Shown: positions 1 through 64,000, numbered from the stretch's first letter. The stretch is 64,000 bases of DNA from Candidatus Moraniibacteriota bacterium (GCA_027031495.1 JALVQA010000004.1:56070-120069); one strand, 5' to 3'. Translations and numbers: made by a program. The notes: generated from the sequence alone by a model not told the origin.

Positions 1-1290
1 ATATCAAGCGTCACACTGATTGCGCCAAGACGTGCACCAAGCTGATTAACGGCAATTGCCGTATCATTGATGACCTTGATCCATGGATTAACACCGCCGG
101 ATGCACCTTGTACGCCACGAATCATTGCGCCGCGCGCCCGAATATTACCCAAATACACACCAACGCCACCGCCAAACTTTGAAATCTGCGCCATGTTTTC
201 GATGCCATGGTAAATTGCGCGCAGGTCATCATCAATATTGATTTTGAAACAACTGGAAAGCTGGTGGTAATTTGTGCGTGAATTAAGAAGTGTCGGCGTT
301 GGCAGTGAGATATGTTGCTTTGAGCAATGTTCATAAATTTTTAAAGCAAAGGCAAGACGGTTTTCTTTCTTTTCCGGGATCGCAAGAAACAACGCAACAG
401 ACATATACATCTCCTGTGGCAATTCTTCAACACAACCATTACGCTTGAGAAGATAACGCTTTGTCAGCGACAGAATAGTTGTATATTCATAAGCATGGTC
501 CGTATCAAAAGAAAGATGTTTCCCCGCTTCTAAAATATCATTCTCGGAATAATATTTATAGAAATCTTTGTAATAAAGACCATTTTTTATGTAGCGATCA
601 AAAAGTGCTTTGTACGCTTTTGGTGTGTACAAATCTTTTATATTTTTTACACCGCGATTATTCTTTGCTTGCTTGTAAAGATCGCCGAGCAGAATGCGTG
701 CAGCAACATGTTGCCACTGCGTATTATTAACTGTTACAAGGTCAATACACGTCTTTACCATGAGTTTGTTAATGTCAGACGTTTTGATACCTTCTACAAG
801 ATTCCGCTTAAACGCCTCTATAAACTCTTCAAATGTACATGCATCCTCATATCCCTCCGCACTACGATCAAAAACTTTTTTAATTTTTCTGATATCAAAT
901 TTCTCCTTTTTACCATCTGACTTTTGCACTTTCAAAGAACGCTTTTCAAATTGCTTTACCAGTCTTTCATGTTTCTCTTCACGACTTTCTGCACGTTTGT
1001 CACGATAAAGAATGTAAGCCTTTGCAACTTCGTATTCGTTAATTTTAACAAGATGGCGCTCAACACAGTCCTGTACATCCTCTACTGCAACTACCGGCAC
1101 ATGGTCATGTTGTGCGCGCTCACCAAGAGACTTTTCTATATCTACGACAATATCATCTGTCAGCGCCTTAATAAAAATACACTCCGATCCAACAGCATTG
1201 CACGCTTTGCGTATAGCATTTTCAATCCTTGTACGATCAAAATCGACAATTTCGCCGTTTCGCTTTTTAACCTTTATTATTGTGTTCATA
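1..1290 (-). CDS. Ribonucleotide reductase large (alpha) subunit, N-terminal part with ATP-cone; 3' end runs off the window
   Basis: I translated the reverse complement by hand. It starts at the ATG at 1288-1290 (MNTIIKVKKRNGEIVDFDRTRIENAIRKA, ATP-cone-like). It contains RNR motifs PTLLNSRT, QLSSCF, GGGVGV..IRARG and SGGVNPW..VNQLGARLGA. There is no stop before position 1, so the gene is absent from the ORF track, which only lists closed ORFs. Confidence 0.8.
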
Positions 1291-1395
1291 TTTTTATGCG
1301 CACACAAACAACGCATGTGTCAGATACTGGACACACCCCCTTCGTTATGTATGCATTATTTATTTTAAAATGTTACCTCTTTTTTATACTTAAAA

Positions 1396-1977
1396 TCACA
1401 AATATGCATTACGAAAGCGTTCCTCCACCACAGACCAGTTAATGTTGCCAATGAATGCATCTATGTAGTCGGCGCGCTTAAGTCCATATTCTGTAATAAA
1501 TGCATGTTCAAAAACATCCATTACAAGAAGTGGTTCTGCACCGGCAAGATGCCCCATGTCATGCTCATTGATCCACGCGTTAAACACTGTATCCGCCTCC
1601 TTGTCATAAGCAAGAACAACCCATCCAATACCACGCATAAGACCAACTGCACGAAAATCGTCTTCCCACTTTTCAAAAGAACCATATACTCGTGCAACAC
1701 TCTCTGTCAAAAGTGGAGCATTCTCACTTTTGACACCATCTTTTGAGAGATTGCCAAAGTAAAGCTCATGAAGACGCATACCATTCCACTCCCATCCAAA
1801 ACGACGTTTTAGTTCGGCAAATGCTGCCGTCCCTTTCTCTGTGTGCAATATTTGCTGCGCAAGAGCATTTGCATTCGCCACATAGCCGGCATAAAGCGTA
1901 AAGTGCATATGCAACAAGTCATCACTAAATCCGCTCATGCCAATGATGTGTGAAAAATCTTTCTCTTTATATGTCAT
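1396..1977 (-). CDS. Fe/Mn superoxide dismutase family protein
   Basis: The C-terminal LLVMDVFEHAFITEYGLKRADYIDAFIGNINW matches the SOD signature DVWEHAYY..RPDYI..FWNVVNW. A mid-sequence His and the Asp/His metal-ligand pair are present. The N-terminal HH motif is divergent (HMHF). Confidence 0.7.
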   Translation of the reverse strand: MTYKEKDFSHIIGMSGFSDDLLHMHFTLYAGYVANANALAQQILHTEKGTAAFAELKRRFGWEWNGMRLHELYFGNLSKDGVKSENAPLLTESVARVYGSFEKWEDDFRAVGLMRGIGWVVLAYDKEADTVFNAWINEHDMGHLAGAEPLLVMDVFEHAFITEYGLKRADYIDAFIGNINWSVVEERFRNAYL

Positions 1978-2019
1978 AACGTCATTATCTCTTCAAAATC
2001 CAATTATCTCGTATACATC

Positions 2020-2637
2020 CTAAATCTTGCCAACGAGGTCTACACCCGGCTTTAGAGCATCATCACCAGGTTTCCAGTTTGCAGGGCATACCATACCATC
2101 ATGCTCTCGCACAAACTGCGCCGCTTCAATCTTGCGCAAAAGTTCCTGCACATTGCGACCAATATCATTATTATGCACTTCATACGCTGCAAGTTTGCCA
2201 TCTGGATCAATGATAAATGTACCGCGAAGAGCAAGTCCTTCATCCTCAATATATACACCAAAATATCTCGCTATCTCACCCGTTGGATCAGCTGCCATCG
2301 GATATGTAACTTTACTAATTGCCGGTGATGTGTCGTGCCATGCCTTGTGCACAAACGCAGTGTCAGTGCTCACACTTACAATTTCCGTATTACGCTCTTG
2401 AAATGCTGTATAGTTTTCCGCCAACTCTTCCAGTTCCGTTGGACACACAAATGTGAAATCTGCTGGATAGAAAAAGAGTACTAACCACTTTCCTCTATAG
2501 TCGGAAATCTTTACATCTTCCTTAATTGTGTTTTTGTGAAAAACGGCAAAAGAAAGATCATGCACCTCTTCGCCAATTACCGGCAGACGATTAGCCATTG
2601 CGCCGCACTCGAAACATACATTTGTCAATTCCTCCAT
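2020..2637 (-). CDS. 2-Cys peroxiredoxin (AhpC/Tsa family)
   Basis: The FYPADFTFVCPTE active-site motif and a C-terminal resolving VCP are present, in the typical Prx length and layout. Confidence 0.9.
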   Translation of the reverse strand: MEELTNVCFECGAMANRLPVIGEEVHDLSFAVFHKNTIKEDVKISDYRGKWLVLFFYPADFTFVCPTELEELAENYTAFQERNTEIVSVSTDTAFVHKAWHDTSPAISKVTYPMAADPTGEIARYFGVYIEDEGLALRGTFIIDPDGKLAAYEVHNNDIGRNVQELLRKIEAAQFVREHDGMVCPANWKPGDDALKPGVDLVGKI

Positions 2638-2674
2638 ATTTTTGAAGTATTAATTAATAAGATCTAACACTTTC

Positions 2675-2703
2675 ATGATACAGTGGCGCTATCAGTGCGT
2701 CAA
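2675..2703 (-). promoter_or_regulatory. Sigma70-like promoter for the peroxiredoxin gene (minus strand)
   Basis: On the reverse strand a TTGACG -35 (2698-2703), a 17-nt spacer and a TATCAT -10 (2675-2680) lie about 35 nt upstream of the prx start. Confidence 0.45.
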
Positions 2704-2724
2704 GAACAACTTGTGTCACAAAAG

Positions 2725-2758
2725 ACAAAAAATACACAATATATTGTGTATTTTTTGT
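2725..2758. terminator. 34-bp perfect AT-rich palindrome ACAAAAAATACACAATATATTGTGTATTTTTTGT; bidirectional terminator and/or operator
   Basis: A perfect palindrome flanked by A6/T6 runs sits between the 3' end of the PBP gene and the prx promoter. Confidence 0.4.
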
Positions 2759-2803
2759 TTGACAGTTTATTTGACAGCATGCGAACTTTATCGCATTGCA
2801 ATT

Positions 2804-5122
2804 TTACTCAAAGTCACTGTCTTTGCATTTTTCTGTCGGCACAGGCCCAACGACAATTTTTCGATCTTTTTCTTCATACCACTTCTTTACACCCTTTTCC
2901 CATGATTTGTATTGTGGATCTTTCTCTGGTTTTTGTGGTGGATCACCCATAGGATCGCTTTTATCAACATAGTGAAGAATTGAGTGTGTATCAATAAATT
3001 TACGCCTTTTTACATCAACGTCATTGTTTTCACATGCATCTGATGCAAGGCACCATGTATTATCCTTTTTCGAAATACGACACACTTTTTTCTCATGCAA
3101 TTCCGGTACTTTACCATAAAGCAATGGACGCTCACTTTTTTCCTCTTCATTTTTGCCAGCACCACCTTCATCACTGGGATCAGGAAAGTGTTCGACCAGC
3201 GTATCTTTGAGGGCCTCCTCCATAAACGCATGCCATATCGGGGCAGCAACAACCGATCCGGCGGCGCCGACTCTCATTGCACGGTTATCGTTATTACCAA
3301 CCCACACACCAGCTGCAAGTGATGGTGTATATCCCATCGTCCATGCATCACGATAACCATTTGTTGTGCCAGTTTTTGCCGCTACCGATCGTTCGTCAAA
3401 ACGCAACGGATTATTTTGCCCAAATGCCGGTGCACGGTATTTATTCTTGGATAAGATATCACTCAACAGAGCAACATATTTTTCCTCAACAACGCGTTCA
3501 CCATCTCTGTCTCTAAATTCTTCCAGAACATTACCATCTTTGTCTTCAATACGCATAATACTTGTAAGATCCTTTCGTACACCACCGTTGGCAAGCGTTG
3601 CATATGCGTGTGTGTGATGAAGAAGCTGCACCTCACCACCGCCAAGCACCAACGAAAGGCCGTACCGCTTCGGTTCATCAAGACCTGTTAGACCAAGTTC
3701 TTTTCCCAGTTCTATAACCTCGTCAACACCAACAAGGTAAAGTGCCTTTACAGCCGGAATGTTAAGCGACATGCCAAGTGCCTTTTTAATTTTCACAGGG
3801 CCGCGAAATGTACCGTCATAATTCTGCGGCTCATATGCCTTATCACCACCATCAAACTTTGTCTTCACATCATAAAGAACAGTGTCCGGCACATATCCAC
3901 GACGAAACATTCCCAGAAAAACATATGGCTTAAATGATGAGCCCGGCTGACGGAAACGCAAGGCTACATTAACTTGACCATCAATATCCTTGTCAAAAAA
4001 ATCAGCTGATCCAACCATTGCAAGAAGTTGCCCTGTTTTTGGGTCTATCGCCACCAGTGCGGCGTTTTTCGCATTGTATCTCTTTCTGTTACGCTCAGCA
4101 CCATCGCGCACCACGCGCTCCGCCAGTTGCTGCAGATCCCAATCTAGCGTTGTAATGACACGCAAACCCATTTCCTTAACTTCATCCAATTTATACTGCC
4201 TTTCAAGATATTCGCGAATATACATCACAAAATGTGGCGCTTTGATCTTCTCCCTGTTTGGCACAACTTTTGCAAGAGTGTCAATTTTTTTTGCCTCATC
4301 CGCCTTTTCTTGTGTTATATAACCAAGTCGCGCCATCTGATCCAATGCATGTGCCTGTCGTTTGCGAAGACGCTCCAAGCGCTCCGGCCGTGTCCCGTAC
4401 GGTGAGTAGAATGATGGCTGTTGTGGTAGTGATGCAAGAAGCGCCGCCTCATCAAGCGTAAGATCTTTTGCGTGTTTGCCAAAAAATGTTCTCGCTGCTG
4501 CCTCAATGCCATACGCATTTGAACCATATGGAATAACATTCAGATAAAGCTCCAAGATCTCATCTTTTGTAAACTTCCGCTCCAACTCTAGCGAAAGAAT
4601 AATTTCTTTTAGCTTTCGCTCATATGAACGTTCACTTGTCAAAAGCGTATTCTTTATAAGTTGTTGCGTGATTGTAGAGCCACCACTACTTCGCCCAAAA
4701 TAGTGTGGAAATATCTGTGAGAGTGCCGCACGTATAATAGATTTTACTTTAATGCCGTGATGTTCATAAAAATCCTGATCTTCTAGCGCAATAGTCGCAT
4801 AACGTATAACCGTTGGCATTTCGTCAAAGTCTATAATTGTCCGCCGTTCTTCACCATAGATGTCATAAAGCAAAACCTTACCCGTACGATCATAAATTTT
4901 TGTTGACTCAGCAATTTCACGTGTACGCAACTGATCTGCTGGTGGCAAATCTTTTGCATAATACCAGAAAACACCGGCAGCGCTCAATATACCAACCGCA
5001 CCGAAGGACAACACACCAAAAAGCGCCCATTTTGCCATACGTTGCCCAAGCGTTTTTTTCTTTCTTTTGTTGCGCGACGCGCGTTGCACTCGTCGTCGCG
5101 TTACTACTTGTCGTGTACCCAT
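2804..5122 (-). CDS. Class A penicillin-binding protein (bifunctional transglycosylase/transpeptidase, PBP1A-like) with Lys/Glu-rich C-terminal tail
   Basis: There is an N-terminal TM segment, GT51 motifs (EDQDFYEHHG, GGSTITQQLIKN) and transpeptidase motifs SSFKP, SLN and KTGTT. About 150 aa of charged low-complexity sequence sits at the C-terminus. Confidence 0.9.
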   Translation of the reverse strand: MGTRQVVTRRRVQRASRNKRKKKTLGQRMAKWALFGVLSFGAVGILSAAGVFWYYAKDLPPADQLRTREIAESTKIYDRTGKVLLYDIYGEERRTIIDFDEMPTVIRYATIALEDQDFYEHHGIKVKSIIRAALSQIFPHYFGRSSGGSTITQQLIKNTLLTSERSYERKLKEIILSLELERKFTKDEILELYLNVIPYGSNAYGIEAAARTFFGKHAKDLTLDEAALLASLPQQPSFYSPYGTRPERLERLRKRQAHALDQMARLGYITQEKADEAKKIDTLAKVVPNREKIKAPHFVMYIREYLERQYKLDEVKEMGLRVITTLDWDLQQLAERVVRDGAERNRKRYNAKNAALVAIDPKTGQLLAMVGSADFFDKDIDGQVNVALRFRQPGSSFKPYVFLGMFRRGYVPDTVLYDVKTKFDGGDKAYEPQNYDGTFRGPVKIKKALGMSLNIPAVKALYLVGVDEVIELGKELGLTGLDEPKRYGLSLVLGGGEVQLLHHTHAYATLANGGVRKDLTSIMRIEDKDGNVLEEFRDRDGERVVEEKYVALLSDILSKNKYRAPAFGQNNPLRFDERSVAAKTGTTNGYRDAWTMGYTPSLAAGVWVGNNDNRAMRVGAAGSVVAAPIWHAFMEEALKDTLVEHFPDPSDEGGAGKNEEEKSERPLLYGKVPELHEKKVCRISKKDNTWCLASDACENNDVDVKRRKFIDTHSILHYVDKSDPMGDPPQKPEKDPQYKSWEKGVKKWYEEKDRKIVVGPVPTEKCKDSDFE

Positions 5123-5232
5123 ACAAAAAGTCTTATACCATACCAGTATACCGCAGAATATACAAAGTGACTATCAAATGCAAATTTTCGTGAATGAAAA
5201 ACAGCCCAAAAATTTCCTAATGAAAATAGACG

Positions 5233-6225
5233 TTAATCAAAAAGCATGTTGATGATTTCCGCCGATACATTGCGCGACACGCCTTCATATGGCTCATGAT
5301 GCATGCTTAACATTGGCGAATCATTTAGTTCTATTACCGTATAACCAACATCTTGAGGATTTTTTGTAATATCAGGTGTAAGAAAATCAATTCCAGCATA
5401 AGGAAGACCCGGTATCGCACGAATAATTTTTGTTGCCAAATCGCAAATGGCCGGATGCACCTTATCTGTGTAGTCAATGCTATCGCCACCAGTTGAGATA
5501 TTTGAGTTTTGGCGCAAAAAAATACGCTGACCTTTTGACGGAATACTATCCAATGTTAGAGATTTTGCTGCAAGAATTTTCAATATCTCATCGTCAACAA
5601 TAATGCGCACAATGGCCTTTTCGTGACCATCTCCACGACGTGGATCGCTGTTTTTCTCGTCAATAAGTTCACGAATTGTTGATACACCATCACCAATGAC
5701 ATTAGCCGGTACTCTATGAATAACGCCCAACGTTTTATCACGCGTTGCCAAAATGCGATACTCTTTGCCGACAGATTGCTCTTCTATTAAAAATGATGTG
5801 CCTTTTGTAGAAAATTTTTCTATGCAAGATCGTACTTCTTCATCCGTGCAAATATTGAGAAAAACATCCGTTCCCCAAGTACCTCCCGTCGGCTTGATAA
5901 CAAGCGGTTTTGGTAGCGTTTTACTATAAGCGATCGCCTCTTTAACCTCATCTTTGCAAAATGCCTGCCCGCGCGGTACACGAATACCACTTTTTTGCAA
6001 AAACTGTTTTGCAATATCCTTGTGTTTACAAATAAAATATGCATTGTAACTTAGTGACGGTAGTCTCTGCCCAATGATTGTCGCCACACGACCTTCATGC
6101 TCAATAATCAGGTGACTCCGCTTTGACTGTGGAAACATCTTACGCACAGCATAGCCGCGTCTTTGTGCCTCACGCGCAAGGAAATAATTACTTAAGTGAT
6201 TAAAATCGGACCTCGTAAAGTTCAT
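5233..6225 (-). CDS. ATP-grasp ligase, cyanophycin-synthetase-like ATP-grasp domain only (no Mur-ligase domain)
   Basis: VIGDGVSTIRELIDEKNSDPRRGDGHEKAIVRI and ...SNISTGGDSIDYTDKVHP...GLPYAGIDFL resemble the N-terminal ATP-grasp half of CphA. It is the last gene of a three-gene minus-strand cassette. Confidence 0.65.
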   Translation of the reverse strand: MNFTRSDFNHLSNYFLAREAQRRGYAVRKMFPQSKRSHLIIEHEGRVATIIGQRLPSLSYNAYFICKHKDIAKQFLQKSGIRVPRGQAFCKDEVKEAIAYSKTLPKPLVIKPTGGTWGTDVFLNICTDEEVRSCIEKFSTKGTSFLIEEQSVGKEYRILATRDKTLGVIHRVPANVIGDGVSTIRELIDEKNSDPRRGDGHEKAIVRIIVDDEILKILAAKSLTLDSIPSKGQRIFLRQNSNISTGGDSIDYTDKVHPAICDLATKIIRAIPGLPYAGIDFLTPDITKNPQDVGYTVIELNDSPMLSMHHEPYEGVSRNVSAEIINMLFD

Positions 6226-6258
6226 ATTTCGATATATTTAAGCTCAAGTTAAAGAATA

Positions 6259-7671
6259 CTACTTACTCACATCTACCAAAAATTTGCCAAGGTTGCGCTT
6301 GCCGATAATTGCAGGATACTGCAAATGCGAGCGATCCACAATGTTGACGCGCGCCGGAACGCGTACACCGTCCATAATAAAATACAGCTTCACAATTGGG
6401 CGAATTGTCACGCCACTGGATGACCACACAACAGAAACATCAACCAACCCCTCAATGGCAGAACCGTACTCCTTCATAAATACGCGCTCAGCAACAGCGC
6501 CATCACCTTTTTTTTCTATAGAAAATGCACTTAGATTAATTTTGTCAAATGCGTCAAGTGTCGATCCAAAACCAAGCTCGCGCGCAAGCTTACGGTCAAT
6601 AGACGTGGAATATGCGCCCGTGTCAATTTTTGCCTTCACTGTTACGCGCTTGTTGTCTTTACCGATAAACGTTACTTCTTCTACCGAGCCGATGACACGC
6701 TTTCCCGATGTTTGCTCAAGCACTTCCTCGATTTCACCACCAAAAAGATCTTTACCGACACGAACACCGCGTGCGACGCTCTTGATTTTAAGACCAGCAA
6801 CACGATCAAGACGCTCCTTGAGACCTGCCATATTCGCTACTTGAATAGATAGACCGGGACGTGCATTGAGTTCCAAAAATACCGGACCGCGGTCACGGTC
6901 AATAACGACATCGGCACCGAGAAAACCAAGCTTGCTCGCTTCCTGCGCCTTTACTGCCATTGTAAGGATGTCATCCCAATACGGAATTTTGATACCTGAT
7001 AGTGGCATGTGCGTATCCGGTGTACGTTCTATAATTTTTCGCTTTCCCTGCACAGCTGTCGTTGTTGTGCCTGTCGCCATGTCAATGCCAACACCAATAC
7101 CACCGAGTTGCAAATTTGCCTTGCCGCCTGATTTTTTTGTTGGCAAACGCAACATTGCCATAACAGGCACCTTGTTATACACAATGATGCGCACATCGGG
7201 AATACCGCGATAAGCATAAGGGCGAAAAAGTTTGAGAAGTGTTAGACGCTCCTCAAAAAAAGCAATATCTGATACACCGGAAAGTGAAAACATCCCCTCA
7301 ATAATGTTATGTACGTGTGTGTAAATATCGTGTGCCGTTACAACAGAGCCATCTGCTTTAACCCACGCATCTTTCATACCTTTCTTGCGCCCAAAGAGAA
7401 CGATAATACCGGCGCCACCAAAACCGCGATTCGGCTTAACAACAAAAGAATCCGGCAATTGCGACCAATCAAAGTTTTCTAGTTCTTCACGTGTACCAAT
7501 CTTCGCAATAAGTTCCGGCACAGCAACACCAGCTTTTTTGAGCACATTCTTACTCAAGATCTTATCATCAGAGATAGCACGTGCATTTTTAAGATTGAGC
7601 GGACGCACATAGTGAAGGTTTCGCGCATTCATGCCCAAAATCTTCTGTGATTTTCTCAACAGCGTAAACAT
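6259..7671 (-). CDS. RimK-like ATP-grasp ligase (alpha-L-glutamate-ligase-like) fused to a C-terminal retropepsin-like aspartic peptidase domain
   Basis: The N-terminal GMNARNLHYVRPLN...VVKPNRGFGGAGI..ELNARPGL is a RimK-related ATP-grasp. The C-terminal ~140 aa carry a KIDTGAYSTSID (DTGA) retropepsin-type motif, as in the RimK-associated peptidase family. Confidence 0.7.
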   Translation of the reverse strand: MFTLLRKSQKILGMNARNLHYVRPLNLKNARAISDDKILSKNVLKKAGVAVPELIAKIGTREELENFDWSQLPDSFVVKPNRGFGGAGIIVLFGRKKGMKDAWVKADGSVVTAHDIYTHVHNIIEGMFSLSGVSDIAFFEERLTLLKLFRPYAYRGIPDVRIIVYNKVPVMAMLRLPTKKSGGKANLQLGGIGVGIDMATGTTTTAVQGKRKIIERTPDTHMPLSGIKIPYWDDILTMAVKAQEASKLGFLGADVVIDRDRGPVFLELNARPGLSIQVANMAGLKERLDRVAGLKIKSVARGVRVGKDLFGGEIEEVLEQTSGKRVIGSVEEVTFIGKDNKRVTVKAKIDTGAYSTSIDRKLARELGFGSTLDAFDKINLSAFSIEKKGDGAVAERVFMKEYGSAIEGLVDVSVVWSSSGVTIRPIVKLYFIMDGVRVPARVNIVDRSHLQYPAIIGKRNLGKFLVDVSK

Positions 7672-7677
7672 GATTTC

Positions 7678-8370
7678 TTACTTTATATGTGCTAAAACAT
7701 CGCGGAAACGTATATATTCCGTCACACGTAGACCAGTCCAACGCCCCAAAAGAATGTTTGCGGGAATTGTCAAAAGGACTGCAAAAGGATGTAGAAAAAC
7801 AAAATTTTGAATCGTTTGCGATGAAAGAAGCGCATACCCACAAAGTGCTACGACAAGTGTTTCAACCGCAAGAAAAAGTGCGGTTTTTGTTCCTTTTTCA
7901 ATTTGCACAGCCACAAATTTCTCAGCGATGACAACAAGCACAATAAGCGGAAACACATACATAGTCGCAAAACCGGTGCGTTGCATGTACGCACCGAGAA
8001 TCAAAATACCAAGAACAGTAAATGATAAAAATGTCATTGTAATGGCCACACGTGGCAAATACAGTAAGCGGAAATGTTTCAAAATAACGCGCATCCCCAT
8101 GCCAATAGCAATAACGGCAATGTAAATCGCAATACCATAACGTAAATCATAAAACATGCTACCGATGTTGAAACTCTCATAGCGTGCATCAGAAATCATA
8201 AAAAAAACCAACGCAATGATGGATGGTGTATAGATGCCAAAGGCCTTTATACCAATCACTTGACGAAAGAATGCAACAAGCGTTGCGACAAGCGGAAACA
8301 TAAGAAGAATAAGAACGGTTTGATCTGGAATCCCCAAATTGACAACAATACTATTAATCCATGGACTCAT
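7678..8370 (-). CDS. Polytopic membrane protein (about 6-7 TM), first gene of the ATP-grasp cassette
   Basis: It has several long hydrophobic segments. It sits 6 bp upstream of the RimK-like gene on the same strand. No catalytic motif was recognised. Confidence 0.55.
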   Translation of the reverse strand: MSPWINSIVVNLGIPDQTVLILLMFPLVATLVAFFRQVIGIKAFGIYTPSIIALVFFMISDARYESFNIGSMFYDLRYGIAIYIAVIAIGMGMRVILKHFRLLYLPRVAITMTFLSFTVLGILILGAYMQRTGFATMYVFPLIVLVVIAEKFVAVQIEKGTKTALFLAVETLVVALCGYALLSSQTIQNFVFLHPFAVLLTIPANILLGRWTGLRVTEYIRFRDVLAHIK

Positions 8371-8426
8371 ACTATATGCATTAAGATATCACTTACCATC
8401 AGCATAGCAAAGTTTTGTGTAAAAAT

Positions 8427-8921
8427 CTATGCTACGCGATGCATAACACGACTTGCACTATGACAAAACGCAACCGCAAGCGCATCAGCCGCATCATCCG
8501 GTCGCGGCACAGCATCAAGGTGAAAAATCGTCTTTACCATCGCCTGCACCTGCGCTTTTTCAGCACGTCCATTGCCGGCAACAGCTTGTTTGACTTGTAG
8601 TGGCGTATACTCACCGATAGCAAGATGTGCACGCTCGGCACACAACAAAAGCACACCGCGTGCCTGTGCAACAGTAATAATTGTCTTTTGATTTTTAAAA
8701 TAAAATAATTGCTCGATACCCATCTCTGCAGGTGCGTACGTTGCAACAATCTGTTCAAAATCCCGTGCAATCTCTCCGAGGCGATCAGCATCACTCTTTG
8801 TGCTCTCAGTTTCAATACACCCGTGTGCAACGTGCTTAACACGACCACCACCGTAATCATCAATTATCGCCCACCCAACAATTGCCGTACCAGGATCAAT
8901 GCCCAAAATCCGCACACTCAT
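8427..8921 (-). CDS. ruvC: Holliday junction resolvase RuvC
   Basis: The N-terminal ILGIDPGTAIVGWAII and the length fit RuvC. It sits directly downstream of yebC, the classic arrangement. Confidence 0.9.
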   Translation of the reverse strand: MSVRILGIDPGTAIVGWAIIDDYGGGRVKHVAHGCIETESTKSDADRLGEIARDFEQIVATYAPAEMGIEQLFYFKNQKTIITVAQARGVLLLCAERAHLAIGEYTPLQVKQAVAGNGRAEKAQVQAMVKTIFHLDAVPRPDDAADALAVAFCHSASRVMHRVA

Positions 8922-9640
8922 TATGATGCAACGTTACTATAGATCTCTTGCACATCGTCACACCCCTCTATTGCAGAGTAAAGTGCGTCATATGACACCT
9001 TCTCATCATCACGCAATGTGATAGTCTGCGTCGGTATATATACGATACTCACGTCATCTACGGCAACGCCGTGTTCCTCAAGATGCGCGCGCACTGCGTG
9101 CACATCCTTGACAGCTGTCGTAATAACAATGGCATCATCACCTTTTCTCTCGACATCTTCCGCACCGGCATCAATTGCCAAAAGCTCTACCGCATCAGGA
9201 TCATCAGTTCGCACAACGATGCGTCCAACATGTTTAAATTGAAACGCAACACCACCACCGGAAACAAACTTGCCACCATTTTTCTTGAGTGTTGTTTTAA
9301 CTTCTGTGAGCGCCCGATTCGTATTGTCGGTTGCACATACGATAATAAATGCGCTACCACTCGGACCCATTGCTTCATACACAACTTCCTCAATACGTGT
9401 CCCGCCATCAATTTCGCCTGTTCCACGCTTAATTGCACGCTCTATATTATCCTTTGGCATATTAACTGATCGCGCTTTCTCAATCGCCATCTTAAGCGCC
9501 GCATTCATTTCCGGATCGCCACCGCCTTGTTGCGCAGCAAGTGTAATATTTTTTGCAACTACCGTGAAAATCTTTGCACGTTTTGCATCGGTTGCCGCCT
9601 TCTTGTGTTTAATACTTGACCACTTATTATGTCCTGACAT
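8921..9640 (-). CDS. yebC: YebC/PmpR family DNA-binding regulator
   Basis: The N-terminal MSGHNKWSSIKHKKA...AK.ITLAAQQGGGDPEMNAALKMAIEKA is the YebC signature. Confidence 0.9.
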   Translation of the reverse strand: MSGHNKWSSIKHKKAATDAKRAKIFTVVAKNITLAAQQGGGDPEMNAALKMAIEKARSVNMPKDNIERAIKRGTGEIDGGTRIEEVVYEAMGPSGSAFIIVCATDNTNRALTEVKTTLKKNGGKFVSGGGVAFQFKHVGRIVVRTDDPDAVELLAIDAGAEDVERKGDDAIVITTAVKDVHAVRAHLEEHGVAVDDVSIVYIPTQTITLRDDEKVSYDALYSAIEGCDDVQEIYSNVAS

Positions 9641-10166
9641 AGTTTTGCTTCTTATATCATTATGTTCGTATCGTGCATCATCGCTTCGTCAAAGATATTG
9701 AACGCAAAACACCTGCCATGCGGCAGGTGCGTGTATTCACATTCTGTGTGTAGAAAGGGATTTGAGCAAGTACGCAGTGTTAGGCCACCGCATACTGCGG
9801 ACCTTGCGAGCCAAAGACCGATATTTGCTGTGCGCACATTTCTGTGCAGACAGCAAACGAGGAGAGAGATTTTTCGGTCATTTGCACTATCATCAAGGTC
9901 CGTGCTCAGAACTGCGTGCCACAATACAAAAATTAATTGCACCGTTTGCAGCAGGACCCCCTTTCTACACGCAAAACACGAACACATCCACCAACTCTAC
10001 ATCAAGGAACACCACATCCACCAACAGTGTAGCATGTTTTACACACTCTGTCCAATTATTGCGTATAAGCCCATTAGGCTCCATGTATGAATATGTAATA
10101 CTAAATAAACAGAGTAGTTCTACAAGAAATATATGTATTGTTAAATTCCTTTGTACATAACTAATA

Positions 10167-10214
10167 ACAAAAAAATTGGAAGGAGGGGTAGTGGTGTTAC
10201 ACCACCCCTCCGCC
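10167..10214 (-). terminator. Intrinsic terminator downstream of the 10220..10645 gene
   Basis: A GGAGGGGT..GTGGTGT/ACACCACCCCTCC hairpin is followed on the minus strand by TTCCAATTTTTTTGTT. Confidence 0.5.
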
Positions 10215-10219
10215 GAGAA

Positions 10220-10645
10220 TTAATTTTCTTCCTCTTGATCCCCTGGCACATGCCAGTAGATCTCAAGTCTGTCTTCCTCCTCCCCAAGACCACCTTCGCA
10301 GAGTCCTTCTACCCTTTTTGTCCTTAAGTAGATTTTACGACCTGTATTTTTCACCACAAAAACTCCTTCTTTGCAGTCATTTTGACTATAAGCTCTTGGT
10401 GGATATGTATCCACCTGCGCTCCATCTTCTTCTCTTATTATTACAATTGACGGATCCAGCCTATGATACCAGAAGTAATCTCCTGGCTCCAAAAAAAAGC
10501 TTCGGAGAGCATCTTTTTTTTCGTTTAGCCTCTTCCTGAGGCCTCTTTCGTATTCATGCTTCCATGCTATTATATTGTTTAACTCTCTGTTTCTAACAGA
10601 GAGTACAACAATAATAACAACAACAAGAAGAAGAATAATGCTCAT
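10220..10645 (-). CDS. Hypothetical protein with N-terminal membrane anchor
   Basis: It has a hydrophobic N-terminus (IILLLVVVIIVVL), a terminator downstream and no recognisable domain. Confidence 0.45.
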   Translation of the reverse strand: MSIILLLVVVIIVVLSVRNRELNNIIAWKHEYERGLRKRLNEKKDALRSFFLEPGDYFWYHRLDPSIVIIREEDGAQVDTYPPRAYSQNDCKEGVFVVKNTGRKIYLRTKRVEGLCEGGLGEEEDRLEIYWHVPGDQEEEN

Positions 10646-11470
10646 TGTTTTCCCTCCTTAAGGGACTTGGCCACCAGATCGGTGGCGTTGAAAAAAAATG
10701 TCACTCGCTGTTACGAGCGACGCCATTACAAGAATTTACACACCATTCTTACAACAGCGTCGCTCACAAAAAAGTGCTGCATCTATATTGTACAGCGCCC
10801 TTTGTATAATTACCTACCTGCAGAAAGCATTTCTACAGGCCATGGGTGGTTAGACCATCACCTGCAGCAGAAACTTTCTGCAAGAAAGTTCTGGGCGTCG
10901 TCATGCCGTTCGTGCGGGTATCACGTTGGACCCACTCACACTACTAGGGCGCAGTGCGTGATATCACATTAGATATCATCTCTTTCACTCTTCGTTGAGA
11001 GACACCGCTCATGCGACTTTTTACATGTTCATAAAATGAATATTTTCCCGTGCGTTTCTCCTCTCTCTCCTCATTGTCTCTGCCTAAGAGACTGTGAGAA
11101 AGGCATAGAACGCACACATCTTATGACCATTGCTTCAACTAAGGTACTGCTCATGTAAAGAACATTCTGACTGTATTTGCAGTCAGTACGCTGCGCATAC
11201 TCTTGCGCAAATACTGACAACAAAAAGCAGTACATCTCTTGAGAGTATGTACTGCTGCATTCGTCAGTTGGCGGTAGTATATACTCTCTCCTCTGTCCGT
11301 AAGCATCGATTGCCTAAAATCGTTTGCGCTACGTCCGTGATGGTGCAACTATAGCATATATAAAAAATATTGTCAAGTACTTACTCCTACATTCTCATCC
11401 CAATCTTAATTCCTCCACAAAAAAGACATCCCTTGATATAATTGCAGATCTCTATACCTAACAGTTAACC

Positions 11471-12474
11471 ATGGACAGGGATATCTCACACACATATTAC
11501 ACCATCTCATCGTACAGTGATAGTAGCACTGTTGCGTGCCGGTGTTTCCCAAAAGGATATTGCCGCACAACTCGGCAAAACGCCGAGTGCCATCTCTCAA
11601 AAAAAGATTAAGCGCAACAATGATGCTGACGGTGTCTACAGAAAGCGTACCGCTCAGGAAAGAACGACACGTCGCAGAGTTACTGTCAATCAGCGCTTTC
11701 GTGAACTAGCTCATGATCCGTGGCTCCGTGCATATATGGAACGAAAGCTCAAGATGCGCTGGTCACCGGAGCAGATAAGTGGACGATTGCGACTGCAGTA
11801 TGGCAGTACTCTGGGAAAAGATAGTATATATGCTACGTCTACACTCACCACACGGACTTGGTACAATATCTGCGGTGCAAGAAAGGATCTTTTCGCAGGC
11901 GTTGCGGTACGCGCATCCGTGAAAAAGTGCGTGAACAAGCCAAAATCAGGCGCATTGACACGCAACCAACCATTGTTGAGGCCCGAGAGAGAATCGGTGG
12001 CTGTGAGGGTGATACAATCATTGGAAAATATATGACAAAGCGACTCGTCACAAATGTTGATCGCAAGAGCGGCTACGGCATGATTGATAAGTTGTCAGTT
12101 ATCACGAGAGAAACGATGTTTGCTACGCTGGAGAAGCGCTTTGGTACGGATTGCTAGAAAGAGAAAGTATACGTATACGTACAAAAACGGTGCGGAATTG
12201 GGCAAGGAAGATGCGTGGCTGGAAGAAAAAATCAAGATGGATATCTACAGAGCGTACCCCTACCACTCCTAGGAGCGTGTGTGTAACGAGCTTAGTACGG
12301 GAGTTCTTTCCAAAAGGTACAGACTTTGCTGGAATGTCGGAGAACGAGGTGCGGCGAATAGAGTGCCTGCTCAACAACCGACCTCGCAAGAGACTTGGTT
12401 ACAGAACACCACGGGAAGTCTTTTTTGAGAAAAAAATGTGCATTTTTTTGATTAAGATTTGGGAGAGAATTTAA
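11471..12474 (+). mobile_element. IS30-family transposase gene, degraded (at least 2 frameshifts)
   Basis: Three consecutive ORFs in different frames carry IS30 hallmarks. These are an HTH region (LLRAGVSQKDIAAQLGKTPSAISQKKIKRNN, WSPEQISGRL), a GGCEGDTIIG..LVTNVDRKSGY segment corresponding to GHWEGD, and a C-terminal FFPKGTDFAGMSENEVRRIECLLNNRPRKRLGYRTPREVF. Confidence 0.75.
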
Positions 12475-12716
12475 GAGTTTTGACAATCTCTCACAGTACA
12501 TGGATACTTATGTCAACTCCCAATTTGCCAGTGACACATGGGGCGAGGTTAACTATGTTGGCCAACACTTAAAGGAAAAGGCCTATATCCGGGAGTCCAT
12601 CAATGACTAGATCAAAGCACACGGCGGCAAGCACTATCTTCTCAAGGAATAGCACCATCAAAAAACATCGACATATAGGTGTTTTTTTGATGATGTAGCC
12701 TCCCGGAGGAAATGCC

Positions 12717-12960
12717 TTATTCTTTTGAACTATTCCCCATGCGCATGAGAAAGCATGTCAGCAAGCGCACAGGCACGCCTGCCACACCCAGTGCAAGCGC
12801 CTCTTCTTTGATTGCAGTCATGCGCGGTGCCATGTCAATGTGCACCCATGGCACATTCTCGTGCACAAATTGTTTGAGAAACGCCGCAGTTGTAATCGTT
12901 CCAGCATAGCGGTCCTGTCCCGGCGTAGTGGTATTGGCAATATCCGCCACATCGCTCCTG
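12717..12960 (-). pseudogene. Fragment (C-terminal ~75 aa) of an M17 leucyl aminopeptidase
   Basis: FRSDVADIANTTTPGQDRYAGTITTAAFLKQF..PWVHIDMA...GVAGVPVRLLTCFL aligns with the PepA C-terminus (NFADMANIGG..GGAITAGCFLSRF..WAHLDIAG..GATGRPVALLAQFL). The catalytic upstream part is absent. Confidence 0.5.
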
Positions 12961-13069
12961 AATTGCATCGTATTCTCCACCACCGGCACGAGTGTGACGA
13001 TACTCTTCTTGAGTTTGAGTTTTGCTGCTGCAAACAGTGTGTTCACAACCGCAACGCCACAACGCATCG

Positions 13070-13221
13070 CGAACATTGCGCGCAAGAAGCATGCCATAGG
13101 GACCGTAGTCATACACCGCCGCAAAGCCGCCGTAGATTTCGCTGTATGGAAAAACAAAACCCCGTCGCTTGGCAAACGCCGTGAGCGCATCCATTTTCTG
13201 TTCATCCATAAGATGCGCCAA
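13070..13221 (-). pseudogene. Fragment (N-terminal ~50 aa) of a class II glycyl-tRNA synthetase
   Basis: MDALTAFAKRRGFVFPYSEIYGGFAAVYDYGPYGMLLARNV matches the GlyRS N-terminus (KRRFFYDQAFAIYGG..GLYDFGP.G..LKNNI). Similarity is lost after about 50 aa. Confidence 0.5.
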
Positions 13222-13224
13222 AGG

Positions 13225-16071
13225 TTAGTAGACTATGAGATGTACATCTCTTTGCATCTTATTGCCAGCACGATCATGTGCCCAAACTCGCAAGATATGT
13301 TTTCCACGATTTATGCCTAAAGGAATAGTAAAAAACTTCTTCTTTGTCTTAACCTTTCTCCCGTTATCAATCTGATAACGATAATGCTTTATTCTAATAT
13401 CATCTTTTGCGTCCCACCAGATTTTATCACCAGGCTTTTTATGTAAGCGCCTTGGCAAATCAATAAAAACTGGGTCCTCTGTATCTACAATGACAGTATA
13501 CCTTTTTTTCTTAATACGATTGCCCTGAACATCATAAAAGCGTACTTCATATCTAAATTTTCCATCTTTCTTTACTTTAGCATTGAGCCTCCATTTGCCA
13601 TTTTTTCTAATTTCAGCTTTATCAACTGTTCGATTCTTATAACGAAGTTTGACCATTCCATTATATAGATTTTTTGTTGATCCTCTCAGTGAGAATGAGT
13701 GTCTATCAACATAAATCTTTTTACTGTTGATGTCTGTCCAGGGATCACTTTTTGAATCTCTTACTTTATCAACATCTGCATCAATCAAATTTAAAACGTA
13801 CTTATTTACGGCACTACACTGACTGTCTGAAAAAGGCACTTTTGATAAACCATTGTATCTTCGCATCATGACAGAATAAAGCACATTTGCAACTTCTCCG
13901 CGTGTCATTGATTTATTAGGGCAAAACTTTCCATCAGAACAAGGTTTCATCCACCCATTATTCACCATATAATATATATATGCGTGAGCCCAATGATCAT
14001 TAGGGACATCAGAAAAGGTATTGGTGGGGCCGCTGTTGGTTGGTGTGCATTTAGCATATCCGTATGCAAATGCACGCCCAATCAATGTTGCTAGTTGAGC
14101 TCGTGATATTAGAGCTTCAGGACAATACTTCTTTGGCCTCACAGAGCACCCTACCGTAATTTTTCTTGAGGCCAAGGCCTCAACAGCACCAAAGTAGGGC
14201 TGGCCAAAATGCACATCACTAAATGTGCCTACACCATTATAGTTTGTGTCGAAACCAAGGCTACGCGCAATTAACACAGCTGCCTGTCCCCTTGAAATTT
14301 TTTTATCGATACCAAATATAGCATCCCAGACGTTGCCAGTACCGTGTTGCACACCATTTGAAATATGGTGTGCCGATAAGAGCTGGGTAGCTTTCCAGTA
14401 TAAATTATTACGAGGAGTATCATCATAAATGAAAGAAGAGATAGGGATGCTCATATTGAGAAGCTGTTGTTGGACATGTAGAACTTCTACATCTCGTGGA
14501 TTCACACCCTGATGAATTGACAATGACGCTACAATACCAGCTACTTGTCCAATCATCATTACAATAGGCTGCAATCGCGTCGCTCCGTTTGCCAATCGTG
14601 TTACCCCGATATTCTTTTCTGCCGCAATCAGACCATTTATAGATTTTGGGATAAGTGCGCCTAGAGGCACCTGAAATGGACCTACAGCATCAGAAATATC
14701 ATCAGTAGTTTCGCCCAAATACGTTTCAAGATCACTATTTGCTCCACAGTTATGAAGATCTGTTACATAATCACCTACTGCAATCGAATTTACAGAGTTT
14801 CTCACAATACCGGCAGTTCCTGTGCGTTTGATATCTTTCGCTTTTAATGTTTCAATAGGAATTATGCGTGCACTCTCGCGGACATATGCCATAGGTGGCA
14901 TATGTTTTTCTAACCGATCTGGTATATCATTGCAGTTATTTTCCTCAATATTATAGGCAGTATCAAAACCTTCTTCTTTAGCCAAAGACCAATCAAGACC
15001 AAGTGTGTTCTGCCAATAGTAAAGTTGTTGTAATGTTTTCTTTTTTGCTTTACATAACGTATTAAAACGTTTCACTCTGTCATTTAAGAAGCTAGCATCT
15101 GCAGGATAGTCATTTTTTAGGTTGATAATCGTTTTTGTAATATTCGTACCATCTGACGCATGATAATCACCTGAACCAAGAGAGTCGGGCACTCCACGAT
15201 ACGCAAAAAATGGCTTTGGCCCATCAAGTCGCCAACTATACGCGCAGCCCGCTGCACTAGAACCTTCTTGACCAAAGAAACAGTTGTAGTAGTTTGTCCA
15301 TGTTGTTAAAGCAGCATCTGCTCCCGCAGAGTCATCACCAAAAAGCCATACCTTATCATTTTCATCTAAAATTAGGTCGGCAGGAACACCACCACTATAT
15401 TTTCGAACAACGGCTGTATAGGTAATATCCTGAATACATGCGTTTTCTTCTACATTAGAACTAAGGTTATTGGCAATTCTATAAGGTGATCCTGATAACA
15501 TTATGACATCCCCGTATTCTGTCGCATCAATTGTTACCGGCGCCTTCACAGTTTTTTTAACACCATCCTTGTTCTCAATAATTATCCCTGTTACTGTGTT
15601 ATTAGAAACTATTACAGATTTAACAGAATGTCGTTCGATAAGAGTGATGCGTGATTCCCGCTCAATCATGCTACGTAAAATCTTTTGTCCCACAAATGGC
15701 TCAAAGCAATACGTGGAGTCATTCCAATAGCATGTGCCAACAGACTTCCCTAGTCTTGCATAATAGTTTATAACTTGGTCAATAAATTCTTTATAAATAC
15801 CAGCATGTCGATCACGTGGACGAGAGTAGGCAGTATCATCCATGTTAGGTACTCCTGCACATGTCATCTGACCACCAATACAATCCGTTTCTTCAATCAA
15901 AACAACATTCTGCCCCATGCGTGCAGCTTGAATTGCTGCCGATATACCACCTGCACCCGCACCAACAACAATAACATCTGTCTCTATTGCAGCGAGCGCT
16001 TCTGATGTCATCACTAAAAAAAACAATATTACAAAAAAAAGTTTTGACATATTTTGTTTCAAATTTATCAA
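13225..16071 (-). CDS. Secreted FAD-dependent oxidoreductase with three SLH (S-layer homology) repeats and a C-terminal beta-rich domain
   Basis: There is a signal peptide and the Rossmann motif DVIVVGAGAGGISAAIQAARMG. SLH-like repeats are TFSDVHFGQPYFGAVEALA..ISRAQLATLI and TFSDVPNDHWAHAYIYYMVNNGWM..MTRGEVANVL. The protein is 948 aa. Confidence 0.7.
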   Translation of the reverse strand: MINLKQNMSKLFFVILFFLVMTSEALAAIETDVIVVGAGAGGISAAIQAARMGQNVVLIEETDCIGGQMTCAGVPNMDDTAYSRPRDRHAGIYKEFIDQVINYYARLGKSVGTCYWNDSTYCFEPFVGQKILRSMIERESRITLIERHSVKSVIVSNNTVTGIIIENKDGVKKTVKAPVTIDATEYGDVIMLSGSPYRIANNLSSNVEENACIQDITYTAVVRKYSGGVPADLILDENDKVWLFGDDSAGADAALTTWTNYYNCFFGQEGSSAAGCAYSWRLDGPKPFFAYRGVPDSLGSGDYHASDGTNITKTIINLKNDYPADASFLNDRVKRFNTLCKAKKKTLQQLYYWQNTLGLDWSLAKEEGFDTAYNIEENNCNDIPDRLEKHMPPMAYVRESARIIPIETLKAKDIKRTGTAGIVRNSVNSIAVGDYVTDLHNCGANSDLETYLGETTDDISDAVGPFQVPLGALIPKSINGLIAAEKNIGVTRLANGATRLQPIVMMIGQVAGIVASLSIHQGVNPRDVEVLHVQQQLLNMSIPISSFIYDDTPRNNLYWKATQLLSAHHISNGVQHGTGNVWDAIFGIDKKISRGQAAVLIARSLGFDTNYNGVGTFSDVHFGQPYFGAVEALASRKITVGCSVRPKKYCPEALISRAQLATLIGRAFAYGYAKCTPTNSGPTNTFSDVPNDHWAHAYIYYMVNNGWMKPCSDGKFCPNKSMTRGEVANVLYSVMMRRYNGLSKVPFSDSQCSAVNKYVLNLIDADVDKVRDSKSDPWTDINSKKIYVDRHSFSLRGSTKNLYNGMVKLRYKNRTVDKAEIRKNGKWRLNAKVKKDGKFRYEVRFYDVQGNRIKKKRYTVIVDTEDPVFIDLPRRLHKKPGDKIWWDAKDDIRIKHYRYQIDNGRKVKTKKKFFTIPLGINRGKHILRVWAHDRAGNKMQRDVHLIVY

Positions 16072-16149
16072 CTATGAATCTAGATAGATTTAACAATCCT
16101 CTCTCTTTGTCGGTGTCTTCTTTTGGGGCTCTCTTAGTAGTATACCACG

Positions 16150-16915
16150 CATTGTTACCCTGAAGACTGAAGATTATCCTTCTGTGAAAGCAAACATTGT
16201 AGAGAAACTGAAAATAGGATTGAATCCTGATGAAATCAGTGGAATGATGAATAGAGAACGGCACGACATTATTGCATCAAAAACAACCATCTATCGATGG
16301 TTGTACAGTGCACGTAGACAGCAATATTGTTGGTATCTGTATACACAAGCGGTATGAGAAGAAGAAACGAAGAAAGAAGACCAAGAATGTCATGATTCTC
16401 AATCGGACAAGCATCTAGAAGCGACACCGTGGCGCAATGCGTCGGACACGCTATGAACACTGAGAGGTGGATGCCATTGTATCACTACAAGGAAATCGAG
16501 GGTCACTGTACGCTGCATAGGAACGCATAACACGGTTTGTGCGGATTTTCAAGTGTACTTCTCTGCGTGCACGCGAATATATCCAAAAACACCGTGCCGC
16601 CACAACACAGTGCAACGTTTTGTTCATGACATTCGATAACGGGATTGAAAACAAACAGCATCAGGAGCGCGATGTTCCAACTTTCTTCTGTGACCCCTAT
16701 GCTTCGTGGCAGAAAGGAAGTGTAGAGAATGTGAACAAATTAATCAGACAATATACTCCCAAGTGAATAGAAATTGCCAGAGTGCCGGTAGCATATATTC
16801 AGTTGGTGAGAGAGCATATTAACAGCAAGTCACGGAAAATTCTGAATTACAAAACCGCCTATGAGGCGGCGGTGGAGCATGGTGTATTGAAAAGTGAGAA
16901 GTGCTCTAATTGAGG
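16150..16915 (+). mobile_element. Second IS30-family transposase remnant (N-terminal HTH missing, frameshifted)
   Basis: LNPDEISGMMNRERHDIIASKTTIYRWLY corresponds to WSPEQISG..ETIYR.IY. The segment FDNGIENKQHQERDVPTFFCDPYASWQKGSVENVNKLIRQYTPK matches the IS30 C-terminus. The tail NSKSRKILNYKTAYEAAVEHGV lies in another frame. Confidence 0.65.
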
Positions 16916-17018
16916 GTGAAATTTAGGTTAGTATACGGCGACGCATTATATAATTATAATGCATTTTTGTCAATTGATTTGATTTTTTCTTTTTGCCATC
17001 TTTTTTTATGATTAAACA

Positions 17019-19693
17019 TCATCTGCGTTGCATTTTTAGCGCGTCTTTCACAGACTGCTCATTTAAACCTGTAAGAGAAAGCGCAATGACAGCCGGATGA
17101 ATAGAAACGTCTGCTAAGTGTGTACGATCAATGACATACATTTCATCATACGTATTCACTTTTTCACTTCGCATATACACCGCAATCATTTGCACCGTAT
17201 GCGCAAAAAGTGCATTAAACCACGCCATGGCACGTCTATACCATGTATCGTGCACAGATGTTGCGCGTGGCGCTGGCGCATCTTTGCTGTACATATTGCT
17301 TTGTTTGGTATGTGTGCCAAATTCATTTTCCCACGCGCGCGCACTGATAGCACGCGCACGTTCATCACCACTACCGCCGCTATCTACCTGCGTTTGTTTT
17401 ACTTCTTTTTCTGCAACATGCGGCACATCCCAGACCCATCCACCACCGTCAGCATGCGCGCGTTTGCGATATACCGCATCATCTGGAACTGTTTTATATC
17501 CACTCGGCGGCGTGTATTTTTTACTGTATGCAATTGTTCCATCTGGCCTACGCACCGCGACATAGCCACCTCTATTCGGTAGCGTGATCGCACTGTATTT
17601 TGTATAAATCTTTTTCTCTTTACCTGGTGCAAGAACAATTTTTTTGTGCAACGGATGATTAACACTTTTATTTTTTGTGCTTCCCGTTACAATGCTCCAT
17701 CCACGCAAATTAACACTCTTTTTACTTTTATTTTTAATAACGACGTACTCCGTGCCAGTATCTTTGCCACGTGGATTTGGTGCGATGGCGACAATTTTGA
17801 TTTTTCTGTGTGGATATCGGTGCACATCTACAGAGAATTGCCGCATCACCTCTTCGCTTGCATCTTTGACGCGTACTTGTACCGTATAGTGTCCTTGTGC
17901 ATCATATGTGTGCGTTGTACTAGCTTTATAACTTCTGTGTCCATCACCAAAATCCCATCTGTACGAAAGTGCTTCCCCATCGAGATCATGTGCACGTACT
18001 GCAAAGTGTGCTGTGACATCTTTATAGATCTCGTCATCATACTCCAGTACATCAATAATCGGCAACATATTAAAGATATTGCGTGCACCGGGCGTGAGCG
18101 TTTTACTCCATCTGTAGACACCGCTTCTTTCATAATTCAGTGATACGTCCTCAGGTGCACTGCGTGTGTAGTGCAGGTGATCAACAACAACATACTCATC
18201 ACCGCGTGACGCCCACAGCGTAACACTATCACCATTGTTATTAAGCGCAAAACCAAAAGTCGGACGTCGTAACAGCAAAAATCCCTGCGGTGGCACTGCT
18301 ACGGAAGCAGGAAACGTATATCGTCCCGTTATGCTTTTATCACCAAGCACCCACCCGTGAAGATTTACACTTTTTGTATTCGGATTGTACAGTTCAATAT
18401 ATTCATTTATACTTTCGTCACCAGACGGGTTTGGTAAAATCTCATTGATGCGAATCTTCTCGCCCGCATAAGGCACTACGCACGGTTCTGTGCGAAAAAG
18501 TTGATGCGTACACTTCTTTGCTAGAGATGTATCACTGCGCGTGTGTGCAACATATGTATCGTTAGAAGGATTTTGACGATTTTTCCGTAAAAGGCAGCAT
18601 CCTTGTGGCCATGACCCCACGCTACAATATCACGCAGAACACGTTGATTATCAAGGAGAATAATTGCATTATTATCAGCAAATGACTTTTTGCGCACAAA
18701 ATCTGCCTTCCCTCTGTATGCACCATCCGCACGCGCAATTACAATCATGCCATGTGCCGGCAGGCGCACAGGTCCATCACCACACTCTTTTGTACCAAAC
18801 GTGCATATATTCTCACTTGTGCCGAATAGTGTGTCATCACATGTTTTAATTATCTTTGTCGCCGTTCGTCGTCGCACGTGCCATCCGGTAATGTCAACAG
18901 TGTGATCTGTCGTATTTTTAATGATAAGCGCATCATCTTTGTCGTGTATGGCAACAGCTGCAATAATGATATCGGACGATGATTTTTTGTAAAGACGCTT
19001 TTTGTAAGCATTGAGATCACATGTCTCTTTATTACTATCTTTGCCGTCATCATCACGCTTGTGCACCTCTTTTTCCGCTGCATCTGCACTTTCGTTTTTA
19101 TCACCTTTAAGCACACTTTGTGTGCTTGCAAAGTTATTTTCTTTCCCACTTTCTGACGAATCCTGACTGTATTTATTATTCTCCTTTGTGTTATTTTTTA
19201 TGTCGCCACCCTCTTGCCGCTTGTCATCTTCCTCCGCAGGTGTGTTATTGTTATCGCGTACAGTGTGTCCTTGCGTAGTATTATCATCAGAAGCATCACT
19301 CTCCCCATTTTCTTGCGTATGCTGTACGTTACCGCCCTCACTATTCCCGTCTGCTGTATCTACACTTTTTTCTCGCTGTACCTCTTCTTCTCTATTTACA
19401 TTATTGTCATCACCTTCATCTGCACTAGCGTCTATGTTGTCGCTTTCACTGTTATTTTCTGTAGCACTCCTCCTGCTGTATGCATTATCCCCTTCACTTT
19501 CGCTACTCACATTCTCCATAACGACACTTTCATATCCTTGATGTGTATCTATGTCTTCTTCTGCGTAAATTATACCGCCACTGTAAAATATCGCCCATGA
19601 AAAAATACTCACGCCCCATGCCGTGAGTATTCTAAAAAGAAAAAACATACGTCTCTCAACGCGCTCACGCCACCCCATCTTCTTTACCCTCAT
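17019..19693 (-). CDS. Large surface protein with three lamin-tail domains (LTD) and a PKD domain, interrupted by a frameshift near 18585-18600 in an A5 run
   Basis: There is an N-terminal signal/TM segment and an acidic low-complexity region. The first LTD is HDKDDALIIKNTTDHTVDITGW; after the frameshift come a second LTD (INEILPNPSGDESINEYIELYNPNTKSVNLHGW), a PKD domain (YRWDFGDGHRSYKASTTHTYDAQGHYTVQV) and a third LTD (PNPRGKDTGTEYVVIKNKSKKSVNLRGW). The two ORFs overlap in different frames at 18521-18620, and the start was chosen at an internal Met to avoid the upstream gene. Confidence 0.65.
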
Positions 19694-20288
19694 TTCTATC
19701 ATTACGGTTATCATCAGGAAGATTTTCCTCCGATTCATTATATGTCTTCCTCTGCATTTCCACAAGCATTGCTTTTACTGCATAAGGATCCGGTACGCTA
19801 CGAAAGAGGAAGCGTGTATGCTCTGCAGCGGTCTGCACTTCAACATCACCATAATTTAAAAGTGTCGGAATAATGCCACGTACATTACTTGTAATATCTT
19901 GAATTGTGTGAAAATACAATTCGCTTACCTGACGCGAAAAGAGACCTTTTTGTTCAATATTAACAACACGACGATTTGTTACAATCCATACATCAAGCCA
20001 ATAATCAATCCATGTTATAAAACCATAAAACCACAAGAAAACCACAAGAAAACTATCAACAAGGAGAATGAGTGGCATAATATGCTCAACACCAAGCGAT
20101 GATTCAAATAACCCAACAAAAAGTGTTCCCGCAAGCATTGTAAGAGCAACAAACGTTATAAGCACGTAATGCATCACAATATCAAACCAGTGTCGATGAA
20201 TTACTGAAAGAATAATCTCATCGTCGCGTTGCCCACGAAAGTGATAATGTGAAAAATCTTCTATACTATGTCCTACTTTCTTCGTCAT
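19665..20288 (-). CDS. Bacterial PH-domain (bPH_2/YdbT-like) membrane protein
   Basis: Two TM helices are followed by a PH-like region (WIVTNRRVVNIEQKGLFSRQVSELYFHTIQDI), the typical DUF304 architecture. Confidence 0.55.
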   Translation of the reverse strand: MTKKVGHSIEDFSHYHFRGQRDDEIILSVIHRHWFDIVMHYVLITFVALTMLAGTLFVGLFESSLGVEHIMPLILLVDSFLVVFLWFYGFITWIDYWLDVWIVTNRRVVNIEQKGLFSRQVSELYFHTIQDITSNVRGIIPTLLNYGDVEVQTAAEHTRFLFRSVPDPYAVKAMLVEMQRKTYNESEENLPDDNRNDRNEGKEDGVA

Positions 20289-20290
20289 AA

Positions 20291-20533
20291 TTAGAATGTT
20301 TTAAATGTTTCCGTACGTTCACGACCAATATTAAACATGGCGTATATATTGTCGCGTACTACAATGAAAAGTATAAATTGTGCAAGAACAAGGATTATTG
20401 TTGTAAAAACAAAAACTATTATTGCATGGTGAGCAAGTTTTTTATTGATTGTATACGTATGCAAATGATAAACAATCACCCATGTGAGGATGCCATACAC
20501 AACAAGACTTATAAGAAAAATAATATCAACCAT
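20291..20533 (-). CDS. Small hypothetical membrane protein (80 aa)
   Basis: It has two hydrophobic helices and sits between ruvB and the bPH gene on the same strand. Confidence 0.35.
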   Translation of the reverse strand: MVDIIFLISLVVYGILTWVIVYHLHTYTINKKLAHHAIIVFVFTTIILVLAQFILFIVVRDNIYAMFNIGRERTETFKTF

Positions 20534-20543
20534 AAAAAATAAG

Positions 20544-21605
20544 TTACATACCTAGGGCGCTGCGCATTTTTTCATAACGCGCCGGGATATTTATATTAAG
20601 ATGTTTAAATGCTGCCTCAAGGGCCACGCGACCACGCGGTGTACGCATAATAAAACCATGTTGAATGAGATACGGCTCATACACTTCTTCTATAGTATAC
20701 ACTTCCTCGCCAAGTGATGCAGCAAGTGTCTTTACACCAACAGGACCACCATGAAACACGGTAATGATTTTCTCAAGAAGTTGACGATCCATTGCTTCAA
20801 GGCCACTTTCATCAATGTCCAATAATTTCAATGCATCACACACAACTGTATGCGTCACCTCACTAAGATCGTGCGCTTGTGCATAGTCACGTACACGTCG
20901 CACGAGACGATTTGCAACACGTGGTGTCTGACGTGAACGGTGTGCAATCTCCTGCGCAGCATCATCGTGAATCACAATATCAAGAAGACGTGCACTACGC
21001 AAAACAATTTGCTTGATATCGTTTGGTGTATAAAACTCCAGTCGGTATGTGCTTCCAAAGCGATTGCGCAAAGGATTTGACAGTGCACCAATTTGTGTCG
21101 TTGCACCAATGAGGGTAAATTTTGGCAAGTCAAGTTGAAGCGTACGTGCACTTGGTCCCTTTCCAACGATAATATCAATCACACCATCTTCCATTGCCGG
21201 ATACAATACTTCCTCCACTGTCTTACGCAAGCGATGAATCTCATCAATAAAGAGTATATCGCCATCAGAAAGATTTGTCAGAATAGATCCAAGATCGCCA
21301 ACGCGTTCTATTGCTGGTCCACTTGTTACAGTAATACCAACACCCATTTCTTTCGCTATAATATGCGAAAGCGTTGTTTTACCAAGTCCAGCACTCCCGT
21401 AAAACAAGATATGATCAATTGGTTCGCCACGCTTGCGTGCCGCGTTGATCACAATTGACAAATTACGCTTTATCGCATCTTGACCAACATATTCAGTAAG
21501 TGTTTCTGGACGCAGGGCGCGATCAAATATTTTCTCATCACGCAAAAGAACAGTACTGATATCATGTTTGTATTCTTCCTTTTTTTGCGCTGTTTTAATA
21601 ACCAT
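20544..21605 (-). CDS. ruvB: Holliday junction branch-migration helicase RuvB
   Basis: LRPETLTEYVGQD...LFYGSAGLGKTTLSHIIAKEMG...DILFIDEIHRL is the AAA+ RuvB signature. Confidence 0.95.
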   Translation of the reverse strand: MVIKTAQKKEEYKHDISTVLLRDEKIFDRALRPETLTEYVGQDAIKRNLSIVINAARKRGEPIDHILFYGSAGLGKTTLSHIIAKEMGVGITVTSGPAIERVGDLGSILTNLSDGDILFIDEIHRLRKTVEEVLYPAMEDGVIDIIVGKGPSARTLQLDLPKFTLIGATTQIGALSNPLRNRFGSTYRLEFYTPNDIKQIVLRSARLLDIVIHDDAAQEIAHRSRQTPRVANRLVRRVRDYAQAHDLSEVTHTVVCDALKLLDIDESGLEAMDRQLLEKIITVFHGGPVGVKTLAASLGEEVYTIEEVYEPYLIQHGFIMRTPRGRVALEAAFKHLNINIPARYEKMRSALGM

Positions 21606-21640
21606 AAATCATTAGGTCACGTGTGTTTATATCTAGATAC

Positions 21641-21669
21641 TTGACAATTTTATAAACACGTGTTAGTAT
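21641..21669 (+). promoter_or_regulatory. Strong sigma70-type promoter (TTGACA-17-TAGTAT) driving a noncoding transcript
   Basis: A TTGACA (21641-21646), a 17-nt spacer and a TAGTAT (21664-21669) lie divergent from ruvB, with no CDS downstream. Confidence 0.5.
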
Positions 21670-21743
21670 CACACGTTGCACTCCTCGCAGAGATGTAGAG
21701 GGATGCAGATATGTAATGATGTACATTACAACACCTTTAAAGC

Positions 21744-21927
21744 ACTGAGTGTTCTGTAGACTCATGGGTAGTTCTATCTTTTCTACTCATGGCCGGATGA
21801 AGTGCCAAGATCGGGCAGGATGGTTATCGCACACTGTTTGTGATATACTGTGCTTCACCTCGACACTTCATCTTTCATCCGAGACCACAGATCCCGGACA
21901 CGTCTACAGAACTCTCAGTGTTTTTTT
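21744..21927 (+). ncRNA. Candidate structured sRNA (6S-RNA-like size and closing stem); identity unverified
   Basis: A 19-nt arm CACTGAGTGTTCTGTAGAC (21744-21762) pairs with GTCTACAGAACTCTCAGTG (21902-21920) with one mismatch and is followed by T7. The arms enclose about 180 nt with further internal helices (GGATGAAGTG/CACTTCATCC). The promoter lies about 65 nt upstream. Confidence 0.35.
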
Positions 21928-21992
21928 ACAAAAAACACTCTTCATAATCAGTGTACCACATTTTTATAAAGCACATTTATCTTGCATTAAAA

Positions 21993-22346
21993 TTACCGCA
22001 TTTCCGTAACAACCTTTGACACAACAGTACCGCCACACAGCGCATTGATGTAATTAATAATACCATTTCGTTGCATCCATACTTCTTGCGCCCACAAAGC
22101 ATTTTCCACAGATAATACAATTACTGATCCTGTATACTTATACGCACGTACTGCCTGAGTACCACGACGTCCATATTCCGCACGAATATAGCGATCACAA
22201 AGATAAAGAACCGTCTTTTCATCAACACAACATCCACCATTAGAATGTTTATACGCTTTTGGTACTTTCGCATTAGTTGGACACTTTAGCGCATTTTTTT
22301 TATCTTTATAACGATCAAGAACTGCTGATAATCGCTTCATACACAA
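21993..22346 (-). CDS. DUF721/DciA-like small protein downstream of dnaN
   Basis: It sits in the dnaA-dnaN-(DUF721) position. The C-terminal LSVENALWAQEVWMQRNGIINYINALCGG resembles DUF721. The assignment is weak. Confidence 0.45.
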   Translation of the reverse strand: MCMKRLSAVLDRYKDKKNALKCPTNAKVPKAYKHSNGGCCVDEKTVLYLCDRYIRAEYGRRGTQAVRAYKYTGSVIVLSVENALWAQEVWMQRNGIINYINALCGGTVVSKVVTEMR

Positions 22347-22360
22347 AAAATATATTTACA

Positions 22361-23500
22361 CTATTTGCGAATTGGCATAACAAGATAGAGAAATCGCTCA
22401 TCATCATCACTTTTTGCAACCGGTGTAATAACAACCGGTGATGCCGCACCCGAAAATGCAATACGTACTTTTTCACTACCGCAACGACTTATGCCATCAA
22501 GTACATAACGCGTATTGAGATAGATTTCTTGTACTTCGCCATGCGCTTCAACCTGCAGTGTTGTCACATTTTCTCCACGATCCTGCGACATTGCACTAAT
22601 TACACATGTGCTTTCATCAGGATTTATCGTCACTTTCATATCACTCGTTGTATTATTTGCAAAGGCATCAGCAAGTCGCAGTACGCGCTCACATTCCGCA
22701 CGCGACACAATGATGTGCGTTGCCGTCTCTTGCGGAATAATCTGCTGATAGTCAGGATATGTTCCAGAGATAAGACGCGAAACAATTGTCACGCCATCAA
22801 CTTCAAAAAAGATCTGACCATCACTTATATGCATCATTATCATTTTTGTCGCACTATCAGAAAGAATATATAAAATTTCAGCAATAGCACTCGCCGGGAC
22901 AATAATGGAATCAATGTCTTTTTGTATAGCTGCAGCTTCAATCGGTGCCACACTTTCACTAAGACGGAAACCATCTGTTGCAGCTACACGCATAGTATTA
23001 TCAGTAAAAACTATATTCACACCGGTTAATTCAGGGCGCGCTTCCGTTTTTGCAACACTTATCATCACACGTGACAACACAGAGCGAAATACATCTGACT
23101 GCACTGTTACTTCACCATAGATATTTTCCTTTTGCGGTATCGGTGGAAAATCAACTGGATTATACCCCTTTATTACTGCACGTGACGATCCACTTTCTAC
23201 AGCAATGTCAGTGTCAGATACCTGAGACACAGTTACCTGTGCACCATTGTCAAGTGATGCAATAAAACTATTGAGAAGTTGTGGTGGAATAACAACACTG
23301 CCAACTTCTTCAATTTTGCCACTAATTTCAATACGCACACCCATATCAAGGTTTGTAGCAGCACACGCAAGTATATTATTTTCTGTTGAGATAATGACAT
23401 TTTGTATAATCGGCAACAGCGATTGCTTTGCAAGAGCTTTTGTACTGTAGCGTAGTGCCCGATCAAGGTGTTCTTTTGTGCATGTAAATCGTAAAGCCAT
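22361..23500 (-). CDS. dnaN: DNA polymerase III beta sliding clamp
   Basis: MALRFTCTKEHLDRALRYSTKALAKQSLLPIIQNVII is DnaN-like. The start was moved to the internal Met at 23500 because the track ORF begins in the AT-rich upstream region. The gene follows dnaA. Confidence 0.9.
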   Translation of the reverse strand: MALRFTCTKEHLDRALRYSTKALAKQSLLPIIQNVIISTENNILACAATNLDMGVRIEISGKIEEVGSVVIPPQLLNSFIASLDNGAQVTVSQVSDTDIAVESGSSRAVIKGYNPVDFPPIPQKENIYGEVTVQSDVFRSVLSRVMISVAKTEARPELTGVNIVFTDNTMRVAATDGFRLSESVAPIEAAAIQKDIDSIIVPASAIAEILYILSDSATKMIMMHISDGQIFFEVDGVTIVSRLISGTYPDYQQIIPQETATHIIVSRAECERVLRLADAFANNTTSDMKVTINPDESTCVISAMSQDRGENVTTLQVEAHGEVQEIYLNTRYVLDGISRCGSEKVRIAFSGAASPVVITPVAKSDDDERFLYLVMPIRK

Positions 23501-23732
23501 AATAGTTATTACAATTAAATCAAATATATTTAGTTTATTATTATTAGCGCTGTGGAAAGTGTGGAAAAGTGCGATAAATGTAGTTATTATGCACACACTT
23601 TTCTGTGTATTATTAATGAATAAATGCATGTTTTTGTGTGCAAGACTGTAGATGTGGGATATCCACTTTTATGTGCACAGAGTATAACACAGTTTTATAC
23701 ACATGCACATGCGTACTTATGCACAATTTTAT
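23501..23732. promoter_or_regulatory. dnaA-dnaN intergenic DnaA-box cluster (oriC part)
   Basis: The AT-rich spacer carries TGTGGAAAG (23551), TGTGGAAAA (23560) and an overlapping inverted TGTGGGATA/TATCCAC (23653-23666). Confidence 0.5.
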
Positions 23733-25175
23733 TCACAGAGTGTGTAATTTTCGTTTCAATGTGTCAATGGTATCCTTTAGTGCCGCATCAGCAATAAGTT
23801 CTTTTTCAATTTTACGACACGCATGTATCACTGTTGTGTGATCACGTCCACCGCAGTGTGCGCCAATTTCAGGGTATGAATATGTAAGTTCCTCACGCAA
23901 AAGAAACATGGCAATTTGACGCGGGCGGACAATTGTTTTTTTGCGCACCTTTCCGATAATGTCGTCAGGTGTAATATTGAAATGTTGTGCGACAATATCA
24001 ATAACAGAAGAAGCGCTTCGTGCCGGACGACGATTCACGATTGTTGGTGCAAGAATTTCCTCCACAACAGCGCGCGAAGGGATTTTTTGCTGAAAAGTGC
24101 AGATAGCGACAACTTTATTGAGTGCGCCTTCCAGTTCACGAATATTACTTGCCACATTACGTGCAATGTAGCGTGCCGCATCTTCCGGAAGAATAATATC
24201 TTTTTCATCTGCTTTTTTTTGAAGAATTGCCACACGCGTTTCAAAGTCTGGTTGTGAGATATCAGCAATCATGCCACCTTCAAAGCGGGAACGCAAGCGA
24301 TCTTCCAGTGTTGCAATTGCATGCGGTGGTCTATCACTTGAGATGATAATCTGTTTATTTTTTTGGTAGAGAAAGTTGAAAATGTGAAAAAATTCATCTT
24401 GCGTTTTTTCTTTACCGGCAAGAAACTGAACGTCATCAATAATGAGGAGATCAATTGTTTGATAAAACTTTTTAAAATCTGATATTGTATTGTTATGTAT
24501 AGAATCTATAAGCTCGCTAGTAAAACGCTCTGATGATGTGTAGAGAACGCGCTTTGTTGGATCAGCACTAACAACAGCATTACCAATCGATTGAAGGATG
24601 TGTGTTTTACCAAGACCAACATCACCATAGATAAATAGCGGGTTGTATACTGTGCCAAGCGATTCACTTACAGTGCGACATGCGGCATGAGCGAGTTCAT
24701 TATGTTGCCCAACGACAAAATTACTGAACGTATAGCGAGGGTTGAGACATGTATTATAGGGCGGTGTTGTTTTTGCTGTTGGTTTTTGCTGAATATTTTT
24801 AGCCTGTTGAATTGGTTGTTTTTGCTGCTGTATACTTCGCTGTGGCGCTTTTTTGAGAATTGTGCTGATTGTTGAATTTCCTGTTCGTTTCTGCGTGACA
24901 GCGTCGATAGATTGTGGCGCACGTTGGGGTTGTGGCGAAAGAGTGCAATGGATACGTGTAATACTTTTGTCATGATTGCGCAGCGCTTGTAAAACAATGT
25001 CAGAGCATTTTTTCTCAATCCACTCCTTCGCAAATCCATTCGGTGTAGTGATAGTGGCGCACCCATCGTCGATTGATTGAATTGATGTGTTTTTAAACCA
25101 TGTAATAAAATTTGCACGAGAAATGGAGAGTTCTATTTCACCGAGTGCCGCCGCCCATAATTGTTGAAAATCCAT
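23733..25175 (-). CDS. dnaA: Chromosomal replication initiator DnaA
   Basis: It has the Walker A NPLFIYGDVGLGKTHIL, an AAA+ core, and a C-terminal DnaA-box-binding domain (RKKTIVRPRQIAMFLLREELTYSYPEIG). Confidence 0.95.
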   Translation of the reverse strand: MDFQQLWAAALGEIELSISRANFITWFKNTSIQSIDDGCATITTPNGFAKEWIEKKCSDIVLQALRNHDKSITRIHCTLSPQPQRAPQSIDAVTQKRTGNSTISTILKKAPQRSIQQQKQPIQQAKNIQQKPTAKTTPPYNTCLNPRYTFSNFVVGQHNELAHAACRTVSESLGTVYNPLFIYGDVGLGKTHILQSIGNAVVSADPTKRVLYTSSERFTSELIDSIHNNTISDFKKFYQTIDLLIIDDVQFLAGKEKTQDEFFHIFNFLYQKNKQIIISSDRPPHAIATLEDRLRSRFEGGMIADISQPDFETRVAILQKKADEKDIILPEDAARYIARNVASNIRELEGALNKVVAICTFQQKIPSRAVVEEILAPTIVNRRPARSASSVIDIVAQHFNITPDDIIGKVRKKTIVRPRQIAMFLLREELTYSYPEIGAHCGGRDHTTVIHACRKIEKELIADAALKDTIDTLKRKLHTL

Positions 25176-25404
25176 AGGAAGTAACTCTTTATTTTACGTA
25201 TAGATGATGACATGTTTAGTATAACACGGATAAGCGTTATACATGTGGATAAGTTGATAAATCTGTGGATAAGTTGTGTAAAATGTGTATATTTTGCACT
25301 TTACTCAGGATAAATAGTAAAAAAAGATGCAAGTTATCCACAGAAATAAATAAAAACACTGTGGAAAACAGTGTTTTTATAATTATTGCAATGATATATT
25401 TTAT
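25176..25404. promoter_or_regulatory. DnaA-box cluster upstream of dnaA (oriC / dnaA promoter region)
   Basis: In 229 bp of AT-rich DNA there are TGTGGATAA at 25244 and 25264, TTATCCACA at 25334 and TGTGGAAAA at 25370. Confidence 0.6.
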
Positions 25405-27162
25405 TTACTCAAGTGACTTTTCAACAACTTCTTCTGTGTAGATTTTCAGAACATCACCTTTCTTTATGCGCGTGTGCGTTGTGCAAACAAGACCACACTC
25501 CTTATTTGTTTCAACTTCTTGCACGGCAACTTTGCCTTGCTGTAAACTTTCTATAATACCGTCGCCAATATTTGCGTCATCGCGCGTAATCGTTACATGT
25601 GCGTCCTTTACAACGCGTCCTTTCTTTACGATGCCACCGATAATCATCTTTTCTTTCTCTGTGCGAAATATATCAAGAACTTCGAGTTCGCCTATATCTG
25701 TGCGGATGACTTCTTCCGGAATATGCTCAAGAAGTGTTTTTTTGATATCATCAACCAGTTCGTAGATGATAGAAAAGGTTTTAATAGTAACACCCCTATC
25801 TTCTGCAAGACGTTTTGCGACTGCAGTGACGGTAACATTGAAGCCGTAAATAATAGCATTAGTACTTTCTGCAAGTTTTACATCGGACTCTGTAATATCA
25901 CCAACATGAAGTGCAATATAGTGAATGGCAATTTTCTTTTGTGGAATTGTTGCACAAATTTGTTCTATAGCTTCAAGTGTTCCTTGCACGTCAGCTTTAA
26001 TGATAATCGGTAAATTTTTCTCATTATCATCTACGTTCTTGAGTGATGCGTCTTCCGCAATCTGTTGTGCTTTAAGTCGCGCTATTTGTTTACCACTCAT
26101 TACCTGAATGATGTCATTAACTTGTGGTGCATCGTTGAGGCCGTAAATAGTAACTGCTGCGCTCGGAGGAGCTTTCTCTATACTACGTCCTGTGAAGTCT
26201 TCAATGCGTCGTATGCGTCCATATGTTTTACCTGCACGTATATCCTGACCAACTTTTAGAACGCCGGTCTTTACAACGGCGGTTGCAACAGCACCTTTTT
26301 TCGAATCTACATGTGATTCAAGTACAACGGCAAGGCCGTCACGTGTATCATCTGCGCGAAAATCTTCAACTTCGGCGAGTAAGAGGATATTATCCAAAAG
26401 TTCGCCAATACCAATATTGTTTTTTGCACTAATCTCATTCGCAAGCACCTTGCCGCCCCACTCCTCAATAAGAATGCCATGTTCCGCGAGTTCTTGTTTA
26501 ACTTTTGCGACGTTTGCGCCCGGTGCGTCAATTTTGTTAATAGCGACGATCGTTGGGATGTTTTTTTCTTTGATGTAGTCAATAACCTCCTTTGTTTGCG
26601 GCTTGACGCCGTCGTCAGCAGCGACAATAAGAATGGCAATGTCGGCAATAGATGCGCCACGTTCACGCATGGCGGCAAATGCTGCATGTCCCGGTGTGTC
26701 AATAAACGTAATTGTTTTGCCACGCTTTTTAACTTGGTATGCACTGATGTGCTGCGTAATACCGCCAGCTTCCGTTTCAGCGACAGACGATTTGCGAATA
26801 GTATCAAGAAGCGTTGTTTTGCCATGATCAACGTGACCAAGAATTGTAACAATTGGTGGGCGTGGGCGCAAATTTTTGCCACTTTCACGCTCTTTTTCGC
26901 AAATTGTAAGTAAATCTTCAAGTGTAATAATGTCATCATCACTGACAGAAATGTCCGGTTTTACCGTAAAGCCGAGATCCTCCGCGATGATGCTAGCGGT
27001 TTCATAATCAATCTCCTCATTAATCGTGGCCATAATGCCGTTTTTCATGAGTTCTTCGATAACGCGTGTCACCGGCATAGCAAGAATTTCAGCAAATCGC
27101 TTAACGGTGATAACGGCTGGTAGCGCAACTGTATTGCGTTCTTCTTTTTTAACTTCTTTCAT
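25405..27162 (-). CDS. infB: Translation initiation factor IF-2
   Basis: The G-domain motif [27 protein letters not shown] is present with the usual C-terminal domains. The protein is 585 aa. Confidence 0.95.
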
Positions 27163-27209
27163 ATAGAGTAAGTGTTTATGATTTGTGATTTTATAATTCC
27201 AAAAGCGGT

Positions 27210-27716
27210 TTATGAGACGTGTAATTCTTCTTTGAGGGCGTTACGAACAGCACGTTCCTCTTCTTCTGACAACTTGTAAGGTGATGCTGCATTTACAATA
27301 GGTTTTGCGTAAATGCGCGTTCCTTCGCGTGTATGAAGTGATGAAACAACAATGCCATTATTATTTCCGTCAAGAAATGCAATGGCAAAACTCTGATTAC
27401 CGCCAAGATCTTTGAATGGATTATATCGCACAATGCTCTTGCGCCAGATACTTTTTGTAAGCGTATTGCGTATAGAAGCAATTTCCGCACGAATTTTTTC
27501 AATATCGCTACCAAGTATATCAATTTCCTTGCCATGCATCATAATAATATCTTCAAGTGATGCTGCACGCGCACCACGTGTAAGGTATGCTATTGTCGCG
27601 CTAAGTTGTCTATAGCGCACAAAGAGAAAAATGAGAAATACTACAAGCACAATAACAGCGCATGCAAGCGCGATAATAATACCAGCAGAATGATGGAGTA
27701 TGAACGATATCGCCAT
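27210..27716 (-). CDS. DUF4446-like membrane-anchored protein
   Basis: An N-terminal TM helix is followed by IVRYNPFKDLGGNQSFAIAFLDGNNNGIVVSSLHTREGTRIY. Confidence 0.5.
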   Translation of the reverse strand: MAISFILHHSAGIIIALACAVIVLVVFLIFLFVRYRQLSATIAYLTRGARAASLEDIIMMHGKEIDILGSDIEKIRAEIASIRNTLTKSIWRKSIVRYNPFKDLGGNQSFAIAFLDGNNNGIVVSSLHTREGTRIYAKPIVNAASPYKLSEEEERAVRNALKEELHVS

Positions 27717-27923
27717 AGGATGTGATGATTGTGATTACATCTTATTTTTTACGCTAACACTATTTTGCGTTGCTGTAAACTATGATTATATAGTAAAAAT
27801 TGCCTGGTTATGATAGGTGAAGCGTAAATAAATGTTGTATTATAGAATTTGTGCCCGATCTTGCTTTTTTATGCAAATAGTGTAGGATGTATTTGTACTA
27901 AAGGATTTGGTCTTTTGATGTAT

Positions 27924-27995
<72 letters not shown>

Positions 27996-28045
27996 CATGA
28001 TTCTTTATTGAAGTATGTGCCTGTTGCACATAGTTTCATGATAAT

Positions 28046-28342
28046 TTGTTTTGTATGAAAAAATACACTGTTACTGTTGTTATCCACGAAACAGACGCTA
28101 TTGTGACACTTGTTGACAAAAAACAAAATGTTATAGCAATTAGTGATGCTATTGCGGTACGTGAAGTATCAAAACATCTCTTGTCGATAATTGAAAAACT
28201 TTGCGCTGATGCACATATAGAGTGTAGTGCTATTGGCGATATAAAAATTGTAACTCCTCTCAGTGAAACTGCGATCACGTACCGTGCCGTGCGCACCATT
28301 AAGTCTGCGTTTTTATTTGCACGAGATGCGCTTAAAAGTTGA
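28046..28342 (+). CDS. Hypothetical protein (98 aa)
   Basis: The ORF lies upstream of rplS on the same strand. It is preferred over the antisense 146-aa ORF, whose composition is poor. No motif was recognised. Confidence 0.3.
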   Translation: MFCMKKYTVTVVIHETDAIVTLVDKKQNVIAISDAIAVREVSKHLLSIIEKLCADAHIECSAIGDIKIVTPLSETAITYRAVRTIKSAFLFARDALKS

Positions 28343-28440
28343 CGTTTTTTGCATTTTGCGTTAGGATGAAGTAGTTTTACTGGTGAGTAGAATGTATTTT
28401 TTATTCGCAAGAGATTTCTTATTTTTTTAAAGATGGGGCT

Positions 28441-29094
28441 ATGCACAAAGAACTTATTGCATTTAATAAGACGCAACGTACACGTGCACAGGATTTTCGT
28501 GCCGGTGATGTTGTGCGTGTGTTTCGCAAGATTGTAGAGGGAAGTAAAGAACGTATCCAGGTTTTTGAGGGGATGATTGTTGTTACGCGTGGCGGACAGA
28601 GTTCATCACAAATGATTACGGTGCGTAAGGTATCAAATGGTGTGGGTGTTGAGATTATTGTGCCTGTGCAATCACCACAAATTGAAAAGATTGAGCTTGT
28701 AAAGCGTGCAAAAGTACGTCGTGCGAATATTGGTTATATTCGTACAAAGCCGTCAAAGAAATTACGTTTCAAATTTACTGACGCACAGGATCTGGAAAAG
28801 AAAAAAGAGGAAAATGTAGAGGAGAATGCTGATAAGGCAAGTGATGATGCAGATAATCTGACGAAGATCGAGGGTATTGGACCAAAAATTGCACAGACAC
28901 TTGCAGATGCCGGCATCAAAACATTTGCCACACTTGCTGAAGCTGATGTTGCAAAGATTGCGGATATTATCAAGGATGTGCGTGGCAATCATGATCCACA
29001 GACATGGCCACAGCAAGCGGCGCTTGCACGTGATGGTAAGTGGGACGAGCTTTCACAGTGGCAGGATGAGTTAAAAGGCGGAAAGGAGTCATAG
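28441..29094 (+). CDS. rplS: Ribosomal protein L19 fused to a C-terminal helix-hairpin-helix (HhH) domain
   Basis: The N-terminal 115 aa are L19 (RAQDFRAGDVVRVFRKIVEG..RIQVFEGMIVV). After an acidic linker comes IEGIGPKIAQTLADAGIKTFATLAEADVAKIADII, an HhH motif. Confidence 0.85.
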   Translation: MHKELIAFNKTQRTRAQDFRAGDVVRVFRKIVEGSKERIQVFEGMIVVTRGGQSSSQMITVRKVSNGVGVEIIVPVQSPQIEKIELVKRAKVRRANIGYIRTKPSKKLRFKFTDAQDLEKKKEENVEENADKASDDADNLTKIEGIGPKIAQTLADAGIKTFATLAEADVAKIADIIKDVRGNHDPQTWPQQAALARDGKWDELSQWQDELKGGKES

Positions 29095-29165
29095 ACGTGC
29101 AATATTTTTCACGGCTCCTGCGTACTTTTGTAGGTAGAGAAAAGTGCGCAGGGGTCGTGAGAGAG

Positions 29166-29250
29166 GCCGTGGTGCTGGAATTGGTAGACAGGCCAGGTTG
29201 AGGGCCTGGTGTCCGCTTAGGGCGTGAGGGTTCAAGTCCCTCCCACGGCA
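29166..29250 (+). tRNA. tRNA-Leu (anticodon GAG), long variable arm
   Basis: The acceptor is GCCGTGG/CCACGGC, the anticodon stem CCAGG/CCTGG with loop TTGAGGG, and the T-arm GAGGG-TTCAAGT-CCCTC. Confidence 0.85.
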
Positions 29251-29323
29251 CACAAAGTGTTTTTGCGCTTTTTCCGTTATGGTGTATACTGAGGTTGTTG
29301 CGCAATTTTACAGTTTTGTTTAG

Positions 29324-29397
29324 GGGTGATTAGCTCAGTTGGTTAGAGCACTTCTCTTACAAAGAAGGGGTCAGTGGTTCGAGTCCACTATCACCCA
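29324..29397 (+). tRNA. tRNA-Val (anticodon UAC)
   Basis: The acceptor is GGGTGAT/ATCACCC, the anticodon stem CTTCT/AGAAG with loop CTTACAA, and the T-arm AGTGG-TTCGAGT-CCACT. Confidence 0.85.
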
Positions 29398-29445
29398 CAC
29401 AGGAAGGATTGCGTATTTATTGATACGACTGATCTGATACTGTGT

Positions 29446-29517
29446 GCCGGGGTAGCTCAGTGGTAGAGCAAAGGACTGAAAATCCTTGTGTCGGCAGTTC
29501 AATTCTGCCTCCCGGCA
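29446..29517 (+). tRNA. tRNA-Phe (anticodon GAA)
   Basis: The acceptor is GCCGGGG/TCCCGGC, the anticodon stem AAGGA/TCCTT with loop CTGAAAA, and the T-arm GGCAG-TTCAATT-CTGCC. Confidence 0.85.
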
Positions 29518-29589
29518 CAGTCGCGGAACATGGAGTGCTGTCATGGAATGGGTAATTGGTCGTTCCGTGTACTCCATGTTTTGTTTTAG

Positions 29590-29662
29590 GGGACCGTAGC
29601 TCAGGGGTTAGAGCAGTCGGCTCATAACCGATTGGTCGCAGGTTCGAAACCTGCCGGTCCCA
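29590..29662 (+). tRNA. tRNA with CAU anticodon (elongator Met or Ile-lysidine type; not initiator-like)
   Basis: The acceptor is GGGACCG/CGGTCCC and the anticodon loop CTCATAA. The anticodon stem lacks the 3 G-C pairs of an initiator, and positions 1:72 are paired. Confidence 0.8.
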
Positions 29663-29715
29663 CAAATTTAACACTTGATTTATTTTGCGTTTTCGCATAG
29701 AATAAACTGTGTGAT

Positions 29716-29787
29716 GCGAGTGTCGTATAATGGCTATTATGCCACCTTGCCATGGTGGAGACGGCGGTTCGATTCCGCTCACTCGCT
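29716..29787 (+). tRNA. tRNA-Gly (anticodon GCC)
   Basis: The acceptor is GCGAGTG/CACTCGC, the anticodon stem CCACC/GGTGG with loop TTGCCAT, and the T-arm GGCGG-TTCGATT-CCGCT. Confidence 0.85.
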
Positions 29788-29851
29788 CAAGAAGCAAAAG
29801 GCGCTATGAACGTGTTCTAGCGCCTTTTGCTCATGTTGTTATACTGGTTAT

Positions 29852-31099
29852 ATGGCGATACTTCACGAGAAAATAAGAAAGATGCTAAAAATGCCAATTC
29901 ATTGGTTTGTGTGGAGTGGCGTCATTTTGTTTTCCTCCTACGCAATTTTGTTGCTGTTGCTTACATACCTATACAACACCCTTGCCATAGAGCAGAATAT
30001 CAATGATATTATTGCCGATAATAATGCAACAACACTTTTTCTTTATCAAAAAAAGATGACGGCACGCAACGGTGTTAATACAGGCAATCTTTTACCAACA
30101 GCGCCATTGCCAAAGATTGACACGGCACGCATGAAACGACAAGGATGTGTTACGGACGGTCTTTTGTCTGGCTATGGCGATGAAGAGAAAAACGTTGAAC
30201 TTATCAATCGTTTGCCATGTTATTATTTGCATCGTGCTGTGGAGACATGGCTTGAGGCACCTAACTGGTACAAAATCAATCGTATTAGGAGTTATATTGT
30301 GCGAAAACCGATTCTTTATGGCATGTTCATCGCGGAAGCAGTCAACACGAAGGAACACTATATCAACACACAAACAGGCAAAAGGTTTCGCTTTAAAAAA
30401 ATGTGTAAGCCGGGTACAAATGGACGGTGGGGCAAAAATACGTGTGTACCTGATTTTGATAGACGGGAGTATCGTGCCTATATAACACAGATTATGAAAG
30501 AAGCGATTGATAATGATATACAAGTATTTCTGATAGGGCAAGTACAAATACAAGATGCGCGGCGTGTAGAACAATCTGATATTGAGGATGTTCTCGCTGC
30601 TGTGCGTAAATATGCAGCGCAAAAAGGTGTTGATATTGCGATTGGCGCACAAACAAATGATGCGACAGATAAAGATTACTTGCGACTTTTTGACTTTATT
30701 GAAGGCGGTGTCGGCCTACATCCTGATGGCAGTATTGAAGATGGACCATGTTTTTCGCGTTATCTCAGAGAACATAACTGGTGTTGGGCTCTTTTATGGC
30801 ATGAAAAATATACAAAAAAAGCACGTAATGTTTTCGTGCACCTTGATTGGAGTGGTATGCATGATGATGATATGATGACGTTTGTCTCAATGGATCGCGA
30901 CATGCGTGCGTATGTGCTCAAGAAACTGTATACATTTTATACTAGACAGGATATAGGATTTCTTTTGCCGGTCTTTACAGCGTTGCCACATGAGCATGAT
31001 GGTTGTTATGGCAATAGAAAGCGCTACTATAGTGCGGATAATGCGTACTCATGCAAAGATGAGGACGTTATAAAAAGTATATTGACAAATTATAAATAA
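29852..31099 (+). CDS. Hypothetical membrane-anchored protein (415 aa)
   Basis: There is an N-terminal TM segment (WFVWSGVILFSSYAILLLLLTYL). Several Cys/Trp-rich segments are present, with no recognisable catalytic motif. Confidence 0.45.
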   Translation: MAILHEKIRKMLKMPIHWFVWSGVILFSSYAILLLLLTYLYNTLAIEQNINDIIADNNATTLFLYQKKMTARNGVNTGNLLPTAPLPKIDTARMKRQGCVTDGLLSGYGDEEKNVELINRLPCYYLHRAVETWLEAPNWYKINRIRSYIVRKPILYGMFIAEAVNTKEHYINTQTGKRFRFKKMCKPGTNGRWGKNTCVPDFDRREYRAYITQIMKEAIDNDIQVFLIGQVQIQDARRVEQSDIEDVLAAVRKYAAQKGVDIAIGAQTNDATDKDYLRLFDFIEGGVGLHPDGSIEDGPCFSRYLREHNWCWALLWHEKYTKKARNVFVHLDWSGMHDDDMMTFVSMDRDMRAYVLKKLYTFYTRQDIGFLLPVFTALPHEHDGCYGNRKRYYSADNAYSCKDEDVIKSILTNYK

Positions 31100-31246
31100 T
31101 GTGATATATTATGTTGTCGCGTGGATATATGCAAAAATATACCACAAATGACCGCTCGTATACACAATGTTTCCACAGAGTTATCCACAGTTTGTGCAGT
31201 GGAATAATATTCTGTATATGCGCGCTAAGTACATAATATTCATTTT

Positions 31247-31747
31247 ATGAATATTTTTACAAGTGCATTTGCAGCGACAGTTATTGCTTTTTCCGGTGCA
31301 AATGCCTATAGTGGTGAGATGTGTTTCAATCAACAGACACAGGATCATCGTGCTGTACATGTAACAACAACGACGCAAGAGATGGTAGAGGAAGTTGCGC
31401 GTCAGAAAATACTCAACCGATGGAAAAAAAGGCAAAAAGGCGCTTGGCGACATCTTCCGAAAGGTGATTTTGTAATCAACGCATCCGCATATACTGCGGC
31501 GGCTGATGAATGCGGTAAAAGTGATGGTATTACGGCAAGTGGCGTGAAAGTAAAGGAAGGGCGAACACTTGCATGTCCACCGCAGTACCCATTTGGTACA
31601 CGTATTCATATTGATGGTATGGGTACGTATACGTGCGAAGATCGCGGTGGTGCAATTAAAGGCAATCGATTTGATATTTACATGAAAACAAAGCGACAAG
31701 CATTTGCGTTTGGACGGCGTCATTTGACGGCTCATGTTGTCAACTAG
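31247..31747 (+). CDS. Secreted 3D-domain protein (MltA/RlpA-like double-psi beta-barrel; cell-wall associated)
   Basis: There is a signal peptide. The C-terminal GDFVINASAYTAAADECGKSDGITASGVKVKEGRTLACPPQYPFGTRIHIDGMGTYTCEDRGGAIKGNRFDIYM fits the 3D-domain pattern. Confidence 0.6.
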   Translation: MNIFTSAFAATVIAFSGANAYSGEMCFNQQTQDHRAVHVTTTTQEMVEEVARQKILNRWKKRQKGAWRHLPKGDFVINASAYTAAADECGKSDGITASGVKVKEGRTLACPPQYPFGTRIHIDGMGTYTCEDRGGAIKGNRFDIYMKTKRQAFAFGRRHLTAHVVN

Positions 31748-31769
31748 TGAATGTGTAGTCATGTGTATA

Positions 31770-31812
31770 AAAACCCCGGACATGTTTATGTGCCGGGGCT
31801 TTATGTTGTGTT
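31770..31812. terminator. Bidirectional intrinsic terminator between convergent genes
   Basis: A CCCCGGACATgtttATGTGCCGGGG hairpin is flanked by AAAA upstream and CTTTATGTT downstream. Confidence 0.5.
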
Positions 31813-31814
31813 TC

Positions 31815-32303
31815 TTATAGAACGAAAGACAAAACTAGTATCACGCAATAAAACATGCATGATGCAAAAAGCGCATACAGTGCTGCTGGTAATGGTTTTT
31901 TGGCATGATTGCCGCTAAGAATATTGTCATCCATTAGCATGAGAGTGCGCATAACAGCGTAAATATAGATACCTGTTGTGAATATAAGTGTAATAGTGGT
32001 AGGTAATAAAATTGATAGAAAAGTATGCGCAGCAATGAGCGCGTTTTCTATTGTCAATGAAGCAAGTATTGCAGTTACAAATGCCAACGTTACAAGTATA
32101 CTTGGTAAAATTACCGATTTTTTCAGCATGTTTTTTGTAGCTGTGGCAAGTAGCGCAAGGATATTGCTCATTGCCATGAGGATAAGTGTGGTTGTAACAG
32201 CGGTTGATCTCTCTGCGTTTGACAGCGCAGTATGTGCTATAGCTGCAATAGGCAAAAGCGTGATAAAAACGATCGTTGTTAAGGTAGATGCAATTTTTTG
32301 CAT
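31815..32303 (-). CDS. Hypothetical polytopic membrane protein (162 aa)
   Basis: It has 4-5 hydrophobic helices and Ala/Leu/Thr-rich composition. Confidence 0.45.
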   Translation of the reverse strand: MQKIASTLTTIVFITLLPIAAIAHTALSNAERSTAVTTTLILMAMSNILALLATATKNMLKKSVILPSILVTLAFVTAILASLTIENALIAAHTFLSILLPTTITLIFTTGIYIYAVMRTLMLMDDNILSGNHAKKPLPAALYALFASCMFYCVILVLSFVL

Positions 32304-32380
32304 GTTTCTCTCCTATTGGTTTTGACACACTGCAACCGTACCATATGATAGTTTAGATGTCCACATTTTGTATTCAGCAA

Positions 32381-32992
32381 TCATTGAATAAGGTGTCGTA
32401 TTCCAATTTGTGGCGAGTGCTCATAAATGATAGTGTAATTTCGCGTGCTACTTTTATTTCTGCACCACGATGCGAGCATTGGTGTTTTGTAGGTATCGCG
32501 CGGATCAAAGACGGCATCCTTTGGTAAAAGTGATGCAAGTGCGTCGTGAAAGTGAAAGAGAACATGTGTGTTGTATTTGTTTTTTACGATCTCAAAAAAC
32601 TTTGTACCAAACTTGTTATATATGCGCCTATAACAATTATCCTTTTGGATTTCAAATGTGTGCATAAATGGCACAACGAAGACATGTGGCTCTGCGAAGT
32701 GCGCGCACATTTTTTCAACAATGCCATCAACAAGACCGCGCCAACCAGCATGAATAATGCCATACATTCTTTTGTTATAAAAGCATATAGTTGCACAGTC
32801 AGCTGTTTTGATACCGAGCGCGAATGCGTTTGTGTTTTCTGTAAAAATGCCATCACAGCTATGCAGATCTTCTTTGCCGGTTTTTATCTCAACAATTCTG
32901 CTTGAATGTGTTTGTTGCGGCAGAATAACGTTATCAAGAAATAATTTATCTCTTTGTGACGGTAGATCAAATACTTTTATTTGATAGTACAT
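32381..32992 (-). CDS. pgeF: PgeF/YfiH family (DUF152) purine-nucleoside-phosphorylase/laccase-like protein
   Basis: SSRIVEI..CDGIFTENTNAFALGIKTADCATICFYNKRMYGIIHAGWRGLVDGI carries the conserved His-Cys-His triad motifs. The start was set at the internal Met because the ORF extension reads through a palindrome. Confidence 0.75.
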   Translation of the reverse strand: MYYQIKVFDLPSQRDKLFLDNVILPQQTHSSRIVEIKTGKEDLHSCDGIFTENTNAFALGIKTADCATICFYNKRMYGIIHAGWRGLVDGIVEKMCAHFAEPHVFVVPFMHTFEIQKDNCYRRIYNKFGTKFFEIVKNKYNTHVLFHFHDALASLLPKDAVFDPRDTYKTPMLASWCRNKSSTRNYTIIYEHSPQIGIRHLIQ

Positions 32993-33076
32993 TTTTGCAA
33001 TAATAGCAATGTAGTAGGTGTTAGGCAAATTGTTTGCGTTGTATAGTGTTGTACAGCGAAGTGATATATGATATAT

Positions 33077-33097
33077 TATGCAAGTAACTTGCATAAT
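33077..33097. promoter_or_regulatory. Perfect 21-bp palindrome TTATGCAAGTAACTTGCATAA; likely Zur/Fur-family operator
   Basis: The palindrome sits in the divergent pgeF/zur promoter region immediately upstream of the Fur-family gene and the znuABC operon. Both artefactual ORF extensions begin MQVTCI because they read through the palindrome. Confidence 0.55.
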
Positions 33098-33104
33098 GAA
33101 TGTT

Positions 33105-33446
33105 ATGAGAACAAATATGTATGCACGTGCGATTCTTAAACTTCTGGAAACGCATCATCTTCTAAGTATCGCCGATATTAGTAAAAGAATTCCTGATGCC
33201 GATTACAGTACAATCTACAGGAATATCAAGAACCTCATGAAAACTGGTAAGGTACGGAGTGTTGTTTTAGATAAAAATAAGGTAATGTACGAAACTAACA
33301 GTACAAACAACAGCCATTGGCACTTTTATTGCGATTATTGCGGTGCTGTTGAGCGTATTGATATAACATCGGAGAGCATGTTTCCCCTTGTTCCCTATGT
33401 TGTAAAAGATGTTCTTCTCAGGGGCGTTTGCAATAAACATTCTTAA
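33105..33446 (+). CDS. zur: Fur-family metalloregulator, probably Zur
   Basis: There is a DNA-binding helix region (LSIADISKRIPDADYSTIYRNIKNLMKTGKV), and the C-terminal H.HFYCDYCG metal site is present. It is adjacent to znuABC. Confidence 0.75.
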   Translation: MRTNMYARAILKLLETHHLLSIADISKRIPDADYSTIYRNIKNLMKTGKVRSVVLDKNKVMYETNSTNNSHWHFYCDYCGAVERIDITSESMFPLVPYVVKDVLLRGVCNKHS

Positions 33447-33458
33447 AATCTGATTCCT

Positions 33459-34394
33459 ATGAAAAAGACCATTTTTCTTTTAATTATTGCCTTCTTTGCT
33501 ATTGGTATTATCATCTTTTTGTTTGAAAAAAGTGTGCACAACAATAGTTTAAGCGCTTCACATGGTACATTTAAAGTTGCAACAACAATTTTTCCACTTT
33601 ATGACATTGTGAAAAATGTTGCAGGTGATGACCTTGATGTTGTCCTTCTTTTGCCATCTGGTGCATCGCCACATACATTTGAGCCGCTACCGAGTACGTT
33701 AAAGGAATTAAGTGGCTCTGCACTTCTCTTTGCTATCGGCCATGGTCTCGATGACTGGTCGCAGAACATGGCAAAGTCTGCAAATGTGCCGATTGTGACG
33801 GTTGATAAAGGCATAGCATTGCGCAAAAGTGGTGAAGAAGAACATGGAGAGCATGAAAATGAGCATGGTGAGCACAATCACGGCGCCATTGATCCGCATT
33901 ATTGGCTTTCTCTGACAAATGCGGCGCAAATTGCACATACAATAGCGGAAGAATTGGCGCACCTTGATAGTGAACATGCATCTTTTTATATGAAACGCGC
34001 AGATCTTTACGGAAAAAATCTTCTTCGGATGAGGGATGCGTTTCGTGAGCGCTTGCAATCACTACCGAACCGCAATATTATTGCGCTTCATGATGCATGG
34101 GGTTACTTTGCCGATGAGTTTGGATTGAATGTTGTTGGAACATTTGAGAGTGCCGCTGGTACACAGCCGTCACCACGTGATATAGAGATGCTTGCTAAAA
34201 AAGTAAAGGAGTATAATGTGTCCATACTTTTTAGTGAACCGCAGTTATCAACAGATGCTATCACTTCTTTTGCACGAGATCATAATCTTACGATTGCCAT
34301 TTTCGACCCATTGGGTGGCATAGACGGACGCATGCACTATACCGATCTTATGCGGTATAATATTAACAACGTCATAAACGCGCTAAAAAAGTAG
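33459..34394 (+). CDS. znuA: Zinc ABC transporter substrate-binding protein ZnuA with His-rich loop
   Basis: There is a signal peptide, and the ZnuA/TroA fold motifs are present (PSGASPHTFEP, DPHYWLS). The His/Glu-rich loop is EEHGEHENEHGEHNHG. Confidence 0.85.
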   Translation: MKKTIFLLIIAFFAIGIIIFLFEKSVHNNSLSASHGTFKVATTIFPLYDIVKNVAGDDLDVVLLLPSGASPHTFEPLPSTLKELSGSALLFAIGHGLDDWSQNMAKSANVPIVTVDKGIALRKSGEEEHGEHENEHGEHNHGAIDPHYWLSLTNAAQIAHTIAEELAHLDSEHASFYMKRADLYGKNLLRMRDAFRERLQSLPNRNIIALHDAWGYFADEFGLNVVGTFESAAGTQPSPRDIEMLAKKVKEYNVSILFSEPQLSTDAITSFARDHNLTIAIFDPLGGIDGRMHYTDLMRYNINNVINALKK

Positions 34395-34397
34395 ACC

Positions 34398-35114
34398 ATG
34401 CACACAACAAAAATTATTGAGGTAAAAGATGTTTCTTTTGCTTACAGGGATAGTGACTATGTTTTGCGCAATATCTCATTTGGTGTTGAAAAAGGTGCGT
34501 TGGTTATGCTTATCGGGCCAAATGGATCAGGAAAAACAACGCTGCTTAAGATTCTTCTCGGTCTCCTTAGACCAACACAGGGAACTGTTCTATTATTTGG
34601 CGAAAAACCTAGTGAAGTGCGGTATAAAATTGGTTATGTGCCGCAAAAACTTGATTTTGATCGCACGTTTCCTATCACTGTTAGAGAGTTTCTTCGTTTT
34701 TCCGATAGAAAGGCAACGGAAGCAGCGATTGATAGCGTTTTGGAGAGTATTGGTGCTGACAAATTCAAGGATAAACTTCTTGGCGCACTTTCCGGTGGAC
34801 AGTTGCAGCGCGTGCTTATCGCGCGCGCACTTCTCAGTAAGCCGGCAATCCTCTTTCTCGATGAGCCGGTAAGCGGTGTTGATATTGGTGGTGAACAAAA
34901 CTTTTACGAATTGATAAAAAAAGTTAAAGAGCGTTACAAGGTGACGATTGTGATGGTGTCGCACGAGATCACAGTCGTAAATACAATGGCAACACATGTA
35001 ATTTGTATCAATAAAAGGATGTTGTGCAGTGGCAATCCTAAAAGCGCTCTCTCAGCAAAGACTATTGAAGCGCTTTATGGCACAGATGTTTCACTTCATA
35101 AACATAAATGCTAG
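34398..35114 (+). CDS. znuC: Zinc ABC transporter ATP-binding protein
   Basis: It has the Walker A GPNGSGKTTLLK, the ABC signature LSGGQLQR and the Walker B ILFLDEP. Confidence 0.9.
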   Translation: MHTTKIIEVKDVSFAYRDSDYVLRNISFGVEKGALVMLIGPNGSGKTTLLKILLGLLRPTQGTVLLFGEKPSEVRYKIGYVPQKLDFDRTFPITVREFLRFSDRKATEAAIDSVLESIGADKFKDKLLGALSGGQLQRVLIARALLSKPAILFLDEPVSGVDIGGEQNFYELIKKVKERYKVTIVMVSHEITVVNTMATHVICINKRMLCSGNPKSALSAKTIEALYGTDVSLHKHKC

Positions 35115-35117
35115 GTT

Positions 35118-35939
35118 ATGACAAATTTAATACACATGGAATTTATGCAGAGAGCGTTTCTCGCCGGTATGATGCTCGCGCCACTTCTTGCTACACTTGG
35201 ATCCTTTATGACGCTACGCAAAATGTCCTTTTTCGCTGATGGCATAGCACATGCCTCACTGCTTGGTATTGCGCTTGCGCTTATTTGCGGTGCCACGCCA
35301 TTTCTTGGCGCTATTATTGTTGGCGTTGTGTTTGGACTTGTTGTATTCTTCCTTGAGCGCTATGCGCGGCTTGCGTCAGACGCTGTTGTTGGCGTCATTT
35401 TTACAGCTGGTATGGCTCTTGGCATCATACTAATCTCACTTCAGCCCGGCTATCAGCCTGATCTTATCAGTTTTCTCTTTGGTAATATTCTTTCTATTAC
35501 ATGGGCGAATATATGGACGATTTTTGGCGTGTCAGTTACTATCCTTCTCACGATATTTGTGTTCTTTCGCCATTTTATCCTTATTGCTCTTAATGATGAT
35601 ATGGCATGGACATCGGGCGTAAACACAAAACGCCTTGATGCCCTCTTCTACATCATGCTCTCATTAACGGTTGTTCTTGGTGTTAAATTGCTCGGTGTTG
35701 TTCTTGTGAGCGCCCTTTTGATTATTCCGTCAATAACTGCAAAAATTGTGGCGCACTCTTTCTACACATATGTGTCTTTTGCAAGTATGTGCGCTTTTGT
35801 AGCTTTTGTTGTCGGTCTTATTGGATCATACTACCTTGATTTGCCATCTGGTGCATCAATTGTTATGGTGGCTGTTGGCATCTTTGTTATGACATTTTTT
35901 GGTAAGGTGATTATCTCAGGCAAGCGAGTTGCTGTGTAA
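35118..35939 (+). CDS. znuB: Zinc ABC transporter permease
   Basis: It is an ABC-3 family permease with 8 predicted TM helices, in operon position. Confidence 0.9.
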   Translation: MTNLIHMEFMQRAFLAGMMLAPLLATLGSFMTLRKMSFFADGIAHASLLGIALALICGATPFLGAIIVGVVFGLVVFFLERYARLASDAVVGVIFTAGMALGIILISLQPGYQPDLISFLFGNILSITWANIWTIFGVSVTILLTIFVFFRHFILIALNDDMAWTSGVNTKRLDALFYIMLSLTVVLGVKLLGVVLVSALLIIPSITAKIVAHSFYTYVSFASMCAFVAFVVGLIGSYYLDLPSGASIVMVAVGIFVMTFFGKVIISGKRVAV

Positions 35940-35965
35940 ATTATTTATATTTTCTATAGACCTCA

Positions 35966-35996
35966 AAACACCACTGCGCGTAGCGGTGTTTTGATA
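35966..35996 (+). terminator. Intrinsic terminator after znuB
   Basis: An ACACC..GGTGT hairpin is followed by TTTTGATATTTTG. Confidence 0.45.
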
Positions 35997-36368
35997 TTTT
36001 GTGTCTTCTTATACAGCATTCGTCGCGTTCATATGTGCCACTACTCAGAGCTTTTCCCCGGGCTGCAGCTTGTGCGAGGATACTCTGTTGTTTAAGTTAC
36101 AAATTCATTAATTTGGTATGAGTTTGACAGTTAAACACTTGCTTATGTCTATGTATTTATATTATTTCCTTGCAACTTGAACCAAAAATTGTTATGCATA
36201 AATTACAAATGTTTTAGCGTTGTATTTATTGTTTAAGATTGTAAACTTTTAATGTTAGTTTTTAGCATTTACTAATATTAAAGTTAAGAAATATATTTAT
36301 CATATAAATATTATCGTTGTTATAGTAAAAGGCTCCTGGCACAATAGTTCTGCGCCAGGAGCTTATAG

Positions 36369-36785
36369 TTATGCTGCCATGAATAACATCGCCATGTTCA
36401 TGGCTAGCATTAATGTTATTTTTTTTATTTGGTTCTGATTTTCTTCTTCTTCCATGCAGCTTAACATTATTTCTAGTGCCTTTTTCACTATGTACACTGA
36501 AAAAGGCATGCCTAAAATTTCCATTAACGACAATCCATCATTTGGTAATGCGAAGCCAAATGATGTGATGATTGCCGCAAACGTGTAGACGAACACGTCA
36601 AATGGAAATATTTTATTGTATTTAAAAAATAACAATCTGTACCCAAGGCCGATGGCTGCAAGTGCCATGCTCAAAAAGAGCATGCCATCTTTTACACCAC
36701 GGGTCGCTTCACAGTAGCCCATTTTGTGGGCTACAACTGCCGCCACCGGTACGCTAAAGATGACGTACGCTGTCGTTAGTTTCAT
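36369..36785 (-). CDS. Hypothetical membrane protein (138 aa) inside the repeat-flanked 1-kb segment next to tRNA-Leu
   Basis: It has 3-4 hydrophobic helices. The upstream region is very AT-rich. Confidence 0.4.
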   Translation of the reverse strand: MKLTTAYVIFSVPVAAVVAHKMGYCEATRGVKDGMLFLSMALAAIGLGYRLLFFKYNKIFPFDVFVYTFAAIITSFGFALPNDGLSLMEILGMPFSVYIVKKALEIMLSCMEEEENQNQIKKITLMLAMNMAMLFMAA

Positions 36786-37043
36786 TGTCGTTTTCTCCGC
36801 TCGTTACCCACGAGTAAGGGCCACGCATTGCGCGTGGATAATCTAAAAAAGAACCATTATTATTCTACAGTATATTTGCTATAAAGTCAAATATATACTA
36901 CAGAAAAACATACATTTTCCAGTTTGCAAGATAGAGATGGTATGTCAAGTTATCGTGCTGTCTTTGTGCTTTTTATGGCAACATAAACACGCCAAGTAGT
37001 TGGCGTGTTTTCTTTCTCACAGCAGTATTCGCTGCGTTCATAT

Positions 37044-37128
37044 GTGCCGCGGGCGGGACTTGAACCCGCACGATATTGCTATCATTGGATTTTGAGTCCA
37101 ACGTGTCTACCAATTCCACCACCGCGGC
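37044..37128 (-). tRNA. tRNA-Leu (anticodon CAA), long variable arm
   Basis: Reverse-complement fold: the acceptor is GCCGCGG/CCGCGGC, the anticodon stem TTGGA/TCCAA with loop CTCAAAA, and the T-arm GCGGG-TTCAAGT-CCCGC. Confidence 0.85.
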
Positions 37129-37151
37129 GTACTCCATTTACAAGAATGATG

Positions 37152-37222
37152 AGGTCGCGCCCGGAATTGAACCGGGGTACAGGGTTTTGCAGACCCTTGC
37201 CTAACCACTCGGCCACGCGACC
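37152..37222 (-). tRNA. tRNA-Cys (anticodon GCA)
   Basis: Reverse-complement fold: the acceptor is GGTCGCG/CGCGACC, the anticodon stem AGGGT/ACCCT with loop CTGCAAA, and the T-arm CCCGG-TTCAATT-CCGGG. Confidence 0.85.
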
Positions 37223-37267
37223 ATATATCAATTAACTTCTTTAGAGTACCAAAAGGTCTCGTTTCCG

Positions 37268-37870
37268 TCAATTTAAAGCGTGTTTTGTGTCATTTTTGAT
37301 TTTTTTGAGGAGCGCTGGGATGCGTGCAAAATCGGCAATGAGTGTCTCGCGGAGGGAGCCGTTGTAGAGCGCTGCCGCCGGATGATAAAGTGCATAAAAA
37401 ACATATGTACCACAACCATCAATTGTGCGTCTAAATGCCTTACCGTGATCCTCTGATATCTTTCGTCCCGGTACAAAACGCTCCAGTGCATGGCGTCCAA
37501 GAGGAATAATAAGTGTTGGCTTAATGATATTGATTTGTTCTTGAAGCCATGGCCAGCAGTCTGCTACTTCCTGCGGGAGAGGATCGCGATTGTTTGGCGG
37601 ACGGTATTTAACAACGTTCGTGATGTAGACATCACTGCGCTTAATATTGATGCTTGCGAGCATTTCATCAAGAAATTTTCCCGCAGCGCCAACAAATGGC
37701 ACGCCTTTAAGATCTTCTTGTTTTCCCGGCGCCTCCCCAATAAACATAACATCAGCATCAGCATTGCCAGCACCGTAAACGGCTTGCGTTGCTGTTTTGC
37801 GCAGTTGACAGGGGCAAAGCGCTTCCATTACTTTGTTGATATGATCAAGTTTTTCTTGCTTTGTTTGCAT
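37268..37870 (-). CDS. Family 4 uracil-DNA glycosylase (4Fe-4S type)
   Basis: [53 protein letters not shown] is the UDG4 signature with Cys ligands. Confidence 0.85.
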
Positions 37871-37904
37871 GACTCAGTAAAAAAACCAGTAAAAAGTGCG
37901 ACTT

Positions 37905-38879
37905 TTAGACGATGCACCATGTATTGTCCGTCTTTTTAATTGTACCACTAATTTCAAAGCCACTCGCAAGTGTGTGACCGCCCCCGCCAAGAAGTCTTGC
38001 AATACGAGATGTGTCAATGCCACTGCCCTTTTCTGTGCGAATACTTCCCTTTACAATGCCGTCTTTAAGTTGAATGAGGACAAGTGCAAATGGTGTGTGT
38101 GGCACACTGCACAAAAGTGATGCAACTTCTTTCAACTCTTCTTTTAATTCCTCCTGTGGAATGTTTTTTGTGGCGATGTGACGCCCTGTAATGACAGATG
38201 CTATTGCGCCAGATGGAGAGAGGCGTTTTGCGTTTTTTAGTGCAATGCCCCAGAGTTGTAGTGTATCTAGGCGCTTTGTAAGAAATGACTCTCTTATAAT
38301 GCGTGAAAGAGGAATATGTGCATCAAGAAGATGTGCCATAACATCAAGAACGTGTGCTGACGTATTTGGGTTATGAAAGAGGCGTGTATCACCAAGGATA
38401 CCGATGGCAAGCGCGTTCGCCTCTTTTTGTGTTGGTGTATGTGCAATGTATTCGAAAAAATCATGGAGAATTTCACATGTACTTGATGCTGCCGGATTTG
38501 TAATGAGAAGGTCGGGATGTATATTCGTGTGAGGATGATGATCGATGCCAACTGTGATATGATCACTTTTCGGTAAGTGTTTTATTATCTTGTCGAAGCC
38601 ACGGTCAATGTTATCGCTGCCAATGATGACATCAAATTGCGCGAAATTACTGATATCGCATGTCTGTATGATGTTGTATGATGGTAAAAAAGTATCAAAA
38701 GTATTTGGAAATGCATCGGTGCACGTAAGTGTTACAGGAATATTATGCGTGTGCAGATAGCTATAAAGTGTGACACATGCACCAATGGTGTCAGGATCGG
38801 GGCGTGAGTGAGCAACAAGGAGAACATTTCTTGCATGCGTGAGTATGTATTGAAGTGATGCGTATTTGTGGTTTATCAT
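37905..38879 (-). CDS. DHH/DHHA1 phosphoesterase (NrnA-like oligoribonuclease/pAp phosphatase)
   Basis: The motifs VLLVAHSRPDPDTIGA..., DHH (VGIDHHPH) and the C-terminal GGGH (LLGGGGHTLASG) are present. Confidence 0.8.
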   Translation of the reverse strand: MINHKYASLQYILTHARNVLLVAHSRPDPDTIGACVTLYSYLHTHNIPVTLTCTDAFPNTFDTFLPSYNIIQTCDISNFAQFDVIIGSDNIDRGFDKIIKHLPKSDHITVGIDHHPHTNIHPDLLITNPAASSTCEILHDFFEYIAHTPTQKEANALAIGILGDTRLFHNPNTSAHVLDVMAHLLDAHIPLSRIIRESFLTKRLDTLQLWGIALKNAKRLSPSGAIASVITGRHIATKNIPQEELKEELKEVASLLCSVPHTPFALVLIQLKDGIVKGSIRTEKGSGIDTSRIARLLGGGGHTLASGFEISGTIKKTDNTWCIV

Positions 38880-39211
38880 AAATTAAGATCGTGGAAAATC
38901 TTTTCAATTTTGTCTGCACGTTCTTCTGTATCGTCATAAACAAATGAAATTTTCGGCATTTTTCGTAGATTTAGTTTCTGCGAAAGCGTTTTCTTTATGA
39001 GTCCTTGCTCGTGCTCTAGTGTTTTGATAGCATAGCGTGCTTCAGATGCCGGAAAAACACTTACAAAAACAGTTGATTGATAGAGATCATTTGTTGTGTA
39101 CACGCGCGATATTGTAAGAAAAACATTTGATTTGAGGTGTAATTTGCGCGCGATAATATCGGAGACAATCTGTTTGATAAGTGTATTAATTTTAAGAACG
39201 CGATTTGTCAT
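38876..39211 (-). CDS. rbfA: Ribosome-binding factor A
   Basis: It has RbfA length and pattern (RVLKINTLIKQIVSDII...SRVYTTNDLYQSTVFVSV). Confidence 0.8.
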   Translation of the reverse strand: MTNRVLKINTLIKQIVSDIIARKLHLKSNVFLTISRVYTTNDLYQSTVFVSVFPASEARYAIKTLEHEQGLIKKTLSQKLNLRKMPKISFVYDDTEERADKIEKIFHDLNL

Positions 39212-39272
39212 AAATGCACAGTATTATAAATCAACCTGAGAGTATAGCATGTTTATAAAAGAAATCAACTGT

Positions 39273-39344
39273 TGATGTGATGTGTCCCCAGACTGAGTCG
39301 AACAGTCATCTAGAACTTAGGAGGTTCTCGTTCTATCCATTGAA
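39273..39344 (-). tRNA. tRNA-Arg (anticodon CCU)
   Basis: Reverse-complement fold: the acceptor is GTCCCCA/TGGGGAC, the anticodon stem AGAAC/GTTCT with loop CTCCTAA, and the T-arm GACTG-TTCGACT-CAGTC. Confidence 0.8.
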
Positions 39345-39492
39345 CTATGGGGACATGAGGAGATACCTTTCTTAATAGAGTATATGCAAAAAGTAAATTT
39401 GACAAACAAAAACGTTTACATATCATTACTATGTAATAGTATATTGTATTTGTCAAGTATATAACAGTGTGATGATGTATGATAAGTGAATA

Positions 39493-40366
39493 ATGTTCCA
39501 CGTGGAACATTGCATACGCATAAAAAGACTTCCTCTTTCTAGCAATAAATATCAATTTTATATGGAAATGTAATTTTCTCTGTGATAGTGTATTTATTAT
39601 ATATTTAGTTTTCTATTTGATCTATTGGCACGATATTACTCCTGCAGCATCTTTTGCGATTACCTATCATGTAAAATTATTAATCTGTATTTCTTAGGCG
39701 CTTTGTATATTGCATATTTAATATATTGGGTCGCTTAATATGTTCCACGTGGAACAATTACGTTGAGTGTGTTACTTTTTAAACAATAAAATGTTCCACG
39801 TGGAACATTATTAAAGTAGTAAATTATTATTCGTATAAAAAGTTACTTTACTAAGATTTTTTATTTTTGGGCGTGTAAATAATGCTGAACAAAAATATTT
39901 TTTATTTCTAAATGGTTCAGAACATACCGGCATACACTCTATTATATAGACGTCTTTATATCTTTTGTGACAAAAAAAGAAAATTGTTCCACGTGGAACA
40001 ATATGCAAGTATTTTTGCATTTTTACGAACCAAATAATAAAGATGGTAATAAGCAACTGCTTTTTTGCGCTGAACATTTTTTATAGGACGCTGTTACTAC
40101 TTTTTAATCAATTATGTTCCACGTGGAACATAATGTCACACGCTTTTTACTTTATGTAAATTTTTGTAGAAAAACTATATTCTTTTGTTATGCTAGATGA
40201 TTCGGTTTTTGTTGATTTGTATAGTGTTGTAATTCTTTTTTTTAAGTAATAATGTTCCACGTGGAACATTTTACTGTTAAAAAAATAAGAATAAAATTTC
40301 TTTTATGTATTCATATTTTTTTGTTTATTTTTTAAAAAAAAGCTTCCCATTGTTCCACGTGGAACA
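39493..40366. repeat. Array of seven identical parS-like 16-bp palindromes TGTTCCACGTGGAACA in a 0.9-kb AT-rich intergenic region
   Basis: Exact copies start at 39493, 39741, 39792, 39985, 40115, 40253 and 40351. Each extends to a 20-bp palindrome A(T/A)TGTTCCACGTGGAACA(A/T)T. Flanking sequence is otherwise unrelated, and the track shows no convincing ORF in 39345-40786. Confidence 0.7.
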
Positions 40367-40786
40367 ATGGGAAATTAATTGTTCTTTGCTTTTCTTTATT
40401 TAGTTAATTTTGATCATGTGCCAACAGAAGGAGAAATGCAGCATATTTCTTAAAACATAGAATATTATTGTTTATCATATAATATCATATATATTGTAGT
40501 ACCTCCATCTTTGTGTATGATAACATCATACATTTACATATGATGTTATACGCTCAAATAGCTCCACTTTGTCATACGTTATATGATTATTGATGCATTG
40601 TGAGATGTGTGCCAAGCCAATAATTTGACATTGTTTCATTTATATTCTATAAATTATTGACTTTATACATAATGTATGCTAATATATTGGTAGGAATAGA
40701 AAAAATGGGTGATTCTCTGTGTAAGGCGTATAAGCGCAACACGGAGTCACCCGTTTTTTAGTCTGATATTCTACTATTACATTGCG

Positions 40787-41668
40787 ATGCGCATTATGCA
40801 AAAAGAAAAACAAAAAAGAAAAATTTATATATTCCGTGATGGTGGCAAGGCATTTGCTTTTATGTACATGCTCTTTCTGCTGTTTTTTGTTGGCGTGTCT
40901 ATCTCGTATGGTAGTGAAGACATTACGGCGCAAAAGATCCTTTCTCTCATTAACAAAGAGCGTATGCAGAGAGGGCTGACACCATTAAGAATGAATGCAA
41001 AATTGCGTGTAGCCGCTGAAAACAAAGTGCGCGATATGGTGCGTCGTAAGTATTTTTCGCATAACGATCCTGATGGTAATGCGCCATGGAAATGGATACG
41101 AAATGCTGGTTACAATTATGCTTTTGCCGGTGAAAATCTTGCAATTGGCTTTACAGATAGCAAAAAACAACATGATGCATGGATGAAAAGTGCGCTTCAC
41201 CGGCGTAATATTCTCAATGCGCAATACAGGGATACCGGTATTGCCACTACGATCGGTACTATTCGTGGCACGCGAGAGCTTGTTGTTGTGCAGTTTTTTG
41301 GTAGGCGTGTTGGTGATGTTGCATCATTTCTTCCAGAAAGTGGTCGGTCTGTGCCGGAGCGTTCGGTGCGCACGCTCTCTCCGCGTGTAAATGGTGCATT
41401 TGCGGAGCGCTTTGGTGTCAGCAATGATGGGCATATATTTAACATGCAAATACGTGACTTCTTCACTGCTGTCGTCAGTAAGGTCAATGCTATGCTTGAT
41501 AACGTAGATACTGTTTTAAGCACCGCACTATCATCAAGGAGCGTGTTAATGCACTATAGCGCGCTAGCTCTTGTTATCATACAGAGTATTGTAAGTTTTG
41601 CTGTGGTTATAAGTATCTTTATTCGCGCACGACGCCGTGCTATTGATCTGGATAGTACCATGTTGTAG
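40787..41668 (+). CDS. CAP/SCP/PR-1 family protein (YkwD-like) with signal peptide and C-terminal TM anchor
   Basis: LINKERMQRGLTPLRMNAKLRVAAENKVRDM..YFSHNDPDG..GENLAIGFTDSKKQHDAWMKSALHRRNILN is a CAP-domain signature. The start is uncertain (40787 or 40862). Confidence 0.65.
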   Translation: MRIMQKEKQKRKIYIFRDGGKAFAFMYMLFLLFFVGVSISYGSEDITAQKILSLINKERMQRGLTPLRMNAKLRVAAENKVRDMVRRKYFSHNDPDGNAPWKWIRNAGYNYAFAGENLAIGFTDSKKQHDAWMKSALHRRNILNAQYRDTGIATTIGTIRGTRELVVVQFFGRRVGDVASFLPESGRSVPERSVRTLSPRVNGAFAERFGVSNDGHIFNMQIRDFFTAVVSKVNAMLDNVDTVLSTALSSRSVLMHYSALALVIIQSIVSFAVVISIFIRARRRAIDLDSTML

Positions 41669-41716
41669 AATCAAAGCACTATTGTGGTAATGTTTTTGTC
41701 TTTAATCTAAAAAAGA

Positions 41717-43033
41717 ATGGATCATTTTGTCGTACATGGTGGAAAGAAACTGTCTGGCTCAATTGCCGTTAACACATCAAAAAATGCAGCTGTTGCACTT
41801 GTTATGGGCGCACTCATTAATCGCGGTAAAACAACATTGCGCAATGTGCCACGTATTGAAGAGGTTGAGCGTCTCATAGAGGTTTTGAAGAGTATTGGTG
41901 TAAAGATAACACGTGAGGGGCGAGATGTATGCATTATTCCGCCAAAGAGGATAAGTTTAAAAAATATTGATCGCGTTGCTGCAATGCGGACGCGGAGTAT
42001 TATCTTTTTGTTACCAGTTCTTGCGCGCTTTTTAAAAAAATACAAAATTCCACAATCCGGTGGTTGCCGTCTCGGTGCGCGCAGTGTTGCGCCACATGCG
42101 TACGCGCTGGAATCTTTTGGTATTGATGTTGTGGCGACGCGAACGGATTTTAGCGTGCACGCGCGACTCAGTCTGCCACAACGTACGGTTGTACTCTATG
42201 AATCTGGTGATACGGTAACGGAAAATGTGCTTTTTGCTGCCGCTCAGATACCGGGGCGTACGGAGATACACATGGCAAGTGCCAATTACATGGTGCAAGA
42301 TGTTTGTTTTTTCTTGCAAAAACTCGGTGTGAAGATAACTGGTATTGGAACGACACGCCTTGTTGTTGAAGGATGCGCCGATATTAATCGTGATGTTACT
42401 TACGAAGTAAGCGAGGACCCTATTGAGGCGATGCTATTTATTGCAACGGCAATAACAACGCGCTCAAAACTGACAATTACACGTTGCCCAATTGATTTTT
42501 TGGAGCTTGAATTGGAAAAATTACGTCGCATGGGCCTCATTTTTGACGTGAGCAATACTTACAAAGCACGCAATGGCAAGACGCGTCTTGTTGATATTAC
42601 CATATATCCGTCACATCTAAAGGCACTTCGTGAAAAGATCTATGGACGGCCATTTCCCGGCATTAACATTGATAATGTGCCATTCTTTGCACCAATTGCC
42701 GCTGTTGCGCAAGGGCGTACACTCATACATGACTGGGTTTATGAGAATCGCTCTATTTATTTTACGGAGCTGTCACGGCTCGGTGTCAGTGTAACCCTTC
42801 TTGATCCACATCGTGTCTATATTGAGGGACCAACAAAACTTATGCCGGCAGAGATGATGTCGCCACCAGCACTGCGTCCTGCTGCCATTATTCTTGTGGC
42901 GATGCTTGGCGCAAAAGGAACATCAATGTTGCGCAACGTCTATCAAATTAATCGTGGGTACGAGAATCTTACGGAGCGCTTACGCTCAATTGGCGCCGGT
43001 GTTGAACTTGTCAACGATACGTGCAGTGTGTAA
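41717..43033 (+). CDS. murA: UDP-N-acetylglucosamine 1-carboxyvinyltransferase MurA
   Basis: It is EPT-family: GGKKLSGSIAVNTSKNAAVALVMGALINRGKTTLRNVPRIEEV with an overall two-domain pattern. The protein is 438 aa. Confidence 0.85.
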   Translation: MDHFVVHGGKKLSGSIAVNTSKNAAVALVMGALINRGKTTLRNVPRIEEVERLIEVLKSIGVKITREGRDVCIIPPKRISLKNIDRVAAMRTRSIIFLLPVLARFLKKYKIPQSGGCRLGARSVAPHAYALESFGIDVVATRTDFSVHARLSLPQRTVVLYESGDTVTENVLFAAAQIPGRTEIHMASANYMVQDVCFFLQKLGVKITGIGTTRLVVEGCADINRDVTYEVSEDPIEAMLFIATAITTRSKLTITRCPIDFLELELEKLRRMGLIFDVSNTYKARNGKTRLVDITIYPSHLKALREKIYGRPFPGINIDNVPFFAPIAAVAQGRTLIHDWVYENRSIYFTELSRLGVSVTLLDPHRVYIEGPTKLMPAEMMSPPALRPAAIILVAMLGAKGTSMLRNVYQINRGYENLTERLRSIGAGVELVNDTCSV

Positions 43034-43088
43034 GGGTATGCTATAATACTATACAATCCGTATTTTCTTAATTTGTATAGAGTGGAGC

Positions 43089-44102
43089 ATGTCTTTTTTT
43101 ACAACGAAAATCGGTATTGATCTTGGTACGGCGAATACGCTTGTTTTTGTGCCGGGTAAGGGTATTGTTGCAAACGAACCGTCGGTTGTTGCAATATCAA
43201 TTGTGGAAAATAGTGTCATTGCCGTTGGTAATGAAGCAAAAGAAATGCTTGGTCGCACGCCGGATCAAATTATGACAAGCCGTCCATTGCGTGATGGTGC
43301 AATTGCTGATTATCGCATAACAGAGGCAATGTTGCGCTATTTTATAGGCAAGGTTGTGAAAAAATACCAGCCATTTCGTGCTGAAGTTCTCGTTTCCATT
43401 CCTGCCGGCATCACATCAACGGAGCGTCGCGCTGTCATTGATGCTGCCATAAAGGCTGGCGCAAAGCGCGCATACGTTGTCAAGGAGCCAATTCTTGCCG
43501 CGCTTGGCGCGAATATTCCCATTCATGGACCGCAGGGGAATATGATTATTGATATTGGCGGTGGCACAACGGAAATCGCAATTTTATCGCTTGGTGGCAT
43601 TGTGGCTGCGACAAGTGCGCGCGTCGGTGGCGATCGCTTTGATCAAGCAATCATTGACTATATCAAGCGCAATCACAGTTTTGCCATTGGTGAGCGCACT
43701 GCCGAAGAAATTAAGAAAAAAATTGGTTCCGCAATCCTTTTTGCTAAAGAAGAAATAATGGAGGTACGTGGACGCGATTTAACGGGTGGTCTGCCGCGTA
43801 CAATTAAAATCACATCTACGGAAGTGACGGAAGCATTGCAGGATGAATTACGTGAAGTTATTAATGCTATCCGTAAGGTGCTGCAAGAAACACCACCGGA
43901 GTTGGCGGCAGATATTATGGATAAAGGCATGATTCTTTCCGGCGGTGGCGCGCTTTTACGTAATCTTGATCGCCTCATCACAAAAACGATTGGCGTGCCG
44001 TGTTTTATTGCAGAAGACCCACAGCTTTGTGTGGCGCGCGGCACAAGTATGGTGCTTGAGCATCTTGATGTTTACAAACGTTCTCTACTTGTTGATAAAT
44101 AA
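43089..44102 (+). CDS. mreB: Rod-shape determining actin homolog MreB
   Basis: IGIDLGTANTLVFVPGKGIVANEPSVVAI, DIGGGTTEIAILSLGGIV and the other actin-fold phosphate motifs are present. Confidence 0.95.
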   Translation: MSFFTTKIGIDLGTANTLVFVPGKGIVANEPSVVAISIVENSVIAVGNEAKEMLGRTPDQIMTSRPLRDGAIADYRITEAMLRYFIGKVVKKYQPFRAEVLVSIPAGITSTERRAVIDAAIKAGAKRAYVVKEPILAALGANIPIHGPQGNMIIDIGGGTTEIAILSLGGIVAATSARVGGDRFDQAIIDYIKRNHSFAIGERTAEEIKKKIGSAILFAKEEIMEVRGRDLTGGLPRTIKITSTEVTEALQDELREVINAIRKVLQETPPELAADIMDKGMILSGGGALLRNLDRLITKTIGVPCFIAEDPQLCVARGTSMVLEHLDVYKRSLLVDK

Positions 44103-45384
44103 GTCTAGTGTTTTTTCTATCGTCTTTTTCATTCTGTATGCTCGCAAGTAACACAAGGAGCCAAAAAATAAGCGCAAGATCATTTTTCCAGTAGGGCGTG
44201 TCAACAAGCCCATGTATCATAATGATGCCAAGTGCACACATAGCACCGAGTACAATGATATCATCTTTTGCGTATTTTTTCTTTTGTACAATGCAAATGT
44301 ACTTTTTACCTATGAGCAATACGACAAGTATAAAGCCACAGAGGCCGATTATGCCAGTCTGAAGCCAAAAAGCAAGAAAGAGATTGTGTGGTTGTGGAAC
44401 TGCCCATTCCGGATAAGGTGGGTAGTTTTTTTGATATGCAAGGTAGACAAATTGAAAATTACCTGGTCCAACACCAAAAAGCGGGTGATCCGCAATAATG
44501 TCAGTGGCAACATGCCAGATTACATATCGTGATGCGAGAGAAGAGTGGTGTGAATATGTAAAGAAGTCTTGTATGCGTGGTGTGCGCCAAAGTGTAGCAA
44601 GTACAAGGGAAAATATTAGGGAAAGTGCGAGCATGCTACCGGTAAACATACGCCATGACCGATAGTATGATGCGAAAAAAAGCACAAGGCCACCACTTGC
44701 CGCGATAATGCCGCCAAGGGAGCGTGTGAGTACAAGTACGATGCCGGTAAGTATAAGTGCAAAGACGATAAATATATACGTTTTCCTTGAGTGATGATAA
44801 TGTCGTACCAATATATAATCGGTAAACATGAGTGGAATAATCGGTGCCAGTGACATGGCAAGGTGATTAGGGGAGAGGTAGAACGCGCGCAAACGGTGGT
44901 CATAGGTAAAAATATCTAAAAAAGCATAAATAATTGCTGCAGTAGCGACAAAGGCACCACCGACGATTAGCGCACGGAAGATGTGTATGCGCGAGATGAT
45001 TGCGTGCCGCAGCGCATAGTGCACGCAGAGCAAAAACACAAACGGCACCACAAACCACCCCTTCACAATTCCAAGTCCGGTGTGCCACGCGCCGCCGGCG
45101 GCTGTAGAGAGAAATGTGCCTATAGTCATGAGCGTCCACGCTATAAGCACAATCCGCAGCGGCGTGTTATCTCGCAAAAAGTGCTGAAAGCACCTGCGCG
45201 CGCCACTCTTTGTTTTTGTGCCCCAAGCGTGCCACAGTGTTATACCGACGATTATTAACACCAATACCTCCAATACATTTGTTGGTATGTCAAAAATGGA
45301 AAATCGTATCAGATATAGTGGTGATGCAAGAATTGTGAGCGGAATTAGTGTGCGAAGGGTAATTTTTGTAAAATGATGTAGCAT
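44005..45384 (-). CDS. O-antigen ligase / Wzy_C-family polytopic membrane protein
   Basis: It has 10 or more TM helices and a periplasmic loop with QPHNLFLAFWLQTGIIGL. Its 3' end overlaps the mreB 3' end by 98 bp (convergent), so the true stop may be earlier. Confidence 0.6.
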   Translation of the reverse strand: MLHHFTKITLRTLIPLTILASPLYLIRFSIFDIPTNVLEVLVLIIVGITLWHAWGTKTKSGARRCFQHFLRDNTPLRIVLIAWTLMTIGTFLSTAAGGAWHTGLGIVKGWFVVPFVFLLCVHYALRHAIISRIHIFRALIVGGAFVATAAIIYAFLDIFTYDHRLRAFYLSPNHLAMSLAPIIPLMFTDYILVRHYHHSRKTYIFIVFALILTGIVLVLTRSLGGIIAASGGLVLFFASYYRSWRMFTGSMLALSLIFSLVLATLWRTPRIQDFFTYSHHSSLASRYVIWHVATDIIADHPLFGVGPGNFQFVYLAYQKNYPPYPEWAVPQPHNLFLAFWLQTGIIGLCGFILVVLLIGKKYICIVQKKKYAKDDIIVLGAMCALGIIMIHGLVDTPYWKNDLALIFWLLVLLASIQNEKDDRKNTRLIYQQVENVCKHQDAQAPYLCRAPHKAVGLLQ

Positions 45385-46200
45385 TTATTGTAGCGGACTT
45401 TTAATATTTTTTAGCTTTGGATTTGTTATTTTGGCGTATATTTGTGTCGTGCGGATATTTGTGTGTCCCAGAAGCTCTTGAACATAGCGCATATCGGTGC
45501 CATTTTCAAGGAGGTGAGTAGCAAAAGAATGTCGCAGAGAATGAAAAGTGGCAGGTTTTTTAATCTGTGCTTTTATCAGGCTCTTGCGAAACATTTTTTG
45601 CAATGAAGTGGTTGTCAGTTTATCGCCACGATTAGAACCGAAGACAAAATCGTTCGCATTTTTCCCGGCAATAATATTCCGCAAGTCATTTTGCAGCCTC
45701 TCGGGTAGTACTGAGATCCTGTCTTTCTTTCCCTTTGCCTCTTTGATATGCACTATCAGTTCATCAATATCCAAATCGACCACACGCAAGTTAATGACTT
45801 CGCTAACACGCAATCCACAGGCATAGCCGAGTGAAATCATAAGGCGGTATTTTACATTATCAGTTGCGTTGATAATTTTTTCAATTTCTTCTCGCGACAA
45901 AACAACTGGCAATTTCTTATTTCTTTTGGCAAATTTTAAATCAATCTTCTGTGGATCTTTCAAAACTTCCGCATATAAAAATTTTACGGCATTGAGTGCA
46001 AGGTTGATGGTTTGTGGAGATTGCTTGCGTTTATGCTTATCAAGCAAAAATTCCTCAATAGCTTTTCGCTTATCTTTGATTCTGTTTTTCTTAGAAAAGG
46101 TGATATAATCTTTAATGTAAAGCAAATAGGCTTTACGCGTTTTAGGGGAGTAGTTGCGCAGTCGCAACAGCCGGTCGGTTTTCTCTAAAATTTTATCCAT
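45385..46200 (-). CDS. Tyrosine site-specific recombinase (XerC/XerD-like integrase)
   Basis: The C-terminal catalytic motifs are HSLRHSFATHLLENGTDMRYVQELLGHTNIRTTQIYAKI (R..H..R..Y). The N-terminal core-binding domain is present. Confidence 0.85.
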   Translation of the reverse strand: MDKILEKTDRLLRLRNYSPKTRKAYLLYIKDYITFSKKNRIKDKRKAIEEFLLDKHKRKQSPQTINLALNAVKFLYAEVLKDPQKIDLKFAKRNKKLPVVLSREEIEKIINATDNVKYRLMISLGYACGLRVSEVINLRVVDLDIDELIVHIKEAKGKKDRISVLPERLQNDLRNIIAGKNANDFVFGSNRGDKLTTTSLQKMFRKSLIKAQIKKPATFHSLRHSFATHLLENGTDMRYVQELLGHTNIRTTQIYAKITNPKLKNIKSPLQ

Positions 46201-46349
46201 ACAGGAATTGTAGCAAAAGTTTGTATAACATACAATCTTTTGCTACAATTCAGACGTAGAGTGTAGATAAAAACCAGTTATATTCAATTACGAGCCAGCC
46301 AGCCATACAAAGCATTACATTTATATAATTTAATCAAATATCAATTCTT

Positions 46350-46757
46350 ATGAGTGAATTTAATCATGTTGCAAAAAATCTTCAAGAAGAAAAGAAAGTA
46401 GTTTTTACTGCCCAATCTTGCAAGAACTTCCATCAAAGAATGTTAATCTGTAAGCACGCCTTTGAACAAGGTGTTATTCCCATAAACCCTTTTAATGTAT
46501 TCGGTTATTATCTCTATGAATTAGTTGAAAGAGACTTAGTTAGAAATGGAAATAATAACCTCATGAAAAGATGTGATGAATTATGGGTTTATGGAGAAAT
46601 TAGTGATGGAGTTCTTGCTGAAATTCAAATGTTTAAAAAATTAGGCAAACCTATAAGATTTTTTGACATTTCAAAATTACCTAAAGAAGTCAAAGAGATT
46701 TCTAAACACGAATTGATATTTGAAGATGAAGTAAGAGAATTTGCTGATTCTATCTAA
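46350..46757 (+). CDS. Hypothetical cytoplasmic protein (135 aa) bracketed by a 13-bp perfect inverted repeat
   Basis: It is AT-rich. TTACGAGCCAGCC (46288-46300) upstream pairs with GGCTGGCTCGTAA (46760-46772) immediately after the stop. Confidence 0.45.
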   Translation: MSEFNHVAKNLQEEKKVVFTAQSCKNFHQRMLICKHAFEQGVIPINPFNVFGYYLYELVERDLVRNGNNNLMKRCDELWVYGEISDGVLAEIQMFKKLGKPIRFFDISKLPKEVKEISKHELIFEDEVREFADSI

Positions 46758-46944
46758 CGGGCTGGCTCGTAACTCTGAAATTTTCCTTCGGAACGTTGCA
46801 CTAAATTTCAGCCATTCGGGGAATATAACAAGGGATATGAGGTTACGAAGTCTTGCAGACTTCTTCACCCAAATTGCTATCGCAACTTCAGATATTCAGA
46901 AACGTTATATGAAATAAAATTTTAATTTTAACCACATTCAAAAA

Positions 46945-47289
46945 ATGAAAAAAATAAATCTGATTGTAATTTCAAAGATAATAGCATCCATTATTCTAAT
47001 ATGTCAGTTCATCCCTTCTACTTGGTGGACAATATTTGTTATGTGGGCATACTCTGACTTAGCAAATTTACTATCTTTCCCATTGGAATACCTTTTATTG
47101 ATTGGTATGTATTTAATGCCACTATCTTTTTCTATCTTTTCTATTTTATATTCTAAACATTTCTACTCTGATAATAACTATAAAAAATATATAAGTAGAT
47201 TGTTATTTGTTTTCAATTTGTTATTACTCATTTTTATGATTCACTTTTTCATTTCAGCAGGGATTGGAATGTATCCGGCATTTGACTAA
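46945..47289 (+). CDS. Hypothetical small membrane protein (114 aa)
   Basis: It has 3-4 hydrophobic helices and sits in the AT-rich islet next to the recombinase. Confidence 0.4.
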   Translation: MKKINLIVISKIIASIILICQFIPSTWWTIFVMWAYSDLANLLSFPLEYLLLIGMYLMPLSFSIFSILYSKHFYSDNNYKKYISRLLFVFNLLLLIFMIHFFISAGIGMYPAFD

Positions 47290-47836
47290 AGCTAACGAAA
47301 ATTAAAAATTTACGTCATATAACAGCGTGTATCCGGTTCGGCAGATTTGACGCAATTAGGTTCAAAAGGAATGTCAAATCAGCCTCTCCCAAATTTCGCA
47401 AAAAACAATTAGATTTTGGTCTAGGATACTTTAGCACCTAAACCATGCTAAAATGGTTAGCTACTCTTGTGCCTATGATTGATATTGGTCGCGTTGGTGG
47501 ACGCATTGAACATGACGAAGAGTCAGAGATTGTCTTATGAGGGAAATTCGCGAAGAGATTGTGTGATACTAAAAAACAGCGCCACCATCTTAAATCAGTA
47601 CAGGAGAAAGAGGATACAGATGTAGAAGATTATATCTTTGCTACAGAATTGTCCGAGGACGTTGATGAATTAAGTTTACACGAAGGACGCGCTATGCGGT
47701 TCTTTGCGCTCGGGGAGCTATTAGTTTTGGATATTGTGCGCCACACTATAGGAGTGTCATTATCAACTTCTTAAACCATAGACATGGTGATAAATAGTGT
47801 GGGCTTTTAGCTTTAGGCGCTATTTGTTCTGAGGGA

Positions 47837-49108
47837 TTAATCACTTCCCTTTGCGTAGGTGCTTGCGGCAAGGATGATGAGGAGAAGGGGGAGCGTGTGA
47901 ACGCTAAAGAGCATGGTGTCAAAGAGTCCGTGCGTGCTGAGAATGACAAGACTTGTGGCGCCGGCGAGACCGTGAGCGCGTGGATGGTAGCGCAGGAAGC
48001 GCGCAATGGCGGTGAGAATAAGCGCAATCCAGATGAGTGCTGTGAAGATGCCTGTTTCTGCAGCAATGTCCAGGTAGAGGTTGTGTGCGTAGTACGGGTC
48101 GCGGTAGTCAGCCTGCGGATTGACGGTGAGGGGATAGTTACCAAGACCGACGCCGAGAAGCGGATGGTCTATGATGATGTTGGCGGCATCCCGCCAAATG
48201 AGAACGCGCTGGGTGATGGAGGAGTCCGGGTTGCTGATGATGGAAAAGGCGCGTGCGCCAAGAGGTGTGCTAAAGAGAAGAATGCCAACAACACCAAGTG
48301 TGCCAAGTGTAGTGAGGAAGAGTTTGCGCACAGAGATGGTGCGCGCTCGGATAAGGAGCGTTGCAACTGCAAAGAGTGCGCCAACAAAGAGTGCGACGTA
48401 GGCGCCACGTGTGAACGTGGTGAGTGTGGCGCCGATGAGAAGCGCACTGCCAATGAGCCACAGTAGACGTTTCTTGCGTGTGTGTGCAGTGACGGCGGCA
48501 GCCAGCGCGAATGGTACAAGCATCTCAAAGAAGAACGCGGCCACGTGCGGATCTGGGAAGAAGCCGACGGCGCGCAGGTAGTCTGTGCCGGCGATGTTGA
48601 CGTAGGCGCTGGAGTACGTCGCGACCGTGTGCGCAAACGTCTGCCCGAGGAAGAGTGGTGCGATAAGCGCTCCCCAGAAGTGCATAACGGCATCTGCACC
48701 AACAATAAACTGCGCCGCCCATAGGGTGAGTGCGATGGCGGCAGCGGCGATGCCACCAAGAAGTGCCGTGCGCAGCAGCTGTGCCGCTGCTGCCCACGAG
48801 CGTACCGTGCCGGTAATGACAAAAAACAGCACAAAGAAATTCAGAAGAAATATGAATTTTCGTATAAACCATGTGTAGTCGTGTGCATTGAAAGATGAAA
48901 GAAGTGTGCTTGCGAGAAAGGCGGCAATGAGCAGTGGGATAGATGAGCGTGTAAAAGAAAGTGTACTGGTGACGGTAATGTGTATAAGAAAGGCAAAAAA
49001 GGCAAATGTGATAAGAATGCGAATGAGCGCAATATCAAAACCGCTCAATGGCGAAAGAGCTATCTGAAATGGAATAATAAATGCTAAGAGTGTGAGAAAT
49101 TTCTGCAT
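47837..49108 (-). CDS. O-antigen ligase (WaaL/Wzy_C family) encoded in a strikingly GC-rich segment
   Basis: TFTRGAYVALFVGALF and HAHNLYLDIAAETGI are Wzy_C signatures. Local GC is roughly 55-65% against about 40% for the flanks, hence the many spurious overlapping ORFs on both strands. Confidence 0.7.
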   Translation of the reverse strand: MQKFLTLLAFIIPFQIALSPLSGFDIALIRILITFAFFAFLIHITVTSTLSFTRSSIPLLIAAFLASTLLSSFNAHDYTWFIRKFIFLLNFFVLFFVITGTVRSWAAAAQLLRTALLGGIAAAAIALTLWAAQFIVGADAVMHFWGALIAPLFLGQTFAHTVATYSSAYVNIAGTDYLRAVGFFPDPHVAAFFFEMLVPFALAAAVTAHTRKKRLLWLIGSALLIGATLTTFTRGAYVALFVGALFAVATLLIRARTISVRKLFLTTLGTLGVVGILLFSTPLGARAFSIISNPDSSITQRVLIWRDAANIIIDHPLLGVGLGNYPLTVNPQADYRDPYYAHNLYLDIAAETGIFTALIWIALILTAIARFLRYHPRAHGLAGATSLVILSTHGLFDTMLFSVHTLPLLLIILAASTYAKGSD

Positions 49109-49143
49109 GATAATACAAACGGCTTCTTTTCAGAGTAGCATGT

Positions 49144-50019
49144 TTAGCGCCATCGTCGCCAGAGTGCGCGCATAATACGCTGTGCTGTTGCGTAAAGAAT
49201 AGTATGGTGCGTACGAAAATAGAGGTCTTGCCCAGTATCGTAATGACGTTTTTGTTCTGTAAAACTTGCAAAACTCTGACCACTTTTATGAATGACTGTT
49301 ACGCGTGGATCAAAAATAATCTTTCTCTTTTGTTTTTTAAGGCGTGTGCAGAGATCAGTGTCTTCAAAATAGAGAAAGTAGCGCTCATCAAAACTGCCAA
49401 TTGACATAAAATCATGTACCCGTACGAACATTGCCGCGCCACTAACCCAGTCAACGGATGTTGGCGTTGATGGCAATTTTCTTTTGAGAATTTTTTCGCG
49501 CAAAATACGCAAGAGTGTCGGTTTTTTGCCGGCGCAGTAAGGATCGTATACACCGTGTTCATCTACGAGTTGTGGTGCAACAACGGCAACAGACCTGTCG
49601 ACAAAGTGTGTAAAGAGTGGCGCAACTGTTTGTATAAGAAATGCATCGGGGTTAAGAATTGCATGAATGTGAACATATTTCTCTGCAGAATATTTTTGTG
49701 CAATGGTTGCAATAGCACGATTGTGACCGGCGCCAAAGCCGCGATTTTTTTGTGCAATGATAGTAAGTGGCAGTGTAGTTTTCAGAGAGAGGTTTTCATG
49801 TGAGTGATTGACGACAATTATCTCTGCGAGATGTGGAATGTAGTGTTCCGCACGTGCAACGCACTCTTTTATGATTTTTGCGGTGTTAAAATTGACGATA
49901 CTCGCCGTTACGATGAAGCGTTGCTCTTTAGCAGTGGGAGATGTAGTGTTTGCGCGCGTTGCGGAAATCTTTGAATGCGCGACGGACGTGTGGTGCAAGT
50001 TTTTTGTCGGATGGGGCAT
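49144..50019 (-). CDS. Family 2 glycosyltransferase
   Basis: FIVTASIVNFNTAKIIKECV...IIVVNHSHENLS...NRGFGAGHNRA is a GT2 fold (DxD context). The listed start overlaps the upstream gene by 92 bp, so the true start is probably a later non-ATG codon. Confidence 0.75.
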   Translation of the reverse strand: MPHPTKNLHHTSVAHSKISATRANTTSPTAKEQRFIVTASIVNFNTAKIIKECVARAEHYIPHLAEIIVVNHSHENLSLKTTLPLTIIAQKNRGFGAGHNRAIATIAQKYSAEKYVHIHAILNPDAFLIQTVAPLFTHFVDRSVAVVAPQLVDEHGVYDPYCAGKKPTLLRILREKILKRKLPSTPTSVDWVSGAAMFVRVHDFMSIGSFDERYFLYFEDTDLCTRLKKQKRKIIFDPRVTVIHKSGQSFASFTEQKRHYDTGQDLYFRTHHTILYATAQRIMRALWRRWR

Positions 50020-50812
50020 AGTAACCTTTTAGTATGCGAAGAGGGATAATAATTTTGTAGAGTATTTTATGATACCACGATGCGTGTGCCGTAAAAAAGA
50101 GAAGTGCGCTCAAGACGAGCCAATATACTTTGAGCGGTCTATTGTGCGGCGCCTCACTTACCTCATAGTGAAGTGCTCTTGCGCGGGGCACAACGCCGAC
50201 GACAAAGTGTTTTTTGCGTGCACAGTATGAAAAATCAGCATCTTCGTAGTAGAGAAAGTATGATTCATTGAGTAGGCCGATTTCCTTAAACACATCTTTG
50301 TGAATACTTACAACACATCCGGTTGCACTCTCTGTCGGTATGACGGTTGTTGTGTGTGTGGTGTGTGGGGTGGTTGTGGTATGCATGATGCGCATAGCGT
50401 GCCAGTTAACTGTCGCACCGGCATACCAAATCTTACCAGATGGCTCTGTGATAATTGGACATAAAACTGACGGTTTTGCACATTTTTCGCCGGCACGTAC
50501 AAGGCGCGCAATAGTTGTTGTTTCAATGATTGCATCGCTATTGATGAGGATGACGTAATCAGCGCCACGTTCAAGGGCAAAGCGAATGCCAACGTTATTG
50601 CCGGCTGCAAAGCCGATATTTTTTGAATTTCTTATAAACTCAGCATGCTGAAATCGCTCTCGTGCTTCTTCGAGAGAGCCGTCTGTAGATGCGTTATCTA
50701 CAACAACTACGTGAAAGTCACCATTGTACTGCGTGCGAAAAACGGCGTTAAGACATGCATCAAGAGTCTCACCGCTATTATAGTTGAGAATAACCGCGTA
50801 AACTTTTGGCAT
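49928..50812 (-). CDS. Family 2 glycosyltransferase
   Basis: YAVILNYNSGETLDACLNAV..VVVVDNASTDGS...NIGFAAGNNVGIRFALERGADYVILINSDA is the canonical GT2 N-terminal pattern. Confidence 0.85.
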   Translation of the reverse strand: MPKVYAVILNYNSGETLDACLNAVFRTQYNGDFHVVVVDNASTDGSLEEARERFQHAEFIRNSKNIGFAAGNNVGIRFALERGADYVILINSDAIIETTTIARLVRAGEKCAKPSVLCPIITEPSGKIWYAGATVNWHAMRIMHTTTTPHTTHTTTVIPTESATGCVVSIHKDVFKEIGLLNESYFLYYEDADFSYCARKKHFVVGVVPRARALHYEVSEAPHNRPLKVYWLVLSALLFFTAHASWYHKILYKIIIPLRILKGYYAPSDKKLAPHVRRAFKDFRNARKHYISHC

Positions 50813-50847
50813 ACGCTTTTTTTATTATGCTTTTTATGTTTTGTTTT

Positions 50848-52284
50848 TTACGCGATATCTTTTTTTGAAAAAAAGATTGCGCGAATTTCTTCCATACTAA
50901 TTGCACGTGTAAACCAGAGTGCAACAGCGTATACAGCTATTGAGAGTGCGATAACCGTAAAGATATTGAGTGACATTGTAAAAAAGAGTGTCAATGCCAT
51001 GATACCACTTGCGCCAATAATATGTAATAGCTGTGGGATACGAGGCATGTATCTGATGTGTCGTGCGACAAGAAACATGCTTAGTGCTACAACAAGACCT
51101 TCTGTTGCAAATGACATGCCTGCTGCGGCAATGTAAGAGAAGTGGGGAATGAGGAGCCAGTTGCCCGTGACGTTAAAAAATGCACAAACGGCAAGTGCAC
51201 TCATGAGGTACTTTTGGAGATTGCCAACAAGGAGAAGTGTTGTAAAGAACTGTCCAAGAAAAATGAAAAGAAGCGCGCCGGCGAGAATGCGGAGAACGGT
51301 TGCCGATGCCTCGTAATTAAAATCAGGGCCACCGACGATACGCATAATATCTTCCGCGCGAAACAAAATGCCTGTGACGATGGGAAGGATGATAGCAGAA
51401 AAGACCTTTAGTGTTTTATTCGCAAAATGCGTAAATTGTACACGATTCTGTGTAAGCGTGCGTGAGAGAATAGGAAGCATGAGGCCCATGACCATGGCAG
51501 GGAAGAATATAAGGTTTTCCATGATTTTATATGCCGCACCATAAATACCAACTGCAATGTCATTTTGAAGAAAAGAGAGAAGAATCATGTCAACCTTAAA
51601 GTAAAAGAACGTAATAATGGCGGCGATACCCATCGGAAGAGATTGTGCAAGAAATGTGCGCCAGTACGTCGGATCCCATACGAGGCGGAGTTTTACATAG
51701 CGACGGACGAGAAATGTGATAATGAGAAAGTTAAATCCCATTGCCGCAACAACGCCGGCAACAAGCCATATGAAACCGGCGTCAAAATACATTACGCCGG
51801 CAATCCATGCGACCTGAAGAACCTTGCCAAAAAACTCTGTAATGACAACGAGGTCCATGCGCAGATGTTTTTGAAAAACGCTATTGAGGAGGCCATAACT
51901 GGAAGAAAAAAGAAAGGCAACACCAATAAGAATAATGGCAAAACGTACATCATGCGTATACGGTAAAAACGGCACTACCGTCGCAGCAATAGCAAAAACG
52001 AAAAAAGAGATAATAATGCGCAGTGTGAAAATGCGTTCGATTGTTTCTTGTTCTTCCTCTACTGGTTGTCTGCCGATATCGCGTGCAGTGATATGATAGA
52101 GACCGAAGTCAGCAAATGCGACAAGAAGAGCGAAGAAGGCGAGGACTGTTGCGTATGCACCAAAACCGGCCGTACCAAGATAGCGTGTTACAAGACCAAT
52201 GCCAACGAGTGCAAGTGCCGTTGACGCGACTTTCATTACAACGTTGACAATAACGTTGTAAGCAAGTTGTTTGCCGAGTGCCAT
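50848..52284 (-). CDS. Polysaccharide flippase (Wzx / MOP superfamily)
   Basis: It has about 14 TM helices. The N-terminal KQLAYNVIVNVVMKVASTALALVGIGLVTRYLGTAGFGAY is typical of Wzx. Confidence 0.85.
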   Translation of the reverse strand: MALGKQLAYNVIVNVVMKVASTALALVGIGLVTRYLGTAGFGAYATVLAFFALLVAFADFGLYHITARDIGRQPVEEEQETIERIFTLRIIISFFVFAIAATVVPFLPYTHDVRFAIILIGVAFLFSSSYGLLNSVFQKHLRMDLVVITEFFGKVLQVAWIAGVMYFDAGFIWLVAGVVAAMGFNFLIITFLVRRYVKLRLVWDPTYWRTFLAQSLPMGIAAIITFFYFKVDMILLSFLQNDIAVGIYGAAYKIMENLIFFPAMVMGLMLPILSRTLTQNRVQFTHFANKTLKVFSAIILPIVTGILFRAEDIMRIVGGPDFNYEASATVLRILAGALLFIFLGQFFTTLLLVGNLQKYLMSALAVCAFFNVTGNWLLIPHFSYIAAAGMSFATEGLVVALSMFLVARHIRYMPRIPQLLHIIGASGIMALTLFFTMSLNIFTVIALSIAVYAVALWFTRAISMEEIRAIFFSKKDIA

Positions 52285-52296
52285 ATATTTTGCAAT

Positions 52297-53061
52297 TTAT
52301 GATGCTTTCACCGACTTTTTCGTATGGGTAAGATAGTATTGTTGTACGATCATAAAGAGTGTTGACACAAACCAGTAGAGAGCAAGACCGCCAGGGAAAG
52401 TGAAACCAATAAGAAGCGTCATCACAGGCGCTATGTAGACCATTTGTTTCGTCATAATTTCTGCAAAGTCTTGTATAGCCGGTGCATCGGCGTCTTTTGA
52501 TGGTGTTTTTTTCTCGGCTGATGTGTCTTTTGAGCGCTGTGCCATCATCATTTTCATCTGAAGATACTGTCCAGCCGCTGCAAGAACTGCAAGAAGTGGA
52601 CTTGGTGTGTGTAAGTCAATGATGCCAAGGAGTGTTGGCGTCATTGTTCCCGGATTGTGTATAAAAGGATAGAGGCGTGCGCTATCAACAATCACTTCTG
52701 CGCCCTTCATGCCAAAGAGAATGCGGTAAAAGGCGATAAAGACAATCATTTGAATAATGAGAGGAAGGCAGCCGGAAACAGGGGTTGTGTTGTGTTTTTT
52801 ATAAAGCGCAAGAATCTCTTTTGTTTGCTTTTCTTTGTCATCCTTGTGCTCTTTCTGAATTTTCTTGATTTTTGGTTGCAATTCCTGCATTTTTTTCTGA
52901 CTCTCAATTTGTTTCTTTGAGAGATGAAGCATTGCGAGTTTGATAAGAATGGTTGCAACAATAATTGCAATACCAAAATCATGTGGCGGGATAAATTCGT
53001 AAGCAGCAATGAGAATGTTATAGAGTGGATTAACAACAAATGTATTAAAGAGAGAACCCAT
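52297..53061 (-). CDS. yidC: Membrane protein insertase YidC (short form)
   Basis: FGIAIIVATILIKLAMLHLSKKQ..QPKIKKIQ...GCLPLIIQMIVFIAFY is YidC/Oxa1-like. It is downstream of rnpA, the conserved order. Confidence 0.9.
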   Translation of the reverse strand: MGSLFNTFVVNPLYNILIAAYEFIPPHDFGIAIIVATILIKLAMLHLSKKQIESQKKMQELQPKIKKIQKEHKDDKEKQTKEILALYKKHNTTPVSGCLPLIIQMIVFIAFYRILFGMKGAEVIVDSARLYPFIHNPGTMTPTLLGIIDLHTPSPLLAVLAAAGQYLQMKMMMAQRSKDTSAEKKTPSKDADAPAIQDFAEIMTKQMVYIAPVMTLLIGFTFPGGLALYWFVSTLFMIVQQYYLTHTKKSVKAS

Positions 53062-53136
53062 AGTAATTAGTTACAGTAAATAAGAGATATTAAGCATGTA
53101 TGTATATTACATGACATACATTACAAGTATACACCA

Positions 53137-53487
53137 TCATCTTTTCTTTGCGCGTACATGTGCCTTTGCTATCGTTTTTGCAAGATCAGTGCAAAGTGCA
53201 TCATAGCTAACATTGTTAAGTGTTGTTTTTGGCGTAATAACAATGTGCATAGGTATATGCATCGTATGCATAATGCTCTCAAGAGCACCGTAAATGCGTC
53301 GGCGCAGTCTATTGCGCCTAACGATTGTGCGTGCATGCTTTTTGGGTATAGCACAGCCACAACGCACCTCCTTTATATCTTGTGCAATGAGCACGCGTGC
53401 ACACACAAAAGCGCCGCACGCAGAGGTGCCACGCTTCCATACGGCGTCAAATTGCTTTGTTGAGAGACGATGTTGTCGTGGTAACAT
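53137..53487 (-). CDS. rnpA: RNase P protein component
   Basis: MLPRQHRLSTKQFDAVWKRG and RNRLRRRIY are the RnpA motifs. The start was set at the internal Met 14 nt after the rpmH stop. Confidence 0.85.
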   Translation of the reverse strand: MLPRQHRLSTKQFDAVWKRGTSACGAFVCARVLIAQDIKEVRCGCAIPKKHARTIVRRNRLRRRIYGALESIMHTMHIPMHIVITPKTTLNNVSYDALCTDLAKTIAKAHVRAKKR

Positions 53488-53500
53488 TTTGACGATGATG

Positions 53501-53641
53501 CTATACAGCAAGTCTCTTGCGCCCCTTCTGACGGCGACGCTTAATAACTGCGCGACCTGCGGCAGTTTTCATGCGCGAAAGAAAGCCATGCACACGCTTT
53601 CTCTTTCGTACTTTCGGTTGGTATGTTCGCTTTGTAGACAT
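53501..53641 (-). CDS. rpmH: Ribosomal protein L34
   Basis: Hand translation gives the 46-aa [46 protein letters not shown]. The gene is not in the ORF track because it is under 60 aa. Confidence 0.9.
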
Positions 53642-53762
53642 GTCTTTTCGGAAATAATATCTAATCAAAATACCCTAGAAGTGTAGCAGAAAAGGCGGTA
53701 ACTTGTCAAATGCTTATGGGTATGTTATTGAGATTATTGAAGAAGTGGTGTACATTTGATGT

Positions 53763-55220
53763 ATGTACGAAAAGGTTCCGCAAAATGTAAAAGATGTTAT
53801 CAAAACGCTTACCACTGCCGGGCATGAGGCGTTTGTTGTTGGTGGATGTGTGCGTGATATGGTTATTGGTCGTCAGCCAAAGGATTGGGACATTACAACA
53901 AATGCGCGTCCGGAAGAGGTACAGACACTTTTCTCGGATAGTTTTTATGAGAATGATTTTGGTACCGTTGGTGTAAAGGTTACACCGTTTTTGCCGCATG
54001 GAAAAGAAGGGCGCGAACATGATGTTATAGAAGTAACGACATATCGTATAGAGACAACGTACAGTGACAAGCGACGGCCTGATGATGTGGTGTTTGTAGA
54101 CACGATTGAGGAGGATTTGGCGCGTCGTGATTTTACGATAAATGCGATGGCGCTCGGTGAAGACGATGTGCTCCGTGATCCCTTTGGTGGTAGAGAGGAT
54201 ATTCGGCGCAAAAGTATTCGCGCTGTTGGTGATCCGCAACGGCGTTTTGAGGAAGATGCATTGCGCATGATGCGTGCTGTGCGTTTTTGCGCCGAGATTG
54301 GTTTTGATATTGAACAGCGTACAAGGGATGCAATTGTTGCACATGCTGATAGTATTAAGGACATTGCCATTGAGCGTATACGTGATGAATTTTCGCGTAT
54401 TGTGATGAGTTCACATCCGCGACAGGGCATACAATTACTTTCTGACATGCATTTGCTCAAGCACTTCATGCCGGAATTGGAAGAGGGGATTGGTGTGGAG
54501 CAAAATCACCATCATATTTATACCGTGTGGGAGCATAATTTACGTGCTTTGGCGATGTGTCCAAGTGCAAAGCTTTCCGTACGACTTGCCGCACTTTTGC
54601 ATGATGTTGGTAAACCACGTTCAAAGCGCGGTGTTGGTCGCAATTGTACATTCTATAATCATGAATATATTGGTGAGCGCATGGCGCGTAAGATTCTTTC
54701 ACGTATGCGTTACCCTAAAAAAGTTATTGATCATACGGCGCTTCTTGTACGTAATCATATGTTTTACTATAGTGTCGGTGAAGTAACGGAAAGTGCAGTG
54801 CGTCGTGTTATTGCGAAAGTCGGCAAGGAAAATATCAAAGATTTAATTGACGTGCGCATTGGTGATCGTTTGGGTAGTGGCAGTGCGAAGGCAAAACCGT
54901 ATAAACTGCGTCACTTTGAATACATGGTTGAGAAGGTGTCACATGATGCTGTCAATGTCAAAATGCTCAAAATCAACGGCGATATTATGATTAAAGAAAT
55001 GGGCTTTACCCCGGGACCAAAGATTGGTGCGATTCTTGAAACACTTCTTGCAGAAGTTATTGACGATGCATCAAAAAATACGTTACCATACCTGAGGAAG
55101 CGTGCAATGGAGCTTAATGAGGAAGATCTTGATACGCTACGCGCGCGTGCGCGAGAGCGCATTGCGTTGCAACGCAAGGAAGATGAAGCGGCACTCAAAA
55201 AGCGTTACTGGGTAAAGTAA
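53763..55220 (+). CDS. cca: tRNA nucleotidyltransferase (CCA-adding enzyme) / poly(A) polymerase family with HD domain
   Basis: There is a PolB-type nucleotidyltransferase head (FVVGGCVRD..DWDITT), an HD domain (HH..GK) and a C-terminal tRNA-binding region. Confidence 0.9.
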   Translation: MYEKVPQNVKDVIKTLTTAGHEAFVVGGCVRDMVIGRQPKDWDITTNARPEEVQTLFSDSFYENDFGTVGVKVTPFLPHGKEGREHDVIEVTTYRIETTYSDKRRPDDVVFVDTIEEDLARRDFTINAMALGEDDVLRDPFGGREDIRRKSIRAVGDPQRRFEEDALRMMRAVRFCAEIGFDIEQRTRDAIVAHADSIKDIAIERIRDEFSRIVMSSHPRQGIQLLSDMHLLKHFMPELEEGIGVEQNHHHIYTVWEHNLRALAMCPSAKLSVRLAALLHDVGKPRSKRGVGRNCTFYNHEYIGERMARKILSRMRYPKKVIDHTALLVRNHMFYYSVGEVTESAVRRVIAKVGKENIKDLIDVRIGDRLGSGSAKAKPYKLRHFEYMVEKVSHDAVNVKMLKINGDIMIKEMGFTPGPKIGAILETLLAEVIDDASKNTLPYLRKRAMELNEEDLDTLRARARERIALQRKEDEAALKKRYWVK

Positions 55221-55226
55221 AAAGAT

Positions 55227-55532
55227 ATGCGTTTTACAATACGATTACGAGATAACGTAACTGTTGCATTGCGTCGTGCCGGGTACGCTTTTCAAAAGCA
55301 TGTTGGTAGTGGCGAGATGGCTTTTGTGCGGCCATTAGGGCAGGGCGACTTTCCGCGTTTCCATATCTATGCAAAAGAGAAGGGCTTCAATGAATGTGTT
55401 ATAAACATTCATCTTGATGCGCGACGAGAGACGTACGGTAAGCAGGCAATGCATGGTGGTGAGTACAGCGATGATGGCGCACTTGGGCCGGAGGTGGATC
55501 GTTTGAAAAAACTCTTTGATGTGGTAGAGTAG
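55227..55532 (+). CDS. Hypothetical protein (101 aa)
   Basis: It sits 6 bp after cca on the same strand. No motif was recognised. Confidence 0.35.
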   Translation: MRFTIRLRDNVTVALRRAGYAFQKHVGSGEMAFVRPLGQGDFPRFHIYAKEKGFNECVINIHLDARRETYGKQAMHGGEYSDDGALGPEVDRLKKLFDVVE

Positions 55533-55565
55533 AAGAGAGCTTATTGACGCTAGGAAATTGAATAT

Positions 55566-55646
55566 GCCGAGGTGGTGAAATGGTAGACACGCCAGTCTTA
55601 GGAACTGGTGCCTTCGGGCGTGGAGGTTCGAGTCCTCTCCTCGGCA
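55566..55646 (+). tRNA. tRNA-Leu (anticodon UAG), long variable arm
   Basis: The acceptor is GCCGAGG/CCTCGGC, the anticodon stem CCAGT/ACTGG with loop CTTAGGA, and the T-arm GGAGG-TTCGAGT-CCTCT. Confidence 0.85.
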
Positions 55647-55818
55647 CAGAAATGTATCATGATTACATAAAGAAGGTTTTGCGACCTTCTTTTTTATTGA
55701 TTCTGCATATTTCCTTACGCAAACTTGTGCTTTTAATTTTGTAAGTTGTTTTTTGTGTCATTTAACGGTAGAATGAACAGTAAGGATAATGTGTTGATTT
55801 TAGAAATAAAAATAAAAT

Positions 55819-57348
55819 ATGCTTACTCTATTGCAAAATTTGCTCAAAGTCGTTCTCGCACTTATTGTATTGGTTGCTGCGTATTTTGGCGTGCAACTTG
55901 GTATAGATGATCATCTTTCCAATCAAAATCCAACAACTGCAATTAATGTTAATGTGAGTGACACTGTTGGAGCTGGGGGGAATGGTACTACTCCTGCAAC
56001 ACCGTCACCACCAGCAGGAAATGCTGGTGGCAGTCATTCAGCTGACACATCATTAACTGCTAATAATGGTAATAGCAGTAACAGTAGCGATACAACTGAT
56101 AGTGCGACTAGTGATACAGCTGGCATAGGTAGTATTGGCATAGGTGGTGTTTCACGTGTTGTTATTGGTGATTCTGACGATGATAGCACTGTAGGGAATC
56201 AGTACGTTGATAATAGCGATCATGCAACACCAGAAGTTTTTACTGGTAGTAAGATGATGGTTGGCGGTAATGATGGTACTGTGCGCTACAGTGGCGTTTC
56301 GGCACAGGAGGCTGCGGCAAGTGGTTTTGTTAATGGTGTTTCCAAAAAGAGCATTTGGGATGAGCGGCTTGTACGTCATGTTGCGTCTGCGTACGATGTT
56401 TTTCGCTGGATGAATAAAGTGCAAAACGGCGCTCAAATTAAAGGTGGTGGTTTTGATAGTTGGGAGAATCGTCCAAAAGCAAATGACCCTCTACCGGATC
56501 CGGGTGGATGGACAATGGAGCCATTGGCATATGAGTGGATGATTGATTTTTGTAATCGTGCAAAAGTGGATTGTTGGCTGACGGTACCGGCAGCAACAGC
56601 GGATGATCCGACATTTCCGGAAAAATTTGCAACTCTTGTGAAAAATCAACTTGATCCATCTTTGCATGTATGGGTGGAGTGGGCAAATGAGGCATGGAAT
56701 AGTGGTAACTATGCTGGTGGATGGATTGATGAGAACAAAGGCGGTGACCGTCCCGGGTACACGGCATGCGCAGCGGCGCAGCTGTGGGCCGGCTTTGACA
56801 AGGTTTATGGCAAGGACGATAAACGTGTCGTGCGTGTGTTGGCATGGCAGGCCGGTAATCCTGGCTCTGGGCGCACGCTGTTTGAAAGACTTAATGATCC
56901 ATCATGTAATCCGACAGGTGCAAAGCCGGATGTCTATGCAATTGCGCCATACGTACCAGGTAATCCGGCTGATGCGTCAACATACAATTATGAAAAAATG
57001 AGTGGCGAGCTACATAGTTATGTGGAGGCGGCAATCAGGGAGAATAAGGCGTTGGCTGATGAGCATGGCATTCCACTCGTTACATATGAAGGCGGGCAAC
57101 AATTTTTTGGTAGCCCCGGTGTTGCAACTCTTAATCGCAGTCAAGACATGTATGATTTCTACATCGACTACATGAACACACTTGCGAAAAACGGCATCAG
57201 GTTATTTATGCAATATGTTGGCGTGCCGGAGGAGTATGCAGAAACGGCAGCATATGGTGATTCTGAGGATATTGACAACCCAATGGCATCGCCAAAGTAT
57301 AGAGCGATTATTAATTGGCGTAAGGCGAACGGTATTGCACGCCCATGA
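55819..57348 (+). CDS. Membrane-anchored secreted protein with Ser/Thr/Gly-rich linker and a TIM-barrel glycoside-hydrolase-like domain
   Basis: There is an N-terminal TM segment and about 100 aa of STGN-rich linker. HVWVEWANEAWNSGNY resembles the catalytic-acid strand of clan GH-A hydrolases. The gene is moderately GC-rich. Confidence 0.45.
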   Translation: MLTLLQNLLKVVLALIVLVAAYFGVQLGIDDHLSNQNPTTAINVNVSDTVGAGGNGTTPATPSPPAGNAGGSHSADTSLTANNGNSSNSSDTTDSATSDTAGIGSIGIGGVSRVVIGDSDDDSTVGNQYVDNSDHATPEVFTGSKMMVGGNDGTVRYSGVSAQEAAASGFVNGVSKKSIWDERLVRHVASAYDVFRWMNKVQNGAQIKGGGFDSWENRPKANDPLPDPGGWTMEPLAYEWMIDFCNRAKVDCWLTVPAATADDPTFPEKFATLVKNQLDPSLHVWVEWANEAWNSGNYAGGWIDENKGGDRPGYTACAAAQLWAGFDKVYGKDDKRVVRVLAWQAGNPGSGRTLFERLNDPSCNPTGAKPDVYAIAPYVPGNPADASTYNYEKMSGELHSYVEAAIRENKALADEHGIPLVTYEGGQQFFGSPGVATLNRSQDMYDFYIDYMNTLAKNGIRLFMQYVGVPEEYAETAAYGDSEDIDNPMASPKYRAIINWRKANGIARP

Positions 57349-57500
57349 TCACCCTAACTTAAGGGGAGCACGCCAAGCAGTTAGCATATTCCTCTCCTTG
57401 CTTTGCTACGGAGAGAGTGGGATTCCCTTCCGGGCCGGGGAGTGCGATGGTCCGCGTGTCGCAAGCTTCACGCGCATCGCCCTCCCTTCGAATCCCACCT

Positions 57501-57548
57501 CACAAAAAAGCCAAAGCCCAACAACATCCCATTCAAGGGATGTTGTTG
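57501..57548 (-). terminator. Intrinsic terminator after tRNA-Ser
   Basis: On the minus strand a CAACAACATCCC-ttgaat-GGGATGTTGTTG hairpin is followed by GGCTTTGGCTTTTTTGTG. Confidence 0.45.
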
Positions 57549-57559
57549 ACCTCTGCGTG

Positions 57560-57648
57560 CGGAGAGGGTGGGATTCGAACCCACGGACCCGCGGGTGCAG
57601 GTCAACTGATTTCGAATCAGTCCCGTTCAACCACTCCGGCACCTCTCC
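57560..57648 (-). tRNA. tRNA-Ser (anticodon CGA), long variable arm
   Basis: Reverse-complement fold: the acceptor is GGAGAGG/CCTCTCC, the anticodon stem ACTGA/TCAGT with loop TTCGAAA, and the T-arm GTGGG-TTCGAAT-CCCAC. Confidence 0.8.
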
Positions 57649-57802
57649 ATAAGAACATACATAACCCATTTTAAACGATTTAGCAAAAAATGTCATTTTT
57701 ACTAATTTTTTGCTGTATTTAGTGTATTGTGTGATCAGATATGTATGCTGAAAGATGCAATTATGGTATACTTACGAGTAGTATAAAGAAAAATCAGATG
57801 AT

Positions 57803-59197
57803 ATGAAAAAGAAATCTCGTTCATTTATTGTTCTTGCAATGATTTTGCTTATTGGTAGCATTCTTTCCGGCTGTGGCGGAGAGAAAAAGTCTCCAATGTA
57901 TGATACAAATTTGGAGATCTGGGGCGTTTTTGATGATTCCGGCGATTATGGTACGATTCTTTCAGCATACCAACAACTAAATCCATTTATAACGAGTGTT
58001 ACATATCGCAAATTTCCGATAGAGGACTATGAGCGTGAGCTTTTGGATGCTTTGGCCGCCGGTAATGGTCCTGATATTTTTATGATTCAAAATTCATGGC
58101 TTCCTGATTATCTTAATAAGATTATACCGGCACCACAAGAATTTATAAATGAAAAGAAATTGCGTGAAACATTTGTAGATGTTGTCGCTGATGATTTTCT
58201 TGTTGATGGCAAGGTTTATGGTGTTCCTTTGTCTGTTGATTCTCTTGCTCTATACTATAATAAAGATTTTTTTAATGCCGCAGGGATCACGCATCCACCG
58301 AAAACATGGGAAGAATTTAGTAGTGATGTGGAAAAGATGACGCAGATTGATCAATTTGGTAATATTGTGCGTGCTGGGGCTGCGATCGGCACAGGTAAAA
58401 ACATAAATCGGAGTGCTGATATTATTACACTCCTCTTCTTGCAGAGTGGTATTGAAATGGTCAGCGAAAGTGAAAAAGAGGCAAACTTTCTTCGTTATGT
58501 GAAGAAGGGTGACGAATATGTTAATGCAGCGGAAAATGCTCTCAAATTCTATACAAATTTTGCATCACCGTCACGCTCTGTCTATACGTGGAATCGACGA
58601 CAACATTATTCACTCGATGCGTTTACAGAAGGAACAGTTGGCATGATGTTTAATTACTCGTGGCATTACAATACAATCAGGCGGAAAAATGAAAAGTTGC
58701 GTTTTGGTGTCGCACCTGTGCCGCAGCTTGATGAAAGTGCGCCACGAAATGTTGCGAACTACTGGGCTTTTGTTGTTTCTAAAAATAAGAAAGCATTTAC
58801 AAGTTCTGGTCGTCAATTACCGGAAAATGTACGCAGACATGAGGCGTGGGAGTTCTTGAAGTACTTAACAATGCGCAATGGTTCTTCTTTTAAGATTGTA
58901 CATGCTCTATCGAAAAAGGCAAAAAAGATGCCACTTTCCATTGATCCTGCAAAAGAGTATCTTGCGCTTACGCACAAACCGGCGGCGCGCCGTGATATTA
59001 TAGAGGAGCAGAAAGATGATCCCGTACTCGGCATTTTTGCGCGCGGTAATCTAATTGCGCGGAGTTGGCATCGCAAAAATGCTGATGCTGTCGATAAGAT
59101 TTTTGTTGATATGATTGAAAATGTAAATCTCGGCAAACAGACGATTGCACAAGCCCTTGAAACGGCACAATCGCGTATTACACAGTTATTGAGATAG
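57803..59197 (+). CDS. ABC transporter extracellular solute-binding lipoprotein (family 1, sugar/oligosaccharide type)
   Basis: There is a lipoprotein signal (LSGCGG), and the protein is 464 aa with the SBP_bac_1 pattern. No permease or ATPase follows within the window. Confidence 0.7.
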   Translation: MKKKSRSFIVLAMILLIGSILSGCGGEKKSPMYDTNLEIWGVFDDSGDYGTILSAYQQLNPFITSVTYRKFPIEDYERELLDALAAGNGPDIFMIQNSWLPDYLNKIIPAPQEFINEKKLRETFVDVVADDFLVDGKVYGVPLSVDSLALYYNKDFFNAAGITHPPKTWEEFSSDVEKMTQIDQFGNIVRAGAAIGTGKNINRSADIITLLFLQSGIEMVSESEKEANFLRYVKKGDEYVNAAENALKFYTNFASPSRSVYTWNRRQHYSLDAFTEGTVGMMFNYSWHYNTIRRKNEKLRFGVAPVPQLDESAPRNVANYWAFVVSKNKKAFTSSGRQLPENVRRHEAWEFLKYLTMRNGSSFKIVHALSKKAKKMPLSIDPAKEYLALTHKPAARRDIIEEQKDDPVLGIFARGNLIARSWHRKNADAVDKIFVDMIENVNLGKQTIAQALETAQSRITQLLR

Positions 59198-59240
59198 TTG
59201 CCGTGTAAAAGTGTGAAAATGTCTCAAAATATCTTGTTTA

Positions 59241-60356
59241 TTGTTAAGTATGAATAAATTGTTTGCATTTCTTGTTTCTGGTTTTATGACCATTGCCGTA
59301 GTAGCAGGGTTCTTTAACAGTGTGGCGTATGCCGAAAATTACAATGTGCAGAGTATTATCGGTACATATAAGACTGCGAGCAGTGTTTGCGCTGACGAAT
59401 CAAAAGTTGGTCATCTTGTACCATGCTCGCGACATTGTGATAATCCTGCGACGCCAAATGATGAAACAGAACCATGCAGTGTATGTCATATCATTGTTCT
59501 TGGGCATAATATCGTGCAATACATTCTCTACATAGCCGTTTTTGTTGCACTTGCCGTTATTACATTTGCTGGTGTAATGTACATTGTTTCAGCAGGTGAC
59601 CAAGGTATGATTACGACGGCAAAAGCTGCCCTAAAATATGCGCTCTTTGGTATGGTTTTTATACTTGCGGCATGGGTGATTATTAATACACTTATTACGG
59701 TCCTTTTGAAGCCAAACAAAGCAGGTGGTTCTCTGAAAGGTGGATGGAGTCAGTATTATTGTGAGAGTACTGACACCGGCGCTGGCACAAATCCTGACAC
59801 CGGCGCTGGCACAAATCCTGACACCGGCGCTGGCACAAATCCTGACACCGGCGCTGGCACAAATCCTGATAATAAAAAGCGCCCGGATAGTTGGATACCA
59901 AACCCGGATTCACATAGTGGAGTGATGTATTGCGCTGTTAAGCCATTTGCGAAAAATCCTGATCTTTTTATAGAGATGAACCGACATGAGTGTTACACAG
60001 ATGAGAATCATTGTCGAAATAAATTTAACAGTGTGGAGAATATGGAGAATAATGTCATGTGCATGAAATTTGATGCCAATACACCAAAGGTTAGACCTTA
60101 CAACTCATACAAAGTTTATCTCGATTTCATGGTAAAAGATAGTAAAGGTAGGGATGTGCGTATTTACGTTAACAAATACTATCCGCCATCAGATGATCCA
60201 TTAAATCCACGAAAGCGGTGTTTAGATGGAGTAGAAAAAGAATATGGGGACGCGTTAGATCAATATGGTGACAAAGGCAATCTTACTATCTGTGAGGGTT
60301 CGCTGTGGGCACCAAATGCAGATACTCAAAGGGATGCACAAAATACAACAAGATAG
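59241..60356 (+). CDS. Large member of the pilin-like family: signal peptide, VirB2/TrbC-like two-helix pilin domain, 4x DTGAGTNP repeat, Cys-rich ~190-aa C-terminal domain
   Basis: The pilin-like core is VQYILYIAVFVALAVITFAGVMYIVSAGDQGMITTAKAALKYALFGMVFILAAWVI. It is followed by a tandem repeat and a C-terminal domain with 8 Cys. Confidence 0.6.
   Translation: MLSMNKLFAFLVSGFMTIAVVAGFFNSVAYAENYNVQSIIGTYKTASSVCADESKVGHLVPCSRHCDNPATPNDETEPCSVCHIIVLGHNIVQYILYIAVFVALAVITFAGVMYIVSAGDQGMITTAKAALKYALFGMVFILAAWVIINTLITVLLKPNKAGGSLKGGWSQYYCESTDTGAGTNPDTGAGTNPDTGAGTNPDTGAGTNPDNKKRPDSWIPNPDSHSGVMYCAVKPFAKNPDLFIEMNRHECYTDENHCRNKFNSVENMENNVMCMKFDANTPKVRPYNSYKVYLDFMVKDSKGRDVRIYVNKYYPPSDDPLNPRKRCLDGVEKEYGDALDQYGDKGNLTICEGSLWAPNADTQRDAQNTTR
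59772..59867 (+). repeat. Perfect 4x 24-bp tandem repeat (GACACCGGCGCTGGCACAAATCCT) in-frame within the CDS
   Basis: The four copies are identical at the nucleotide level and encode (DTGAGTNP)x4. Confidence 0.9.
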
Positions 60357-60451
60357 AGTTGTGCTTTGTGCAAACGGTGTAGTAGTTGTTATAGTTTGTT
60401 TATGTGAGATTGTATGATAAGAAATACTGATCTTTTTAAATAAAAATTTCT

Positions 60452-61042
60452 ATGAAAAAAATACTTTTTACTGTCATGTTATGTCTGTTGGCTCTGCCAG
60501 CTACTAGTGCGATGGCGCAAAAAATTGGCGCAGAGTACGAAAACCCTTTAAAATTTAATACGGCTGATAAATTGATTACGAGTTTTCTTGATGCTATGCA
60601 GTTAACGATTGGCACACTGGCGGTTGTTTTCATTGTTATTGGCGGTATTTTATATATCACATCTGCCGGCGATCAGAATCGCATGACTGCGGCAAAGGGT
60701 GCATTTACTGCTGCAATCATTGGTCTCGCCATCGCTATCGCTGCACCAAGTTTTTTGCGTGAGATTTACAAGATCCTTAATGCAAAGGATGTGCCGGGAA
60801 GTGTTGCCAAATCGCCAACCATTGCTCAAATTGTGACAAATGTGCTGGAGTTTCTCCTTGGTATTGCTGGCACTATTGCTCTCATTGCACTTATTATTGG
60901 CGGTATCATGTATCTTGCTGCTGGTGGTGATGAAAGTCGTCTGGATGCCGGCAAGAAGATATTTACCAATGCGATTATTGGTATTGTTATTATCATGATA
61001 TCGCTCGTTATTGTGCAAACCATTGGCGAATTCTTTGCATAG
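60452..61042 (+). CDS. Secreted protein with two tandem VirB2/TrbC-like pilin domains
   Basis: There is a signal peptide. Domain 1 is TLAVVFIVIGGILYITSAGDQNRMTAAKGAFTAAIIGLAIAIA and domain 2 is TIALIALIIGGIMYLAAGGDESRLDAGKKIFTNAIIGIVIIMISLVIV. Confidence 0.6.
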   Translation: MKKILFTVMLCLLALPATSAMAQKIGAEYENPLKFNTADKLITSFLDAMQLTIGTLAVVFIVIGGILYITSAGDQNRMTAAKGAFTAAIIGLAIAIAAPSFLREIYKILNAKDVPGSVAKSPTIAQIVTNVLEFLLGIAGTIALIALIIGGIMYLAAGGDESRLDAGKKIFTNAIIGIVIIMISLVIVQTIGEFFA

Positions 61043-61054
61043 GTAAGAGGCAGT

Positions 61055-61342
61055 ATGAGTAATCTTTTTCTTTTTCCTATTGCGCATGCCGGTGTTGTTG
61101 CAGATGCAACGCCTATATCCGTTGTACTTGCACGCATGCTTGATGATGTATTGACAATTGCTGGAACAATATGTATACTAGCAATAGTGATCTCTGGTAT
61201 TTTATATTTAGTTTCTGCAAAGACGGGAGATGAACGCCTGCAGGGTGTTGCAAAGAAAGGTTTTGCAGCGTCGGTTGTCGGCGCTGTTATGATTGTCGGG
61301 TCATTGGTTCTTATGCGCACGATTGCACACTTTTTACAGTAA
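61055..61342 (+). CDS. VirB2/TrbC-like pilin-fold protein (95 aa)
   Basis: TICILAIVISGILYLVSAKTGDERLQGVAKKGFAASVVGAVMIVGSLVLM. Confidence 0.55.
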   Translation: MSNLFLFPIAHAGVVADATPISVVLARMLDDVLTIAGTICILAIVISGILYLVSAKTGDERLQGVAKKGFAASVVGAVMIVGSLVLMRTIAHFLQ

Positions 61343-61425
61343 TGTGCTGTTGAGAATCGCTGTATGTGTGATGTATGCGGGAATGTTATTAGATAATAAG
61401 GAGTAATTCTTTACGTAACATAATT

Positions 61426-61803
61426 ATGAAAAATATGTCATTTATTAAAAGTGGTGTTGCTGCAAGTATTGTGAGTGTGTTCTCATTGACAGCGCAGAGC
61501 ACACATGCTCAGCTTCTTAGCCCTGATGTGCTGAAAGATGAGACAGGCCTTCCTCTCAACAACATCATTGACATCCTTACACATATCATGCAGTGGATGC
61601 TGGCACTAGTATCTGTATTGGCGGTGATTAGTTTTGTTATTTCTGGTATCCTCTACCTTACTGCTGGCGGTGATGAAGATCAACTTGGCCGTGCACGACG
61701 CGCTTTTGTTGGGGCTATTTTTGGTGTTATTGTATCTCTGGTTGGCCTTATTGTTATTCAGGCAGTGCAGAAAGTTCTCTCTGGTGAGGGTACAGTATTT
61801 TAA
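61426..61803 (+). CDS. VirB2/TrbC-like pilin-fold protein (125 aa)
   Basis: A signal peptide is followed by MQWMLALVSVLAVISFVISGILYLTAGGDEDQLGRARRAFVGAIFGVIVSLVGLIVI. Confidence 0.6.
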   Translation: MKNMSFIKSGVAASIVSVFSLTAQSTHAQLLSPDVLKDETGLPLNNIIDILTHIMQWMLALVSVLAVISFVISGILYLTAGGDEDQLGRARRAFVGAIFGVIVSLVGLIVIQAVQKVLSGEGTVF

Positions 61804-61945
61804 TTTGTCGCATAAACAAATCATGTTATAATGGAAGTGTGTGTTGATATGGTTTTCTGTCAAGAGGTGAACAAAGATATAAATAAAAAAATAATATTCT
61901 CATTATGAATGAGATAAATATGCAAAAGAAAGGAGGTGGAAACAT

Positions 61946-62320
61946 ATGAAAAAGGCTATCTATAGTGCTGTAACATCGCTACTTGCTTTGCCTGCGCTTG
62001 TACGTGCTGGTGATGCTGGCGCTGGTGCTGGCGCTGGAAAATATATACCTGACGTTGACCTTCCAGAGGGCGATGGTACCGGTGTTCTTGGTATTGCAAG
62101 AAAGATCATGAAGTGGCTGCTGACACTTGTTGGTATTATCGCTATTATCGCGTTTGTTATTGCTGGTATTCTATACTTGACGGCAGCAGGTGACGAAGAC
62201 CAGATTGGAAGAGCGAAGAAGGCAATGATTAACTCTATCATCGGTGTGATTGTTGCATTGCTCGGTCTTATCGTTCTTAAGGCTGTTGACAATATGCTTA
62301 GAGCGAAAGATGAATGGTAA
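61946..62320 (+). CDS. VirB2/TrbC-like pilin-fold protein (124 aa) with (GA)n segment
   Basis: There is a signal peptide and a GDAGAGAGAGK segment encoded by a GCTGGY microsatellite. It is followed by MKWLLTLVGIIAIIAFVIAGILYLTAAGDEDQIGRAKKAMINSIIGVIVALLGLIVL. Confidence 0.6.
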   Translation: MKKAIYSAVTSLLALPALVRAGDAGAGAGAGKYIPDVDLPEGDGTGVLGIARKIMKWLLTLVGIIAIIAFVIAGILYLTAAGDEDQIGRAKKAMINSIIGVIVALLGLIVLKAVDNMLRAKDEW

Positions 62321-62417
62321 ATCTCCTCGTTGCAACGAGAGAAAACAAGTGAGGGTTCCCCCTTGCTTGTTTTTTTTGTGGTACGATGTATACTATAAGG
62401 TAGTATAATATTTTTTT

Positions 62418-62831
62418 ATGTATAAAATTAAAATGAAAATTCTTGCAACAATTCTTATGATGATTGCACTTCCCGCATCAGTATATGCTTTTGATGCAGG
62501 TGATGTTGCAAGTGCAGTCGGTGATGCGGTCGGTAATTTTAATATGGGAATTGGTTATGCTGGCATTAAAACCTTTGGCTTTAAGCCAACGACAATTACG
62601 GGTGTTGTCACCGCTACTATGAAATGGCTTATCGGCATCGTCGGCTCGGTCGCAATTATCATGTTTGTTGTTGCCGGTATTATGTATATGACATCGGCTG
62701 GCGATGAAACACAGGCGGAAAATGCAAAAAAAACGGCACGTTACGCGCTTTATGGCACAATTGTTGCACTTGGCAGTATGGTTGTTCTTCAAGCAATCTC
62801 CGTGATGCTAAAAGGGTCACCGGATTTTTAA
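62418..62831 (+). CDS. VirB2/TrbC-like pilin-fold protein (137 aa)
   Basis: A signal peptide is followed by MKWLIGIVGSVAIIMFVVAGIMYMTSAGDETQAENAKKTARYALYGTIVALGSMVVL. Confidence 0.6.
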   Translation: MYKIKMKILATILMMIALPASVYAFDAGDVASAVGDAVGNFNMGIGYAGIKTFGFKPTTITGVVTATMKWLIGIVGSVAIIMFVVAGIMYMTSAGDETQAENAKKTARYALYGTIVALGSMVVLQAISVMLKGSPDF

Positions 62832-62855
62832 TTTTTTACGTTTTAATTTTTAATT

Positions 62856-63248
62856 ATGCGTATCGTTAGAAATATATTTTTCGCTAGTTTATTATCTCTT
62901 GTGTTCATTCATGCAGCTTTTGGCTTTGAATGTCCTCAAGGCGATGGCTTAAAAATGAAAAAGATCGCTGGTGTGTGCGTGCAGGATTCTGGTCTTTCCG
63001 AACAGAAGATAGAGGTTATTTTAGTCACTGTTTCAAGCTGGCTTGCGTTTATGTTCGGCTCTGTTGCGATTGTTGTTCTGCTTGTCTGTGGCTTTCAATA
63101 CCTTCTTGCTGCCGGTGATGACACGCAGGCAGAGAATGCGAAGCGGTGCATAAAGTGGTCTGTTGTCGGGATTCTTGTTGCCGGCCTTGCATTTACAATT
63201 ACAAAGACGATTGCGTGGCTCGTTATGGGACTTCCGCCACTGTTTTAG
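62856..63248 (+). CDS. VirB2/TrbC-like pilin-fold protein (130 aa)
   Basis: A signal peptide is followed by SSWLAFMFGSVAIVVLLVCGFQYLLAAGDDTQAENAKRCIKWSVVGILVAGLAFTI. Confidence 0.6.
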   Translation: MRIVRNIFFASLLSLVFIHAAFGFECPQGDGLKMKKIAGVCVQDSGLSEQKIEVILVTVSSWLAFMFGSVAIVVLLVCGFQYLLAAGDDTQAENAKRCIKWSVVGILVAGLAFTITKTIAWLVMGLPPLF

Positions 63249-63282
63249 TGTTGGATTATTTTTGTATCATAAATAGATATAT

Positions 63283-63733
63283 GATGAGATACCTTTCTTT
63301 AATAGCACTTCTTTTCTCTTTTCTCTCCGTGTTTTTTGTTTATAACATGTCCTATACGTATGCGCTTAGTGGTAAAGGTGAAGCAGAATGTCTCGCGCAG
63401 GGCGGCAAAGTTGTCGGTACGCTTTGTTTGCCAACAAAACAAAAAACTGACCTTCCCGACAAGAAGATTCCTGCCATTTTAGCAAAAATTTCAGATTGGA
63501 TTGCCTATGTTTTTGGTTCTCTTGCCATCATTACATTTATTATCTGTGGCTTTCAATACCTTCTTGCTGCCGGTGATGACACGCAGGCGGAGAATGCGAA
63601 GCGCTGTATGAAGTGGGCCATAATTGGTGTTGCTACTGCAGGATCTGCAATGGTAGTTATGAGAGTTTTAGAAAGTCTCATAAATGCGTCATGGTCTCCG
63701 TTTTCGTGGTCTATGGTGCTCCCGGGATTATAA
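63283..63733 (+). CDS. VirB2/TrbC-like pilin-fold protein (150 aa), close paralog of the preceding gene
   Basis: The start was set at the internal MMRYLSLIALLF to avoid overlap. The core ISDWIAYVFGSLAIITFIICGFQYLLAAGDDTQAENAKRCMKWAIIGVATAG shares about 55 bp of near-identical DNA with the 62856 gene. Confidence 0.55.
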
Positions 63734-63752
63734 AGTTAATAGCAAAGAAGCA

Positions 63753-64000
63753 ATGAAATATTTTATTTTTTCACTAGTACTTATTGCACTTTCTTATGCA
63801 CTAACAGCTAGTGCCCTTGATGCGAATTGTCTTGCAAAGGGTGGTGTCTTAAACGGATGGATGCAGGGCGTTCACTGTGCAAATGACGCGTCAGGTCTTG
63901 AAAATACAAAAATAAAAAATATTATCAATGCCATAATGCTATGGATTATTACGCTTGTTGGCATTCTTTCCATTATCGCATTTGCCATTGCCGGTATTTT
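63753..64000 (+). CDS. VirB2/TrbC-like pilin-fold protein, 5' part (runs off window)
   Basis: MKYFIFSLVLIALSYALTASA (signal) is followed by INAIMLWIITLVGILSIIAFAIAGI, the start of the shared hydrophobic core. Confidence 0.5.
   Translation, partial: MKYFIFSLVLIALSYALTASALDANCLAKGGVLNGWMQGVHCANDASGLENTKIKNIINAIMLWIITLVGILSIIAFAIAGI

Follow-up and report, generated by a model that had tools for sequence, protein, structure and literature searches.

The window, the whole 64,000-nucleotide stretch of DNA analysed here, ends inside an array of nine consecutive genes on the plus strand, which runs from position 59250 to 64148 and encodes ten copies of one domain (Table 1). The 3' end of the array lies 148 nt beyond the window and was located on a public contig (L001), which is identical to the window from 62385 to 64000 (0 mismatches in 1616 nt). 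On this contig the gene following pilin 9 is convergent, so the array comprises exactly nine genes and ten domains. An earlier note on this DNA had counted nine or more same-strand ORFs still running at the window edge; the nine ORFs stand, whereas the array stops after the ninth. For pilin 1 we used the ATG of the public gene calls, an earlier TTG at 59241 being located three codons upstream. A 195-aa GTG ORF from 63146, which overlaps pilin gene 7, is not a called gene, gene 8 being the 149-aa product.

Table 1. Pilin-like array and associated features, with positions counted from the first letter of the window.
Feature	Position	Strand	Length (aa)	PF18895 score (bits)	Orthologues	Remarks
Orphan solute-binding lipoprotein	57803-59197	+				SBP_bac_1 (Pfam PF01547/PF13416), lipobox LSGC; upstream of array
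Pilin gene 1	59250-60356	+	368	33.7	P0002, P0003, P0005, P0006
Perfect tandem repeat in pilin 1	59770-59869	+				24 bp x 4.2 copies, 100% matches, score 200 (Tandem Repeats Finder)
Pilin gene 2	60452-61042	+	196	75.6		Fused double pilin, four hydrophobic helices
Pilin gene 3	61055-61342	+	95	28.1	A3, Bu2	Short class, minimal N-terminus
Pilin gene 4	61426-61803	+	125	27.4		Orthologues 60-66% identical
Pilin gene 5	61946-62320	+	124	43.6		Standard class
Pilin gene 6	62418-62831	+	137	37.4	A6, Bd2
Pilin gene 7	62856-63248	+	130	44.3	A7, Bd3
Pilin gene 8	63284-63733	+	149	52.9	A8, Bd4	Public-contig gene call
Pilin gene 9	63753->64000 (5' part)	+	131 (full gene)			Last of array; ends at window-equivalent 64148 on contig L001

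The profile searches proposed by the earlier note, which had named PF04956 among the models, place all array genes in the T4SS_pilin family (Pfam ID PF18895). All eight complete genes exceed its curated gathering score of 26.6 bits (27.4 to 75.6 bits), with E-values per protein between 4e-6 and 3e-21, which is far beyond chance, and pilin 9 carries a precomputed PF18895 match on the identical contig. Only pilin 2, whose two PF18895 stretches confirm the two pilin domains noticed in this gene, also passes the gathering score of the TrbC/VirB2 family (Pfam ID PF04956, 27.9 bits), reaching 48.1 bits. Five other genes, among them pilins 3, 5, 6, and 8, stay below that cutoff with 15.7 to 21.3 bits, and pilins 1, 4, and 7 do not yield any match in the PF04956 search.

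All products begin with a signal-peptide-like stretch and contain a hairpin of two helices joined by a conserved G-x-x-Y...GD(E/D) turn. The shared motif is real: five residues (G, Y, G, D, and another G further on) do not vary among the ten domains, and A-K is nearly invariant. Hydropathy indicates an N-terminal hydrophobic leader followed by two long hydrophobic segments (four in gene 2), and the AlphaFold2 model of pilin 5 folds into a leader helix, a disordered spacer, a helix at residues 47 to 79, a turn, and a second helix at residues 84 to 123, with a core pLDDT of about 90. No class III leader (G-F-T-L-I-E) was found by regular expression in the first 60 residues of the nine proteins, and no type IV pilin family is present among the Pfam matches of the array genes, in agreement with the view that these are not type IV (PilA/ComGC) pilins. 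Almost every one of the nearest loci and homologues carries the label Moranbacteria, Moraniibacteriota, Parcubacteria, or Patescibacteria; profiles, motif, and relatives thus bear out the core of the earlier reading, namely VirB2/TrbC-type pilin-like genes in a CPR-like organism.

Similarity to structurally known pilins is less clear. The profile of 23 family members searched against all PDB sequences gives nothing below E = 0.3 and retrieves no solved pilin. A Foldseek search lists the Aeropyrum pernix conjugation pilus (PDB ID 8dfu) at rank 3, with a target-normalised TM-score of 0.62 and a nonsignificant E-value of 2.8, but fold searches are uninformative here, because helical hairpins match too widely. 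The archaeal Ced/Ted pilins, of which this structure is an example, are also VirB2-like hairpins in cells without an outer membrane, with no sequence relationship shown here. The diderm TrbC/VirB2/TraA pilins (PF04956) likewise combine a signal peptide with a two-helix hairpin at similar length, whereas most members of the present array are sub-threshold for that family, show no sequence match to solved pilins, and belong to a probably monoderm host; a diderm T4SS has one major pilin plus VirB5, in contrast to nine paralogs without adjacent VirB3-VirB11 genes at this locus. Eight of the nine proteins match the Mbov_0395 family pilin-like conjugal transfer protein (NCBIfam ID NF045849) of the Mycoplasma ICE, a monoderm MPF-FATA-type element, over nearly the full length of the 80-residue model (E-values from 7e-8 to 7e-3). 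As no score (16 to 32 bits, the best being 32.1 and 31.8) reaches the curated cutoff of 40, the array proteins are not members of this family, and we take a possible relationship, suggested by sequence similarity, as a lead only.

Pilin 1 is composed of a predicted signal peptide, a Cys-rich N-terminal segment with the conserved residues C47, C59, C63, C76, and C79, the hairpin at about residues 87 to 152, a linker, and a C-terminal domain. The linker consists of four copies of TGAGTNPD and is encoded by the 24-bp repeat, which is as perfect as the earlier note had described it. The Cys-rich C-terminal domain, also noticed earlier, spans about residues 205 to 355, with six cysteines after residue 205 and the invariant Cys171 shortly before them; in the AlphaFold2 model it forms a compact alpha/beta fold (pLDDT 82 to 92). 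It has no fold match in the PDB and only 3 matches among 1.84 billion representative proteins, being a lineage-restricted orphan domain; an adhesin role for it is speculative. Pilin 7 has a Cys pair in the N-terminal segment and, close to the turn, a Cys in both helices, a pattern which recurs in pilin 8. An extracytoplasmic location would agree with the N-terminal Cys pairs and with the Cys-rich domain at the C-terminus of pilin 1.

For comparison, we collected 80 related, Moranbacteria-like loci by a genome scan with an alignment of 8 closer family sequences. No VirB4, VirD4, VirB6, or VirB3/PrgI-type gene is found among the ORFs scanned in the 64-kb window or in the next 9 kb, where the ninth gene finishes and the convergent gene follows, and no T4SS gene with a Walker A motif was found within 10 kb of any of the 80 related arrays. 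The missing upstream VirB4/VirD4 genes had been recognised before and had led to the suggestion of a filament uncoupled from a T4SS. This functional uncoupling is not supported, because 7 related loci carry, directly upstream of the array, genes for a TrbL/VirB6-like protein and for a LysM-CHAP cell-wall hydrolase. A tblastn search with the VirB6-like, hydrolase, and downstream families gave no match in the window, and among the best 120 homologues listed for a relative's VirB6-like protein none is on the window's own 189-kb contig. Distance from virB4 is also common, since among 1,948 VirB4-containing assemblies with VirB2-like pilins, the pilin is near virB4 in only 1,135, about 58% (PMC12102498).

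These surroundings bear on whether the products form a pilus at all. They might instead be small integral membrane proteins acting as a channel, a platform, an uptake device together with the solute-binding lipoprotein, or something related to holins or bacteriocins, with the VirB2 likeness being limited to a shared hairpin. The generic nature of this hairpin fold and the lack of a nearby T4SS ATPase would agree with such a role, as would the conserved neighbours: of the 69 related loci whose sequence reaches far enough upstream, 52 have a gene of the solute-binding lipoprotein family directly before the array and in the same orientation, mostly no more than 260 bp away, and a convergent multi-TM protein is conserved downstream in 16 loci. 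Furthermore, monoderm T4SSs are normally without pili (PMC12102498, PMC12857230), a pilus is described as merely possible in Patescibacteria (PMC12857230), and reviews report none seen in any patescibacterium. However, curated pilin profiles match (PF18895 in all genes, PF04956 in gene 2), the sub-threshold matches to the Mycoplasma pilin-like protein are consistent across the array, VirB6-like and hydrolase genes abut arrays in some relatives, and a Saccharibacteria pilin array is located inside a T4SS locus (PMC10633639). The pilin genes matched neither bacteriocin nor holin families; the only trace of either is the similarity of a 160-aa ORF downstream to Bacteriocin_IIc, at 0.0097 and below threshold, and we reject this variant. 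We therefore consider a membrane protein role without a pilus unlikely, and favour VirB2-like subunits that would be assembled by a T4SS. The lipoprotein, as a conserved upstream neighbour, may be functionally linked to the array.

The nine paralogs have strict 1:1 positional orthologues in two related genomes (L003 and L004); in 27 of 27 comparisons the best cross-genome match occupies the same rank in its array. Orthologues share 46 to 71% identity and are closer to each other than to any paralog (22 to 51%). Within the array, the paralogs diverge to a mean of about 34% and a maximum of 51% local identity, differ most in length and sequence in their N-terminal, presumably exposed, segments, and include no recent duplicates. 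Judged from these sequences, the nine paralogs arose long ago, and each has been conserved as a gene of its own. Arrays of 3 to 9 genes are found in 79 of the 80 related loci; most of them have one double-domain member, and many have a type-1 Cys-rich pilin as their first gene. Long members likewise occur in the majority of the loci, and a member of about 90 aa is also found in related arrays.

The earlier note had suggested that the paralogs could be alternative, independently expressed subunits for antigenic or host-range variation, each gene with its own AT-rich spacer. This corresponds to the Anaplasma phagocytophilum and Bartonella (Trw) arrays, in which divergent VirB2-type genes also lie in tandem and are interpreted as variable surface subunits (cited in PMC12102498), and variation has been suggested for Patescibacteria too (PMC12102498). 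The divergence within the array resembles that of published arrays (mean 25%, maximum 54%), the most variable segments are the presumably exposed ones, and some spacers are indeed AT-rich and 83 to 142 bp long. In array order, however, the spacers measure 95, 12, 83, 142, 97, 24, 35, and 19 bp, and the four of 12 to 35 bp leave no room for a promoter of their own. No terminator-like site is present on the plus strand inside the array, and the genes are, on the basis of the short spacers and the absent internal terminators, probably co-transcribed. Promoter-like matches are only about double what shuffled sequence gives and carry no weight here. In contrast to the Anaplasma and Bartonella genes, the paralogs are stably orthologous between genomes, and no lineage-specific expansion or turnover of paralogs is seen, all nine genes being present 1:1 in L003 and L004. 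Because of the 1:1 orthology across three genomes, the recurring classes, and the short spacers without terminators, together with the lack of recent duplicates, we regard interchangeable surface variants as very improbable and favour a fixed set of specialised subunits.

This kind of array has already been published and is not a new system. Quiñonero-Coronel et al. (2025) described 441 VirB2 arrays of 2 to 11 genes in 383 Patescibacteria assemblies (PMC12102498), an array being defined as two or more pilin genes that follow each other in tandem or have a single non-pilin gene between them. The nine contiguous same-strand genes fall within this definition and are near the top of the published range. 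The array in the T4SS locus SEML1_0006-0019 of Ca. Southlakia epibionticum ML1, the TM7x "Sec secreted array", and the 441 published arrays have PF18895, tandem same-strand organisation, and low identity between members in common with the array described here, as well as a chromosomal, origin-proximal setting in monoderm CPR hosts, to which the present organism probably belongs. The Southlakia array is located inside a T4SS locus, whereas around the present array no recognisable T4SS gene occurs within at least 35 kb upstream or 9 kb downstream. A fused double pilin, a pilin with a globular C-terminal domain, orthologues in strict order, and a solute-binding neighbour are not mentioned in the cited array accounts. 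What the present analysis adds is the 1:1 orthology of the nine paralogs, the recurrence of double-domain and long members, and the signs of co-transcription.

Taken together, we think it likely that this operon-like VirB2-like array encodes fixed, specialised subunits of a T4SS-assembled, heteromeric host-contact structure. The proposed starting point is a chromosomal, operon-like, nine-gene PF18895 array in a Patescibacteria (CPR) genome with apparently Moranbacteria-like closest relatives. Each product would be exported by its predicted Sec-type signal peptide and inserted as a two-helix hairpin with both termini outward, the G-x-x-Y-x-x-x-(A/G)-G-D-(E/D)...A-K-K turn being cytoplasmic and later lumenal. 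The nine genes would represent anciently diverged subunit classes rather than interchangeable variants, comprising the Cys-rich pilin with a putatively displayed C-terminal domain, the fused double pilin, a minimal pilin of about 90 aa, and several standard pilins of about 120 to 150 aa. Most likely a monoderm-type (MPF-FATA-like) VirB4 T4SS, encoded elsewhere in the genome, assembles their products jointly, and these may form a heteromeric pilus or a channel-lining structure at the host-cell contact. The fixed orthologous classes argue for such a heteromeric structure with specialised subunits over antigenic variation.

A more far-reaching version, which we consider doubtful, would see the array as the conserved parts list of a heteromeric monoderm T4SS filament, which combines the covalently fused double pilin, the minimal pilin, several standard pilins, and a pilin presenting its lineage-specific, disulfide-rich domain as the adhesin, and which acts with the solute-binding lipoprotein and possibly the multi-TM protein as a device for host contact or uptake, the VirB2-like subunits being of monoderm (Mycoplasma-ICE-like) and not of diderm origin.

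The T4SS and pilin array of Patescibacteria are essential for the epibiotic lifestyle in the one species tested, Southlakia epibionticum, where a six-gene pilin array was found to be essential by Tn-seq (Wang et al. 2023; PMC10633639, PMC12857230). The locus described here provides a clean nine-gene example of anciently fixed orthologous classes, including fused double and domain-bearing pilins, and offers targets for structural and genetic work, namely the major-subunit class, the tip class, and whether the solute-binding neighbour takes part. Pilin 5 has the most relatives elsewhere, with 361 homologues and PF18895 present in all of the 120 listed.

The ORF listing for 56-64 kb contains nine plus-strand ORFs in succession, beginning at about 59.2 kb; the ninth crosses the window edge. 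A public ENA metagenome contig carrying gene 7 (L001) is identical to window positions 62385-64000 (1616 nt, 0 mismatches) and was therefore taken as the continuation of the window. On this contig, pilin 9 is 131 aa long and ends at window-equivalent 64148, followed by two convergent genes, and beyond these by tsaE, a peptidyl-prolyl isomerase gene, polA, a DUF3048 gene and holA. The array noticed in the earlier note from the sequence alone is thus real and does run past the edge, and its "nine or more" genes are exactly nine; an HMM built from the family found no extra pilin copy elsewhere in the window. The coordinates are compiled in the table.

Positions of the pilin genes and other features (window numbering unless a locus is named; L001, metagenome contig matching the right end of the window; other L-numbers, loci of relatives)
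Feature	Position	Strand	Remark
Large surface proteins	13225-19765	-
ruvB, dnaN, dnaA, infB	20544-27162		likely replication origin region
dnaA	23733-25175	-
Six-tRNA cluster	27924-29788	+	Gly, Leu, Val, Phe, Met, Gly
415-aa ORF	29852-31099	+
Surface-glycan cluster	44005-52284	-
509-aa ORF	55819-57348	+
tRNA-Ser	57559-57648	-	just upstream of SBP_bac_1 gene
SBP_bac_1 lipoprotein gene	57803-59197	+	lipobox LSGC
Pilin 1	59250-60356	+	complete ORF
Repeat in pilin 1	59770-59869		24 bp x 4.2, perfect
Pilin 2 (double pilin)	60452-61042	+	complete ORF
Pilin 3	61055-61342	+	complete ORF
Pilin 4	61426-61803	+	complete ORF
Pilin 5 (standard pilin)	61946-62320	+	complete ORF
Pilin 6	62418-62831	+	complete ORF
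Pilin 7	62856-63248	+	complete ORF
Pilin 8	63284-63733	+	complete ORF
Pilin 9	from 63753, past window edge	+	ORF incomplete within window
423-aa convergent protein	L001 1846-3117 (window-equivalent 64230-65501)	-	N-terminal multi-TM region, coiled coil, beta-rich C-terminus
245-aa partner	L001 3147-3884	-	convergent, 3' of array
Displaced block of pilins 2-5	L004 1114-6487 and L005
Array preceded by LysM-CHAP/VirB6-like set	L052 3417-12619 and L085 7746-16948

All eight complete genes score above the curated threshold of the Pfam family T4SS_pilin (PF18895; 27.4-75.6 bits versus 26.6), gene 2 with two separate stretches, and gene 2 also exceeds the cutoff of the TrbC/VirB2 family (PF04956; 48.1 versus 27.9), which matches five further genes weakly. 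The earlier reading of these genes as VirB2/TrbC-type and pilin-like, with one double-domain member, was therefore right, and we regard the family assignment as almost certain. A profile of the pilin family matched no solved structure by sequence, so that the case for a VirB2 relationship is made by curated sequence profiles rather than by structure. The pilins pass no NCBIfam model; eight of the nine proteins match NF045849, the "Mbov_0395 family pilin-like conjugal transfer protein" of Mycoplasma ICEs, below its cutoff (16-32 bits versus 40), a sequence similarity hinting that VirB2-like proteins may be carried by monoderm MPF-FATA-type elements, against the usual statement.

When the ten domains are aligned with MAFFT (the two of gene 2 taken separately), the residues G, Y, G, D, and G are invariant and an A-K pair is nearly so, which recovers the proposed G-[IF]-x-Y...G-D-[EDQ]...A-K motif. 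Pairwise local identity among the nine proteins is 22-51% (mean, 34%). Each has a hydrophobic N-terminal leader and two long hydrophobic segments (four in gene 2), and a class III prepilin leader is absent from all nine, as the earlier note had stated. The AlphaFold2 model of pilin 5, computed from 75 aligned sequences (core pLDDT about 90), consists of a leader helix, a disordered spacer, a helix (residues 47-79), a four-residue turn (AAGD), and a second helix (residues 84-123). The presence of a signal peptide, of positive and acidic residues in the turn, and of ends rich in cysteine suggests that both termini point outward, with the turn on the cytoplasmic side. In the filament geometry known from F- and T-pilus structures, a VirB2-type subunit with this topology exposes its termini, together with any C-terminal domain, on the outside, and its turn faces the lumen.

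The perfect repeat of pilin 1 codes for four copies of TGAGTNPD. Of the twelve cysteines in the protein, five fall within a strongly conserved stretch near the N-terminus and six within the C-terminal domain, which is predicted to form a compact alpha/beta fold (pLDDT 82-92). This domain is an orphan, with 3 matches among 1.84 billion representatives and no fold match in the PDB. It is found in four homologs, while the relative GCA_054024315.1 (L004) carries a low-complexity tail instead. The double-pilin orthologs have G/S/N-rich tails, which are absent from the window's copy.

The great majority of the closest loci and homologs bear the labels Candidatus Moranbacteria, Moraniibacteriota, Parcubacteria, or Patescibacteria. 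The relative GCA_054013435.1 (L003) has the same locus, with the solute-binding protein gene followed by nine pilin genes, and in L004 the same gene is followed by five pilins, ranks 2-5 lying about 6 kb upstream, beside a tyrosine recombinase. When the proteins of the window, L003, and L004 are compared all against all by BLASTP, the same-rank gene is the best cross-genome match for 27 of 27 proteins (ortholog identity, 46-71%), so the nine paralogs are older than the divergence of the three genomes and each has been retained. A scan of one genome per species yielded 209 relatives of the standard pilin; among the best 80 of these loci, 79 contain arrays of 3-9 pilin genes on a single strand, most with one double-domain member and many with a type-1 Cys-rich long member as first gene as well as a member of about 90 aa. 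The features highlighted from the window are hence regular components of such arrays. The housekeeping genes infB, nusA, tig, and clpP recur nearby.

Two side observations concern these relatives. Where pilins 2-5 are displaced as a block, the stretch between the two sub-arrays encodes a 554-aa protein that has a Walker A motif and matches no Pfam family. Many third-party MAGs with the syntenic Moranbacteria-type locus (among L005-L084) are labelled "uncultured Bdellovibrionales/Pseudobdellovibrionaceae", and one "Bathyarchaeia archaeon", which are probably taxonomic mislabels or binning errors.

The array has conserved neighbours on both sides. The SBP_bac_1 gene, 52 bp upstream of pilin 1, encodes an orphan lipoprotein with no adjoining ABC permease or ATPase. 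In 52 of 69 informative related loci, a member of this family is encoded directly upstream in the same orientation, usually no more than 260 bp away; the neighbour goes unmentioned in the papers on patescibacterial VirB2 arrays consulted here. The 423-aa and 245-aa convergent proteins have no Pfam or NCBIfam match; a profile of the 423-aa family detects it in 16 related loci, 64-122 bp past the last pilin in 13 of them.

No VirB4, VirD4, VirB6, VirB3/PrgI, or relaxase family was detected in the scanned window ORFs, in accordance with the absence of VirB4/VirD4 upstream of the array reported earlier, or in the 9 kb past the window. A Walker-A screen of all ORFs of at least 400 aa in the best 80 of the 209 loci, with candidates checked against Pfam, returned PilB, FtsK, UvrA, and a TPR protein, and no VirB4. 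In seven loci of another subclade, the genes directly 5' of the array encode a LysM-CHAP hydrolase, a small 158-aa product, a TrbL/VirB6-like protein roughly 700 aa long, and a low-complexity protein of 560 aa; VirB4 is absent within 10 kb. The TrbL/VirB6-like protein scores 25.3 bits against PF04610 (cutoff, 25.9), and its homologs have precomputed PF04610 and PF19590 matches, one being named VirB6. This linkage in some relatives leaves the suggestion of a filament uncoupled from a T4SS without support. In one locus (L085), a DUF559 endonuclease-like gene splits the pilin array.

VirB2-like arrays have been published for Patescibacteria, and the present one is an instance of that kind. Quiñonero-Coronel et al. 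2025 (PMC12102498) searched 3,035 genomes with profiles including PF04956 and PF18895, finding VirB2-like pilins in 1,948 VirB4-containing assemblies (near virB4 in 1,135) and, most notably in Microgenomatia and Saccharimonadia, 441 arrays comprising 2-11 pilin genes, with a mean within-array identity of 25% (maximum, 54%). They suggested that arrays might help adaptation to different hosts and placed T4SS genes near dnaA/dnaN/rnpA in several classes. In Southlakia epibionticum, Tn-seq showed that epibiotic growth requires the T4SS locus, its pilin series included (Wang et al. 2023, PMC10633639). A pilus in a monoderm has been called an intriguing possibility (PMC12857230), and the system's function is described as unknown (PMC11665869). 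The ortholog classes, the fused pilin and the domain-bearing one, and the link to the SBP gene add useful detail but no surprise.

Four of the junctions have spacers of 12-35 bp, and terminator-like sites are lacking inside the array, which together point to co-transcription. We consider it likely that the nine genes are expressed together as specialised subunits and that a T4SS encoded elsewhere builds these into a heteromeric assembly at the host interface, either a pilus or a structure lining a channel; we see an even chance that it is a heteromeric pilus that is truly extracellular. Pilin 1 would then be a domain-displaying minor or tip subunit and the double pilin a covalent dimer. A membrane-resident, non-pilus role, perhaps together with the solute-binding protein, would fit the generic fold and the lack of a nearby ATPase, and seems unlikely. 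That the pilins are alternative variant subunits, independently expressed as proposed earlier, is more improbable still, being disfavoured by the one-to-one positional orthology and the gene spacing.

The window is chromosomal and contains dnaA, dnaN, infB, ruvB, and mreB, besides a class A PBP gene, a murA-like gene, a Zn ABC transporter, and eleven tRNAs, five of them outside the six-tRNA cluster. The cumulative GC skew minimum lies beside dnaA, at about 22-24 kb, which puts some 35 kb between the array and the likely origin and makes the array co-oriented with replication. The genes yidC and rnpA are found at about 52.3-53.5 kb, 6 kb 5' of the array. The 509-aa ORF, with an N-terminal TM segment and an S/T/N-rich low-complexity region, and the 415-aa ORF match no Pfam family. 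One of the large surface proteins is a 948-aa fusion of an FAD-dependent oxidoreductase with SLH and Big_13 domains; the other two are Lamin-tail-domain/PKD proteins. The surface-glycan cluster contains two Wzy_C (O-antigen ligase/PglL-like) genes, two or three GT2 glycosyltransferases, and a Wzx-type flippase; pilins and other surface proteins could be among its glycosylation targets.
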